Shown here one piece after another: positions 1-64,000 of a stretch of 64,000 nucleotides of DNA. The notes under the pieces are model-generated. The model searched no databases. It saw nothing but the letters and a program-made list of their open reading frames with translations, and was not told the DNA's origin. The translations under genes and the position numbers were made by a program. Within the stretch, counting starts at the first letter, position 1; every line of letters starts with the position of its first letter. Source of the DNA: Haplodiscus bocki (lineage: Eukaryota); NCBI GenBank assembly GCA_965655095.1, contig OZ296652.1:21204001-21268000 (forward strand), read 5' to 3'.

Positions 1-3000
1 CTTTGTTTTAAGAACGTAACAGAAGCGCATAAAGGGATGACGGATGACGGGGCCGCAGCCTAATCAAATTGCAGAGTTAACGATATGCAAGCGTCTTGTG
101 AAAGTTACGTAAGCCGGTGCCAAATCTTACTCGGATACGCGGAGAAATTTGATAGAAGAAAACAAAAATTGAAAAAGGATGTTATGCCCAATAAAATAGC
201 AGCTGAGACAATTTGCTGCCAAATAAAAGAACTTCCTTTCGGCAAAACGATGGTCGCCTTATCGATTATGCGGGTGGCACAGCACAACAGACAAGAGGGC
301 GCCACCGCTTGTCAGAACTCACCAATGGTTGAGCTTGAAGAACTGGAAAAGGTACATTTGTGAGAAATTTGTGAACACTAGCCGTTTGTCCCAACCCCGT
401 GGAAGATTGCCAGATGATTTTTCCAAATCCCATAAGAGAACCAACAAAGGACCAATCATTCCAAAACTAACGAAGGCGATACCTTTCTCAGAGAAATGGT
501 AGAAATGGTTTCATCTCGTAAAGTTGGTCAATTATACACCTTTCGACCTCAAGAGGGGGAGTGTTCTACCAGCATGATGGAAAACATACACTCAACATAA
601 ATACGAATATGCGACTAGCCCTTGTTATATGTATGAATATTTGAATGATCCTAGTAAATTTTTACAACAGCAATTTATAGAGCTCTATAACAACACACCG
701 ATATGAACGCCACTATATCTCCATACTTCCTTCCACTTGGTATGAAACGATTTATGTCTTATTTACTGAAATCTGTGCTACAATAGTGCTAGTGAAACAT
801 CTACAGTTGTTTTAGTCACAGTTTTTCAAATTACGATAACTTGACTTCTTCAAGTGTTCAAGGCATAGACCTCTTGAAATCAGTGCATTGAGTGAAAAGT
901 TATTTGTTTTTATCACGTTGTAAATTTCTTGATATTAGCATTACGCATGTGACAGTATTCGCAAGCATCATCATAGGGCAGTTTAAAAATCAAGTTAGCA
1001 ACCTACTTCATTCCCATTCATTATTGTGAAAAGATCCGTCGCGGTTGAGACTGGAGAAACCAACAGTAGCACTGCGATTGAGAATTTGTTACAACATACT
1101 CCAAGGAGAATGTCAGATCCTTAATCCGAGACATCACCATGTGAAACTGTCCCGTCTAGGGACGTTGCCCGTTGCACGTCAAGGAAGAGCTTAACAGACC
1201 TACTCAACCAGCAGCCGGCTCATCTTTGTAAGCTACTGAAAAGTTTCTCAGCTAGCTATCACGAAAATTGCACTTTCACTGGGCTTGAAGGTTCAACATC
1301 CTATGATTTTTTCTTTCAGAGTAGTCAAGATTTCAGCGGAACACGATAGTTTATCTTTCATTGTCACTCTTAACATAATCTAGTTCGTTTCTTATCAAAT
1401 TTGGCTACTTTTGCCACACTGAAACCCTCAGGAGTCTGCAGCTGTCGACTTCTGCCTCCCCTGATAGAAAGCAACAAGAATCGATTTGACACCAAACGGG
1501 GAAGGCACATGAGGAGCTGACACCTGCTGATGACAGATAGCGCCGCTCAGCCCGTCACTGACACAGGCCTGAATTAGTGTCTCCAGAGCAGATACCGTCA
1601 TTCCAGCAAATGGGACGCCCCCAACTGGGCGAACTAAGCGCACAACATTTGATGATGGAAAACACGGAAGACACACTGACTTAGAAGGCAACACAAACAA
1701 GACTAGGAAAGAGATGACAGCGCACGACGAGGGAAGAGATGACAGCTCCCTTTCAGGCACGGAAACACACGGATAACAGCAGGCGACAGAAGGCGGACAC
1801 TTACCAAAAGACTTCTCAGGTTGCGATGTGGATCGCCGGCCATTTGTTTGGACATACCAAACAATTCTCCCAGAAAGGCATGGATGGATCCAAAGCCCGA
1901 AAGTGTTTGATGATTTCCTCAGTCCCGTTTCTACATATGAACGACAAAAAAGAAGTAATTACAGACACAGAGGAAGCGCACAGCCTACACCGAACACAGA
2001 ACATGCAACAGAAATGACGATGCAAAGTACAAGAAGGAATACTAACACAAAGATGGCTTTTTCGAAACTTCCACCAACTCAGAAGCGTGGACGAACTCAT
2101 CCTCACTGTCAAGATAGAACACGCCTTCCAGAACACGCTCAACACACGGTTCATTAGATCCCACTGCATTGCTCTTCTCGGTCCACTATGAAACGGCAGC
2201 GTCCTTTTCAAATCTTCAGTGATTGACAACTGGGACTGCTCGAAAACCCCTCGCTCGAAATTCTGACTTAACTAGCCAAGTTTTGATTCCAAAAATGGAA
2301 AAACATGATTGCCAGAAGACATGATTTGATAAGCACAGCTCTAAAAACAGACAATTTACTGACGTCAACGATTTTTGCCTGAAACACAACATGAAAAAAA
2401 GCAAAACCAAGAAATCTCAAAGCTCGCGTTGACCGGAAGGACTGATCGACCCGTGGGTCATCAATCACAAACCGCACACCTGACTCAAAGGAAAACAAAC
2501 ACATTGCCAATGCGTTTTTTTGACACACTTCAAAGAATGAAACAATATATGGTATTGAAATACGCTCGTGCATAGCTATCGAATTTCCCTTTTGTGAGAA
2601 ATTTTGAAAAAAGCCTAAATTTGGGCAAAAGAGAGACCAAGGGAAATCAATGAGATCGCTGCGATGAGAACCAGAGTGCGCGAAAGGCAAAAGGGATAAT
2701 GCCGCAAAATAAAAATCGATGATACCGCGTCGGACTAGAGACAAAAGCACCCATACTGGCGGTAGAAGGCAAACTTTCTGGAATCACGAATCAGTTGCCG
2801 AAATATGTGACGATCAAAAGACTCGACTTTGTTTTAAGAACGTAACAGAAGCGCATAAAGGGATGACGGATGACGGGGCCGCAGCCTAATCAAATTGCAG
2901 AGTTAACGATATGCAAGCGTCTTGTGAAAGTTACGTAAGCCGGTGCCAAATCTTACTCGGATACGCGGAGAAATTTGATAGAAGAAAACAAAAATTGAAA

Positions 3001-6000
3001 AAGGATGTTATGCCCAATAAAATAGCAGCTGAGACAATTTGCTGCCAAATAAAAGAACTTCCTTTCGGCAAAACGATGGTCGCCTTATCGATTATGCGGG
3101 TGGCACAGCACAACAGACAAGAGGGCGCCACCGTTTGTCAGAACTCACCAATGGTTGAGCTTGAAGAACTGGAAAAGGTACATTTGTGAGAAATTTGTGA
3201 ACACTAGCCGTTTGTCCCAACCCCGTGGAAGATTGCCAGATGATTTTCCCAAATCCCATAAGAGAACCAACGAAGGACCAATCATGCCACAACTAACAAA
3301 GGCGATACCTTTCTCAGAGAAATGGTTTCATTTCGTAAAGTTGGTCAATATTACTCCTTTCGACCTGAAGAGAGGGAGTGTTCTACCAGCATGATGGAAA
3401 ACATACACTCTACATGAATACGAATATGCGACTAGCCCTTGTTAAATGTATGAATATTGAATTATCCTATTAACTTTTCACAAAAGCAATTTATAGAGCT
3501 CTATAACAACACACCGATATGAACGCCACTATAACTCCATACTTCTTTCTACTTGGTATGAAATGATTTAGATCTTATATATTGAAATCTATGCTACAAT
3601 AGTGCTAGTGAAACGCCTACAGTTGTTTTAGCCACAGTTTTTCAAATTACGATAACTTGACCTCTTCAAGTGTTCAATGCATAGACCTCTTGAAATCAGT
3701 GCAATGAGTGAAAACTTATTTGTTTTTATCACGTTGTAAATTTCTTGATATTAGCATTACGCTTGTGACAGTATTCGCAAGCATCATCATAGGGCAGTTT
3801 AAAAATCAAGTTAGCAACCTACTTCATTCCCATTCATTATTATGAAAAGATCCGTCGCGGTTGAGACTGGAGAAACCAACAGTAGCAATGCGATTGAGAG
3901 TTTGTTACAACATACTCCAAGGAGACTGTCAGATCCCGAATCCGAGACATCACCATGTGAAACTGTCACGTCTGGGGACGTTGCACGTTGCACGTCAAGG
4001 AAGAACTGTAACAGACCTACTCACCCAGCAGTCGGGTCGTCTTTGTGAGCTAATGAAAAGTTACTCAGCTAGGTATCACGAAAATTGCACTTTCACTGGG
4101 CTTGAAGGTTCAACAACCCATGGTTTTTTCTTTCAGAGTAGTCAAGATTTCAGTGTAACACGATAGTTTAATTTCCAATGTCACTCTTAACATAATATAG
4201 TTCGTTTCTGATCAATTTTGGCTACTTTTGCCACACTGAAACCCTGAGGAGTCTGCAGCTGACGACTTCTGCCTCACCTGATAGAAAGCAACAAGAATCG
4301 ATTTGACACCAAACGGGGAAGGCACATGAGGAGCTGACACCTGCTGATGACTGATAGCGCCGCTCAACCCGTCACTGACACAGGCCTGAATTAGTGTCTC
4401 CAGAGCAGATACCGTTATTCCAGCAAATGGGACGCGCCCAACTGGGCGAACTAAGCGCACAACATTTGATGATGGAAAACACGGAAGACACACTGACTTA
4501 GAAGGCAACACAAACAAGACTAGGAAGGAGATGACAGCGCACGACGAGGGAAGACATGACAGCTCCCTTTCAGGCACGCAAACACACGGATAACAGCAAG
4601 CGACAGAAGGGGACACTTACCAAAAGACTTCTCAGGTTGCGATGTAGGTCGCCGGCCATTTGTGTGGGCATACCAAACAGCTCTCCCAGAAAGGCACGGA
4701 TGGATCGAAAGTCCGAAAGTGTTTGATGATTTCCTCAGTCTCCATTATAAATATGAACGACAAAAAAGAAATAATTACAGAGACGGAGAAAGCGCACAAC
4801 ACACACATAACACAGAAAATGCAACAGAAATGACGATACAAAGTACAGGAAGGAATACTAACACAAAGATGGCTTTTTCGAAGCTTCCACCAACTCAGAA
4901 GCGTGGAGGAACTCATCCTCACTGTCAAGATAGAACACGCCTTCCAGAACACGCTCAACACACGGTTCATTAGATCCCACTGCATTGCTCTTCTCGGTCC
5001 ACTATGAACGGCAGCGTCCTTTTCAAATCTTCATTGATTGACAACTGGGACTGCTCTAAAACCCCTCGCTCGAAATTCTGACTTAACTAGCCGAGTTTTG
5101 GTTCCAAAGATGGAAAAACATGATTGCCAGAAGACATGATTTGATAAATAAGCACAGCTCTAAAAACAGACAATGTTACTGACGTCAACGATTTTTTCCG
5201 GAAACACAACATGAAAAAAACCAAAACCAAGAAATCTCAAAGCTCGCGTTGACCGGAAGGACTGATCGACCCGTGGGTCATCAATCACAAACCGCGCACC
5301 TGACTCAAAGGAAAACAAACACATTGCCAATGCGTTTTTTTGACACACTTCGAAGAATGAAACAATATATGGTATTGAAATACGCTCGTGCATAGCTATC
5401 AAATTTCCCTTTTGTGAGAAATTTTGAAAAAAGCCTAAATTTGGGCAAAAGAGAGACCAAGGGAAATCAATGAGATCGCTGCGATGAGAACCAGAGTGCG
5501 CGAAAGGCAAAAGGGATAATGCCGCAAAATAAAAATCGATGATACCGCGTCGGACTAGAGACAAAAGCACCCATACTGGCGGTAGAAGGCAAACTTTCTG
5601 GAATCACGAATCAGTTGCCGAAATATGTGACGATCAAAAGACTCGACTTTGTTTTAAGAACGTAACAGAAGCGCATAAAGGGATGACGGATGACGGGGCC
5701 GCAGCCTAATCAAATTGCAGAGTTAACGATATGCAAGCGTCTTGTGAAAGTTACGTAAGCCGGTGCCAAATCTTACTCGGATACGCGGAGAAATTTTGAT
5801 AGAAGAAAACAAAAATTGAAAAAGGATGTTAGGCCCAATAAAATAGCAGCTGAGACAATTTGCTGCCAAATAAAAGAACTTCCTTTCGGCAAAACGATGG
5901 TCGCCTTATCGATTATGCGGGTGGCACAGCACAACAGACAAGAGGGCGCCACCGCTTGTCAGAACTCACCAATGGTTGAGCTTGAAGAACTGGAAAAGGT

Positions 6001-6889
6001 ACATTTGTCAGAAATTTGTGATCACTAGCCGTTTTTCCCAACCCCGCGAAGGATTGCCAGATGATTTTCCCAAATCCCATAAGAGAACCAACGAAGGACC
6101 AATCATGCCACAACTAACGAAGTGATACCTTTCCCAGAGAAGTGGTTTCATCTCGTAAAGTTGGTCAATAATACTCCTTTCGACCTGAAGAGAGGGAGTG
6201 TTCTACCAGCATGATGGAAAACATACACTCTACATGAATACGAATATGCGACTAGCCCTTGTTATATGTATGAATATTTGAATTATCCTAGTAACTTTTC
6301 ACAAAAGCAAATTATAGAACTCTATAACAACACACCGATATGAACGCCACTATAACTCCATACTTCCTTCTACTTGGTATGAAACGATTTAGATCTTATA
6401 TATTGAAATCTGTGCTACAATAGTGCTAGTGAAACGCCTACAGTTGTTTTAGCCACAGTTTTTCAAATTACGATAACTTGACCTCTTCAAGTGTTCAATG
6501 CATAGACCTCTTGAAATCAGTGCAATGAGTGAAAACTTATTTGTTTTTATCACGTTGTAAATTTCTTGATATTAGCATTACGCTTGTGACAGTATTCGCA
6601 AGCATCATCATAGGGCAGTTTAAAAATCAAGTTAGCAACCTACTTCATTCCCATTCATTATTATGAAAAGATCCGCCGCGGTTGAGACTGGAGAAACCAA
6701 CAGTAGCACTGCGATTAAGAATTTGTTACAACATACTCCAAGGAGAATGTCACATCCCGAATCCGAGACATCACCATGTGAAACTGTCCCGTCTGAGGAC
6801 GTTGCACGTTGCACGTCAAGGAGGAGCTGTAACAGACCTACTCACCCAGCAGTCGGCTCATCTTTGTGAGCTAATGAAAAGTTTCTCAG
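1..6889 (+). repeat. Tandem array of a ~2.82-kb unit: copy 1 at 1-2826, copy 2 at 2827-5646, partial copy 3 at 5647-6889. May extend beyond the window's left edge.
   Basis: ctttgttttaagaacgtaacagaagcg occurs at 1, 2827 and 5647. The ORF-track peptides MQASCESY..., MKRSVAVETG... and MLLSLVRRG... recur with the same period. Similarity stops after aagtttctcag at ~6889. Confidence 0.97.
3842..6250 (+). pseudogene. Decayed intron-containing protein gene that makes up the tandem unit (this entry spans copy 2 into copy 3); product unknown
   Basis: The exon MKRSVAVETG...GSS ends at a TT|gtRagc donor present in all 3 copies. In copy 1 the phase-compatible acceptor ccctcag|G at 1431 leads into a long frame (...MTAPFQARKHTD...) interrupted by scattered stops. 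Confidence 0.45.
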
Positions 6890-7422
6890 ATGAAGAAGTG
6901 CACAGATGTCACAAAGAGACCGCCTCCACAAGAACTGCTATTGATTCTACGGCAACACAAGCCAGTCTGACACTTGGATACAAGTGTGATGAATCTTGAA
7001 CGCCATCAAAAAAATTATGACGGTAATAATTTTGTTAATCGACTGCTCGTTGGCAGTACACAAAAAACAGATGCACGGGTGCGTCAGCTTCAATCAAGAC
7101 ACTTTGGATAGTTGGATCGTCTATCCCAGAAACGTTGTACAAAGTCATTTGGAAGCCAAATCATCCATAAACAACAATGATTTGGGCTTTAGTTGAACTG
7201 CCAGTTGGTTGATACTTGGGAATCAGAGATTGAATGTTTTAGGAAATTGAACAACGGACATACTATATTCCGGACTTGTCTCAGTAAGAACAAAAAGGGG
7301 GCAAGTAATGGGATAATATCCGTGGCTCAAAAAAGTTTGTTCATTTAATTTTTTCAACAACATGCAATTTAGGAGAAGATACTGTCTACATTTTCTTCTC
7401 AGTCGAAACACACTTGCCAGCT

Positions 7423-7438
7423 AGAGAGAGACAGAGAG

Positions 7439-7483
<45 letters not shown>
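7423..7483. repeat. (AG)n/(TC)n microsatellite forming the 3' tail of the LINE
   Basis: agagagag run read directly from the sequence. Confidence 0.95.
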
Positions 7484-7485
<2 letters not shown>

Positions 7486-10400
7486 TTTCTCTTTCGAGAT
7501 CCAAAATTCGTTGACAATTAGTTCCGACGATATTTCATTGACTGCAAGTACAATAAAAATAAAATGAAAAAGACAACGTGGGATTGACTTCTTTCTGCAG
7601 AAGTTACGCTTTAACTGTATGTTTGATGAAGTTTTTGAAACCATCGATTATGTTATTTTTCAACAAGAAATGTGCCATTGTGAGAGCACGACCGAAAAAA
7701 GAAACGTTTTCATAAAGCTTGGGGGTCAAATAACGGAGTATACTGGTCGTTGAAACTCGGAGTTGTTGTTCGGACACCTGAAACACTAAAAAAGGAGTAA
7801 ACACGAAAATGTCATTGTCATGTAAAAGTTGACAAAGAAATGAGAATGTAATGTACCCAAATGACAGGAAATAAGCAGAAACTGTGATCTTTGGAGGTGC
7901 TCTTGGTAAGATCGCTTGCGTCTAACACTCCAGGAGAATCAGGAACGTTGAATAAATTCCAGGCGCCTGAGTGATGTAATGTTGGGTTACGAAGCTGGGA
8001 AACCATCAAGCAAAATTGATAACATCATACTATGGTACAACTGCGGCTTTTTTGGAGGGGTTTTGAAGTGTAATATAGACTTCAGAGCAATGAAGATTTG
8101 ACGGGCCTTGTGCAAACTTTTTGTAACGTGATGGTTCCGTTTGAGATCATAATCAACGTACAAACCCTAGTTTTTGTGCAATTTTACGTTCTCAATTAGA
8201 AGGTCAGTCGGAAATGTTGTTTGACCGCTACTGGTAAAGTGAATACATTTAGGTTGTCAGAGTTCACGATTTTTCCAATTACTAGATTCCCGGGAAAAAA
8301 GTTGCCAAAAATGACCATAAAAACCGAGGTTAGAGAAAAAAAGTTTCACATCATCGGCAAACAGCCACACCATGCAGTCCAAGAAGATAGACGGTAAATC
8401 ATCATCAAAAACCAAAAACAAAAGAGGTTCAAAAACAGAGCCCCTAAGAACACAACTGTCGCAATGTATGAGATCTGGACTGATGTCACTGAAATGCACA
8501 TATTAATGTCTATTCGTAAGGTGAAAGCCGAGGAGTGAACCAAAATCTCATTCCAGGTAGATGCTAAATTTTCTGAGCAAGGTGGACTCAGGATTTTGTC
8601 GGAGGCCTTTTCATAGTAAAAAAAAAAGATTTACCGATTTCTCGTAATAAACGGATTACAAAAAGTCAATGAGATGCAGAACAGAACTTTTGAAAGACTG
8701 AAAGCTAAACTGCTGTGGACGAACTTCCGATTTCCAAGCTCAAAAAAAAGGAAACAAAAAAGCGTTTTCTCAGAAGCGAGAGAAAAATCTTAGGCAGCAA
8801 ATAAATTAGATGATAACACATCATACTGCTACGTGATCTTGACATCAAAACACGAGTTATTCGAGCAAATTTCCATATGGAGGGAAATATTTTACAGTAG
8901 AATATGAAACAAAATGAAGCTTAGAATAATATTTCACACAGAAGTGGACATCTTACAATTGTTTTCTTTGGGAAACAATCAAAAATAGAGACTGTGGACT
9001 CTTCAGTTCTCATAACTTCATATGTGGTAGAAGAACTGGAGACATAATCTAAAACAGAATCCAATTTCAGAGCACCAGAGTTTCGAATCGATCCATCATA
9101 AAAATTAAAATTGAAAATTCCATTAAAATCTTTGTTGAAAGTGGTTGGAATTTCAGATTCTAGTAATTTCTCCTGCAACAGAAACATTTGCTTCGGTAAA
9201 CTAGGTTTTTTGAGGCTGTTCAAAATCAAAAAGCATTGGTTGAAGCTTGAAAATGATGAACCATTGGTGTAGATAATCTTATCCGACTCAACAGAATCCG
9301 AAGAATTCCTTTGTAACGATTGAAGAAAATCAAGAGTGTTTTTGACGGGGGTTTTGGGATTTTTTCGTGTAGCTGTATTTAGCTTTTTCAAACAGTGAAT
9401 TGTATGTGAGCTGTATTAAAAGCGGTTGTTCCTCCGTACCTTGCTTTTGATAGGAAAACAAGTTTTTAGACTCCTTGAAACCAACGAATAAAACTCGTTC
9501 ACGTTGGCTTCTGAAGGATATGAAGTAAAACTAAAGTATTCTCAGGAACTGTGAACGTTCACCATTTCGGTAAGATTGTTGAACTAATATTCAGTTTGAT
9601 GTTGATAGAGCTTGTGAAATTCAGAGGAATAGTTAAAACTGTTAGATGAGTGGTGACTGATGGTAATTTTTTCAATAGAGTAACCAGTAATAAAGTTGTC
9701 TTTAGTCACGCTATTGGCAAGAGTTTTTCCACAGCGATGCGTTTGCCGAGTAGTGTTAAAAAGTAGTATTCAACAGAGCTGAGATATTCCGGGAACTCAA
9801 GTTCACGCTTGTTAAAGTTATGCTTAAATGACCACTCTGAGTCGGGGAACTTGAAGTCACCCAGCACGATGAGGGACATGTTGAACTTGTCAGGCGGGCA
9901 GAAGCTTTAGGTTTACCGAATAACATCCGCTAAACAAATACTGACAAAGTCGAAAGGTAATCTAAAGGAGCTTCTGACACGAGGTAGGTAGCAAAAGTTA
10001 AATAGAGTCAGCGAAAAATGAGAATTTTGTAGAGTAGCAGCGACAACAAAATCATAATTTTTAATGACTATCACTCCAGAAATGTTTAGAGCGGAGTTTC
10101 GGCGACAGAGAAAAATAACACGAAAATGAAAACCATGAACGCGATCCGTTCTTTTCACCAAATGGAAAATTGCAAATAAAGAACAGAAATCAGCATCAAG
10201 TAAGGGATTCAACAAAGTCTCAGATAAGAAAAGTGAATCCTTGTTGCGAAGTTCCAGAAGAATTTGCAAAAGAGCACGTTTTTTTGATGTCATTTCTTAA
10301 ATAATCAATAGTAAGAAATAGTTGTTGATAAGGCAATCGGATGAAGTTGCCATTGGAGATGTCAGATCTGTCTGGAACGATGCAAAGATATCATCCGCCG

Positions 10401-11152
10401 AAAGGTTTTCATCAAGCACTTCATCCTGGAATAGTTTAGATTCCCCGATTTGCAACAGATCACGCTAGAGACCCAAGTTGACCAAGGCAAAACGAACACT
10501 CAGCAGGGCCTTTTCTTTCTGTAGATCGTTTCACATCGACTACGTTTCAACAAATTTCCTGAGCCTTTTGGCAGGGACAATTTAGCTTTTTCAGCTTTTT
10601 ATCGTTGATTGAAATTAGCGGTGCTTCAATAGGTCGTGGTTTAGAATTTTGTTTGTGTTGGATTCAACTAAACGATTCGCGTGTAAGACCACGTTCGATG
10701 AAACTTTCAAAATGTTGAGAACTTCTTTCACAGCCCTCTCTCCGAGATTGTCATGAGCTCTCTCCTCAACGTTATAAAGTAAAACGCAGTCTGCTGTAGC
10801 CACATCATAGTCATGTTCTTTCAATGACTTTTTAACAACATCACTCCAGCTAGTGGGCAAAGAAGAGATTTTTGAGGATTGGATGCGATGGATGACGAAC
10901 AAACAGATTTGAGGTCATCCAATTTTTGATTAATGGAAGAAAACAAAGTTGAATCCGAGCTTGCTGCAGTTGCTCCACGGTATCTTTAAGAGGAAAGATC
11001 AGCCAGTCTTTGGTAAGTTTGCTAGTGAGAAGTCGGAAGTGGTCTGGTCCGGCCTCAAGAAGCTCGCCAATGCTCGGGTAATAGTCCTTGCCACCAACAC
11101 CAGACGTCGCGGACCCAGCCGTGGTTTTGACTTGATCATCAGCCATATTCAT
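7423..11152 (-). mobile_element. Decayed non-LTR retrotransposon (CR1/L2/Jockey-type): ORF1 plus APE endonuclease and reverse transcriptase
   Basis: RT motifs GSVFEPLLFLVFDDDLP...LFADDVKLF (8257-8499). APE motifs LFLSETLLNP (9913-10293) and IVLGDFKFP (~9845-9875). ORF1-like WSDVVKK...VLLYNVEE...NRL (10615-10902). Many stops and frameshifts. Confidence 0.88.
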
Positions 11153-12012
11153 ATGAAATTATTTAATAAGTGTATCATACTAATTAGGCTATCACAACGG
11201 ATAGACTTGTTCTGGGATGTTCGCGCAACATAGCGTGAATCCATGTGCTTCATTTGTCACTTATTACTTGCTATCGTCCTCGTTGCCGTTACATTTCTCA
11301 CAATTTGTTGATCCACTGGGTGATGCATGCCGTCCAATACGCCGACCGCTCCATCCACAATCGTTTGTGGAGCTATCTCAGTTTATCGCAACAAATAGGC
11401 TTGAAATTTGGAAAACCAGAAACTTTGCTAAAGAAGTTTTGTCTACAAAAAAAACGCTTTCATCCTAAAAAGTATCTTTTTAAAAGTTAGAGGGCGGCAA
11501 CTATGCCGTTGGTAACCGGCTTTTTTGTTAGCTGTTGTATTGAAAATGAAATCCTGTTTGGGTTGGCCATTGGTTTCAGTACGAGCTTTCCCATTTTAGT
11601 AGACGTTTTCGTTTTGGTTGTCTATTTTCGGGTTACGGACAAGCTTTTCCGTAAAGTTTGCTAATGAATACGGTGAGCAGTGTATCTTTTTTGAGTATCC
11701 GCTAGAGAGATAAAAGAGAAATTGAAAGAAAAGCATTGAGATTAGCCTTTTCAGTGTCAGTTTTAGCAGTTCTATCTTCCCTATACATTTCAGATGGAAG
11801 TATTGAGGCTCCTATTAATTTCTTGATGTACTTTTGTAGACTCAAGAATCTGTTTGAGAAACTTTTCCTTTAAAACATTTTTTCCTGCGTTAGTTGCTTC
11901 GTTATTCGAATTTAGTATCCTTTTTACTATTGGGGAATATAAAAATACAACAGTTTCTTGTTCCCTATTAAGAGAGTATCATCATCACGAAGGTTATTGT
12001 TCCAGTTTTTGA

Positions 12013-14243
12013 ATGGATGATATCAGCGCGCATAGCTTAGATCAGATGAAAGTACCTGAAATTCGGAGTCTCTTGGCAGATCGTGGTTTGGACACCACTG
12101 GGTCAAAAGCTGCACTCATAGATCGCTTGACTGTTTACACAAAACAATCTTGTGACTTTGCGACGCATGAAAATAGCAGAGGTACTAACGGCAATACGGT
12201 GCACCCAAAGAATGACAAAGCTCAAGACGATGGTAAATTGTTTTCATCACTTTAAGCAATCCTTTTTTGATATACATTTTAAGCAACATCAAAGCTGTAG
12301 TCTAAATTGCGGCTCCAACAGCCATTTCAGGTTTAGTTAAATTTTTAGAGCTAACTAAACTCGAGAACACCGCATTGGATGTTGAGAAGAACATAGAAGA
12401 GACTGTAGAAATGGAGAACTTTGACGGCTCACAGGAAGAGACCACTTCCGTGAATGAAGGTTTGGACTCGATGAACGAAGACGAGCTGGACGAAAACTTC
12501 GTTGGTGAGCAGGACTTCCTTGAATTGGACGATCTTGGTGGTTCTCTTGAAACAGACAAAAAGCCGACATTGGTTACTGATATTACTCGAGGCCCACCCA
12601 AAGACGAGTCCAGTGAAGGAACTAAGAACACAACTTCTGGCAATGTGACGGACACAAAACGGTCATCCGGAGATGGGATCAAAGGGCTTTGGATTGCGAA
12701 TTTGGCCTCCGAGACGCGAGCAGCTGACTTGAAATCAATCTTCAGTAATTTCGGTAAAGTTGTCAGTGCCAAAGTGGTTACGAGTTCAAGTGCAAACAGT
12801 AAAAGGTACTACGGGTATGTTGTTATGGAGAAATCCCAGGATGCTCAAGCATGTGTAGATAATTTGAATAACACTGAAATTCATGGTAAAGTTATTTCTG
12901 TTCAAAAGCGCAAAGATGAACCAGGAAATAAGAAAAAAAATGATGCATCTAAATCGACAGATAAAGCTGCTGGTAGGGCATCCAGCACGTCCCAGAAAAC
13001 AAAATCATCTACAGAAAAACCCAGTCCTTCGAGTAAATCAAATTCCGGAACTGCAGCTCCGGTGATAGACGCTCGACAGAAAATTGAAGAGAAAGGAAGA
13101 AAGAAAGATCCGTCTCAAAGCAGTTCTAACGGACGAAAATCATCACGTGCTAGGAGTCATCATTCTAGTGAAAGAATGAGTACAAAAAGTAGGTTACTTG
13201 ACAGCAGCAGCAAGAGTCGTCGAAGCAGAAGTCGCTCACGTGAGTATGAAGAACGAAAAGACGAATTGCGGAGGATTCTTGATCGCAAAGCAGAGCTTAG
13301 AAAAGAAAGCGACAGAATTGCCCGCGAACGAGAACAAGAGTTGCTTTTACGCGAACGTGAAGAGCGACGTTTGGAAGAGGAAAGAAACTTACTAGTCCGG
13401 GAAAGATTACAAAGAGAAAAAATAATGAAAGAGCGTTTGCAATTGCAACGTGAAATACTTATGATGGAAAGGGAAAGAAAACTGGAGGAAGAAAAACTCG
13501 TGGAAGAAGCTGAAACTCTGAAAAAGCTAACGAGGGCACGAGAATCAGAAATGAATAGAAGTATTGACGAAAGACGAAGTGTGGATGAAAGACGTCGACG
13601 GCATTACGACTCACCTCCTCGAGATCGAGACCATCGGGATCGGAACGGAGATACTTCTCGCAGAGATCCAAAGTACCCTCGATCAGATCATGACAGAGAC
13701 CGAGAAGATCATGGGCGATCCCGTGCACCCTCCAGAGATCATCGCAGGAGAGATCCTACTCCTCCAAGACACACAGAAGACAGGGACAGATCTTCCCGTT
13801 CTTCTCTTGAACGAAATCGACGAGTTGTATCCCCGCCCCATAGCAGTGCAAATTCTATGTATAACTCAAGAAATGACACAATCAGTCCCAGAATTATTCA
13901 AAACACAGGAGTGCCGTCGCACCGAGCTTATGATTCGAGGAATGATGTCATTAAACGAACGATTTCTGTTCAAGACTCGAGAAATCGAGTCATTCCACCT
14001 GACCATCCCCGGGCATTACAGCAGCAGCAGCAACAAGGTTCGCACTCAATCACTGCACCTGCAGTTTTGAACGTTCCAGCATCTTCCTCTTATGGAATTT
14101 TGCCAGACCCCAGAAGCTTCTATCAGCAACCACCCAGTTCAACTGGGCGTGAATACAATTCACATCATTCGGATAATAATAATTACGCATCAGAAATTTC
14201 TTATGGCTCTGGCCGACCCCAGCGAGGCGTTGGTTTGAGATAA
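12013..14243 (+). CDS. SAFB: Scaffold attachment factor B / SLTM-like protein (SAP + RRM + E/R-rich coiled coil + RD/RS-rich tail). Exons 12013-12232 and 12349-14243, ~704 aa.
   Basis: SAP motif LDQMKVPEIRSLLADRGLDTTGSKAALIDRL. SAFB-type RRM LWIANLASETRAADLKSIFSNFGKVVSAKVVT...GYVVM...LNNTEIHGKVISV. A phase-1 GT-AG intron (12233-12348) joins the two ORFs in frame. Confidence 0.93.
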
Positions 14244-14551
14244 AAAACACTTGAATTCTTTAAACTTCAAACAATTCTTGTGCATGTTGGCTTCTAAGAA
14301 AATGTTTGTCCTTTTACGAAGCAAAATCAATTATTGGCAATATATCGCCCACTTATTCTTGACTACCTACTCCCATTCTCATTTTTCTGTGTAAACTATA
14401 ATCGAAATTAAATTTTAGCTTCTCGGTCATGTCACAAGCCTATTTTCCAGCATGATTGAATCTGTGCAAACATGGTGTTAACTATCTCTTGTTCAATGTT
14501 TTTAGGTCTGTAGTATGAAATAATCAGTGAGGTTTTTAGAGGTGGGTAAAG

Positions 14552-17500
14552 ATGAATGTGAATCGAATTTTAACAGCCTCTTTAAGAAAAGTTCCGTTAT
14601 ATCGATGTGCGACAAAGCCCTCTCCATTGCATCTGTTTTCTGTGAGACATGGTGGCACCGATGGTTTTAAAAGTCCCACGGAGCATCCGGAGTCTCGATT
14701 TGGAAGAGACTCTTTTCAGACAGGAATAACTCATCCACCTTTGTGCCCACCCGATACTGATCTCTCCAATGCCGGAACTGGTCAGTAGCGAATACCACAA
14801 TTCTTATCAATGTTATACAACTGTTATATCCAGTTAAAAGTTACTGATATTTGACGGTATTCGAAGCATCAATGGCGTGTTAGACGTATATTTGTTGTAA
14901 AATATGTCTCTAATTTACGTTACATAAATTTGAAAAGAAATTGGAATTTCGTTTTTTCCTAACCTGTAAGCACTTTGTGGAACATCCGAATTAGCCTTTG
15001 CGCTGTTTTTGATTGATTAAACTTATTGCAAAAATCCATTCAATTGTTATTTTATACAATTTGTGGTCCAGGTGTGTTGCAACTGCCTGACGATCAGTTA
15101 CCTGGAAAATACCCAGTCACAGCTGAAGATTGGATCAGATCGGCCCGCAAATACGGAATCCCAATTGAAGAGTACCAGCCATACCCAGACGACGGAATTC
15201 AGAGTGCCGGAGATTACCCCAAGTTTAACCCGGTGCACGCACTGTCTCGAGACGCGTGGCATGATTGGCAGAACCCCAACTACATGACTGATTGGGGACA
15301 TGTAATGCATGCAGAGGAGCAGGATCTCTTGGGTAACACTTTTGACGGGTACTCCCCCACGCTGTACCCCAAGTAAGAAATGTGAACTCAAAGAAATGTT
15401 AATAATTTCAATCAGAATAAACACAGCAAACTTATATTTTTAGTATTTTGGAATTGAGTATTTCCGTTTGCATTGTGCAAGTATTTCTCGGACGCTATTT
15501 CAAACACCAAAGTTAATTCGAAGCATACCATTGCCCGATTCATTTGTGTTTTGTTTAGATGGAAAATGTTTCTTCACACCCTTGTTCCCTTAATAGGTCT
15601 GACTGGTCTGTTCATTCTGTCAGAATTATACCTGCCCTACACCGGGAGAATGGTGAGTATCTTTTTCAAAATGTCACTTACTAAAAACATTGAAAAGCAT
15701 AATCCGTGGATTGACTTTCGGTGATTTTTTATTCCTTCCAACTAGGTTACAACCTTAAACCTATGAATTGATTGAGAATACATTTACGCTTCAATGGTGG
15801 TCTCTACTAGGCCCAAATTCAATTCGATAAGTCTTGAATTTTCGCATTAGTATTTGAAAGGTGGCCCAAGATGCAAAAACAGTCAGTTCTAACAAATCTA
15901 TTAACAAAATACTGTAAATACTCTGTGGTTCCTATTAGGTGTCGGGGTTATATTTAGAGGGTCTGATTGGAAGTGGCTGACACTTTAAGAGAAAGGGGTT
16001 TGTAATAAGAGGCGTCCAGCTTTGCAGGTTCATCAGCTTTATTAGTCCCAAATTTAAATTTTCCGGCTTGTGACATTTGTGTAATATTTTGGTAACTATT
16101 TTATTTATTAAAATTTGCAATTATCGAAAGCATGATCTTAATTGGATTTATTATTGGATCTTTAAATCTTGGAGCTTTTAAATATCTTGACGTTTGAAAG
16201 ATTACTTTCTGATCACGAAGCCCCCCCCCCCCCCTCTAGACGGAAATAGCAATATAACGAAATAAATGCCCAATATCCGCATGGAAATTAAATGCAACGA
16301 AGACATATTGAAAACAAGAAACAAGACACCCGGCTACATCCGGGATATTTTGCGCCCTCCAACATTGTTAAAGATGCCTTTTGGAAGGATAAAAGCTTTT
16401 TTTTTCAAAATACTTTTTCTCATCATATTTTCTAACTTTTCTCATTTTTGCCAAAAAACCTCAAAAGTAAGGTGGAAGAACATTTTCAAGTAAAAATACT
16501 ATCTGAGACGCATTCCATAAAAAAAATTGCCACATGTATCGATTTTGAAAAATCTCAAGGTTTTTTCAAAAAACCCATCTATTTTTCCAAAAAACCCAAG
16601 TTTTGAAAGTTCTTACTATTCCAGTCGCATTCTACGTCAAATTTGCTACAATTAAGTGAAAAGGAAATTTCACGTTCAAAAACGTGAACGAACATCGTTT
16701 TAGTGTGAACGCAATTGGCAAACATCGGGTAAAAAAACGTCAGAAATAGCCCATTTGAGAGCAAGTTTTTGCTTCCCTGTTTCAAATATGGCGCAAAATA
16801 AACTTTTATTGAATTATAATTTCTGCTTGATGACAAAAAAGATATTCAACAAGACGGCCAGCTACCAACGGCATATTTTGAGCCTTCCCATTTTTGTAAA
16901 GAAGGCTTTTAAAAAGATGAAAACGTTTTCTCGGAAAACACTCTTCATCATATTTTCTAATTTTTCCCACTTTCTGAGTTTTCCGACTTTGCTTAGAAAA
17001 CCTCGTAATTAGGGCGGAAATGACATTTTTAAGAAATGATACCATTTGATACACATTCTACAGCAATTTTGCCACCTTCAGGGTTTTTGAAAAATCCTTT
17101 TATTTTTTCAAAAAACACCCAACATTCGAACGTTTTGAGAGATTTTACTACTATTTCATTCGCATTCTACGGCAAATTTGTTACAATTTGGTCAAAAATA
17201 ATTTCATGTTCAGAAGTGTGTTCAGAAGCCGATGTGTAAAGTCGGAAATGGCCCATTTGAGTGCCAGATTTTGTTTCATTTTAAGATTTTGGCGCAATAT
17301 GATAATTTATAATACTGTAAATGAGCGCTTTGAAGAGAGCTCAATCCGGATTGCTACTGAATAGTTGATTGTAATCTTCAAATAATTTTTTCGACAGAAG
17401 TTTTCTCACACCACGCTCTGAAGATAGCCACTAAAGATTGATCGAACAACTAAGAAGGAACCAAAGCCTGAAATCAAGTTGAAAGAACCCAAGCATTTTT

Positions 17501-20500
17501 CAATGCTGACAAGGAGGACGTGAGGAATACAACTGTTCGTTAGCAATGGCAGGAGCAATTCCACAACCAAATCAGTGATGGCTTTGATGCAACAGTAACG
17601 ACACTGAGAAATCATTTTTGCGACCCAAATTTCCGAGAACTTCACAAACTACATTTTCACAACTTAAAATTTGACCACAAGAATGGTAGCCCGGAAGACA
17701 TCTTAATACCAGTGCAGATGAGAGCAACACATTTTTATCCTGATCCATTATTCCCGCCGATTCCGCCAGCTAACCCATCGAAGGACCAAGCGAAAATTGA
17801 CAGAGTTCAGAACGCACAAGACGCCAACAAGCGGCGTTAGACAATGCAGTTAATGAGCGAAACAGGAGGATCAAGGAAAAACTTCGCGAACGCCATGCCG
17901 AACTTCATCAAGAGAAAACTACTTGACCAATATGAGACAGCATCAGTGCAAGACCTCTCTATAGTTGCACGACACCAAATGGTTTTTTACGAACTTTGCC
18001 CGAGTGATGACTGGACAAAAGTTACCTTTAATGAGATTAGTTCAACACTTTCAGAAAACTTAGTTGCAGCATCAACAAAACTTACACAACAAGACCAACT
18101 GAAACAGCAACAAACCGACTTGTTTAATAGAATCAACACCCGAATTTTCCGAATAATCAAAATCCAAATTCTCGCAACGACAGTTTCAACCGTCAACAAC
18201 GACAAAACTATAGATTTAACAACTCACGAGGTTTTCGACGAGGATATAAAAATAATGGAGGACGGAGTCGCTTCAATAACAACAGAGGATACGTTAATGG
18301 TAAACAAAATAGAAATAACTACAACTCTAATTCCAAGTATAACACACCACAAATCCAAGAATCGACCGACCATGAACATGTATCGAAATAGACCGTGACA
18401 CAATTGAGTTTGACAGTCTATATGACACCTTGAACAACTACTACAAATCTTTGAGGTCAAAATCAGTATTCAAAGACAAACTACGACGACTGTTAAACTA
18501 TCTTGAAGACGAACTCTAAACCAACATAATGATCAAGATTACCTCCCGATCATTTGTTTTCCAGCTGTGTTAAACAGAGAAACGTATTTAAAAATTTCAA
18601 CTTTTGTCTTCGAGCCAAAAAAATCGGCGCACTTAAAATCGAAAAACCCTTCAACAATGATTCTACTTCTGCTTTTCATAGTAATCGCAGCAGATGACAG
18701 AGGTAGTCTTGAACGAGGAGTGTTTTTTCACGAGAAGACAAAAACACTTTTGACAGAGAAATTTGTAAACAACCAAATCCTAGTCCCCTATCCAAAATTT
18801 AACATCGAACCAACGAAAAACCTGGGATTACTAGCAGCGGGTTTACAGAGCATGTGGCGAATGCCAGCTTATCGGTGTTACCTTAATTTCACAAACACAA
18901 GCGGAAATGACTTCAAAGTAGATCGGCTTTTAAAAGAAACAAAAAAGGAAGTTTTGTTTGCCGACAAAGATCTGACTAAAATAAAACAAGTATCCTTCAT
19001 AAACGGTACTTCAATCAAGGAAAAACGATCTAAAAGAACTACCGATAGCAGCCGCAGTAGCAAGCGCCGTAGGACTAATCGGATCATGTTCGGTGCGTCA
19101 GACAACTTTGGCCTTATGGGTATTTTTGGCTCTTAGCAAGAGAAGGCCCAAACCAAAGCCGAAAACATTGTAGAAGTTAGAATACGCCATAGTCATTGGA
19201 GCCAACTTTCAACAACTTGCGAACGCAACCGACGAAACAAATTTTCGTGTCTCAAAAGATTTAGCTCTCCTTCACGAAATTCAGAATCAAATCAAAATGA
19301 GAATTGGCAAAAGATCGAGAAACCATTCGAAGTATTCCGAGAGAATTTTCATGAAATGCGCGGTAACGATCAACTCCTATACACTCGACAACAGGTGAAC
19401 TTCAGTTCTGATACGATATCTTCCGTACTCTCGCTAATCTACAGCATTATTAAAGCTTATCGAGCAGCTCTATTCTCATTCCAGTTGAACATACTAAACG
19501 CTATTCCCTCCCTACTTTCGAAATACGTTCCAATGACCCCTTTCCCCAAAGAATGCTTTAACATATTTTGAAGGTGGTCGACGACTCACAAGAGAAGTCG
19601 CATAACCGACTTACATCGGCCATTCCAAACCAAGAACTTGTGGCATTTCATGAATAACGCCTATTATTGGATGTATTGACTCTCGACCATGGCCTTCTGA
19701 TGACAATGCCAATTCCATTTGCATCACGACAAACAGCATTTACAGTTTACAAAGCAATAGTGGTACCTCTACCCCAAGTGGGCGAAGATATGGCAATTAA
19801 ATGGAATGCTGAAGCAGAATGTCCAGCAGTAACGAAAAACTTGACTTCACTAGTCACAAGAGACCAACTCGACAAATGTATATAATCAAGCAAGTCTGGC
19901 ATTTGCCATGAAACCTTAGCAACAGAAAATAAAGACTCGTCATGTCTGGCAACTCTATGTTTTATGGGAACATTATGGATGCTCTAGAAGTTTGTGATAC
20001 AGTCCCAGTCTCACTACCTCTGAAAGTTAAAACAAACAATCTGGGTTATGGAATATGGCTCATAACTTCAGCTCAAGCCAACTTTGAATTCGAAGAAAAC
20101 TTTATGGATGCTACAAATCTTGCAGGTTCAAAAACTGTCGAGATGTAGAATCTGTTTGATAACTCTAGAATGTGGTAATCAATTAACTGGAGAGAATATC
20201 AGAATCCGATCTGACGTATCGTCATGTGCAAAAGTTCCTCCAGTAAAACTGGATGTGGAACTGCCCAAACGAATGGCCAATCTATTCAGCCTGCTATCAA
20301 CAGTAGATGAACTACCATACAACAAAGGTGGAAGCTAATGCGAAACTACTAAAGTCTGTCTATATATAAATGTAAATGAGAGATTTGGAGAGAGAGCTCA
20401 AGCTGGATTACTACTGAATAGTTGACTGTAATCTTCAAGGAAATTCCTCATTTCTTTAGCAAAGTTGTTCTCACCACGCTCTTAAGATAGCCACTAAAGA

Positions 20501-21438
20501 ATAAATTCAAGTCTGATAACTAAGAAGGAACCAAAGCCTAAAGTCAGCTTGAAAGAAACCAAGCAATTTTACAATTTGAGGTCATCAAAGCGTGGACTTT
20601 GTGAGTCGGGGTTTAGGCAAAATAAAAAACGGCAAAACGATTCTGAAATTTAAAAGAAAACCCATACCAGGGGGGTCAAAATTAGGGGTGGGTGCCAATT
20701 TTGAGGCTCAGATTGTATGAGGGGGACTCTTACCAGGAACCGCAGGGTACTTGTTTATTGTAACTTTGACTGGCGAAAATTACAAATAGTCCCTTTAACT
20801 TTAGGGTTTTAGTTGTTTGGTTTTAGGGTTTCAGTCTTGTTTGGCAAAGAATTCTTGCCTTGTTTCAACAATAAGCTTGCCTTTAGGATGGCAGTTAAGA
20901 TCTTATTTTTTTGCAAACTCTGTGTGAGTGTTATAATCCTCGCGTTTATGGCGACTCAAGCTGAAACATGTGAAAGAGTTGCTGCCCATGCACAAATAAT
21001 TCTATTTATAAATAGCATTTGTTGGTGCACTTTTGAGAGGAAATTAAATCAAAGCTAGTGAAAAAGTGGAAAATGAGAACCAGTGTTCAAAACTTTTTCA
21101 GATGCCTATCTTAAACCGTTTATAATTCTATAATAATAATTTATATTTCAGCTCATCGGAAAACGTCAAGCTTTCTTTAAATGTTGAGAACATTCTCTTT
21201 CTGAACAATCTGACGTCTCCAAAAGCAAGAAAAAAAATGTATCATGAATTTACACATGTATTTTCATGGTTAGATTTTGGTTGGTCATTTTTATGTTGAT
21301 TCGATGGTTTCGTTGTTTTAGGCACCGCCCGTTTATTTGCATGGTTGGGACCCAGACAAATGCAGGTTCATCGAAGGCACCGAAAAGCCTCTCTACAGGT
21401 TTCCAGAGCACCCTCCTACCTACAACAGAAAGTCATAA
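14552..21438 (+). CDS. NDUFB8: NADH:ubiquinone oxidoreductase subunit B8 (ASHI). Exons 14552-14780, 15072-15372, 15559-15652 and 21322-21438, ~246 aa.
   Basis: Arg-rich mitochondrial presequence. PGKYP...RKYGIPIEEYQPYPDDG...GDYPK...RDAWHDW...WGHVMH matches the NDUFB8 core. TM helix in exon 3. All introns are GT-AG and phase-consistent. Exon 4 (APPVYLHGW...YRFPEH...*) is the least certain. Confidence 0.9.
16370..17300. repeat. Degenerate two-unit (~500 bp) repeat, probably derived from a non-autonomous transposon, in NDUFB8 intron 3
   Basis: The motifs catcatattttcta, cgcattctacg.caaatttg.tacaatt, gcccatttgag and tggcgcaa each occur twice, ~500-540 bp apart. Confidence 0.6.
17316..20573 (+). 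mobile_element. Decayed LTR element with a gag fragment and env but no pol, in NDUFB8 intron 3. LTRs at 17316-17502 and 20371-20573.
   Basis: Two TG...CA direct repeats (tgtaaatgag...agatagccactaaag...aagaaggaaccaaagcct...ttca/taca). Gag-like ORF at 17844-18398. Env fragments at 18657-20338. Confidence 0.8.
18657..20338 (+). pseudogene. Env / class-I fusion (F-like) glycoprotein remnant, 3'-truncated
   Basis: Signal peptide MILLLLFIVIA. Furin site KRSKR, followed after a frameshift by hydrophobic LPIAAVASAVGLIG...GLMGIFG. Cys-rich CHETLA...SCLATL and CRICLITLECG. Acceptor tttgttttccag at 18564. Confidence 0.75.
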
Positions 21439-23094
21439 CTCTTCCGGAGTAGTGAAAAAAAACTATCAATTCTCACTAGCTTAAACATTAATGATACTAT
21501 TGGCCAGAAAATTCAAGTTTTGAAAGTGGATTGAATTTTTGATTCAATAGAAAATGGGTAAAATAATAATCCACTAATGATTGATGAAAATTTTGATAAG
21601 ATACTAATTTTTCAGGTCAAAAACTCAAGATTTCTCTTTTTAGACATACCGACTGGAAGGAAGGATGTTTATTGCGACGGGTTATCCGAGCTTATTTTTG
21701 TTCAAAAATGCAATTTCCATACCGTCAGCAGAAAAATGGGAATACCTGAACGTTCAACAATGTCTCTTTTGATGATTCGACTTTAAAATGGCGTGACCTA
21801 AGAAGTTATGATTGACAAATTAAATATTTGACTATGAGACACTCTGACTGGTGTTTGTCTCAGTTTAGCTATTTTCGAACAAACGCTTGGCACAAAGTCA
21901 ATCTCGTAGTTCTGAAAATGTTAATCGAGTCTCCGGTCATAGTTTCAAATGTCTGATATGTCTCGTGTATCTTCGATGTCAATTGATAGGTGTGAATGTT
22001 TTGCCAAGTGCCATCTTGCCGCAGTCTTAGATGTTTAAGAGTGAATGGGGTCAACTTTAGTTCTGTGAGTGAATTACCGTTTGGTGATAATTTCAAGAAG
22101 TTCGTCAACATAACAAGCTTTCTGTCCACGTCTTCCGATTCAAACCGCCCAACAGACAGAGGAGCTCAGAACTCTCAAGTTGGTGCTGGCCGCAAGGCAC
22201 AAAATGAAACAATATGAAGTGGTAGAAACATACAGAAGAACGCTTTTCTCGAAAAACATTTGACTGAACACGTATCTATGGCTCTATGGCTTAAAAATCT
22301 TCTGTCCTACCGGCAAGACCATAGGGCTATCTGGAGAACCAGTCGATTTGATTTGTTTTCAAATTTTACTCGAACCATTTTGGACGCTTTAACGGTGACA
22401 AAACGATTCATTTCCAATCAAAGTTGTTGGTAACTTTGTTTTCGACGACATTCAACTTGGAATGTTCAATATTATAAAGATCTTTTCTTCGTCTTAGATT
22501 TACTTCATAAAAAGTATGTTTAATATTAGCAGGGTTCTCTTCTGACGAGAGAGGCTCTTCTGACCGACCAGCCTCGTTCAACCCTATAAGTTGCCGACTA
22601 ACCTCTGGTGAATTCTCACTCCAGAAAAGCTATGAGCTCTACAATTTGTGTTTAGACACGCAATCATTGATTTGATTTGTAACCAACAATATAATAAGGA
22701 AAGACTTGGATGCTAGTTGCTTTCTAAAAAGTTGACTCCAATGAATCATGCTCTTTTTGATTGCTGTAAATATAGAACTTGATATACTTTCAGCATCAGG
22801 TTATAGTGTTACATTTACTGATACCTATTCCATTTTTGTTGATGTTATCTCGATAAAGGAATTGTGTCTCTCCATCTCTCTCGTCGCTTTCTCTTTTTTT
22901 TTGTATGTATGTATGTGTGTGTAATAGTCCTTTTTTTTACTAGAGTAATGCCCCGATTAGAAAATCTAAATTTTCTCTCCCGCCGGTGCTCTATAAGTAT
23001 ATTCGCCCATTACTGTGAGTTCGTACTATAACTATAGTACCCAGTTTTGACAAATTTACTTCAATTTCTCTAAAATTGTTATTAATTTTGTTTA

Positions 23095-23160
23095 TGTGGC
23101 CTAGTTGGTGTGACAAAAAAGTTCATACACCGGAGTTTGCGGTTGGAATCCCAGCATTAA
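23095..23160 (+). other. tRNA-derived (SINE-head-like) Pol III box remnant; a second, weaker one at ~23677-23740
   Basis: A-box-like tggcctagttgg and B-box-like ggttggaatccc at tRNA-like spacing. No complete cloverleaf. Confidence 0.4.
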
Positions 23161-23959
23161 GTATATTTTCTACAACTTAGATATTGTGCTATCTAGCGTA
23201 CTATTTTTGACGATCCAATTTTTCGTGATACATACCCATCCTTATGCATTGACTAAAATGTAACCAAAGAAGACCAGAACCAAAATTTTTCGAGCTGGCC
23301 CTGACAATTACATCCAAAAGTTTCTACAAACGGGAATCTGAAACTCGTAGGCCACGCCGGCTTTGAGACTTCTCGGCTTGTTTGTAGGCACCTTAGTAAA
23401 AGCTGACTATTACGAGGGCTCTTTTTTCACCGCTAAAGCGTCCAAACTGTTTAAATAAATTTTATGATTATCGCAAAATGACCGATGTAGGAACATGTGA
23501 TTCGACGGTAGTATACTTTGATTATCTTGGTTAACTGTAAGCATAATGCTGGCATCAACAGAAGGGTATGGTATCATGTTTAATCATCGTTCAAGTTTGT
23601 CAATGTTGATCAACTTCTAAAGGAACGGTCTGATTGTTCTTTCGCAGCTTTCACACAACTGGTACCTAGAAGACTGCGCTGGTGTAAAGGGAGGGACAAG
23701 AAGCCTTTTAGCCATAGATGCGGGTTCAAGACTAGCTAACTCCAAAATTCTTTTGAACCATAGATACAGGTTCGAGATTAGATGAGTCGGAACTTTTTTT
23801 CTGGAAAACGCCTAACTTCAGTTTTTTTATGTTTGTACCCCTCTTATTTTATGACACCACTTGATTTATTTTGAGCCTTTGCGGGCAGCACCGACGTGAG
23901 ATTCGGGGCTTGGGATTGTATCATTCGACTGTAATTTACTCGCTGTTTCTTGTGGTTTA

Positions 23960-24500
23960 AATTATTCTGTGGAAAATTTTTCTTTTCGTGCATTAAAACC
24001 TTCATTTTACATATTCTGACTGAGTGGGAGAATGTGTATTGGAAACCGCAGATGCCCAACTTTTTTGACGTCATTGGTGTCTAGTGTGTTTTTGAGAGAT
24101 TTAGCAGGTAGTTGTTTATAATCGCGCTCTTGAAATAGGTATTTTTTAAACGTTGCTCTGAAAAAAGCAACAGCCTCCTAAAAGGTCATGTTTGACAACA
24201 TATCAAGATTTTGAAGGCTACAGTGTGGCAGGTGCTCTTGTTTTCGTGTTGTAAAATGTGCAAATTTCTTAAACATTGGACTGAAAAATGGCGTAACCCC
24301 CGAAAAGACATGAGTGACTGATCAAAATGTTTAGGAAGAAATGTCACAGGTACTTGTCTCAATTCGTCCTTTTCGAACAAACTTTTGATTGACAGCTGGT
24401 GCAGTATTTCTAAAAGTATCAATCACGTCTGTGAGCTTGGTTTCAAATGTCTATCACAATCTCTCCAAGTTGAATGCGTTGCAAAGTTCGCTTCTTTCCT
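23960..24500 (+). mobile_element. Dispersed non-coding repeat family A, copy 1
   Basis: Shares ttctgactga...gaatgtgtattggaaacc, aagg..atgttt, agacatga.tgac, tcaaatgtct and gaatg.gttgc.aa with 47790-48720 and 51600-52465. Confidence 0.7.
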
Positions 24501-24699
24501 GTGTTAATTAGTAAAATGCGTTACGACGGGTTAGGATTGTGTTTTAGTTTCATGAAATATACAGACGGCGAAAAATAGTAAAACGTAAAAAGATCTTTGA
24601 AGCATCTTTCATCTAATATCATGAGACGTAATAATAGTGTGGAATAGAATTGCTTGCCCGTTTCAGATAATAATTTGTATTGAAGAATAGCGTTGTGCA

Positions 24700-25935
24700 A
24701 TGGATTCAAGTACAGTCCCCGAGAGTGGCGGAGGTGGAGGAGCCGGTGAGGTGATTGACAGTGTGAGCAATAGGAAACCCATGAGCAATCTTGCCTTTGA
24801 GTCAGGAGGCTTGGGTGCACAGAAGGCAACAGACAGTGGAGGAGGTATTGCAGGACCCGCCGCGCAGTCTGCTCCAGACGATCAAGCTAGAATGCAGAAG
24901 TACGGAGGACTCGCCAAAAAGTCCACGCCTCACATGCTGCTCAACAGAAGAAAGGTTAGTGATTAAACCCTAAAGCTGGATGCAACTTAGTCATTTATTG
25001 AGTTGATAGATTGCTAACAAAATTAAAAGAGGATTTCAGAAATTTTGCGGGTTGTTTTTATGAATAATATTAACAGAATGTGTTAACCCAGTTAAAATTG
25101 ACGTTTATGATGAAGATGATGATGATGGACGTTTTCCAAGAGTATTGATATAGCAACACATGGGTGGTATCACAATTTTAGTGGGGAAAAAATGTCTTGC
25201 AATGCCGAAAAACTAGGGGGGCTTTGGTATTTTCAAATTTCTCAAGTTTTTGTACACTGGTTGTACTATTTGAAGTAGAACCTGTGCTTTTTTATCACCA
25301 CTCTTTTTTGATACGCGAAATCGCTCTTCATTTTTGTGTCGAATGCACGGTGAAAAAACTAGCCACTGCAATAGTCAGACACTCTTACGTAATTGAGAAG
25401 CGTCAAGTAAAAGATAACATATTTGTAGCCTCAAAAGAACTACTTTGATTCGGGCGACTACAACATGGCCCGACAATTAGGGGCAGGCCGCGGCGGCCAA
25501 GGAATGAAGAGTCGACCTGCACTAAGCAGCATGGTCACAGGAACGATGGCACCCACGCCGGAAGCTGTTGAAATGACACGTCATCCTCATCACGAACAGA
25601 GCAAATTGGTCGAAGAGCAGTCCATCAGCTCTAATAACGCAGCCGCAATCACCTCCCCGGGAACCCCCTCGGGCGCCGTCTGTCAAGTGGGTTCGTTTCC
25701 CGCGACAACCACTAACGGTCATTCCAGTAACGAAATTCCTACTAATAGCAGCGATGACATTAATGCTTGCGCCGCTGCCGCCAATTCCTCAGATGTGGCA
25801 ATGGAGGATGCCTCGTTCTCCACAAACTCCAGCAGTTCCCATTTCGCCCCCACCCAAGACGAAGGTCACGCCTCAGTGCATAACTGGAGCTCAGGGGGTG
25901 TCGGAAGACCACATCAACTCTCTGGCAATAATTGA
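24700..25935 (+). CDS. ENSA: Endosulfine / ARPP19-family PP2A-B55 inhibitor. Exons 24700-24954 and 25429-25935, ~253 aa.
   Basis: Spliced KYGGL...LLNRRK|PQKNYFDSGDYNMA contains the Greatwall-site motif FDSGDY. TG...PTPE follows. Phase-0 GT-AG intron at 24955-25428. Confidence 0.92.
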
Positions 25936-27892
25936 TAATTAACCAAATCACAACAATGCTTTCCCACACAAACAGTATTATTTTCTTACTATTCTGAGCT
26001 GATCTCAGCATCTTTCCCTTCTTCCATTTGCTAGTCTTGGCGCTGAGTTGTTCTTGTTTTTGATGATGATGATTTTATTAGTTGCATGTCTATGTTTTTG
26101 GCAAAATTGTTGAAATGTGCATACTGTTGGCCCCCCGGGCTTGGGTATATAGTAATTTAGGAGCTCCATCATTTGGAATATCAATTGGTGCGTTAATTTC
26201 TGACATTTAAGCTTAAGCCATACTGCTTTCACTTCTTCAATTTTTTCGCAAGGGCTCGCTGGCACGAACAAGCCGTCGCATCGACAAATGTTTATTTAGA
26301 TCAATAGCACTGATTTTACCATCATTCTTTACGACTAATTTTGCTTATAAAATGAACATGTATATTTGTTTTCATTTGCTTTCTAGTGAATGTGAAGTAG
26401 TTTGGTCTACTTTCGAGTGCTGCAAAGTAGCTCAACTCACTTGTGACTGCTGATTGATTAAATTTCCTCCAAATTTTGTCATTAGCGAGCTTTTCCATGA
26501 AATTGGCGTTTCCGTGTGAAATCGGCGATCGTTTTCGTGAAATTACCGAGCTTTTTCTAAAAACTTTCTTTTCTTCGACATTGCTAATCTGTTGGTGCTT
26601 GATTCCTAGCATCATTGGTGCCTTGTTTTTAAATCTGTAAAGTTCATTTTTGATTGTTTGAAAAAGAAAAACTCGGGTCAGATATCAATTTCCGCGGCTG
26701 ACAATGCATTTAAACGCATGCTTAAGTTATTGCATTTGTGCCTTTGAATGGCGTGGCTTGTCATTCGCCACACCTAAAAAGAAACGTTGTTATTATTGCT
26801 GCATGCGAATGTATTTCTGCATGTATCTGAATTGGGGAAGTTGTTTTGTGGGATTTTCGTATGTCATCTGCTCTAGATAAATATGCACTTCTAAGCTCGG
26901 TATAAAAATTCTGCGTTTTGGGGGTCTCAAATTTTGGGAACTTCTTTACAGGAAAGCAAAGGATGATGTGGCGCGAATATCAAATAGGTTTAACAGGTTT
27001 AAGCATACTTTGAAGATCACAGCGCCCATTTCCAGTTTGACATATTTCAACGACCGGAAATTTTTGTCGATTGCAGACTGTTTTCTATTGCATTGCTCCA
27101 TGGACACTCCCGTTGACGGAGACTGCCGCTGTTTGAACCAATACCGGTGGGACCAATACTTGACTCCTGAATGTCTTATAATGCGTGTAAAGCGGTAACC
27201 CCATTCTGTGCTTATAACTGGGAGCAGATGCTAATGTTAAATGAATGAATGACTGTCAATCCCGTTAGTTTGAGTGTGCTGCTACCACAACTACTACCTT
27301 TGATCTCATCCTTTGTTTGCTCTCCCCTGTTTCATACATTACCTCAAAGACCACCTCAACCTCCATCAGATTATGAGTTGTTATTACTATTAATTACATT
27401 ACAGTAGTCTCTGCTTGACGTGGATGATAGTTATTAAATTTAATAGCCTCAATCAAAATTCATTATTTTAGATAAAGCTCTTTTGAAAAACTAAGGGAAA
27501 GATTTGGGTGATTATTGCCTGTCAAACAGGATTTCACCTTTGGTTTGAGCTTTCAGACAATTCTTTGGGTTTTTATATAGGATAGTAGGGTCTTGACCAT
27601 GAGATTTTTATTCTATTCTCTTGTTGTGTTTTCTATTCTAATTTTAGGTTTTAATATAAGAGATCATAAATTTCAAAATTCTCCAGTTGGGAAACAAAAT
27701 TGTTAGTCGACTCAATGTAAAACGAATTATTGCTTTGAAACTGGTTCTTCAAGACATAGAAGTGACTAATTGCTGAAGACGATTTGATACGATGAACAAC
27801 CCTTGTATAGTGAGTCAGCGTTGTCTGTTTGACATTAAGGGTTGATTTTCAAACTGCTAATTTCACTAAAGCACCTGCAATTTTAAGATGAA

Positions 27893-29693
27893 ATGAATGG
27901 TAACGACGACCAAGTAACTGGCACCAGTGACAAAGAGCAACAGCAGCAAGAGGAGCCGGAAACATCGAGCAGCCAAGAACCCAGTCGGAAAAAGTTGCGC
28001 CTTGATGACCCTGAGTTGACGGTACGGTACAACTTGCTACATATTAATTTTACGGCGATGAAAACAAATTTTCAAGTTAAATAGGCGTCAGTTTAGTAGA
28101 ACGCGTCAAAGAGTTATCCCACAAGCGCAGAATTCAATTTTGCTGAAACTTCTAATTTGACTGAAAATCCTTCCTGCATAAAATGGAGACTGAACGGTGT
28201 CTCGGCTTTTCGAAACTATCAAAATTTTTCTGACGTCATTGCCGAAAGACCGAAGCCAGCAGGTGGAAATAATGAGCCAATAAAATGCGATTAAGCATAA
28301 CTCAGTGATTGTTTTGGCTATGACGTCAGATGATCATGCGGAATGAAAACGAGTGAGATCATCAAGTCGTCCGCTACATTCACATTGGCGTTCATGCTTG
28401 CATTCATTCAGCGTGATGATATTGACTTCGAAGCCAGAAAAAACCGTGAACGGATATATAAAATGTCTCGGACCGATTGATAATTTAATCTGGCAGAAGG
28501 ATTTGCTAGTTTAACTTGATGTTTCTTGGAAAGTCTAGAGATACAAATGTCCTTGTTTGATGGAAATCGAATATTTTGGAAATTGGAACTGCGAGTGTAC
28601 TTTACCGTTAGTTTGCATGTGTACCCTGGCAAGAGCGTTGCCGAGACAGCTTGGAACGTACTGTATTGAGTGAAATAAATCCGAAAAAAAAGTTTTCTGT
28701 AACTATAAAGATCTAGGCTGTGATTGGTTTCAAGTCAGTGTATTTTCCTTGTCATTAGGACAGAATTCACAACTAGCTGCATTGCATATCAATTGTTGAA
28801 AATGAGTGAAAATTACATGTCGATTAAAGTTTTGGGTGGCTAAAAGCGCGAAGGCTCGAAATGTAAAAAGATCAAATGGCATTGCCTGAAATATCCTACT
28901 ACAATTATTTCAAAATTGTTGAAGAAAGATTTTCTCCAAATTGTGAATACAGTCAGATCCGCCTGTAGTCAACCTTATGAATGAAGGTGTTCAGTATTCC
29001 TTTAAACGAAATACCACATTAGGCATACATGCTTCCTATTATGAATGCTCATCACATTTGTATGACAATATATAAAGTATTACTATACAAGGACGCATTA
29101 TTGACAATCCTGACTGTACTCTACTTTTTGATATCGAAGCCGAAGTTGAAGATATTATTAAAACGAGGTGGGATCCGTTTTTTAGACTGGCAATTGTGGA
29201 TATGGTGTAAAGCCACCTTTGCGCTCGTCAATTGTGTGAATCGTTAATTACCATTCGGGGCCAATTCTTGTTCCCGTTTAGAGGGACAATCCCCTATAGG
29301 AGCCAAATAAAATTTGACGCCAATTTCAAAAAGTTACCGTTATTTACATTTGGGAAATCTTGTTTTTGAAGCTCATTATCTCTTTACGTATGTTTCGGAT
29401 TTTTCTGCTACTTGTAGAAATGTTATGACAGGACCGTAATCTATCTATCTACCACAAACGAAGGGTTAAAGTAAAACTGTCAAATTCAGTAGGTAAATCC
29501 ACTAGCTTAGATGTGGAGGGATATCGAGAATATCATTGAGAGGGAATTTTTTCAGCGTAAGCAAGAGGTGTCAGGAAAAGTTTGTTTTACCATTGTAAAT
29601 ATTTTGCTTTGAGCAATGCTCTCACGAAATTTCTGCTATTTGTTCATCTTTCAGAAACTTCTACAGTTTATCCAAGAGGGTCTCCGGAATGTT
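27893..29693 (+). CDS. Probable 5' exons of an unidentified gene: 27893-28021 (MNGNDDQ...RKKLRLDDPELT) and 29655-29693 (KLLQFIQEGLRNV). No continuation found.
   Basis: Coding-like composition, NLS-like RKKLR, ACG|gtacgg donor, and a tctttcag|...|gtgagt phase-0 exon. Confidence 0.4.
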
Positions 29694-30044
29694 GTGAGTG
29701 TGTTAGTGTCTCGTGGTAAAAAAATTTAATATGTGGAAAAGGGGGTGTGACAAAAATGATGGCAAATTTGTTTTTTTTTGCAATTTTGTTTATGTCCATT
29801 TTTGCGAACTTTAAGATGGGATATTTTCGGCTAATATACCTTAACTAGCGAACCTCTGCTTTTATCTTAAAATCGTGGAGCTGTTATTGGTCTATTTCGT
29901 TATTTGTTTTCTGCCGATGCTAAGTAATTCAGTGCATTTTTACTTCCTCTAAGTTTTTCAAATTCTCTGAAATTCTGACAATTGTATTTATATGGCTTTC
30001 TAATTAATCCGTTAGATTATGTGAATTTGACTCATCCCTCCTTT

Positions 30045-30202
30045 TGTTGACTCTGGTAATTTCTGAGCGCTTGTTGCTGAAGTTCAGTTTAGGTTGTTTT
30101 GCAAAAAGTTGATGGAAAAATCATGTTGACTCTGGTAATTTCTGAGCGCTTGTTGCTGAAGTTTAGTTTAGGTTGTTTTGCAAAAAGTTAATGGAAAAAT
30201 CA
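30045..30202 (+). repeat. 79-bp tandem duplication
   Basis: tgttgactctggtaatttctgagcgc...ggaaaaatca at 30045 and 30124. Confidence 0.95.
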
Positions 30203-30450
30203 ATGATTTTTTCAGTTCACTGGCTTCAATGTTCGGGCCCCGCCCTTGGCCAATTTTCTAAAAATGAATCCTTGTGAAAGCTATGGTTCAACAATATCCA
30301 TCATTAGTTGCCTTTTTTAGCAAGCTATCACTCGTCTAGTGAAAAATTGCCTTATTAGGTATGCAGAAGCAATTTTGCCTTTAGTCTTACGAAAAGACAT
30401 TATATTGGAGACGCTGAGTTCAATACAATTAATTGAAAATGAGTTATAAG

Positions 30451-32081
30451 TATAGCGGTCGTCGCCGCTGTTAATAAGCAGTAAGAGCGAGGTGCCGCGC
30501 CGATATGACTGGACACAGCGAGGCGCCAATAAGATAAAGGCGATTCTATCAACAACACAGGGGCTTGTCAGAAACTGAATTACCCTCAACTCGCCTTAAA
30601 ACAGACTGTACGAAACAATAAACAATGTTGTAACCTAATAGACTTTACTTTTACTTTACTTTCATGTAATCTATCTTCTCAATACTCCCCCAAAAGTTTC
30701 CGTCTGTTTTTAATGTTCTTTATTTGTCATACTTTCTTAATTGCACTTTTATGCAGTTTCAATTATACGCAGCTTCTTTTTCTATCTATTAGACATTCAA
30801 AACATTTAATATTCGCTCTCCTTCTAGTAATCTTTGTATTTTAAACATTTACAGGAACCTGTCTTCCTTATAATTTTAAACTTGTTGAAACGTGTTTGTT
30901 GCTTTCTTATCTAACCTTTGCCCCTCATTGCTTGCCTCCTCGACCAGTTTTACTCAATCTGTCAACTTCTAAACGGCCCTACCGCACAAAAGCCCTTTTA
31001 CCCAGCTCGAAAACAGCAGTACAAATTTCAGCTATGTAATTTTTTTCTACCCTGTATTAAAGTAACGTTTTAAATTGATTTATTTCAAAACCTTTCTTTG
31101 ATTTTTCTGATCTGGGCAGTTCCAGAAAGAGAAAAGTAAAATCAGAAACTTACTAAGACAACCGTCCACGCATCTGAGAGTATTCAATAACGGAAAAGGA
31201 AAACTCCTTTCTTCGATTTAACTTCACCAGTCACGGTTGTTAAATAGTTATTTCCACATTCTAATTTTCCTTTCAACGGTACTGTATGTGGCGCATCGAA
31301 CAGATTCTTATTAAGTAAAAGACGTATCGAGGATATCCGTTCGAGGCAAATGTGAATAGTCAACAAAAGTCAAAAAGTGCTAGATCGCGTTGCAAATGAA
31401 TGACGTAGAATTTTTTGCAAAACTCACGTTTCTTAGTGGTGGTCTTGCACCGGCTTTGAGTAGTCTCAGTTTAGGCACCTGTAGTCTCTGTTTAGGCAGC
31501 TCATTTTTTTGAGGCTTTCATCTTATTTTTTTCACGAATTTGGTGTTGAAAATTGTGCAACGATACTTTTCATGACGTGGTTAGAAAAATCTCCATCGAT
31601 GTGCGTATACATACATAACCGCTACCGTCGTACCGCTTACGGCTCAATCATTGAAGCATGCTTGTAACACAGTCTTCACAAGATGCAAAATCAATACAAT
31701 GCGGTGAAAACAAATCTGTTGAAGCTACCAGTTGCAAAGGAGATGTATCGAAACTGGATTCCTCTGCTGTGGAAGATAAAGTAAAAGAAGATGAAGGAAT
31801 CGGATCGTACACATCGTCAGAATTGGGTCAATTCTGGGATAAAGAGGAAGCTTTGTTAGGAGGGTGCAGCAGGACGGAATGTTCTTACAAGTTGGGCGCC
31901 GTGACCGGAGAGGCTCTGTATGTCTGTATGACTTGTTTCCAACATGGAAAGAAACGTGCTGGGATTTATTTTGCATGTGCAGGACAGTGTCATGATGGGC
32001 ATGATCTGAATGAAATTTACACCAAGAGAAATTTCAAGTGCGACTGTGGTAATTCACCGTTCCCCGGTGTTTGCAAACTGG
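30451..32081 (+). repeat. 1.63-kb direct duplicate of 44196-45817 (Gypsy 3' end + 3' LTR + UBR7 promoter + most of exon 1)
   Basis: Continuous similarity from tcgtcgccgctgttaataagcag to cccggtgtttgcaaactgg. Identical 60-aa minus-strand ORFs at 31184 and 44929. Confidence 0.97.
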
Positions 32082-32176
32082 TTTTGATTTTCTTGGTGGT
32101 TTTGGGCCAAGTTCTCATAGTGACACGTCTCGAAAAGTTTTCTGAGCGTTGTTCCACTGCAAACTTCGAAAATTGA
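31658..32176 (+). pseudogene. Truncated UBR7 exon-1 duplicate (UBR box) fused to retroelement-derived sequence
   Basis: Paralogous to 45394-45817, with RQALY>GEALY and GICFAC>GIYFAC (a Cys is lost). Similarity ends at GVCKL, and the ORF continues VLIFLVVLGQVLIV...*. Confidence 0.85.
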
Positions 32177-33189
32177 AAAGTGCGAACACGGAAAGTCAGC
32201 TTAGCGGTGTGATTGTTTCCGGAAAATTAGTCAAGGTAGCACCTGACTCTCACTTCTCATCCCGCACCAATATCCGACGGTCACCCGACAACTTCGGAAA
32301 TCCTCGTTTTCTGACAATTTGAAGGTTTTAAGTTAGCTCGCTACTTCCATTAACCCCAAAGCCCGCTTGTAATTTCATGTCTACGCAATCGTTTGGTTGA
32401 TGGGAACATTCATTTTAGTTGTTTCACCAATACCAAACACGCCAAAAAGGCCATTGATTAATCCTTGTTATCACTTGTCAGATAGCTCAATTTCGTATTC
32501 CTGTGAAACATCAAGTCCAAAACACCTCTTTGCTCACCCCAAACATCCCACAACTCTTTTTGCACCAAAACTTTGAGGACCTCACCTACAACTATCATCC
32601 AAGTGAAAGACTCTTCCGAATTACACTCCTTCCGCTTTAAGTAGTACTACAGTCGTACTCTCTACCGCGTTTCCACCAGATTGGGTGACGTTTGGTGAGC
32701 AAAATTTGAATTACTTGGAACATTTCTCGTAGCACTCAGTACATTCAATACATCTGACGTTTCAGTGGCAACTCTAAACTTCTTGTCCGAGCATCTCAAA
32801 CTGCATCAGACTCTTTGAGTAGAGGTCGCAGAATGCCTGATGCCATTTTATCAAGAGGACGACCGTCATTACGTCAATTTTCTTTGGAACGCGCTAGGCA
32901 ACGGCATTTTGTACATGAACAAAATTGCTTGAAACGGATATGGAGACCCTATTTAACTTTTTGATTACAATTTCCAAAACTATCCGCCAAGTGACATTCG
33001 TCTTGAAATTTTTCCCCACTCGCCGAATTGGACCGGTCTTTATTGGCTCGTTAGTGAGTACCAGCACTTCTATAGCGATAACCCCGTCAACGAGCACGAT
33101 TTTGGTGAATTGGTTGACTATCTTGCCGGGAGCACCGACTAAAACTTGATAAATTTCATTTTTCATTGAATCTTTTTGAAGTTGGGAAA

Positions 33190-34560
33190 AATGACTGAAG
33201 CTGAATCCGAAAAGGAACTAGGCTCAGATAAGTGAGAAAGCTCCACAGAGCCAGCCCCCCCCCCCAAGGACTTGGAATTTCCACCAACGCACCTTGAAAC
33301 CCGGAGCGGCCTCCAAGGGCGCTGGCAGCTCTGCTGGCGGCGCACCTGGATTTTCAAATATTTTTTCCGATAGTAACTTCATTTCCTCCGTTCCTTGAAA
33401 CGCCTGGAGGACCTCCCCGTGCAGCAATTACCCTACCGTCATGTCTCATGCCCTATTCGTTCAATGGTTCCGGCGACTTCGAACATTACCTTCAACAAGT
33501 CAAAACAGCACCCATGCTGGCCGGCTGGTTCTCACCGAGACATCATCATCGACCACAAATCTTTGACCTCCGGTTCAGAGATAATGCGTTGCATTTCTAC
33601 ACAACCTTGTCCCCGGAGTAACAGGTCGACAATGGTCTATTCGTGTATGCATTTTAACAGAATTACACTACAAATGTTGATATTTTGAAAGCGCGTCTGA
33701 AAGCTGCCAAACAGCAACACGAAATCGCCAACTTTCTTTGCGATTTACGAATTTTGGCACGTCGCGCCTATCATGCCAGTCCACACTTGATAGATCAAAT
33801 TGTCCTCACGAGCTTCGCTGAAGGATTAAAGAGTCCGACTCTTCGCTGAGACTTGAGGAAAGCGAAACCTAGGACGGTGGAAGAAGCACTAACGCTAGCA
33901 ATAGAACTCGAGTGGTTCATTGCGTTGAAAAGGACAAACTATCCCGGATCCGCCTGCCAAAGTAACCTCAATATCAACCCAATTGGCCGGGCAACCCCCT
34001 CAATCTGACACAATCGATGAACTCGTACGGTCCTTAAGGAATGAGGTCGATAACATAAAGCGTTCCACTCAACAGAAACGATTCCTGTGACATACACAGA
34101 AACGGGACCGATTGCCTGGATAAAAACAGGACGTAATAATTCACGGCATCAGACGCCAAACCGTTTCTAGTCGACGGACCGAAATTAGCAAAGTTCTAGG
34201 TATGCAGACGAAAAACGAAACAATTCGAATGACAAGATTTTTCGATCGGTTCGTCTCGATCTTCACAGCCGAAATGAAAACGGTGGACGAAACAATTAGT
34301 CACGTTACGGATCCGGATATCAGAGACGGGATAATAACAGACAAAGTCCACTTTACCACTTTACTCGAAGACGCCAAACCAGCAAACAAATGGTCACAGA
34401 AACGATAAATCCCAAAAAACACAGCGCAAGAATTCCGATATCCAAAGTCAATGTCGTCATTGTGGACAATCAAATCACTTTTCAAACGAATGCGAAGCCT
34501 GCTCAATTGCAAAGGCATCGGACACTTCCGACGTGATTGCAAGGTGCCCAAACCAATCCG
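33190..34560 (+). pseudogene. gag: Gypsy gag remnant with two CCHC zinc knuckles
   Basis: Frame ...LKARLKAAKQ...FLCDLRILARRAY...FAEGLKSPTLR*DLRKAKPRTVEEALTLA. Knuckles CRHCGQSNHFSNEC and NCKGIGHFRRDC at ~34450-34540. Confidence 0.8.
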
Positions 34561-34682
34561 TTAAACAAACAGTGTACGCAAGCGGGTCTTAGCGCAGACT
34601 TGAATACAGAGAATGGCCCACAACAAACAATAGTTCTGATTTCGGTGGTCGGTACCCTCGTAGTGTCTTTGTTGCCATTCAA

Positions 34683-37600
34683 GTGTGCGATAAATTAATC
34701 GAAGCAGTCTGTGACTGTGGGGCAAGTGTTTTTTGTCTGAGCCCGATCATTTTTGAAGATCTGCGGAAGACAAAGGGGATTAAACTGCAAAAGTGCAACA
34801 AGCACGTCAAGGCTGCTAACGGCCTACCTATCGGAGTCAAAGGGATTATCAAGATTCCGCCTACGGCTGGCGACAAACATGAACATGAATTTCATGTGTT
34901 GGAGAAAACTGAGACTGACTGCTTACTGGGACTAGATTTCCTGGAAGATGATCAATGTTATCTTCTTTTTTCCCGGATGGAATTAAGACTCGATCGAACC
35001 CATTCCGTTCGGATGTATCACGAAACTATCATATCACACCAATTCGGTTTTTCTAGTCGTAGCAACCGAAATCACCCTGGTACCAGCAGGTCACCAAAAT
35101 TCTTCTGGCACATATCCTAAAATCTGGGTTAGAAAACCCGGCACCCTCAACGCTGTCTTCGAGCCTCCAAGCAATTGTTCCTTCAAAAAGATTTCTCTGT
35201 TCCAAATATATTGTTCAGCTACTCCGATGAAGTTATTCCAATTGCTTTATAAAATAAAGCTGACTCTGAATTGACACTTCATAAAAATACTAGGCTTGTT
35301 GGATTCTCTGGAATTATTCCTGATGGATTGTTCAAAAGTTTTAATCCCACGCCAAAACCCCTTCCCGTCAAGCAACTTAGCAGGTACGACCTGCGCCACA
35401 TTACCCAGTCAATTGATTCCAGCGTTCCACCAGGCCGACGAAAAAAATTTAAACACCTACTTCAGGATTTCAATAGTATTTTTTAAAAAAGCAAATCGGA
35501 CCTTAGCAAGTGCGACGCGATAACATAAATGCGAAGTTTATCCAGGTGCTAAACCAGTGAAACTTTCAAACCGAGAGTTGCCCTTGCACTGCAAGCAGGG
35601 TTTGCAAGATAAAGTGGACGTTTTCTTAGAGAAGGACTTGATAGCCCCTTGTCACAGACCGTACAACGCCTTCGCCATGCTGGTGCCCAAGAAAATTGGG
35701 AAAACACGCCTAGATTAACGCCAACTCAACAAACAAACAATTAAGACTAGCTGGCGGATCCCATCAATAGGAGAAATTTCGACTTATTAGACGGAAACGC
35801 TTTCTTTTCTACAATCGACATATCCGCAGGTTTTTACCGAGTGCCAGTCGACACAACCAGTCAGAACTTCACCGCTTTCAGTACTCATTTCGGTTCCTTC
35901 AAATGGCTTCGAATGCCAATGAGTCTCAGGAAGTCCAAGTACTTTCCACAATTTAATGAAGCACATTTTGGTTGGTTTCACACGAAGTTTTTGAACGTTT
36001 TCACGATGCTAACCTGGAAGTTAATCCTGCAGAAAATTCCTTTTTTCAAGCAAAAGTGCAGTTCCTCGGCCACATAGTCATTAAAGATGGCGTTCAAGTT
36101 GACCCTAAAAAAGTTGATGTCGCAAAGAAGTTCCCCATCCCAAAAAACCAAATTGAAGTGAAATCATTCCTGTGACTAGCATCCTTTTACAGGCGCTATG
36201 TCTCCAATTTCGCCGCCAATGTCGGTCCTCTCCACAAGGTGAGTGAAACTTGTTCCGTGTTTTCTGGGGCTGAAGAAGCCCAGAACGCTTTTGAAACCCT
36301 GAAAACCCGCCTAACATCAAGACATGTTGTGGCCTTTCCGTGTCTCCTACAGCCTTTATTCTGTATACTGATGCGAGCGAGTTTGTAATGGGAGCTGTTC
36401 TCGCTCAAGTACAAGATGGTATGGAAAGAACCATTTGTTATGCTTCCAAAGCACTTTCGAAGTCGCAAACAAAATTTTCAGCAACTCGTCGCGAACTCCT
36501 TGCCATCGTAACTTTTTCCAGATATTTCCGTTACTACTTGGAACAGAAGTTTACGATAGTAACTGACCATAAGGCCCTCCAATGGCTACACAATTTTGAA
36601 GATCCGGAAGGAATGACAGCCCGTTGGTTAGAGAAATTAGCGTCCTTCGCTTACACGGTTCCCCATAGGCCCGGGATGTCAATTGGTCATCCCGATGGCC
36701 TTTCAAGAGTTCCCTCCCATGAGGTGAATGTTGCTGCACACAATAGTAGCCAAACTGATTCTCTACATCAAGATGAAATCAACCAGTGGGGGTATTCCAC
36801 CGAGCCACAAAAAGATAAGGTTGACCATGCGTCCACCAGTTCAGGGGAATGGCCAAACCGAGGAATTCAGCCAAATTCACATTACTCCCCAGAAGCTGAA
36901 AGTGCGGCTAGTCGCTACCAGGAGATCATTGGGGACCTTTTCCATTCCAGACTCCCTCACACATTGTGTCTCCGTCGACTTCAAAATGTCAGCCATAACC
37001 CGCGAAATCCGGAAAATATTCTCGACGAGCCATCCCAACACTTTGGATCATAGATTGAGTCCACTGTGCTTGCAGTGAATACCCGCTCAGAAAATATACA
37101 TTTACCATTAGGTCCCCAACAAAAGTTCGATAAGAAGCCAACTTGCGCAACGTTGCGCGCCTCCCTCGAACGTATGAGGACGCACGAGGAGGAAAACGGA
37201 GTTCAATTTAGCATGCCCTGCGTCGGTTCCGGTCTCGAAAAACTCGAGTGGCACGTGTTTCGGCAACTGATCCAAGACACACTCAAGACATCACCGGTTG
37301 CCATCGTTGTGTACCTTAAAAAGGAACTTGCATCAGAACCATCAACGGAAGCAACCCAGGCTGTTAAATCGCTAGTCAAAGCTTAAAAATTTGAGGAACG
37401 CTCAAGACATGTCAGAGAATTGGTCTGGAAAGGATGCACACCCCGACACAATGAGCTACAAGGCCTACCCCTTCTATGATGGCAAATGTATAACCAATTA
37501 GCAAGCCTACCTCCATAAAGACGTCCTTTGCCGAAAAGTTGAACCTCTTGACGGCACGGGCCTTACCTCCAACAGTTTTTCCCTCCGGCTTGGAACTCCG

Positions 37601-38640
37601 AAATTATCACATCAATCCATAAGTCAGCCACGGCAGGGCATTTGGGTACCTACAAGAGGATAGAGAAAATACGACGATATTACTGGCCAGGATTCAAGGA
37701 GGATGTGAAGGACATGTTCCTTGTAGCGATCGATGCCAAAAGCGAGGTGGACCTCCAAAGACACACCGGCATTCTCTCATTGACTGGTGGGTTAGTTACC
37801 CCTTCCACCACATTGGCTGGGATTTTCTTGCACCTTTTCCGATGTCGAATAATTGTCGATATACTTCGTCAATGTTAATTGACTGTCATTTCAAGTGGTA
37901 CGAAGCTATTCCACTGCCTGATCAACGAGTTGAAACAACTACCAGCGCTCTACTGAACCACTGTATTTGTCTGTTTCTAATGCCCTCATAGCATACATAC
38001 GACTAAGGTCGAAACTTCGAGTCCGAACTTTTTCAACAATTGACGAGACGTCTAGAAATCGACGAAACTCGCCCTACGTCCCTCCATCTTCATTCCAACG
38101 CTGTTATTGAACCAATGAATCTAACATGTCGAAGGGCCTGGATCAGGATCAATCGGATTGGTCCACATTAGTACCGTTTGTTCTGATGGCTTACCGATCA
38201 TCGGTCCACGAATCCACAGAAATTCACACCATATTTTCTCGTGTTTGGACATGAAATATCATTGCCACTCGACTTGATGTACACACCTCCCGAGAAGTGT
38301 GAGCCATCGTCTTTGAATAAGCAAGTGTTAGAACGACAAGAAGCAAAGCGTTTAATCTAGTCCGACGAAACACTACTGCTCAGCAGCTCCGACGAAATGC
38401 TTAGTATAATTTTAATGTTCATAGACCAGTGTGCAAAGAAGGTGATTGCGTTCTTCTTCATTACCCCGTTACCCCAACGGGTTGTAGCCCCAAAATATCC
38501 AGTCATTGGCGAGGCCCCTACCGCATCAATAAATGTCTCAATGATGTTGATTAAGAAATCGAAGAAATGAGCAACGGGAACCAACTCGTTGTACATTACG
38601 ATCGACTCAAACGGTACCATGGAGTCATAGCTCCTCCATC
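34683..38640 (+). pseudogene. pol: Gypsy pol remnant: protease, RT (YxDD block missing), RNase H, macrodomain, integrase
   Basis: Protease CDCGAS and LLGLDFL. RT TAFSTHFGSFKWLRMPM and VQFLGHIV. RNase H LYTDASEFVMGAVL...RRELLAIV...TDHKAL...ARW. Integrase H...GHLG...YYWPG...CDRC, D*GRNFESE and WRGPY...VVHYDRLK. Confidence 0.95.
36916..37320 (+). pseudogene. TARG1/OARD1 (Poa1p-like) macrodomain embedded in pol
   Basis: Joined across frameshifts: YQEIIGDLF..DSLTHCVSVDFKMSA...YIYH*V..QKF.KKPTCATLRASLERMRTH.EENGV.FSMPCVGSGLEKLEW...LIQDTL.....IVVY. This is colinear with the OARD1 motifs GDLF, DSLAHCISED.RMG, YIYYLITK, KPTY..L..SLE.M, MPRIGCGLD.L.W and ITVY. Confidence 0.88.
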
Positions 38641-39379
38641 ACTCATTCCCGAGCATAACCCGCTCTCCAAAAATGTTCCGACTAGTGAACAATCTCAACG
38701 GTCTGACCACTCCCATTGTGAGTATGACCTTGCGAACGTTTTCCTTTTCGCCTTCTGCCCCTCCTGTGTCTTCTTTCCGTCCCAAGCTCATCGAGACGCC
38801 TACACCTATTTCCCCTCAGCGATCCTTGCCGCCGGAGTTTTCGCCAACACTTTCGGCCCCTCTCTCCTCTCGAAATGTTTTCAACGCTTCCACTCTACTA
38901 GCCTCTTCTTCGTCCTCTTGTGGTAAATCGCCCCTCTCTAGAATTACTCCAGGTGAGAGCTCCTTTCCAACATCTAGCCGTCGAGGTATACATTTTAGCA
39001 AGCCTTCGCCGTCAACACCGCCTGGACAGTTCGGAGACGAAGCATCTTCCTTCCAAAGAACTTCACCGTCTTCCCCAAACTCCACATTAGAATCTGTGAT
39101 TGCAGGAGCCTCAAAGCACCTCCATGACCGTCTTCTTCGGGAACCTCGCCTACCATCAACACGAGAATTGCGCGCCACCACTGTGGCACAACGCAGAGCA
39201 CAGCAACTCTGCCAGGCCCGACTGCCCCTGAACGTTACTGCTTTTTTCGCCCCTCAGAAGTCCAAAAACCGCAATCGAACCAAGCACTTCTAATCCACAT
39301 TAATACCTTCTAAGCAGCCATTGCCAGTGCCAAGTGATCTTTGAGTATTTGGTTCTCTAGGACACTCAACACGCCAAAG

Positions 39380-41496
39380 ATGTCGACGAGCAACTTAGCG
39401 ATGGTTCTATTACTCTCTCTTATTATTTTTGTTTTATCCGATGTTCAATTTACCGCCCACTTGAGCAATGCATTGGACAAGCCGGTCTTCAAAAAAGGTG
39501 CAGCGTTTGTCTTCAAATACCAAGCTGTGACGCCAGAAAGTAAGAGTAAGTTTCGTGTGTTTTCCCTGTTTCCCAGGATACCAAACATCAACATGACAAA
39601 CGTGTATACAATTCTTGAGACCATTCAGACTCAATGAATGATTTGAATACAGTTAAACGCTGCCAGACAGAACTAGTGACACACCTGTACAAACATTTCT
39701 TCGACCAGCTCGAAGATAAACCTAATATGTTAGAAATAGAGATAGACGCCGCTCAAAATGATCAGGAGCAGTTAAAGCGGACTGCCGCTTGCTTCATACC
39801 GCCACCCATTGAACATCATGACCCTTCACGTAGCAAACGCGCAGTGGGTCTCTTTCCAGCGGCGGCTGGAGTCGCGGGGTTGGTGCTAGGAGCACCAGTC
39901 AAAGACGCTGTGTTTTCAGCGCTCTCCGTTTTCGGTCTTTGTACCAACAGCAAAGGATTGGGAAAGAAAGTTGATGCAATTATGGCAACGCAACAGCAAT
40001 TTTGCGAGGTCTTGCAACTAGTTCAAACAAAAATTGATGAAACTTTCTCCTTGGCAACGAAGTAGAAAAGACAAAAGAAAAGCGTCAAAAAAATAACAGA
40101 AGTTGTTGGTGACCAATTGAAGTTACTAGAAAAAGATTCACTGTAGATCAAAGGCATCATTTCACACCTGTTTGAGTGCAATATTCTTCTAACACAAAGC
40201 ATGATATTAATGCAACAGGTCCGAGATTACACTGATCACCTGGGAAGCTTGTACACACACACCGAATCCTACGGAGCCGTTCTTTACGCTCACAAATTTG
40301 CACTCTTCTCCACAATCTTGTCACTTGCAGCTGGTTACCTTACCCGTCAATTCCTACTCCCTTCGCAATTAGCCACGATATTAAGTGAGGTCTCCAGCGA
40401 CGAAATCTTCAGATGGTCCAAACTCTCTCCAGCCATCCCTGCAGTTCAAGAAGCCATTTATTATGAGATCCAAGTGGTTCCGGAAGTCTCCGTCCTTTCC
40501 TGGGGCATCTGTTTTGTCCTTGGGATTCCCATGAATTCAAAAAAGCCCTTTAGCGTTTTCCAGCCAACCCCTCTTTATTAGCCTAACGATCACGGTGATA
40601 CTGCTTCTATATATCACTTCCCCGATCCCCTTCTCGCTGTTTCCACTGACAATAAGCGTTTCGCCGAACTAGACGCACCCAGCCTTCAACAATGTTCGGG
40701 TAATAACCGTATCAAACTTTGCGGGGAGTGTTTTTCTACCACTACCGGCGAAATAATTCTTTGCTGACCTTTATTGTTTTACAATAACGATATTCCATCC
40801 CTGAGAAACTGGAAAGTGGAGTCTTTTCTGCCCGATGCACCTCAAGCATTTTATTTAGCCGGCGGAATGTATCATATTATATCACGAGATCCCATTATCC
40901 CGATGAAAGACGATAGTGTTGATGCAGGCTTTTCTATTTCCACATCATGTCAGGCCTGCCGTGTCCGCCCAAGTTGTAAAAGCAAACTTTGTTTCAATCA
41001 AGGGGACATAGAATTGGTTCCTGACATGAATTTCTGTAAAAACAACCCGGAACCGTTGCTCGCTACGAGGGAACTTAACCCGTACCTTGATCAGATTTTC
41101 AAGCAAGTCCTCAACGCCACACACAAATTTCAGACTTACTCTATTGCAGAAGCACGGCAGTCCGTTCTGAGCACCGTCCGTCTTGAATTGGCGGAACTCC
41201 CAAACGTCAAACGCGTGTCTCCTGAGACCCTTTCCGATTTGCCTCGCTCTTTTGCCCAGTATTACTCGTCCATCTCACCCGCCACGTCAGCAGCTCTTTC
41301 TTTGTACCTTCCCACGCGTACGGCAGTCCTTTTCTCTTTGGTTTCCTGCACATTATTTCTGCTCACCTTGTGCATTGGCTTCACGCTCTTCCGTCGACAA
41401 TGGAGACGTTTGTTTGCACGTCTACAACGTTTCTTCCGCGGAACCTCTTTGTCGTTTTCTGCACATTGTGTAAGACTCTCAACCTGCAGCTTCTGA
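39380..41496 (+). pseudogene. env: Env / class-I fusion (F-like) glycoprotein remnant, full span
   Basis: Signal peptide MVLLLSLIIFVLS. Furin site RSKR followed by fusion-peptide-like AVGLFPAAAGVAGLVLG. Heptad-like region and Cys-rich domain. C-terminal TM AVLFSLVSCTLFLLTLCIGFTLF followed by basic RRQWRR. Confidence 0.85.
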
Positions 41497-44400
41497 TACT
41501 TCTTTTCTGTACTTGTCAGTCACTGTGTTTATGGCTTTACATGCTCTTTCCAAAGCAGCCCTTCACCGTCCTTATTTCAACGTTCCACTCACTCCTACTG
41601 AACCCATTAACATTACTAACAACCCTACTATTAACCTCCCAGCCACTTCCGCTGTTTCCACCCCTGCCACTAACGTTCCACAACGTGTTTAACCCTTAGT
41701 TACCGCCCCAATCTACAGTGCACCATTCAACTAACTTCTCCAACCCATTTACTGTGTATCTTCCAATATAGCAATCACTCCTTCACTCAGCGTCCTAACT
41801 TCCAATCACGTTGAACAGAGATAGCGTTTCCGCGTCTCTTGTCAGCAGATAATCTCTGCTTCTACCTTTGGGATGTTTCCGTGCCTTGTTTCTTTTGAGT
41901 TGCTCAGTTCTGCAAACTCGTTTTCGTGCTATTTATAATAATCCTATGTTTCCGTAGGCCTCTTCTTGTGCACCCCCTTTTTTCTGTCGTTCCCCTTAAA
42001 TTCCGTTTTCTAATCAGTGTGATCGAGTGGTGATGTTTTGTTTTCTTTAGGTTCTACTTCAACTTTTTCGCCACCCCATCAGTCATTGCCTGTATTGAGC
42101 AGCTCAGGACGGATACATTCAGTTGCAGTCAACGACCATGTATTCTTGGTTAAAGATCCACAGTTCAGGGTCACAAAGTTCTTTCCTGAGGATGGTAGCG
42201 TTCGGCTCCGAAAATCAATTGCTTTGATCGCCCCCTTCGAGCGTTCCCTGCAGCAATTCTAGCTGCCACCCCCTACCCCCTGTGAGGCTTCGGTTACGGC
42301 CGATCTGCCTCCGGCCAACTGCTTTTGCCCCGAACCACACCTCAAATTCTGCCTGACATTTCGGAATTAGCTGTTGAGGTGGACTTGCCCCCAACGGGAT
42401 GCGATGGATCAGTGGCTTTCCCTGATGAAGGATTACTCCTCCGTTGACAATCTAATTAAGGTTGTTTCCGAGGCTCACAAGCAATTGGAACAGTCGCAGC
42501 TACAGCTTCTTACTACACAGCAATGAGAAGCTGCTCGGCAATCTCAAGTTGCGTCCCTGACTGCTGAAGTGGAACACCTCCGGTCCCGTCTCCAGGACCT
42601 TAATCACGCGCACAATGAACCTCTGAGCCACTCAATGGAACAACTCGAAAGGATTAGCTCGTTGCGAATCCAACTAACCGCTAAATCGTCCAACCGAGCC
42701 CATATTACGCCTTCTACGACAGTTACGTTCCACCCTCCCCACCGACTTCGACGATGATCTTACACCGGATGATACCTTATATCACTTCCTCTGCTGTGCG
42801 CCAGAAGCTGACATCTCCACTCTTTCTGGACGTGCTAACTTATTGCTAATATGTCTTCACCCGGACAAATGCGACGCCAGATGACCCTCTGGTTCAAGCT
42901 TCCGGCCGCCTGGTTACTTGCATCACACTGATCGAGCGAAACTTTCCACACCAGCCCTCCGTCAAGTCTACGATCCTTGCGGCCTGGATGGGCTGCGCGG
43001 TCTTGTACGAAACACTCTTCGCTGCCCGCGATGTACGCCTAGCGCACCCGATGGGTTTCCCACACAGCAAAGGCCCCTTGAGTATCCTCAATTGGAGCTG
43101 CCTTTCAGCTACGGCACATGAGCGCCCTCCCGCTTCTCTTGCCTTCGTACCGCCGGCTTCGCTTGTGTGGGATCTGTTCTCTTGATGCCGCCACCCCCTT
43201 TTTGCTTAGTCTGTGCCCTTCGCTGGGCTTGTCGTGTGCTGTCTTCATTTCTCAGGCAGCGTTTTGTTTTCAGCTTCCTGGGCTGTATGCGTCGCGGACA
43301 ATGCATATCTTTGGTGCCAGTTCAGTAGCTGCTGCTGGAAATACTCTCGATGGTGGTGTTTTCAAACGATGTCGGTCTCTAACTGTCATTCCTGGACTAC
43401 ATTTAGTACATCGCTCTGCCCGATTCCGCTGCAAAACAGTCGAGTTTCATCTTCAAGGACTTCTCCGTTTGTACAAAACATTTTACAATTTCAGATAGTC
43501 CTCTGCCATAACCAATAATAATTCGCGGACGCCCCACTCTTCTAATTTTAATAACCTTTTAACTCCACAAGAACTTGTTGATGAACTCTACTCTCCCTTG
43601 TGGAGTCTCTGCTATTATCTACTGTCAGTGGAAGGGCTCGCCACTCATCTATCGCCTTCTACGAGAGTCCTTTCTTACCATTCACGCCATCGCTCACTTG
43701 CTGTCACATGGCAAAGAAAAAAACCTTCACCTGCTCCGACAATACCGCTTTCTTGACTTAGACATCCGTATAGAGCTTAACATGTACTTCTTGCTTTCTA
43801 AATATAACCACGACCTGTAACAGTTGCGGAAAAGGAAGCCTCCCCTCAATAACAAGCGCCGCCGGTCACGCCTCCGACAACAACTACAACACTCACTACT
43901 ACAACAACTAGAACTACATAATCTCCATCAAGAACGGCACCTGCAGCATCAGATACATCGACTTTCATGACAACCCCCCTCCCCCAACCTGAACACCATC
44001 AACGCCCGCATGCACCGACAACATCTGCCACTCGCCTGCCGACACCTTCTTTCAGCCCCTTGACGCACCTTCTGTTGCCTTCTGGTTGCTCTTCATTAGA
44101 CTCCTTCAGTGGTGGTCTTCGAGGGGTTGCTCGTTGGCCAGCAGTTCCTGCTTTCTTCTCATTAAGAAGACGCTCTTCCAACACGGCGAGACTGATATGG
44201 CGATCGTCGCCGCTGTTAATAAGCAGTAAGAGCGAGGTGCCGCGCCGATATGACTGGACACAGCGAGGCGCCAATAAGATAAAGGCGATTCTATCAACAA
44301 CACAGGGGCTTGTCAGAAACTGAATTACCCTCAACTCGCCTTAAAACAGACTGTACGAAACAATAAACAATGTTGTAACCTAATAGACTTTACTTTTACT

Positions 44401-44881
44401 TTACTTTCATGTAATCTATCTTCTCAATACTCCCCCAAAAGTTTCCGTCTGTTTTTAATGTTCTTTATTTGTCATACTTTCTTAATTGCACTTTTATGCA
44501 GTTTCAATTATACGCAGCTTCTTTTTCTATCTATTAGACATTCAAAACATTTAATATTCGCTCTCCTTCTAGTAATCTTTGTATTTTAAACATTTACAGG
44601 AACCTGTCTTCCTTATAATTTTAAACTTGTTGAAACGTGTTTGTTGCTTTCTTATCTAACCTTTGCCCCTCATTGCTTGCCTCCTCGACCAGTTTTACTC
44701 AATCTGTCAACTTCTAAACGGCCCTACCGCACAAAAGCCCTTTTACCCAGCTCGAAAACAGCAGTACAAATTTCAGCTATGTAATTTTTTTCTACCCTGT
44801 ATTAAAGTAACGTTTTAAATTGATTTATTTCAAAACCTTTCTTTGATTTTTCTGATCTGGGCAGTTCCAGAAAGAGAAAAG

Positions 44882-45019
44882 TAAAATCAGAAACTTACTA
44901 AGACAACCGTCCACGCATCTGAGAGTATTCAATAACGGAAAAGGAAAACTCCTTTCTTCGATTTAACTTCACCAGTCACGGTTGTTAAATAGTTATTTCC
45001 ACATTCTAATTTTCCTTTC
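44882..45019 (+). repeat. Probable short 3' LTR (~138 bp); duplicated at ~31137-31274
   Basis: Follows the polypurine tract. Ends taaaa...tttca would form a TGAAA/TTTCA inverted pair if one G>A change is assumed. Boundaries are inferred. Confidence 0.55.
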
Positions 45020-45393
45020 AACGGTACTGTATGTGGCGCATCGAACAGATTCTTATTAAGTAAAAGACGTATCGATGATATCCGTTCGAGGCAAATGTGA
45101 ATAGTCAACAAAAGTCAAAAAGTGCTAGATCGCGTTGCAAATGAATGACATAGAAATGATTGCAAAAGTTACGAATCTTATTGATGGTTTTGCACCGGCT
45201 TTGAGTAGTCTCAGTTTAGGCAGCTGATGTTTGTTTTTTTAAGGCTGTGATTTCGTTTTTTGTCCCACGAATTCGGTGTTGAAAATTGTGCAACGATCAT
45301 TTGTATATCCTACTATTTAACAAAACTTCCATCGATGTGCCTCTACATAGATACCTGCTACCCTCGTACCGCGTAGGGCTCAATTATTGAAGC

Positions 45394-48300
45394 ATGCCTG
45401 TAACACAGTTTTCACAGGATGCAAAATCAATAGATTGCGGTGAACACAAACCTGTTGAAGCTACGAGCTGCAAAGGAGATGGGTCGAAACAAGATTCCTC
45501 TGCTGTTGAAGATGAAGTAAAAGAAGATGAAGAAGTCGAATCTTACACATTGTCAGAATTGGGTCAAATCTGGGACGAAGAGGAAGCATTGTTAGGAGGG
45601 TGCAGCAAGACGGAATGTTCTTACAAGTTGGGCGCCGTGACCAGACAGGCTCTGTATATTTGTATGACATGTTTCCAACATGGAAAGAAACGTGCTGGAA
45701 TTTGTTTTGCATGTGCAGGACAGTGTCATGATGGGCATGATCTGATTGAAATTTACACCAAGAGAAATTTCAGGTGCGACTGTGGTAATTCACTATTCCC
45801 CGGTGTTTGCAAACTGGAGCCATCAAAAGTAGTAATTAATCTTGGTTAGTAGTGATTCGCCTTTGAGGTTTGGTATTTTTAGATCTTAGATGGTGGCATT
45901 ATATTCAAACGTGCGGTGCAAATTCTTTTTGACGAAGTAGAGAATTCTAAAACTCTTAAATTAAATATTGAAATGGCTATATAAACTACTCATAGAATAA
46001 GTTTGAACTGGAAAATGTTTAGTGTGAAACAGTTTCCCTCAAGCGTGACCAAAAAAAGAACATTTTCTCAATGCTTTGGACGTGAACATAATTTAATTGT
46101 AGGTAACGTTTATGATCAAACATTCGAAGGGCTGTATTGTAAATGCAACCGCCAGTATCCGGATGAGAGTCCGGATGCTTGTAGCAGTGCAATGGTTCAA
46201 TGTATCGTTTGTGAGGATTGGTATCATTTGGAACACCTGGAGTGTGGACCCCAAGGGGTTCCTGACTCAGATGCGGACTTTGCTGAAGTCATTTGCGATC
46301 TTTGCATGTCAGGAAATGCGAAGATATTGGCTGGTTATCACAACACATTGGGTGCTTTCTCCCACAACGCTGAAGATTTGAAAGAAGAGGATGAATGCAA
46401 GGAGGGCAGGTAAGCCAGCGATGACCATTGATTACTAAGGATGAGACTTTTGGCGAATCCTGGTTTTTGCAGGATTCAAATTGACGGAGTCAAAATTTTT
46501 GACGGATTGAAATTGATTCATCTCTGTTTTATCTAAGCTGAACGGAGTTGAACCGTTTGAGCACATTTTTTTGTGGTCTCTGAATTAAGTATTGACGAAG
46601 AAACAATAAATTCAATATTTTTATGTCACCAGAGTGGAAATAGTCATAACAGTCGCAAAGCAAATTCGATTCCAAAAAATCAAATTCAGAATGTAAAGTG
46701 ATTCTCAATTATATGTTCACATTCATATCAATAAATGGGTTTCTCTTATCTACCAAAAGTTTGTTTCTTGTTTTCATTTTCTGATTATGGGCTCCTTTTT
46801 TAAAAGCGAGTCTCTTCAATAACGGAAAGATTTTCAAAACGGAAGTTTTTAATTTTGCGAGGTACTTATGTAGTCACTCAGTTGTATTGACGCTTTTTTA
46901 TACAACATTTTTCGACTTTGTACGATATGCACATAAAAATTTTGATGCGACATTTTTGAAATGTATATACTACAATATGCTACGGACCACCTTACATACC
47001 ACATACATACTACAGACCGCCTTTGAAACTTTCTAATCCTGTTTTCCCAGTTTGCAGAAGAAGGGAATAAGGCTGAAGGGGGACGCTAGGGACAAGCATG
47101 GAGCAGATCCAAACAATTCAATTTTTCTCTCAATACTCTGAATATACTGTTATTAAGGAACACTAGTAGTGAGAATGACCGGGTAAGTTGAAGTAGCTAA
47201 AAGTATTCAATAATAATGCGTAGTATCGAGACAATGGCGTGGCTGCGGTAACGCACGAAATTTTTGAAAAATATTCCATCTTGGGTTCCGCAGTTATGTG
47301 GAAAGTACTTGGTACTGGGAGTGACCGGCAAAGGTCGATTGTGCAAAAGTTCGTATCTGCCGTATCATCAGAGCAAGGGTGTGGCCATCAGTTGGCTGTG
47401 CGAGAGCAGCGAATTACAAAAATCTTGAAAACATTGAGAATAATCCACCTTGGCTGTACGGGCTTCTGAGCAAGGCTTAGTAGTCCAAGTGGCCAGCGAA
47501 CGTGAAAGTGCACAAAGTCTTCAATACTGATTGGCGCTAGTATCCCGGCATTGGCGTGGCTGTTCTCAACTTGTGGAAAGTCCAAGAATCTTGAGAATTT
47601 TCCAACTTGAGTGTTGAGATTACGGAGGTCGGGTTAAGTAGTGGGAATGGCGGGCGAACTTAAAATGGGGAAAAAGTTTCCAATTCTAATCCGGTGGGAG
47701 TATCTCTTCAAGAATCTTGCCATGGCTAACTTGTAGGAACGCACTGCAGGAAGTCAGAAGAATCTGAAAAATTTATTGAATTTTTAATTCATTCTGACTG
47801 AAAGGAATAATATGTATTGTAAAGTGGCTTATGCACAGTTTTTCATCCCGTCGAAAGCTTTGTGATGTCATCAGAAAGTCTAATCATTTAGTGTAAACGG
47901 TCCAAAAGGCCTTTTTGGAAACATTTTGGCGGGTACTTGTTCATTTTTCCGTTCAGAAAATTTTTTGAAGTTTGGTCTGAAAAATGAACAACAACCTCAA
48001 AGGTAATGTTTCAGATTATAATGTTTAGAATGAGACACTGTGGGAAGTGTCTTAAGGTGTCCCCGAGAAGTGGTACATGTAAAAAATTCAAGTTCTTAAA
48101 ATTCAAATGGTTTATTCTAGTAAACAAGACATTGGACTTCTTTCAAGTCGGCACATTTTCATTCAAGTTGGTCATCAAAATTGTTACGTGCGCTGAGTCT
48201 CAAATTGTGAAAATTTAGGTTCAGATCATGAAAGTTGTTTACTCTTAGTTGACCGAATTTATGCAACTTTCTTTTTGATGTTTCAATTGAGAATAACAAG

Positions 48301-49617
48301 TCCTCATGATTGATTGACAAGTGAAGTAAGAAGTTTTCGAAACAGTTTTGACTTCTTGTTGAGTATTATTAGCCTTTTTGAAAGCTATAACTTTTTTTAC
48401 ACGTAACGTGCTTCGGGACACGGAGTATATTTCATTTCTGTGTTGTTTACTGAATAAATCTTTTATACATTGGGCTACGAAATGGCTATTCTTGAAAGAC
48501 ATGATTGACATCAGATTTTGACTATTACACATTGTGACCGGTACTGGTCTCAATTGGACTTTTTGGAACAAACTTTTAATAGATGGTCTAGTATTTCTTA
48601 AAGTGTGGATCATATATCCGATCAAGGTTCAAATGTCTGTCAGGACCTATAATCTGACAATTTTATCTTTGATTTCAACTGATAAGTCAGAATGTGTTGC
48701 GAAGTTCCGCCTCGTCTCTGTGACCATTTTGGGTAAAAGGGTTAAAGTGCTAATGCTTAAGCACTGTAATTGGCCGGACATGTTTCAGTAGGTTAAGTTT
48801 TCAAGTTTAATGTGGAGTACTATTCGGGCAAGCGCCTACCCATTCGCAAGCTTTCTGACCTTTACTTTGATGAATTTATCCTTGAAAACGAAACTTTACG
48901 GGGAATGGACTGTAGTCCCTTCAAGCACCCCTCCCCCATACACAGAATTCCCTAAGTGACTATCCCAAACATTTTCTGAAGTCCTCTCCGTCTTGGGCGG
49001 CTGTGGTTTTCAAGATAGAATTGTTAAGTATTATTGATTTTGATCATTCCAAATTCTGTGACTGCGGCAGAAAAGACTAAACCTGTAAAAAAATGAATTC
49101 TTGAAAGCCGTTACAATTTTTTAGCAAATGCTGCAAACCAACAGAAATGGAAAGTTCCTCAAATGACAGTGTAGGCAAAAGCGAAGATAAAGTAGAAGCG
49201 AGTGAAGCTGTGGCTGCTACATTTTGGAAATTTAAATGGCGCAATCATATTTGCAAATGCAATAATTGTTTGAATGCCTATCAATTAAACGACATTCCTT
49301 TCATCGCAGACTGGGATGACTCGTTGTGTGAGTATGAGCGCAGAGGTCGAGAAGCGGCGCAGTCTGAAGAAGATCAGTTTGAGAAGAAAGTTGAGAAGAT
49401 GAGTCACTTTGAGAAGTTTGTAGTATCACAGACAATGGGGATGCTTCAGGAAGAACTCAAAACGTTTCTTTCATCCGATGGAATGAGCAACAGAAAATTA
49501 ATCACAGAGCAAGATATGCGCTTATTCACGGAAAAGTGGAAGAAAAAAGTTGAAAGTCAAAAAGAGGCTCTGTTGATGCATTTTCCACCTGCTAATTGCC
49601 ATGCGCCGAATTTTTGA
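45394..49617 (+). CDS. UBR7: E3 ubiquitin ligase UBR7 (UBR box + PHD-like finger). Exons 45394-45844, 46103-46409 and 49125-49617, ~416 aa.
   Basis: UBR box CSY..G...RQALY.C.TC...AGIC.AC...CH.GH.L.EIYTKRNFRCDCGN. PHD GLYC.C.R.YPD...MVQCIVCEDWYH..HL. C-terminal ATFW...WR..ICKC..C. Splice phases 1 and 2 are consistent. Confidence 0.96.
47790..48720 (+). mobile_element. Dispersed repeat family A, copy 2 (UBR7 intron 2)
   Basis: Same ordered motifs as 23960-24500 and 51600-52465. Confidence 0.75.
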
Positions 49618-51599
49618 AAATTAAATCCAAGATCTCTGCTAAAAATTGTTTCGTCAGGTCCCACAAAGGTCAACTGCCTAACTAGGTTGTTGCCATTGAT
49701 ATATTTTTTTGTTTTTTCTCAAGTTTGATTTAGTTTCAAATGTTAACCTGAGATGTACATTAGTGATGTGAATATTTGTGTTTCCTCAATCGTTTTCAAT
49801 TTCAAGACGTTTCTGCTGCTAGTATGTGCTATTGAAACTATTTCAAAGCAGCAATTTTTTTTAGGATTTTTGTAATTTATTGTTTTCAGACTTTTCTGTT
49901 GTTGAAATAAATGAAATCTGTCAAATTGTTTCCATGTTTCGAAAACCATACTTGTCAGATTTCCGAGTCTGAAATGAACAGAATCAGTAGGTCAGTCAGA
50001 TGATGCATCTCTAGTTTTATCTCAAGAAGAAGTCATCTTTTTGGTGCAAAGCGTTACGATGTCGAAGACAAAAGTGAAGAAGGAATGAATCTTTGCTGGC
50101 GAAAAATGTGATTTTGTGGAGAGATCCCGGATGTGAAATTTTGTTCAGGTCAGATTAGTTTGGGGTGATCGATAGCAGGGACGGATTTATATAATTTGCA
50201 AATAATGGGTGGCTTTCAAAATGAGCGGGGCTCAGCTAGAAAAATGCACAAAATTACCATAATCTTTTTCAATATTGTTGAAAATGGCTTGCATCCCTCT
50301 GAACCTCCACCTAAATATTCCTTGGGTCGAAAGATAGCGAAAGTCAACTATAGTCTTGAGCGGACTTTTGTTTGATGTTATTTTTTGACATCTTCCAAGT
50401 GAGAATCAAAACTTCCGACGCAATTGCTTCATGATATCAATAATTTGCGATGCTTTTGGAAGCCTATAAAGATGTCGCAGATCCGACCAACATTTTGGTA
50501 TGATTAGTGATCTTCAAGATTCCAACAAACTCTTTGTATGATCAGTGCTCTCGATAATGCGATCAGGATTTTGGTGTGGGCACTAAAGCTTCGAAGATCC
50601 TGAGCTTAATCGAATCTGTGATCAAGAATATGACAAGATAGATTATCTTGATGAACTGTTATAACTTAAATCTTCTAGAAGGTCCGCGAAAGATCCTGGC
50701 GACGTCAGTAATTAAGAAATACTTGGTCGGTATTTAATTTCAGCACGCTCACCAAAAGCTGAGCGCTACATGGTGTAGAGAATACGTGACCGAGTTTTCG
50801 AAAAGATCAATTATTGATTCAAATCGATCATTGAGAATGAAGCGGTACGAAATAGTTGAGTCTAGTTCATGAAACTTATTACATTGAGCTATTCATTGTT
50901 TATTGATCGCCTTTCCAGTTAAAAGTGAAAGATTTCTCCTCAACAAAAAATGGAAGCTTTGGGTCGCTAATTCAACTCAAAAGCACAATCAACATGTTTC
51001 ACTCTGGAAATAAGTTTTTTTCAAGTTTTGTTCACACAATGGGCTTCCTCGACTGAAGAGGTTTCCATTTGACTTTTTATTTGGGGAAACGTCTACTGCT
51101 TCTTTCCTCTACTGTTTGCAAGCAGTTATATCCTGTCGTTCTGATTCTCCATAACCTTGAATTCGCCGATTTTGCCCTAATAGCAAATCAAATCAATGAC
51201 GTTCAAGGCCGATGTCAACTCATCCGGATCTTGTTTAACTGTCTTACTCTTCGGCATGCCCCCAATTGTTTCGTCTTCTCTCTTTGTTGATGCTTTCACT
51301 TGACTTGGAAAAGCTTCGGGCTGAGCTGTCTTTCTCTCTGTTTGTTTGTCTATCTCCATGCGCAATAACTGCATTTCGACCCTACTGGACCCGTTTTAAC
51401 TCTGAGAATAATTTTGACTTGGTGCGAGATATATATTTATAACCAGAGACTCTCTGGTGCTCCAGAAAGGCCAATCGATTTCAACTTTTATTTGGGTGAA
51501 CTTGCTCGGAGAGAGCATTGGCGATTGAGCGGGAATAATCAAGTGAATGGTGGAAAAAATTGAACACTTCAAGCTTTTTAGGCATTAAGCTTCAGTTTA

Positions 51600-52465
51600 A
51601 AGCCTAAACATTTGTTTTTTCTTCTCATCTTTGCGCCTCGTAGCAAATCGGCTGTGACTGGCCGGATGAGCGATGAAAGAAAGCGAAATAATTTTGTTCT
51701 GCTCATTTACTTTCATTTTTTCTTTCGCTTCCAAGTTAGAACGAAAGTGGCTTTTTTCCGCTTTTTTCACCCATTCTGACTGAAAGGAAGAATGTGTATT
51801 GGAAACCGGCTTATGCATAGTTTTTTTATCCTGTCAAAAATTGCATTGTGTGACGTCATCTAGTTTACACGGTCAAAAAGGACCCTTCTTGAAACATCTT
51901 GGCAGGTATTTGTTTAATCTCGCGTTCTGAAAAATGCAAAATTGTTGAACATTGGTCTGAAAAAACAACAACGTTCTAAAAGGTAATGTTTCACATAACA
52001 ATATTTTGAATAAAAAAGTGGGAAATGCATTAAGTGCCCACAAAAAAATTCACATGTAGAAATTTTGAGTTCTCAAAACGGTTAATATTGGTAAACAAGA
52101 CGTCGGAAGTTTTATAAAAAAGTTTAAAGTTGCTTTGACATCTTGCTGACTAATATTGGCCATTTTGAAAGCTTGAAGTTTTCACATGTAACGTTTTTTA
52201 GTGCACTTAGTATTGTTCATTGTTTCGCGTTGTCTTCTGTGTAAGATTTCGCGGCAAAATGGCGATTCTAAAACATGATTGACATCAACTTTTCGAGTAT
52301 CAGATACTGTGGAAGGTTGAGTCGTTTTGACTTTTTTTAGTTTTCTCGAGTGTCAATCATGTATCTGATCATAGTTCAAATGTCTCTGAGGACCTTTGAT
52401 ATGTAAACTTTATCTTTGATCTCAATTGAGAATTCAGAATGTGTTGCTAAAATCCGCTTCGTCTC
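51600..52465 (+). mobile_element. Dispersed repeat family A, copy 3
   Basis: ctgactgaaaggaagaatgtgtattggaaaccggcttatgca ... gaatgtgttgctaaaatccgcttcgtctc. Confidence 0.75.
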
Positions 52466-55400
52466 ATCATCAAAATTATTGGTCACTTTTTCTAAATTTG
52501 TTTAGATCCACATTTTTACTACGCTAAAATCTGTGTGCTAATGCCTAGCATCCTTGATGCCTATGTTTTTCTAAATCTTTATTGTTACACATCGCAGCCG
52601 AAAATATTCGACATTGACGGAACACACGAGTTTTTTCAAGACAGCTGTAGTCTAAATTGGAGAGTTGAAATTGTTGCTTTTCCTTGGCCAAGCACTTACA
52701 TTACCTAGCAAGGGGGTGTCAAATCTGGCGAAGAATGAAGCTGCATCATAACAGTTTGGACAAGTTTTTGGAGAACTGAATCTTTCTTGTTTCGAACAAC
52801 TTCTTAAAAGAGTCCAGCGGGAAGATAAGTCACATAACGCTTGCATTGCACTTGAAAATTAAATGGGTATTTAATTCAGCTACAAAATACTAGTTTTAGG
52901 TTGAGTTGCGATTTATTCTAAAAAAATTGAAAATTCGATTTTTTTGAGCATTTTTGGATACTTAATCATATTCGAAGTTCTAAATACTTGCACTGCACAT
53001 AGCTGTCCAATAAGTGATTCACAAGGCTGATCAGAACCTCACAAAGAAGGGTTCTATATACATATAACTATTGAAATTTAGGTGGTAGCCTTGAAACTTT
53101 CCCGAGGTGTTTTTTTCCCGAAAGAATCAAGGAACTCCATTTTTGAGATTACTTAGTCCTGTTCGATAGTCTATGTTTCACTGATGTTCCCAATTCTAGT
53201 GTTTTTCACATAACCATAAAAAAGCTCTGTCATCTGATAGATTTTGGTTGTGTTCCAACTTTAAGGCTTAAGAAACTATGCTTGGCCAAATCCCATGAAG
53301 TTTTCGGCATTTCGTGCAGGCTTTAACGGGGGGCCTGGGAGCTCATTTTTTAATTGACAATTGAACGTGACACTTTGGCTTGCAATCCAATCATTTTGAG
53401 ATTTCATGCCCATAAAAAACTTCCAAAAATGTCAAGTGATCGTTCTTATGCTTTTTTGGAAGGTCACTTCTTGAAAATTCGTCTTTAAGCTGTAAAAGCA
53501 CGGAGGAACAGTCTCCATGCTCAACTTTATCCCCTATCAATTTTTTTTCGCCCAGGCTATAGTTTGGCAAAGAAGATCATTTTTTTATCATTAATTTTAC
53601 TAAAAAGACCAGTACTTAGTTTTTTAAGACCGGAAGGCTCAAATGTTTTGACGTTCTTTCAAAGAAAATGCTTCCTTACTTGGAACTTATCTCTCGTGCT
53701 GGAAGTCAGCTTCAACAGTAAGTAACAGGGACCCTAAAAACTATTATTAACCGAAAATTTTACACAAAAACTCTTTTTTAAAAAAATACAAATTTTTCGT
53801 GATACCCCTTTCTATTTGAACCTATTTCAGAAAAGGTGTACCAAAAATGAGGATCCAAAAATTGGATTTGAGACTCTCGAGCGTATCATATAGTAAAGGG
53901 TATTACGTGCACTTTTAGGCACTGAAATGAACTTTTAACCAAGGTTTAATAAAATGTAATTTTCAATTTTTTGTCTTGAGAACGAAAGCTTCACGAACAA
54001 AGCCTCCCAATGGATATATTCCGGTCCTTATTGGCGGCGCCTGCTTCGGCAGTTTCCGGCTTGTAAGACCGGCATTTTTAGTGGTTCCGGTATCTTTATC
54101 AGTGTTTTCTGGGAAGCTCGGTGTGGTTGTTATTTGACAAGGCACTGGTTTGATCGTTTTCCAAAAAATGTTTCTCCGAGAACTTCGCGCTGAGTTTGGA
54201 CGTCAGATTTTCGAGAACACTTGAATCCTGAAAAACTGAATTTCTAGCAGCTTTTTTCTATGTTGGAGCCAATGATACAAATATTGCCTATTTGGAATGG
54301 CGAGTCAATCAGTCGTTTGTGTTTTGTGAATTTTGATTTGCTTGAAAAGTTGTGGCCTTGTCTTTGATTCTTTAGAATCCAAAAATTGAGTGAAATTCCA
54401 GGAGAGTCCTTTATATCCGTAGTTTTGGATCAAACTCTTCAGACAACAAATTCTTCAGACAACAAAAAGGATATTTTCGGTTCCTGTGCCTAAAATTTGA
54501 CTTCATACCCCTTTCGGAGGGTTCACTCGAGAATTATTTTGTTTCGATGCTTCAGCTCGTTAGGGACTGATTTGAGAAAAATGAATTTTTTGAATGTTTT
54601 AAAATTAACCAACTTTGTTCTCGTAAATTGAACCAAAAGAACCAAACAGTGCCTTGCAACACTTGGTGACAGTTATTGCGAATTCTAACAGACAGTTATC
54701 AAATTATGTTTAAGGTTATGGTCACATCAGAACTAACGAGAGTCAGCAGAGTTTGCGGTTCCTTTCGCTTTATATTCAAAGATTTACTGAAGATGACTCG
54801 TTTCCTCAGAGCTTTCAAATTTAAACGGATGCACGCAAAATAGCTGGAATCTGAACATTAGTTTTTGAGATTTTTCGTATCAGGCAACATATTTCGAGGA
54901 AATCACTTTGAAGGAAAAGTTCAAATGAAACTTCAATTTTTCCAGTACAGTGTAAAACATTTCGTTGAAAAAAACCAACTTTGACAATATGAATAGTTTC
55001 GAAGTACAACATACAATTAAATCAAATACATCAAAATAGATGAAAGGCCTTGATAACGTTTTTTTAAGAAGCTTCTGGCGAAAACAAAAACTTGGTTCAC
55101 TATTGAGGCTTTTTTTTCAAAAAAATGAATATGAATATCCCGGTTACTCCAAAGACCCTCCGGACAGGCAATAGTCGAATTACAAGGAACATTCAAGATC
55201 CAGCCAAAGTTCATTCAAGAAAAACAAAGAGCTACGAAAAGAAAAGCATCTGCGATTTATCAAATACAAATAGAAATTTATCGCGGTAAAAGAAACGAAG
55301 CACCACAATAACTTCCTAACGAAAATTGCAGGTAGGAAACATCCAATTTACAGCTGAATTGATGCAATCGAATTGATACAGTTGAATGACGCAAGTTTGA

Positions 55401-55681
55401 ATGTCATAGGTTTTCAAATTAAAAGTCAACGACAAAATTGAAACGTTGATCTTTGCAATTCTAGTGGAACTCAGTAGCTAAAAGTTTGGATTAGCCCTGA
55501 TCGGATGCGATTGATCAATGATTTTTTCTTTGAAAAACAATCTTGAAAAAAAAGAACAAGTGTCACAGCACACCTGCGAAACCTGCGGTCAACCCCTACC
55601 AGCAAAAAAGACACCAATGCTCAGAGTAAACACAGACTCTTAGACTTTCATTTATATTTCAAATAAAATTTTATACATACT

Positions 55682-57096
55682 TGTAACTAGTGTACATACA
55701 TACTGGTACGTATTTATACGGAACCAAAAAGATCCAGACTAGGACGGAAAAGCTATGGAACAGACGAGTATTCATAGAGTATCTTTACTTAAAAGGTGCT
55801 TTTTTTGTATTATTTTTTAAATGTTTGTTCCGTACATGTTCCGTCGCTACTAGTCTGGTGACGTCACTTTCATTCTTATAGCTATACTGCGCTGCAGTGT
55901 TGTGGTGAAAATGGAGTGATTCCGCATTCACTCCTCACTTGAGCACAGCCCGCCTCATTTCTACTGCTACTACTAGTGAATACGGAATTATCCGGAAACC
56001 ACTAGTCGCTACTCCTACGAATGAGGAGTAAACTAGTAGTGCTACTACTACTACAAAGAGTAAAGACTTATGAACTACTGTAGTTGAAGGTGAAATGTAC
56101 ACGAAGGTGATGATTATTTGTACTTTTTATTCCATTTTCTCATTTTGTATATCATACCATCCAATATTACTCCCTTTATACTAAAGATTTGCATTTTGTA
56201 GTTTTATTTTTGTTTTTTTGATAAAAGAAATATTTGATTTTTCCATTTATGGATCATACATTTATTGAGCTTCTAAATAAAATGTTGGTGCGGGGAAAAA
56301 CATTTTGATGTCCATCTGTGACGGATTAGGTCCGCCCATTTTCTGTCGAAAGATGGAAAGGACGCGTCCTATGAGGGAAGAGATGAATGGAAAAGTTGTT
56401 TATCTCCCACCAGAGTCGGCATTCCGACTTTGATTTATCAGTAAAGCAAGCACTTTTCCTTTTTTGTATTTTGACTTGGCGTGTAAACAATTATGTTTTG
56501 CGCAAAGGAAAAGGCATAAATAGGAGAAATGAAAGTACAAAACAGAGCACTTGTTGTTGTATTTCAGTACTGACGGTATTACCCAAAATAATTTAGTTTC
56601 CCACCTTAATCATTGAAACTGAAAACAAGTTGATTTCCTTCATAAAAAACATTTCAGTATGAATCGCTGTTCATTAGTTTTCCCGTGAAATATGGCAACT
56701 TTGAGAAATAGGCGAAAACTTATAGCCTTCAACAAGGAGAATTGTGAGGAACATTCTAAGAGTAACCTGCCACAAAACTCAAATGTCCCAGATCACAAGA
56801 GGACTATATCACTAAAGTTTATTAGGAAATTGTGGTAAAAGTAACAAAGAAGTTGTCCCAGGAATTTAGCAAGAACGGAGAGCCGCGCATTTTAGGCGCA
56901 CTATCTCATCTCCATGACTTTCTTCTGAACCCACTAATTCAAGGCCACTCCAGAACCGCTCCGGAGACGTCCCGGAACACACTAGGCAGAAACCAAGGAA
57001 CGAATGAGGACGACTCCCAGAGTGATCTTCATCCTGAAGCGAGTGTCTCTCAGAGTCAGACTACACGAAAGTCAGGCCCAGATGACCCTTATGACA
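55682..57096 (+). mobile_element. Solo-LTR-like repeat family B, copy 1 (TG...CA, ~1.4 kb), with a decayed ORF in its 3' part
   Basis: Colinear with 61455-62975 (aaaaggtgct, gttccgtcg, gacggattagg, ccagagtcggcatt, ORF ...KKLSQEFS...RILGAL...NEDDSQ.D.HPEA). Starts tgtaac and ends tgaca. Confidence 0.75.
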
Positions 57097-57099
57097 AGA

Positions 57100-57830
57100 A
57101 CGTTTTGTTGTCCGAACTATTGCTAGAAGTATGTTCCGAATGAATTTCAAATTTGTGCCAATGCAGTTTGGAAGCCAAGTTTGGCGCCAGGCCGCGTGAA
57201 GAAATTTTTGACAAGCCGAGTAGCCAGGTGATCAACTTTTAACTTGTGGAAACGCACACTAAACCCGCAAGTATGGTTATTCTGTTTACGACAAAAAACT
57301 GGAGAATTGTACCACAATTTGCTTGGTCACTCGTGTAGTACGGAAATGGAGTTGTATCTTGCAAAACTTGCGAAGCCAAATCGACTTCCGACAGACAATT
57401 ATCAAAACAACTTTGGGTTAGAGTGGCTTCGCAACAGTGTTTAAAGCAAATCCAACGAAGACCAGCAAAGTTTTGGTATTCGAGTTGAGCTTCATTCTTG
57501 TTCAAACAAAATTTACCCAATCAGTCATTAGAAATTTCGATTTTGGATTGATCTACACGCATTGACTGACATCTGATTAATAGTTTTGGAGAACACTTCC
57601 GAACAAAATTGCAACATTTCAAGAGAGTTTCATTGGAAGAAAGATGCAATTAAAAATATCATCCAAATTTTCCTTTTTGAGTTGACATATTTGGCAATAA
57701 AAGCATAGATCAGGACATCCGGTTTGACTCAAATGCCATCCAGTTACTGTTTGGTCGATTTTTGGTGAACCAAAAACGTCAGCCAAGCATTCTTTCAAGA
57801 CAACATGTTCGACAAACGACGGAAGTGAAG
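57100..57830 (-). pseudogene. Possible decayed BTB/BACK-like coding fragment
   Basis: The joined minus-strand frames KKENLDDIF...ETLLKCCNFV...EYQNFAGLRWI...CLSEVDL weakly resemble a BTB end plus BACK pattern. Contains stops. Confidence 0.25.
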
Positions 57831-60800
57831 AGGTCTATGATTTTTCAATTACAAGTGAACAATTTTTTTATTAAAAGTCATTAAAGGTTCTGCACAACCA
57901 ATGGGAACTCCAGTTAGTGAATAGCAGAATTGGGGCTGAGTGCACGCAATCTAACGTTTGTTTACCTGTTGAACTCATAAAGAAGAAAAACAAACAAAAT
58001 AATTGTTCATTTTGAAACTACAATTAAAAAGTTCTCATTACCATCTATGAAACAAATAATCCTTGACACTTCACAGGAACCTAAGTCGCAGGAAACAAAT
58101 CAGTGCTAGACGCGCAAAATCTGACCACTAGTCTACAGGAAAAAAGTTTTGACGAAGATTGCGTCTTAAAATATCTTTGTTTTTCAAATTGCGAGTGTAA
58201 AGTTTTCTTTATACGACTATTTAAAACATAAATCTTTGCTACCGGAAAAGACGTATACGTAAAGAAACTATTCAAAAGGAATATGACTTCATAGGACTGC
58301 TACATAGTGAGATTTTATATTAAAGGTGGTTGAATGCAATCTCGCCATTTTCTTCAGAAAAATTTCTGAGGATTAATGCAAGTAGAACCATCGTTGGGTT
58401 TCCGGATACAAGTTGAAGGTTTTGTGATGAATTTATGCAACAATTGATCTCTGCCACTTGCTAATTTGGAAAATTTTTCAGAGGCAGCTGAAAATCGAAT
58501 TGAAGCTAAAGTGACTCAGTGCGATAAACAATTTTCAAGGGACGCAGATTCGATGGCAGATGCGACAATTCTTTTTTTTTGAAATATAGTTGAAGTTATT
58601 CCCCCGAAATGATACAAATATACAGCTACACAGTCAAACCTTTAAGTTGCATGTATCGAGAATAGCGTAGGATTGAAGGCAACCAGTAATTAATGTGGAG
58701 GGTAATTTTTTCGATGAAGATACACGCCATTGTTGAATTTCAACATAAAACTTGCTCTAAATTTGGACGTCGTTGCTGAAAATGCCAAGGCAGAATGCTT
58801 GGAAAAAAAACTTGAGGAAATATTTGACAAAAAGCGAGATGGAAAAAACAAGAACGCTTATGTTGGGAGCGGAGTTGTAGCAAAAAGAAAACAAAAGCCG
58901 TCTGTAGCGCGCTGCGCTTCGCTTCGCTCGCTTTGCTTGATTGCTCGTGCAAATAGTATTTGGTCACTATTTTGGAAGATTTTCAGTATTTAGCGCTTTT
59001 TTCCACCCTTTATACAAACACTCGTGCTCAGCTCACTCTCTGTACGTTTCAAAAAATTTTCGACAAAAGGTTGCGAAGTTTTCAATGCAACATTTTCTCG
59101 CAATTGTGGTGAGACCGATGGGGCTTGGAATCTGGGCCTCAACGTGCCCGTACAGAGATTCCAGTGCAATTCACCGATGGTCATGACATTCCAAGGGGGC
59201 CCCATCGATGGTGATGGCGATACCATGTCGACCATCCCTGGCCAGCGATGGTTCGCCAATGGTCTACCGCTGATGATGAAAAAAATTCTGAAAACTTCGT
59301 CCAAGTTGAGAAATTGCATGTTCATGTGGTGAAAAGATGAAAGTAAAATAAAACAATGAAACCGAAAAAAGAGTGATGGAGTTTTAAATGCCCAATTTTC
59401 TAACAATGGCTTTTTCCAAGGTGTTTAACATCGGACCCTGGAATGTACGCGGAGTAATGCCAAAACTCGACGACATCGAAGTAGTCTTTGCGCGAAAAAA
59501 TGTTGACATCTGCTGAATTCAAGAATCAAAAACACACTCAGTTGAACAAAATAAAAAAAATTAAAACAATAGAAAGACAAATTCAAATCTAAATCAACAC
59601 CAACTGGAGTCAAATATTCAGAATTAAAAAGAAACAATGTGAACTATCTATCATTAATGTTCATGCCCCCCGCCACATGGGAAAAACATCCTCCCAAGAA
59701 AAAACCTCCCTAAATGTTGATTTTAACAATGATCTCCAAAAAACTATGAAAGGATTCTATTATCCGAAACTAACGTAGCTGGAATTATGCTTCGGGAATA
59801 ATGTCTAAAGTTTTAGATAATATTCCTGTTTTTCGATACCTGTTTCTGAGAATATTATCAAGTTTTAATTCCTATTCTGGTTTCTGAATACGTGTTTTTG
59901 GGAATATTAGATAATATTATTGTTTTCTGACGCCTGTTTCTGTGTGTTTTTTGAGTTTTTCAGAGCGTCATCGACTATAAAAAAGAGGAGTGCAGTTGTA
60001 AAGTATCCACCATTTTTGTTGTGATGGTTATATGTATTCAGAAATAAAGAATACATTTTTGGCAATTCTGACGTTTTTCTTAAATTTGTGACTTTTCGAT
60101 TTTAGATATTATTCCGGTATTTGAGACTATAAAATTATTCCCTTAGATATTTTTCCCGATAGGTGACTATTCAGCGCGTAGAATTTAAACAAAACTATTC
60201 AAGACGCCGAAATTAAAATGGGTCAATCAGTGAGCCGAAAATCTGTAGACTATTTATCGTGCCCAAAATTAGTATCAGAGTAGTCATTGCGCCAAAAAAT
60301 TTCGAAGGGTTCAAAGCGTCGAAATTTCTATAGAAGAATCGAAAAACGTCCTGTTTGCAAACTTGTTTATTTTTGATCGGAGCTGTTTCCTCTATTTCGA
60401 AAACTCGAATCGGGTAAACTCAAGGATGGGTAGAATCAAATTAATTTTCGTTTTTCATTGAACATTTTTTTGTCTACCCCCCCCCCCCCGCCCCCGCCAC
60501 ACTTTCCCCTCAACCAATCCCCACCCCCTCACATTTCCTCAGCCTTTCTTTTCAACAACCTTGGAGAAACAAGGGGGGGATTGGATTGGAGAAAGAATGG
60601 GGGAGTGAGGAATGAAAGAGGCAATATTCTAGATCTCCACTCTTTCTCCCCACTTTTTTCTCAACCCACCCCTAAATAAATTCAAAAAAACCAAAAAAAA
60701 TCAAAATAATTATCTACCCCCCCGTTGTTTCTTCTATCCCCCCTCACTTACAATTGGGTGAATTGGAGAAGTGGGGCAAAGCTAATTTTTTATTTTGATA

Positions 60801-61454
60801 TTATTATTTTGACTCAACCATTTGGAAAATTTTATTCTTTTTTAGATATTATTCCGTTTTAGTTCCTTTTCCATTTCAGATGCTATAACATTTATCAATA
60901 GGAAAAACATTGATAGAGATGTCTATGTGGGGTTTTAGAACTTTTTCCGATCCAGGGTTTCATGATTGTTTTCGATTTTTCAGATCTGTTGATTTGAATA
61001 AAGATGCAAAGAGATGTCTCAACGCCCTTCACCTCAACCTCAGTTGCACGTGGAATTGGTCAATGGCAATTGTTTGGGCCTTTTTAGCTGATTTATGTGC
61101 GATAATGTGTGTCAAAAAGTCGAAACTCCACCAATACAAGCCATCAAATTGACATTTTTTGTATCTTTCTCGTGGTTACGTTCTTGAGATAGATGTTTTT
61201 CATTCAATATTTGAACACATTTGTAAAAAAAGCATTTCATTTCCGATTCTTCATTGAAATTTGAGTGTTTCCATGCTACATTTTTTCTCTAAGTTTTTCG
61301 GATTCCAGTCTAAGTTCACTACCTGTCGCAGTATACTTGCGAAGCCTGCGGATTAGAGCTGCAGAAGAACAGAACATTCCCAGACCCTCAAGGGAATTGA
61401 TGAGTTGTAAGTAAAACACAAAAACCTAATGTTTCATATTTATCCTAATTTCGA

Positions 61455-62975
61455 TGTTACTGATCCGTATCATATACGGATCACCCTATTGAACTGATCC
61501 GGACTAATACGGAACCGTTACGGAACAAACGGATATTGACAGAGCTTTTCATTCTAAAAGGTGCTACATTTGTATTAACTTATTCATTTTATTTGATTTA
61601 CATCCACGTTTTGAGTGTGATTAGCTTGGCTTACTGAGCTAAAGTGCTATCAAATTGACTCTCGGAGTGAATATTTGTTCCGTACGTGTTCCGTCGTCAC
61701 TAGCCTGGTGACGTCACAACCATTTTTATAGTTATGTTGTGCTACAGTGCTATGGTGAATACGGAGTGACTCCGGATTAACTCCTAATTTGAGCACGGCT
61801 GACTGAATTGAAACTAGTACTACTAGTGGCTACGGAGCTGTTCCGGATGCCACTAGTAGCGCTGACTGAATTGAAGCTAGTACTACTAGTGGCTACGGAA
61901 CTGTTCCGAATACCACTAGTAGCTACTAGTCGGAACGAGGAGTAAACTAGTAGTGATACTAGTTTCTCCTCATTTCCAAAAGACTTAGAGACTAAATAAT
62001 CAAGTGATGATGAAATGAACATGAAAATGATGAGTAAATGTATTTTTGTACCAAAGTCATGTATTTCATATTTTATTTTAATTTCTTTATTTTCCAATTT
62101 AAGTTATTTTATTTTCCTTTCCCAATTAAAGAAATTAGTATACCAAGACTGTAAACAGCATGTCGGCGCGGGAATAAACGCTTTGATGTCCATCTTCGAC
62201 GGATTAGGACCGTCCATTTTCTGTCGAAAGATGGAAAAAGCGCGTCCTATGATGGAAGAGATGGATGGAAAAGTTGTTTGTTTCCCGCCAGAGTCGGCAT
62301 TTCTAACTTTGATGTTATACTTTTAGACAGTACGTTTCCCTATTTGTACTTTGACTTGGCGTGTAAACAACTATGTTTCCCGCCAGGAAAAGGTATAAAT
62401 AGGAGGAATGAAAGTACAAGACACAATTTTATTTTCTGGTGAAGTACTGATGATAATATTCCAGTACTGTAAAACTTCCTTCACTGTATCTGTTGTAACT
62501 GTTAAAATTGAATTGATTTCCTCGTTCAACAAAATAATCAAGTATTACTGACTGATCATTACTTTTCCGTAAGAGATGATATCTCGAAACAAGAGAAAGT
62601 TGGCAGCGTTGAATAAGGAGAACTGTGAAGAACATCCTAGGAGCAACTTGGCATAAAACTCGAATGCTCCTAGATCGCAGGAAGACTACATAACTCAAGT
62701 TTCTGAGGATATTGAGGGAAGGGTCACAAAAAGGTTGTCAAAGGAGTTCAGTAGAATAGAAAATCGCATACTAGGCGCCTTAGCACGTCTCGACGATTTT
62801 CTCATGAACCCGATACTACAGGGCCGCTCCGGAGCCACTCCGGAGGCCTCTAAGGACCCATTGAGTACAAGCCAGGGAACGAATGAAAACGACTCCCAGA
62901 ATGATCCTCATCCTGAAGCGGGCCTCTCCCACAGCCAGATAACGCAAAACTCTGGCCCAGAAGAAGGCCACTACA
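61455..62975 (+). mobile_element. Solo-LTR-like repeat family B, copy 2 (~1.5 kb), with an internal 63-bp tandem duplication at ~61798-61923
   Basis: Starts tgttac and ends ctaca. ORF 62735-63007 is paralogous to 56832-57143. Confidence 0.75.
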
Positions 62976-62979
62976 CTAC

Positions 62980-63185
62980 CACTATTTTACCGGTTGAACG
63001 CCGTTAACGCTGCTATTTTACCGGTTGAACGCCGTTAACGCCGCTGTTTTTCTGGTTGAATGCCGTTAACGCCGCTATTTTTCCTGTTCAACGCCGTTAA
63101 CGCCGCTATTTCCAGTTAAACGCCGTTAACGCCGCTATTTTTCCGCTTAAACGCCGTTAACGCTGCTACTTTGCCGGTTAATAAC
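62980..63185 (+). repeat. ~31-bp minisatellite, ~6.5 copies
   Basis: Unit ctattttaccggttgaacgccgttaacgc(c/t)g. Confidence 0.92.
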
Positions 63186-63242
63186 GGCTTCTGTGGCTAA
63201 TTTTAGCCGCCGTTAACGCTTTTATACCGGAAAAATTTCGGT

Positions 63243-63308
63243 CAATTTCTGCTCGGGATTAACCCATTTAAAGTATACTTTAAATAGGTTAATCCCGAGC
63301 AGAAATTG
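63243..63308. repeat. 66-bp spacerless palindrome with one mismatch
   Basis: caatttctgctcgggattaacccatttaaagta|tactttaaataggttaatcccgagcagaaattg. Confidence 0.95.
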
Positions 63309-64000
63309 GCCTCATTGCAGCTCAACCTCTCAAAAAATGTTGCTTAGTTGTTATGTATTTCGATGTCGTTTGCGTTGTTAATGTTGAGCAAAGAATACTG
63401 TTTCATTTTCCTTGCTCTATATCGTACAATCAATAACAATCTGTTTCCATTCCTAACAACAATATATCGGGCAATATTGCATTGCTATAAATCATTGTGG
63501 GAGCTTTATTTAATTTCGAGAGGTTCTCAGGTGAGATCCGACGGATATTTACCCAGTTAAAGCTGCATTAATATTGCGTCGGAAATCATCTGTTTTAGTC
63601 CATCCTACTGAAGGTTAGCTGTTGTAGTCGTAATTATAAGGCTGGAGTGCATATTTGTTTGGGTCACAATGAACTCCCAAAATGTTTATATAGCAATGTC
63701 AAGTACGCGTTTTATGAAACAAAGGTGTAACTTTGCCTTAGTAGATCGAAAAAATAAGGAAGTAACTTGTTTTGGCAAGGAAATGAGGTTCTTGTTTTGA
63801 TCATCCTATGATGAAAACCGATGAACTTGGAATTCAAGATTTTTAATCTGCAAAATTCTAGTCCATAGATTCTAACCTTCAGATAAGAACCCATGAATTT
63901 TTTCTAGCAGTCAAACTTTCTTTCTGGTACTTTGTTCCTCAGAGTGATGAAAACCGATGCATTTTTTCTAACAGTTGTTGTCATTTTTACTTGAGAGTTT

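Follow-up and report, generated by a model that had tools for sequence, protein, structure and literature searches.

The domain reported here comes from a retrotransposon in a 64,000-nucleotide stretch of Haplodiscus bocki DNA (the whole stretch analysed, hereafter the window), and its closest described relative is human TARG1 (OARD1, C6orf130; PDB 4J5Q, 4J5R and 4J5S). The two agree in fold (TM score 0.81–0.84, 37–39% identity) and have Lys84, Asp125 and the glycine loops in common, whereas TARG1 is a free host protein and the element domain lies inside a retrotransposon Pol. The next-best fold is that of DarG from the DarTG toxin-antitoxin system (PDB 5M31 and 5M3E), which is reported to erase thymidine-linked ADP-ribose on DNA. 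The catalytic lysine is common to DarG and the element domain, but their identity is 23%, and of the catalytic pair of TARG1, Lys84 and Asp125, DarG is described as retaining only the lysine (PMC9411070, PMC8120803), while the element domain also has the aspartate. No transferase domain like the DarT partner of DarG was found in the Pol, Gag, env and accessory frames scanned with Pfam.

ADP-ribose-related domains have been described in other mobile elements and viruses. NADAR, found in the Gypsy Pol of Ectocarpus and in Tx1 LINEs of the oyster, is likewise a conserved ADP-ribose-processing family within Gypsy Pol, but it has an unrelated fold, occupies the N-terminal part of Pol and is bacterial-like (PMC12477816). 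Moreover, NADAR is reported to act on guanine-N2 marks, whereas TARG1 acts on thymine, uracil-N3, guanine-N1 and acidic residues. The epsilon-like endogenous retroviruses of teleosts are env-bearing animal retroelements with a captured macro domain (Basta et al. 2009, via PMC4977317), but they belong to the Retroviridae and not to Gypsy, and their macro genes are additional reading frames (PMC4977317). Related cargo is thus already in print, both as macro genes of fish endogenous retroviruses (PMC4977317) and as NADAR in algal Gypsy Pol (PMC12477816). The macrodomains of alphaviruses and coronaviruses are reported to oppose host ADP-ribosylation from within the replication polyprotein (PMC7729036). 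Those of alphaviruses, in contrast to TARG1, rank far lower in Foldseek and are 10–14% identical to the element domain. The macrodomains of these two virus groups are of the MacroD type, with another catalytic scheme. Macro (A1pp) domains also occur in some non-LTR elements; neither A1pp term was found in the literature searched for A1pp in non-LTR elements.

The element resembles errantiviruses in the wide sense, the Ty3/gypsy elements that carry env (PMC13524379), in its gag, pol and LTRs and in an env that is probably F-like. In these elements too, RNase H and integrase are separated by a short domain, in a region for which the errantivirus survey describes a pseudo-RNase H and mini domains (PMC13524379). 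The words 'macro', 'OARD' and 'ADP' have 0 occurrences in the main text of that survey, which modelled the RNase H-integrase region. No TARG1-type domain in a Gypsy Pol was found in the literature searched, a scope outside which lay most subscription papers, Repbase, Dfam and GyDB.

The window copy and its unbroken relatives

The Pol of the element holds a TARG1/OARD1-type macrodomain between RNase H and integrase, and the domain is under purifying selection. In the window copy (Table 1), its motifs lie at 36916–37320 and are spread over two reading frames: GDLF shares the frame of RNase H, DSLTHCVSVDFKMSA and YIYH* are in the next frame, and KPTCATL...GSGLEKLEW...IVVY returns to the first. 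The motifs quoted for this interval in an earlier sequence-only reading, the first part being in the RNase H frame, were all found as given. A macrodomain profile run against the six frames of the window matched only 36938–37117 (24 bits) and 37084–37317 (62 bits). Compared with an unbroken copy, the macrodomain of the window has 15.0% mismatches, 4 indels (2 of them frame-shifting) and one stop, and the RT, RNase H and integrase parts have 11–18% mismatches; since the macrodomain falls within the range of its neighbours, it decayed together with the rest of pol, in agreement with the earlier proposal that it is a native domain. The window copy has a glutamate at the Asp125 position, its Lys84 region is broken, and it cannot make the macrodomain. 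Because Pfam gave no match on the two broken macrodomain pieces of the window, unbroken natural copies were studied instead. The Pfam Macro match that the sequence-only reading expected was obtained in the unbroken copy (E 1.1e-4; 22.6 bits, the cut-off being 22) but not in these pieces.

Table 1. Parts of the element copy in the window, with positions in the window
Feature	Position	Strand	Basis or remark
5' LTR	30451..31244	+	direct repeat with 44196-44989; 2 mismatches in first 800 aligned bases
gag remnant (capsid part)	33424..34236	+	tblastn with Gag of young copy, 66% identity
aspartic protease	34623..35048	+	Pfam gag-asp_proteas E 4e-6
RT and connection, broken	35683..36346	+	alignment to unbroken copy (RVT_1 E 5e-34 there)
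RNase H	36347..36708	+	Pfam RT_RNaseH E 3e-29; coordinates from alignment to unbroken copy
variable linker before macrodomain	36709..36909	+	28% mismatch to unbroken copy
TARG1/OARD1-type macrodomain, broken	36910..37317	+	profile, phmmer, Foldseek; extent by alignment to unbroken copy
short linker and pre-integrase segment	37318..37578	+	segment also in macro-less relatives; likely the 'mini' domain of PMC13524379, section 7
integrase (HHCC finger, catalytic core, C-terminal domain), broken	37579..38623	+	alignment to unbroken copy
env-like gene, broken	39310..41731	+	tblastn 56-69% to 811-codon frame of young copy
accessory frame 1	41890..43118	+	coiled coil and HPDK, J-domain-like end; Pfam DnaJ only E 0.18
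accessory frame 2	43268..43826	+	without Pfam family; SGNH-like by eye only
3' LTR	44196..44989	+	direct repeat with 5' LTR

No clear target-site duplication was found around the window copy, though its LTRs are present. Despite the heavily decayed interior, the LTRs have just 2 differences from each other in 800 bases. Each is followed by a further 830-base repeat, only about 90% alike between the two sides and with a PBS-like site; LTR and repeat together occupy 30451–32081 and 44196–45817. Candidate readings of near-identical LTRs on a decayed interior are recent mobilisation in trans, gene conversion and a tandem remnant. Elsewhere in the window, a unit of about 2.8 kb is repeated in tandem over positions 1–6889, its copies being 95–96% alike.

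The host genome of 1.5 Gb contains many copies of the family. In a DNA search, 40 of 124 candidates were scored, and these were the window itself and 39 copies at 81–83%. The protein search listed 150 matches of 6040 first-look candidates, and 41 of the 150 have open frames of at least 1560 codons, 14 of these being within the best 30. In the unbroken stretch, Pfam finds RT, RNase H, Macro, integrase finger, core and C-terminal domain on one frame, the integrase being recognized by Integrase_H2C2, rve and Integrase_p58_C, and the Gag of the unbroken copy by Retrotrans_gag, Ty3_capsid and zf-CCHC. The protease is added in full-length relatives, which gives the order PR-RT-RNase H-Macro-integrase on one frame of 1628 codons, the single intact frame that had been predicted. 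Three young copies, 13.7–14.3 kb long, contain gag, pol, an env-like frame and two accessory frames, and all three have LTRs of 772–803 bp that are 99.4–99.9% alike, 4-bp target duplications and a TGG-starting primer-binding site after the 5' LTR. The pol order, LTRs, target duplication and primer-binding site are those of a Ty3/gypsy LTR retrotransposon. The LTRs of the young family (L013–L018) start with TATAAC and end with GTTAAA, not TG...CA.

The same layout is found in at least six further subfamilies, whose macrodomains are 46–71% identical to that of the reference copy, and a frame of about 800 codons follows pol in every subfamily whose locus extended that far. This env-like frame, which agrees with the earlier description of the element as env-bearing, matches Baculo_F in a young copy at E 3e-4, below the Pfam cut-off; a basic cleavage site and a hydrophobic peptide are visible by eye, and the gene is probably F-type. 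The accessory frames in the L015 locus are at 3430–4740 and 2636–3286 (minus strand). The accessory frame with the coiled coil and HPDK was matched in 5 of the 10 subfamily loci tested, several of which end early. The linker on the 5' side of the macrodomain is variable in length across relatives (25–96 aa).

The assignment of the domain to the TARG1/OARD1 type, made earlier from the letters alone, was borne out by both sequence and structure searches. By sequence, the best-scoring relative of solved structure is human TARG1 (phmmer E 7e-28, against 3e-5 for DarG). The AlphaFold2 model of the 139-residue element macrodomain has a mean pLDDT of 94, and in Foldseek it places TARG1 at ranks 1–8 (E 5e-14) and DarG at ranks 9–10. 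Lys84 and Asp125 are both present in all 21 element domains aligned, namely 11 of the window's clade, 3 divergent ones from the same genome and 7 from other elements. Among the 30 best-scoring family copies, 29 have both residues, the aspartate being present in 30/30 and one copy having isoleucine for the lysine; thus the catalytic residues expected by the sequence-only reading are kept in the family but not in the window copy. In addition, Gly43, Ala45 and Gly123, which we take to be the glycine loops of the ADP-ribose pocket, are present in 11/11 domains of the window's clade. From these residues, the element macrodomain is predicted to be an active ADP-ribosylhydrolase.

Since dS is saturated between distant subfamilies, the estimate of selection was pooled over three close subfamily pairs, in which the dN/dS of the macrodomain is 0.056, 0.162 and 0.115. 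The pooled value of 0.10 lies between that of RT-RNase H (0.05) and that of the flanking linkers (0.38), and the macrodomain differs from the linkers (Fisher p 0.001), which is the purifying selection that had been anticipated. Taken with the other tests of the sequence-only reading, a profile match exists, other copies carry the segment, and intact copies keep the catalytic and pocket residues.

Distribution and phylogeny of the macrodomain

An RT-RNase H query, which is blind to the macrodomain, listed 120 proteins, of which 85 reach from RNase H as far as the integrase finger; the other 35 stop short of it. Among the matches listed, all 23 with an RNase H at least 65% identical carry the macrodomain, with a gap of 241–332 aa between RNase H and integrase, whereas it is present in 0/62 of the more distant relatives, whose median gap is 108 aa. 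A broader macro profile run without filters on the gaps of these 62 distant relatives gave no match either. The slot between RNase H and integrase ranges from 55 to 283 aa in the macro-less relatives. In the RT tree (39 rows, with 26 of 63 macro-less proteins kept after thinning at 66% identity and two long branches omitted), the window's clade is one branch (100/100) and its sister group (100/100) is macro-less. The presence in 23/23 close relatives and the absence from the 62 distant ones, sister group included, indicate that the macrodomain is an insertion.

Macrodomain carriers are scattered across the RT tree. In two other Gypsy families of the same genome (L119/L121 and L122–L126), whose RT is 42–46% identical, the slot between RNase H and integrase likewise holds a TARG1-like domain (L119:4696–5139, E 1e-8; L125:4588–5031, E 9e-18). 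We had considered these families as macro-less controls and rejected them because each has a divergent macrodomain. On the RT tree they branch separately, and the AU test rejects a topology that unites them with the window's clade (p 0.029). Their domains, which Pfam misses, retain lysine and aspartate in 3/3, Gly43 in 0/3 and Gly123 in 1/3, and are still constrained (dN/dS 0.08–0.20). Thus the glycine loops were lost and the constraint stayed, so constraint need not equal TARG1 activity. A TARG1-like domain between RNase H and integrase is also found in the pair P0022 and P0252, presumably insect-type Gypsy elements judging from their RT motifs. Other carriers have it after integrase (P0021, P0095 and P0143) or beside the protease (P0199, P0129 and P0169). 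The window element is therefore not the only one of its kind: a TARG1-like domain fills this slot in three Gypsy groups that are more distant, two from the same genome and one insect-type.

Several of these carriers have features of their own. The P0252 Pol has two tandem macro-like stretches (138 and 36 bits), and P0143 bears the JGI label O-acetyl-ADP-ribose deacetylase beside a transposase. In the Gypsy Pol P0021 (L135:1107–6107), integrase is followed by a TARG1-like domain and by one of the Tpt1/KptA family, a possible case of writer and eraser on one polyprotein as judged from these two domains. A metagenome scan with P0021 gave its own contig only, and no match to the insect-type P0022 was found in the viral contigs scanned. 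The P0199 family (87 members, ENA) has Gag-protease-macrodomain frames of about 830 aa, without RT. When P0199 was searched in the host genome, only its macro part matched (40–48%), and its Gag part led to other Gypsy families, those taken up above as controls.

Thinning kept 38 of the 123 unlabelled full-length domains for the macro tree, which had 67 rows in all. The phylogeny against host OARD1 suggested by the sequence-only reading separates the two: the clade's domains group with P0199 on a single branch (97/99) that does not contain the host gene L049. The P0199 macrodomain nests within the window's clade, which suggests transfer between elements. The remaining element domains are placed among host sequences in other parts of the tree, on weakly supported branches. 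At depth the tree is poorly resolved, with 35 of 64 inner branches open, and it does not point to a donor. Nor is a common origin of all 21 element macrodomains rejected (AU p 0.21), so repeated capture is unproven; to account for the scattered pattern, the domain must have been captured repeatedly, passed from element to element, or lost many times.

Possible roles of the macrodomain

We give about even chances to the reading that the element macrodomain removes ADP-ribose tags set by host PARPs on the RNA, cDNA or proteins of the element. This reading draws on the match to TARG1, the catalytic pair, the low dN/dS, the presence throughout the clade, the scatter of carriers on the RT tree, the chemistry of TARG1 and the helicase-PARPs of the host. 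Thymidine-linked ADP-ribose slows DNA synthesis, and human TARG1 is reported to reverse this mark on single-stranded DNA (PMC8501950). According to a preprint (10.64898/2026.03.31.715305), PARP10 and PARP15 modify uracil-N3 and guanine-N1 of RNA; TARG1, alone among the hydrolases tested there, removes these base marks, at least tenfold more efficiently than it acts on protein, and its Lys50, Arg86 and Arg126 help RNA activity or binding. Translated within the Pol polyprotein, the macrodomain would be packed into the particle beside RT, integrase and RNA. There, U, G or T bearing ADP-ribose on the base would be unable to pair, which would stall reverse transcription, and a TARG1-type domain in the particle could clear those marks; after protease cleavage, the macrodomain may remain joined to the integrase end.

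Candidate writers of such marks would be the host's fusions of RNA helicase and PARP, a plausible opponent whose link to the element is circumstantial. There are 31 host PARP matches, and 6 of the 8 in long frames examined are such fusions. The SF1 RNA helicase-PARP frames (L127–L132; G000 C11, C12, C2, C5 and C3) are 1680–1890 codons long in the stretches examined, and three of them contain a ZNFX1 domain, which has 4 matches genome-wide. By eye, the PARP triad reads H-Y-E in two of the frames (L128 and L129) and H-Y-I in three (L130–L132), and L128 has two PARP stretches. The host also has two neighbouring TARG1-like frames on the minus strand (L096:4986–5969 and 7234–8457), one with an unknown N-terminal domain.

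Several findings count against the mark-clearing reading. Most Gypsy relatives replicate without a macrodomain, a TARG1-like gene (L049) is already present in the host, the divergent L119–L126 groups stay constrained despite the loss of the glycine loops, and a single origin of the element macrodomains is not rejected. Furthermore, the Lys50 and Arg126 positions are not more often basic than their counterparts in host enzymes (7/11 clade domains against 21/46 host or unlabelled ones, and 8/11 against 27/46, respectively). On the side of this reading, the Arg86 position is basic in 11/11 clade domains against 26/46 host or unlabelled ones, kin among these not being independent, and it is the only one of the three RNA-binding positions with a suggestive excess in the clade.

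It is rather unlikely that the domain is instead an aid to integration, borne by integrase, that binds ADP-ribose to target PARP-marked chromatin or clears integration gaps or breaks for repair; its partner would then be an ordinary DNA-repair PARP instead of an immune one. The position fits, directly before integrase here and directly after it in P0021, P0095 and P0143, and so do the many TARG1-like matches fused to parts of DNA ligase III. TARG1 is reported to be recruited to damage sites (PMC4695847), and PARP2 is described as assisting LINE-1 integration. However, the clade's domain likewise occurs in the 87-member P0199 family, in a Gag-protease frame that has neither RT nor integrase, and the two catalytic residues kept in 21/21 domains would be unneeded by a pure reader of ADP-ribose.

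A housekeeping role without any conflict is also unlikely. The domain would remove incidental ADP-ribose caps from the phosphate ends of RNA or DNA, such as RNase H products or primers, or hydrolyse O-acetyl-ADP-ribose. The pairing with a Tpt1/KptA-family domain in P0021 (Pfam E 3e-6) is in line with this, and the NADAR of algal Gypsy elements has been proposed to process RNA intermediates (PMC12477816). Yet end caps are described as removable by several host hydrolases, and a general need would leave the absence from 62/62 distant relatives, among the matches listed, unexplained. Least probable is a structural spacer or passenger, that is, a captured host gene that Pol tolerates in a permissive slot and that is kept only for folding or spacing, since the variable slot length of macro-less relatives (55 to 283 aa) and the degenerate pocket of the L119–L126 groups would suit it, but the dN/dS of 0.06–0.16 in three subfamily pairs and the pocket and catalytic residues, invariant in the window's clade at 46–71% identity to the reference copy, do not.

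Returning to the clearing of host marks, a wider form of it is possible but doubtful: the RNA-sensing helicase-PARPs of animals would ADP-ribosylate the bases of retroelement RNA and cDNA as an unrecognised defence paralleling bacterial DarTG, and Gypsy elements would have answered repeatedly with TARG1-type erasers passed between lineages. As Pfam scores the domain at or below its cut-off or misses it, annotation of Gypsy elements may have passed over it widely. ADP-ribose linked to the bases of RNA and DNA is a new finding in animals, and the retention by a selfish element, under strong selection, of the only hydrolase type reported to erase such marks is indirect evidence of their use against mobile elements.
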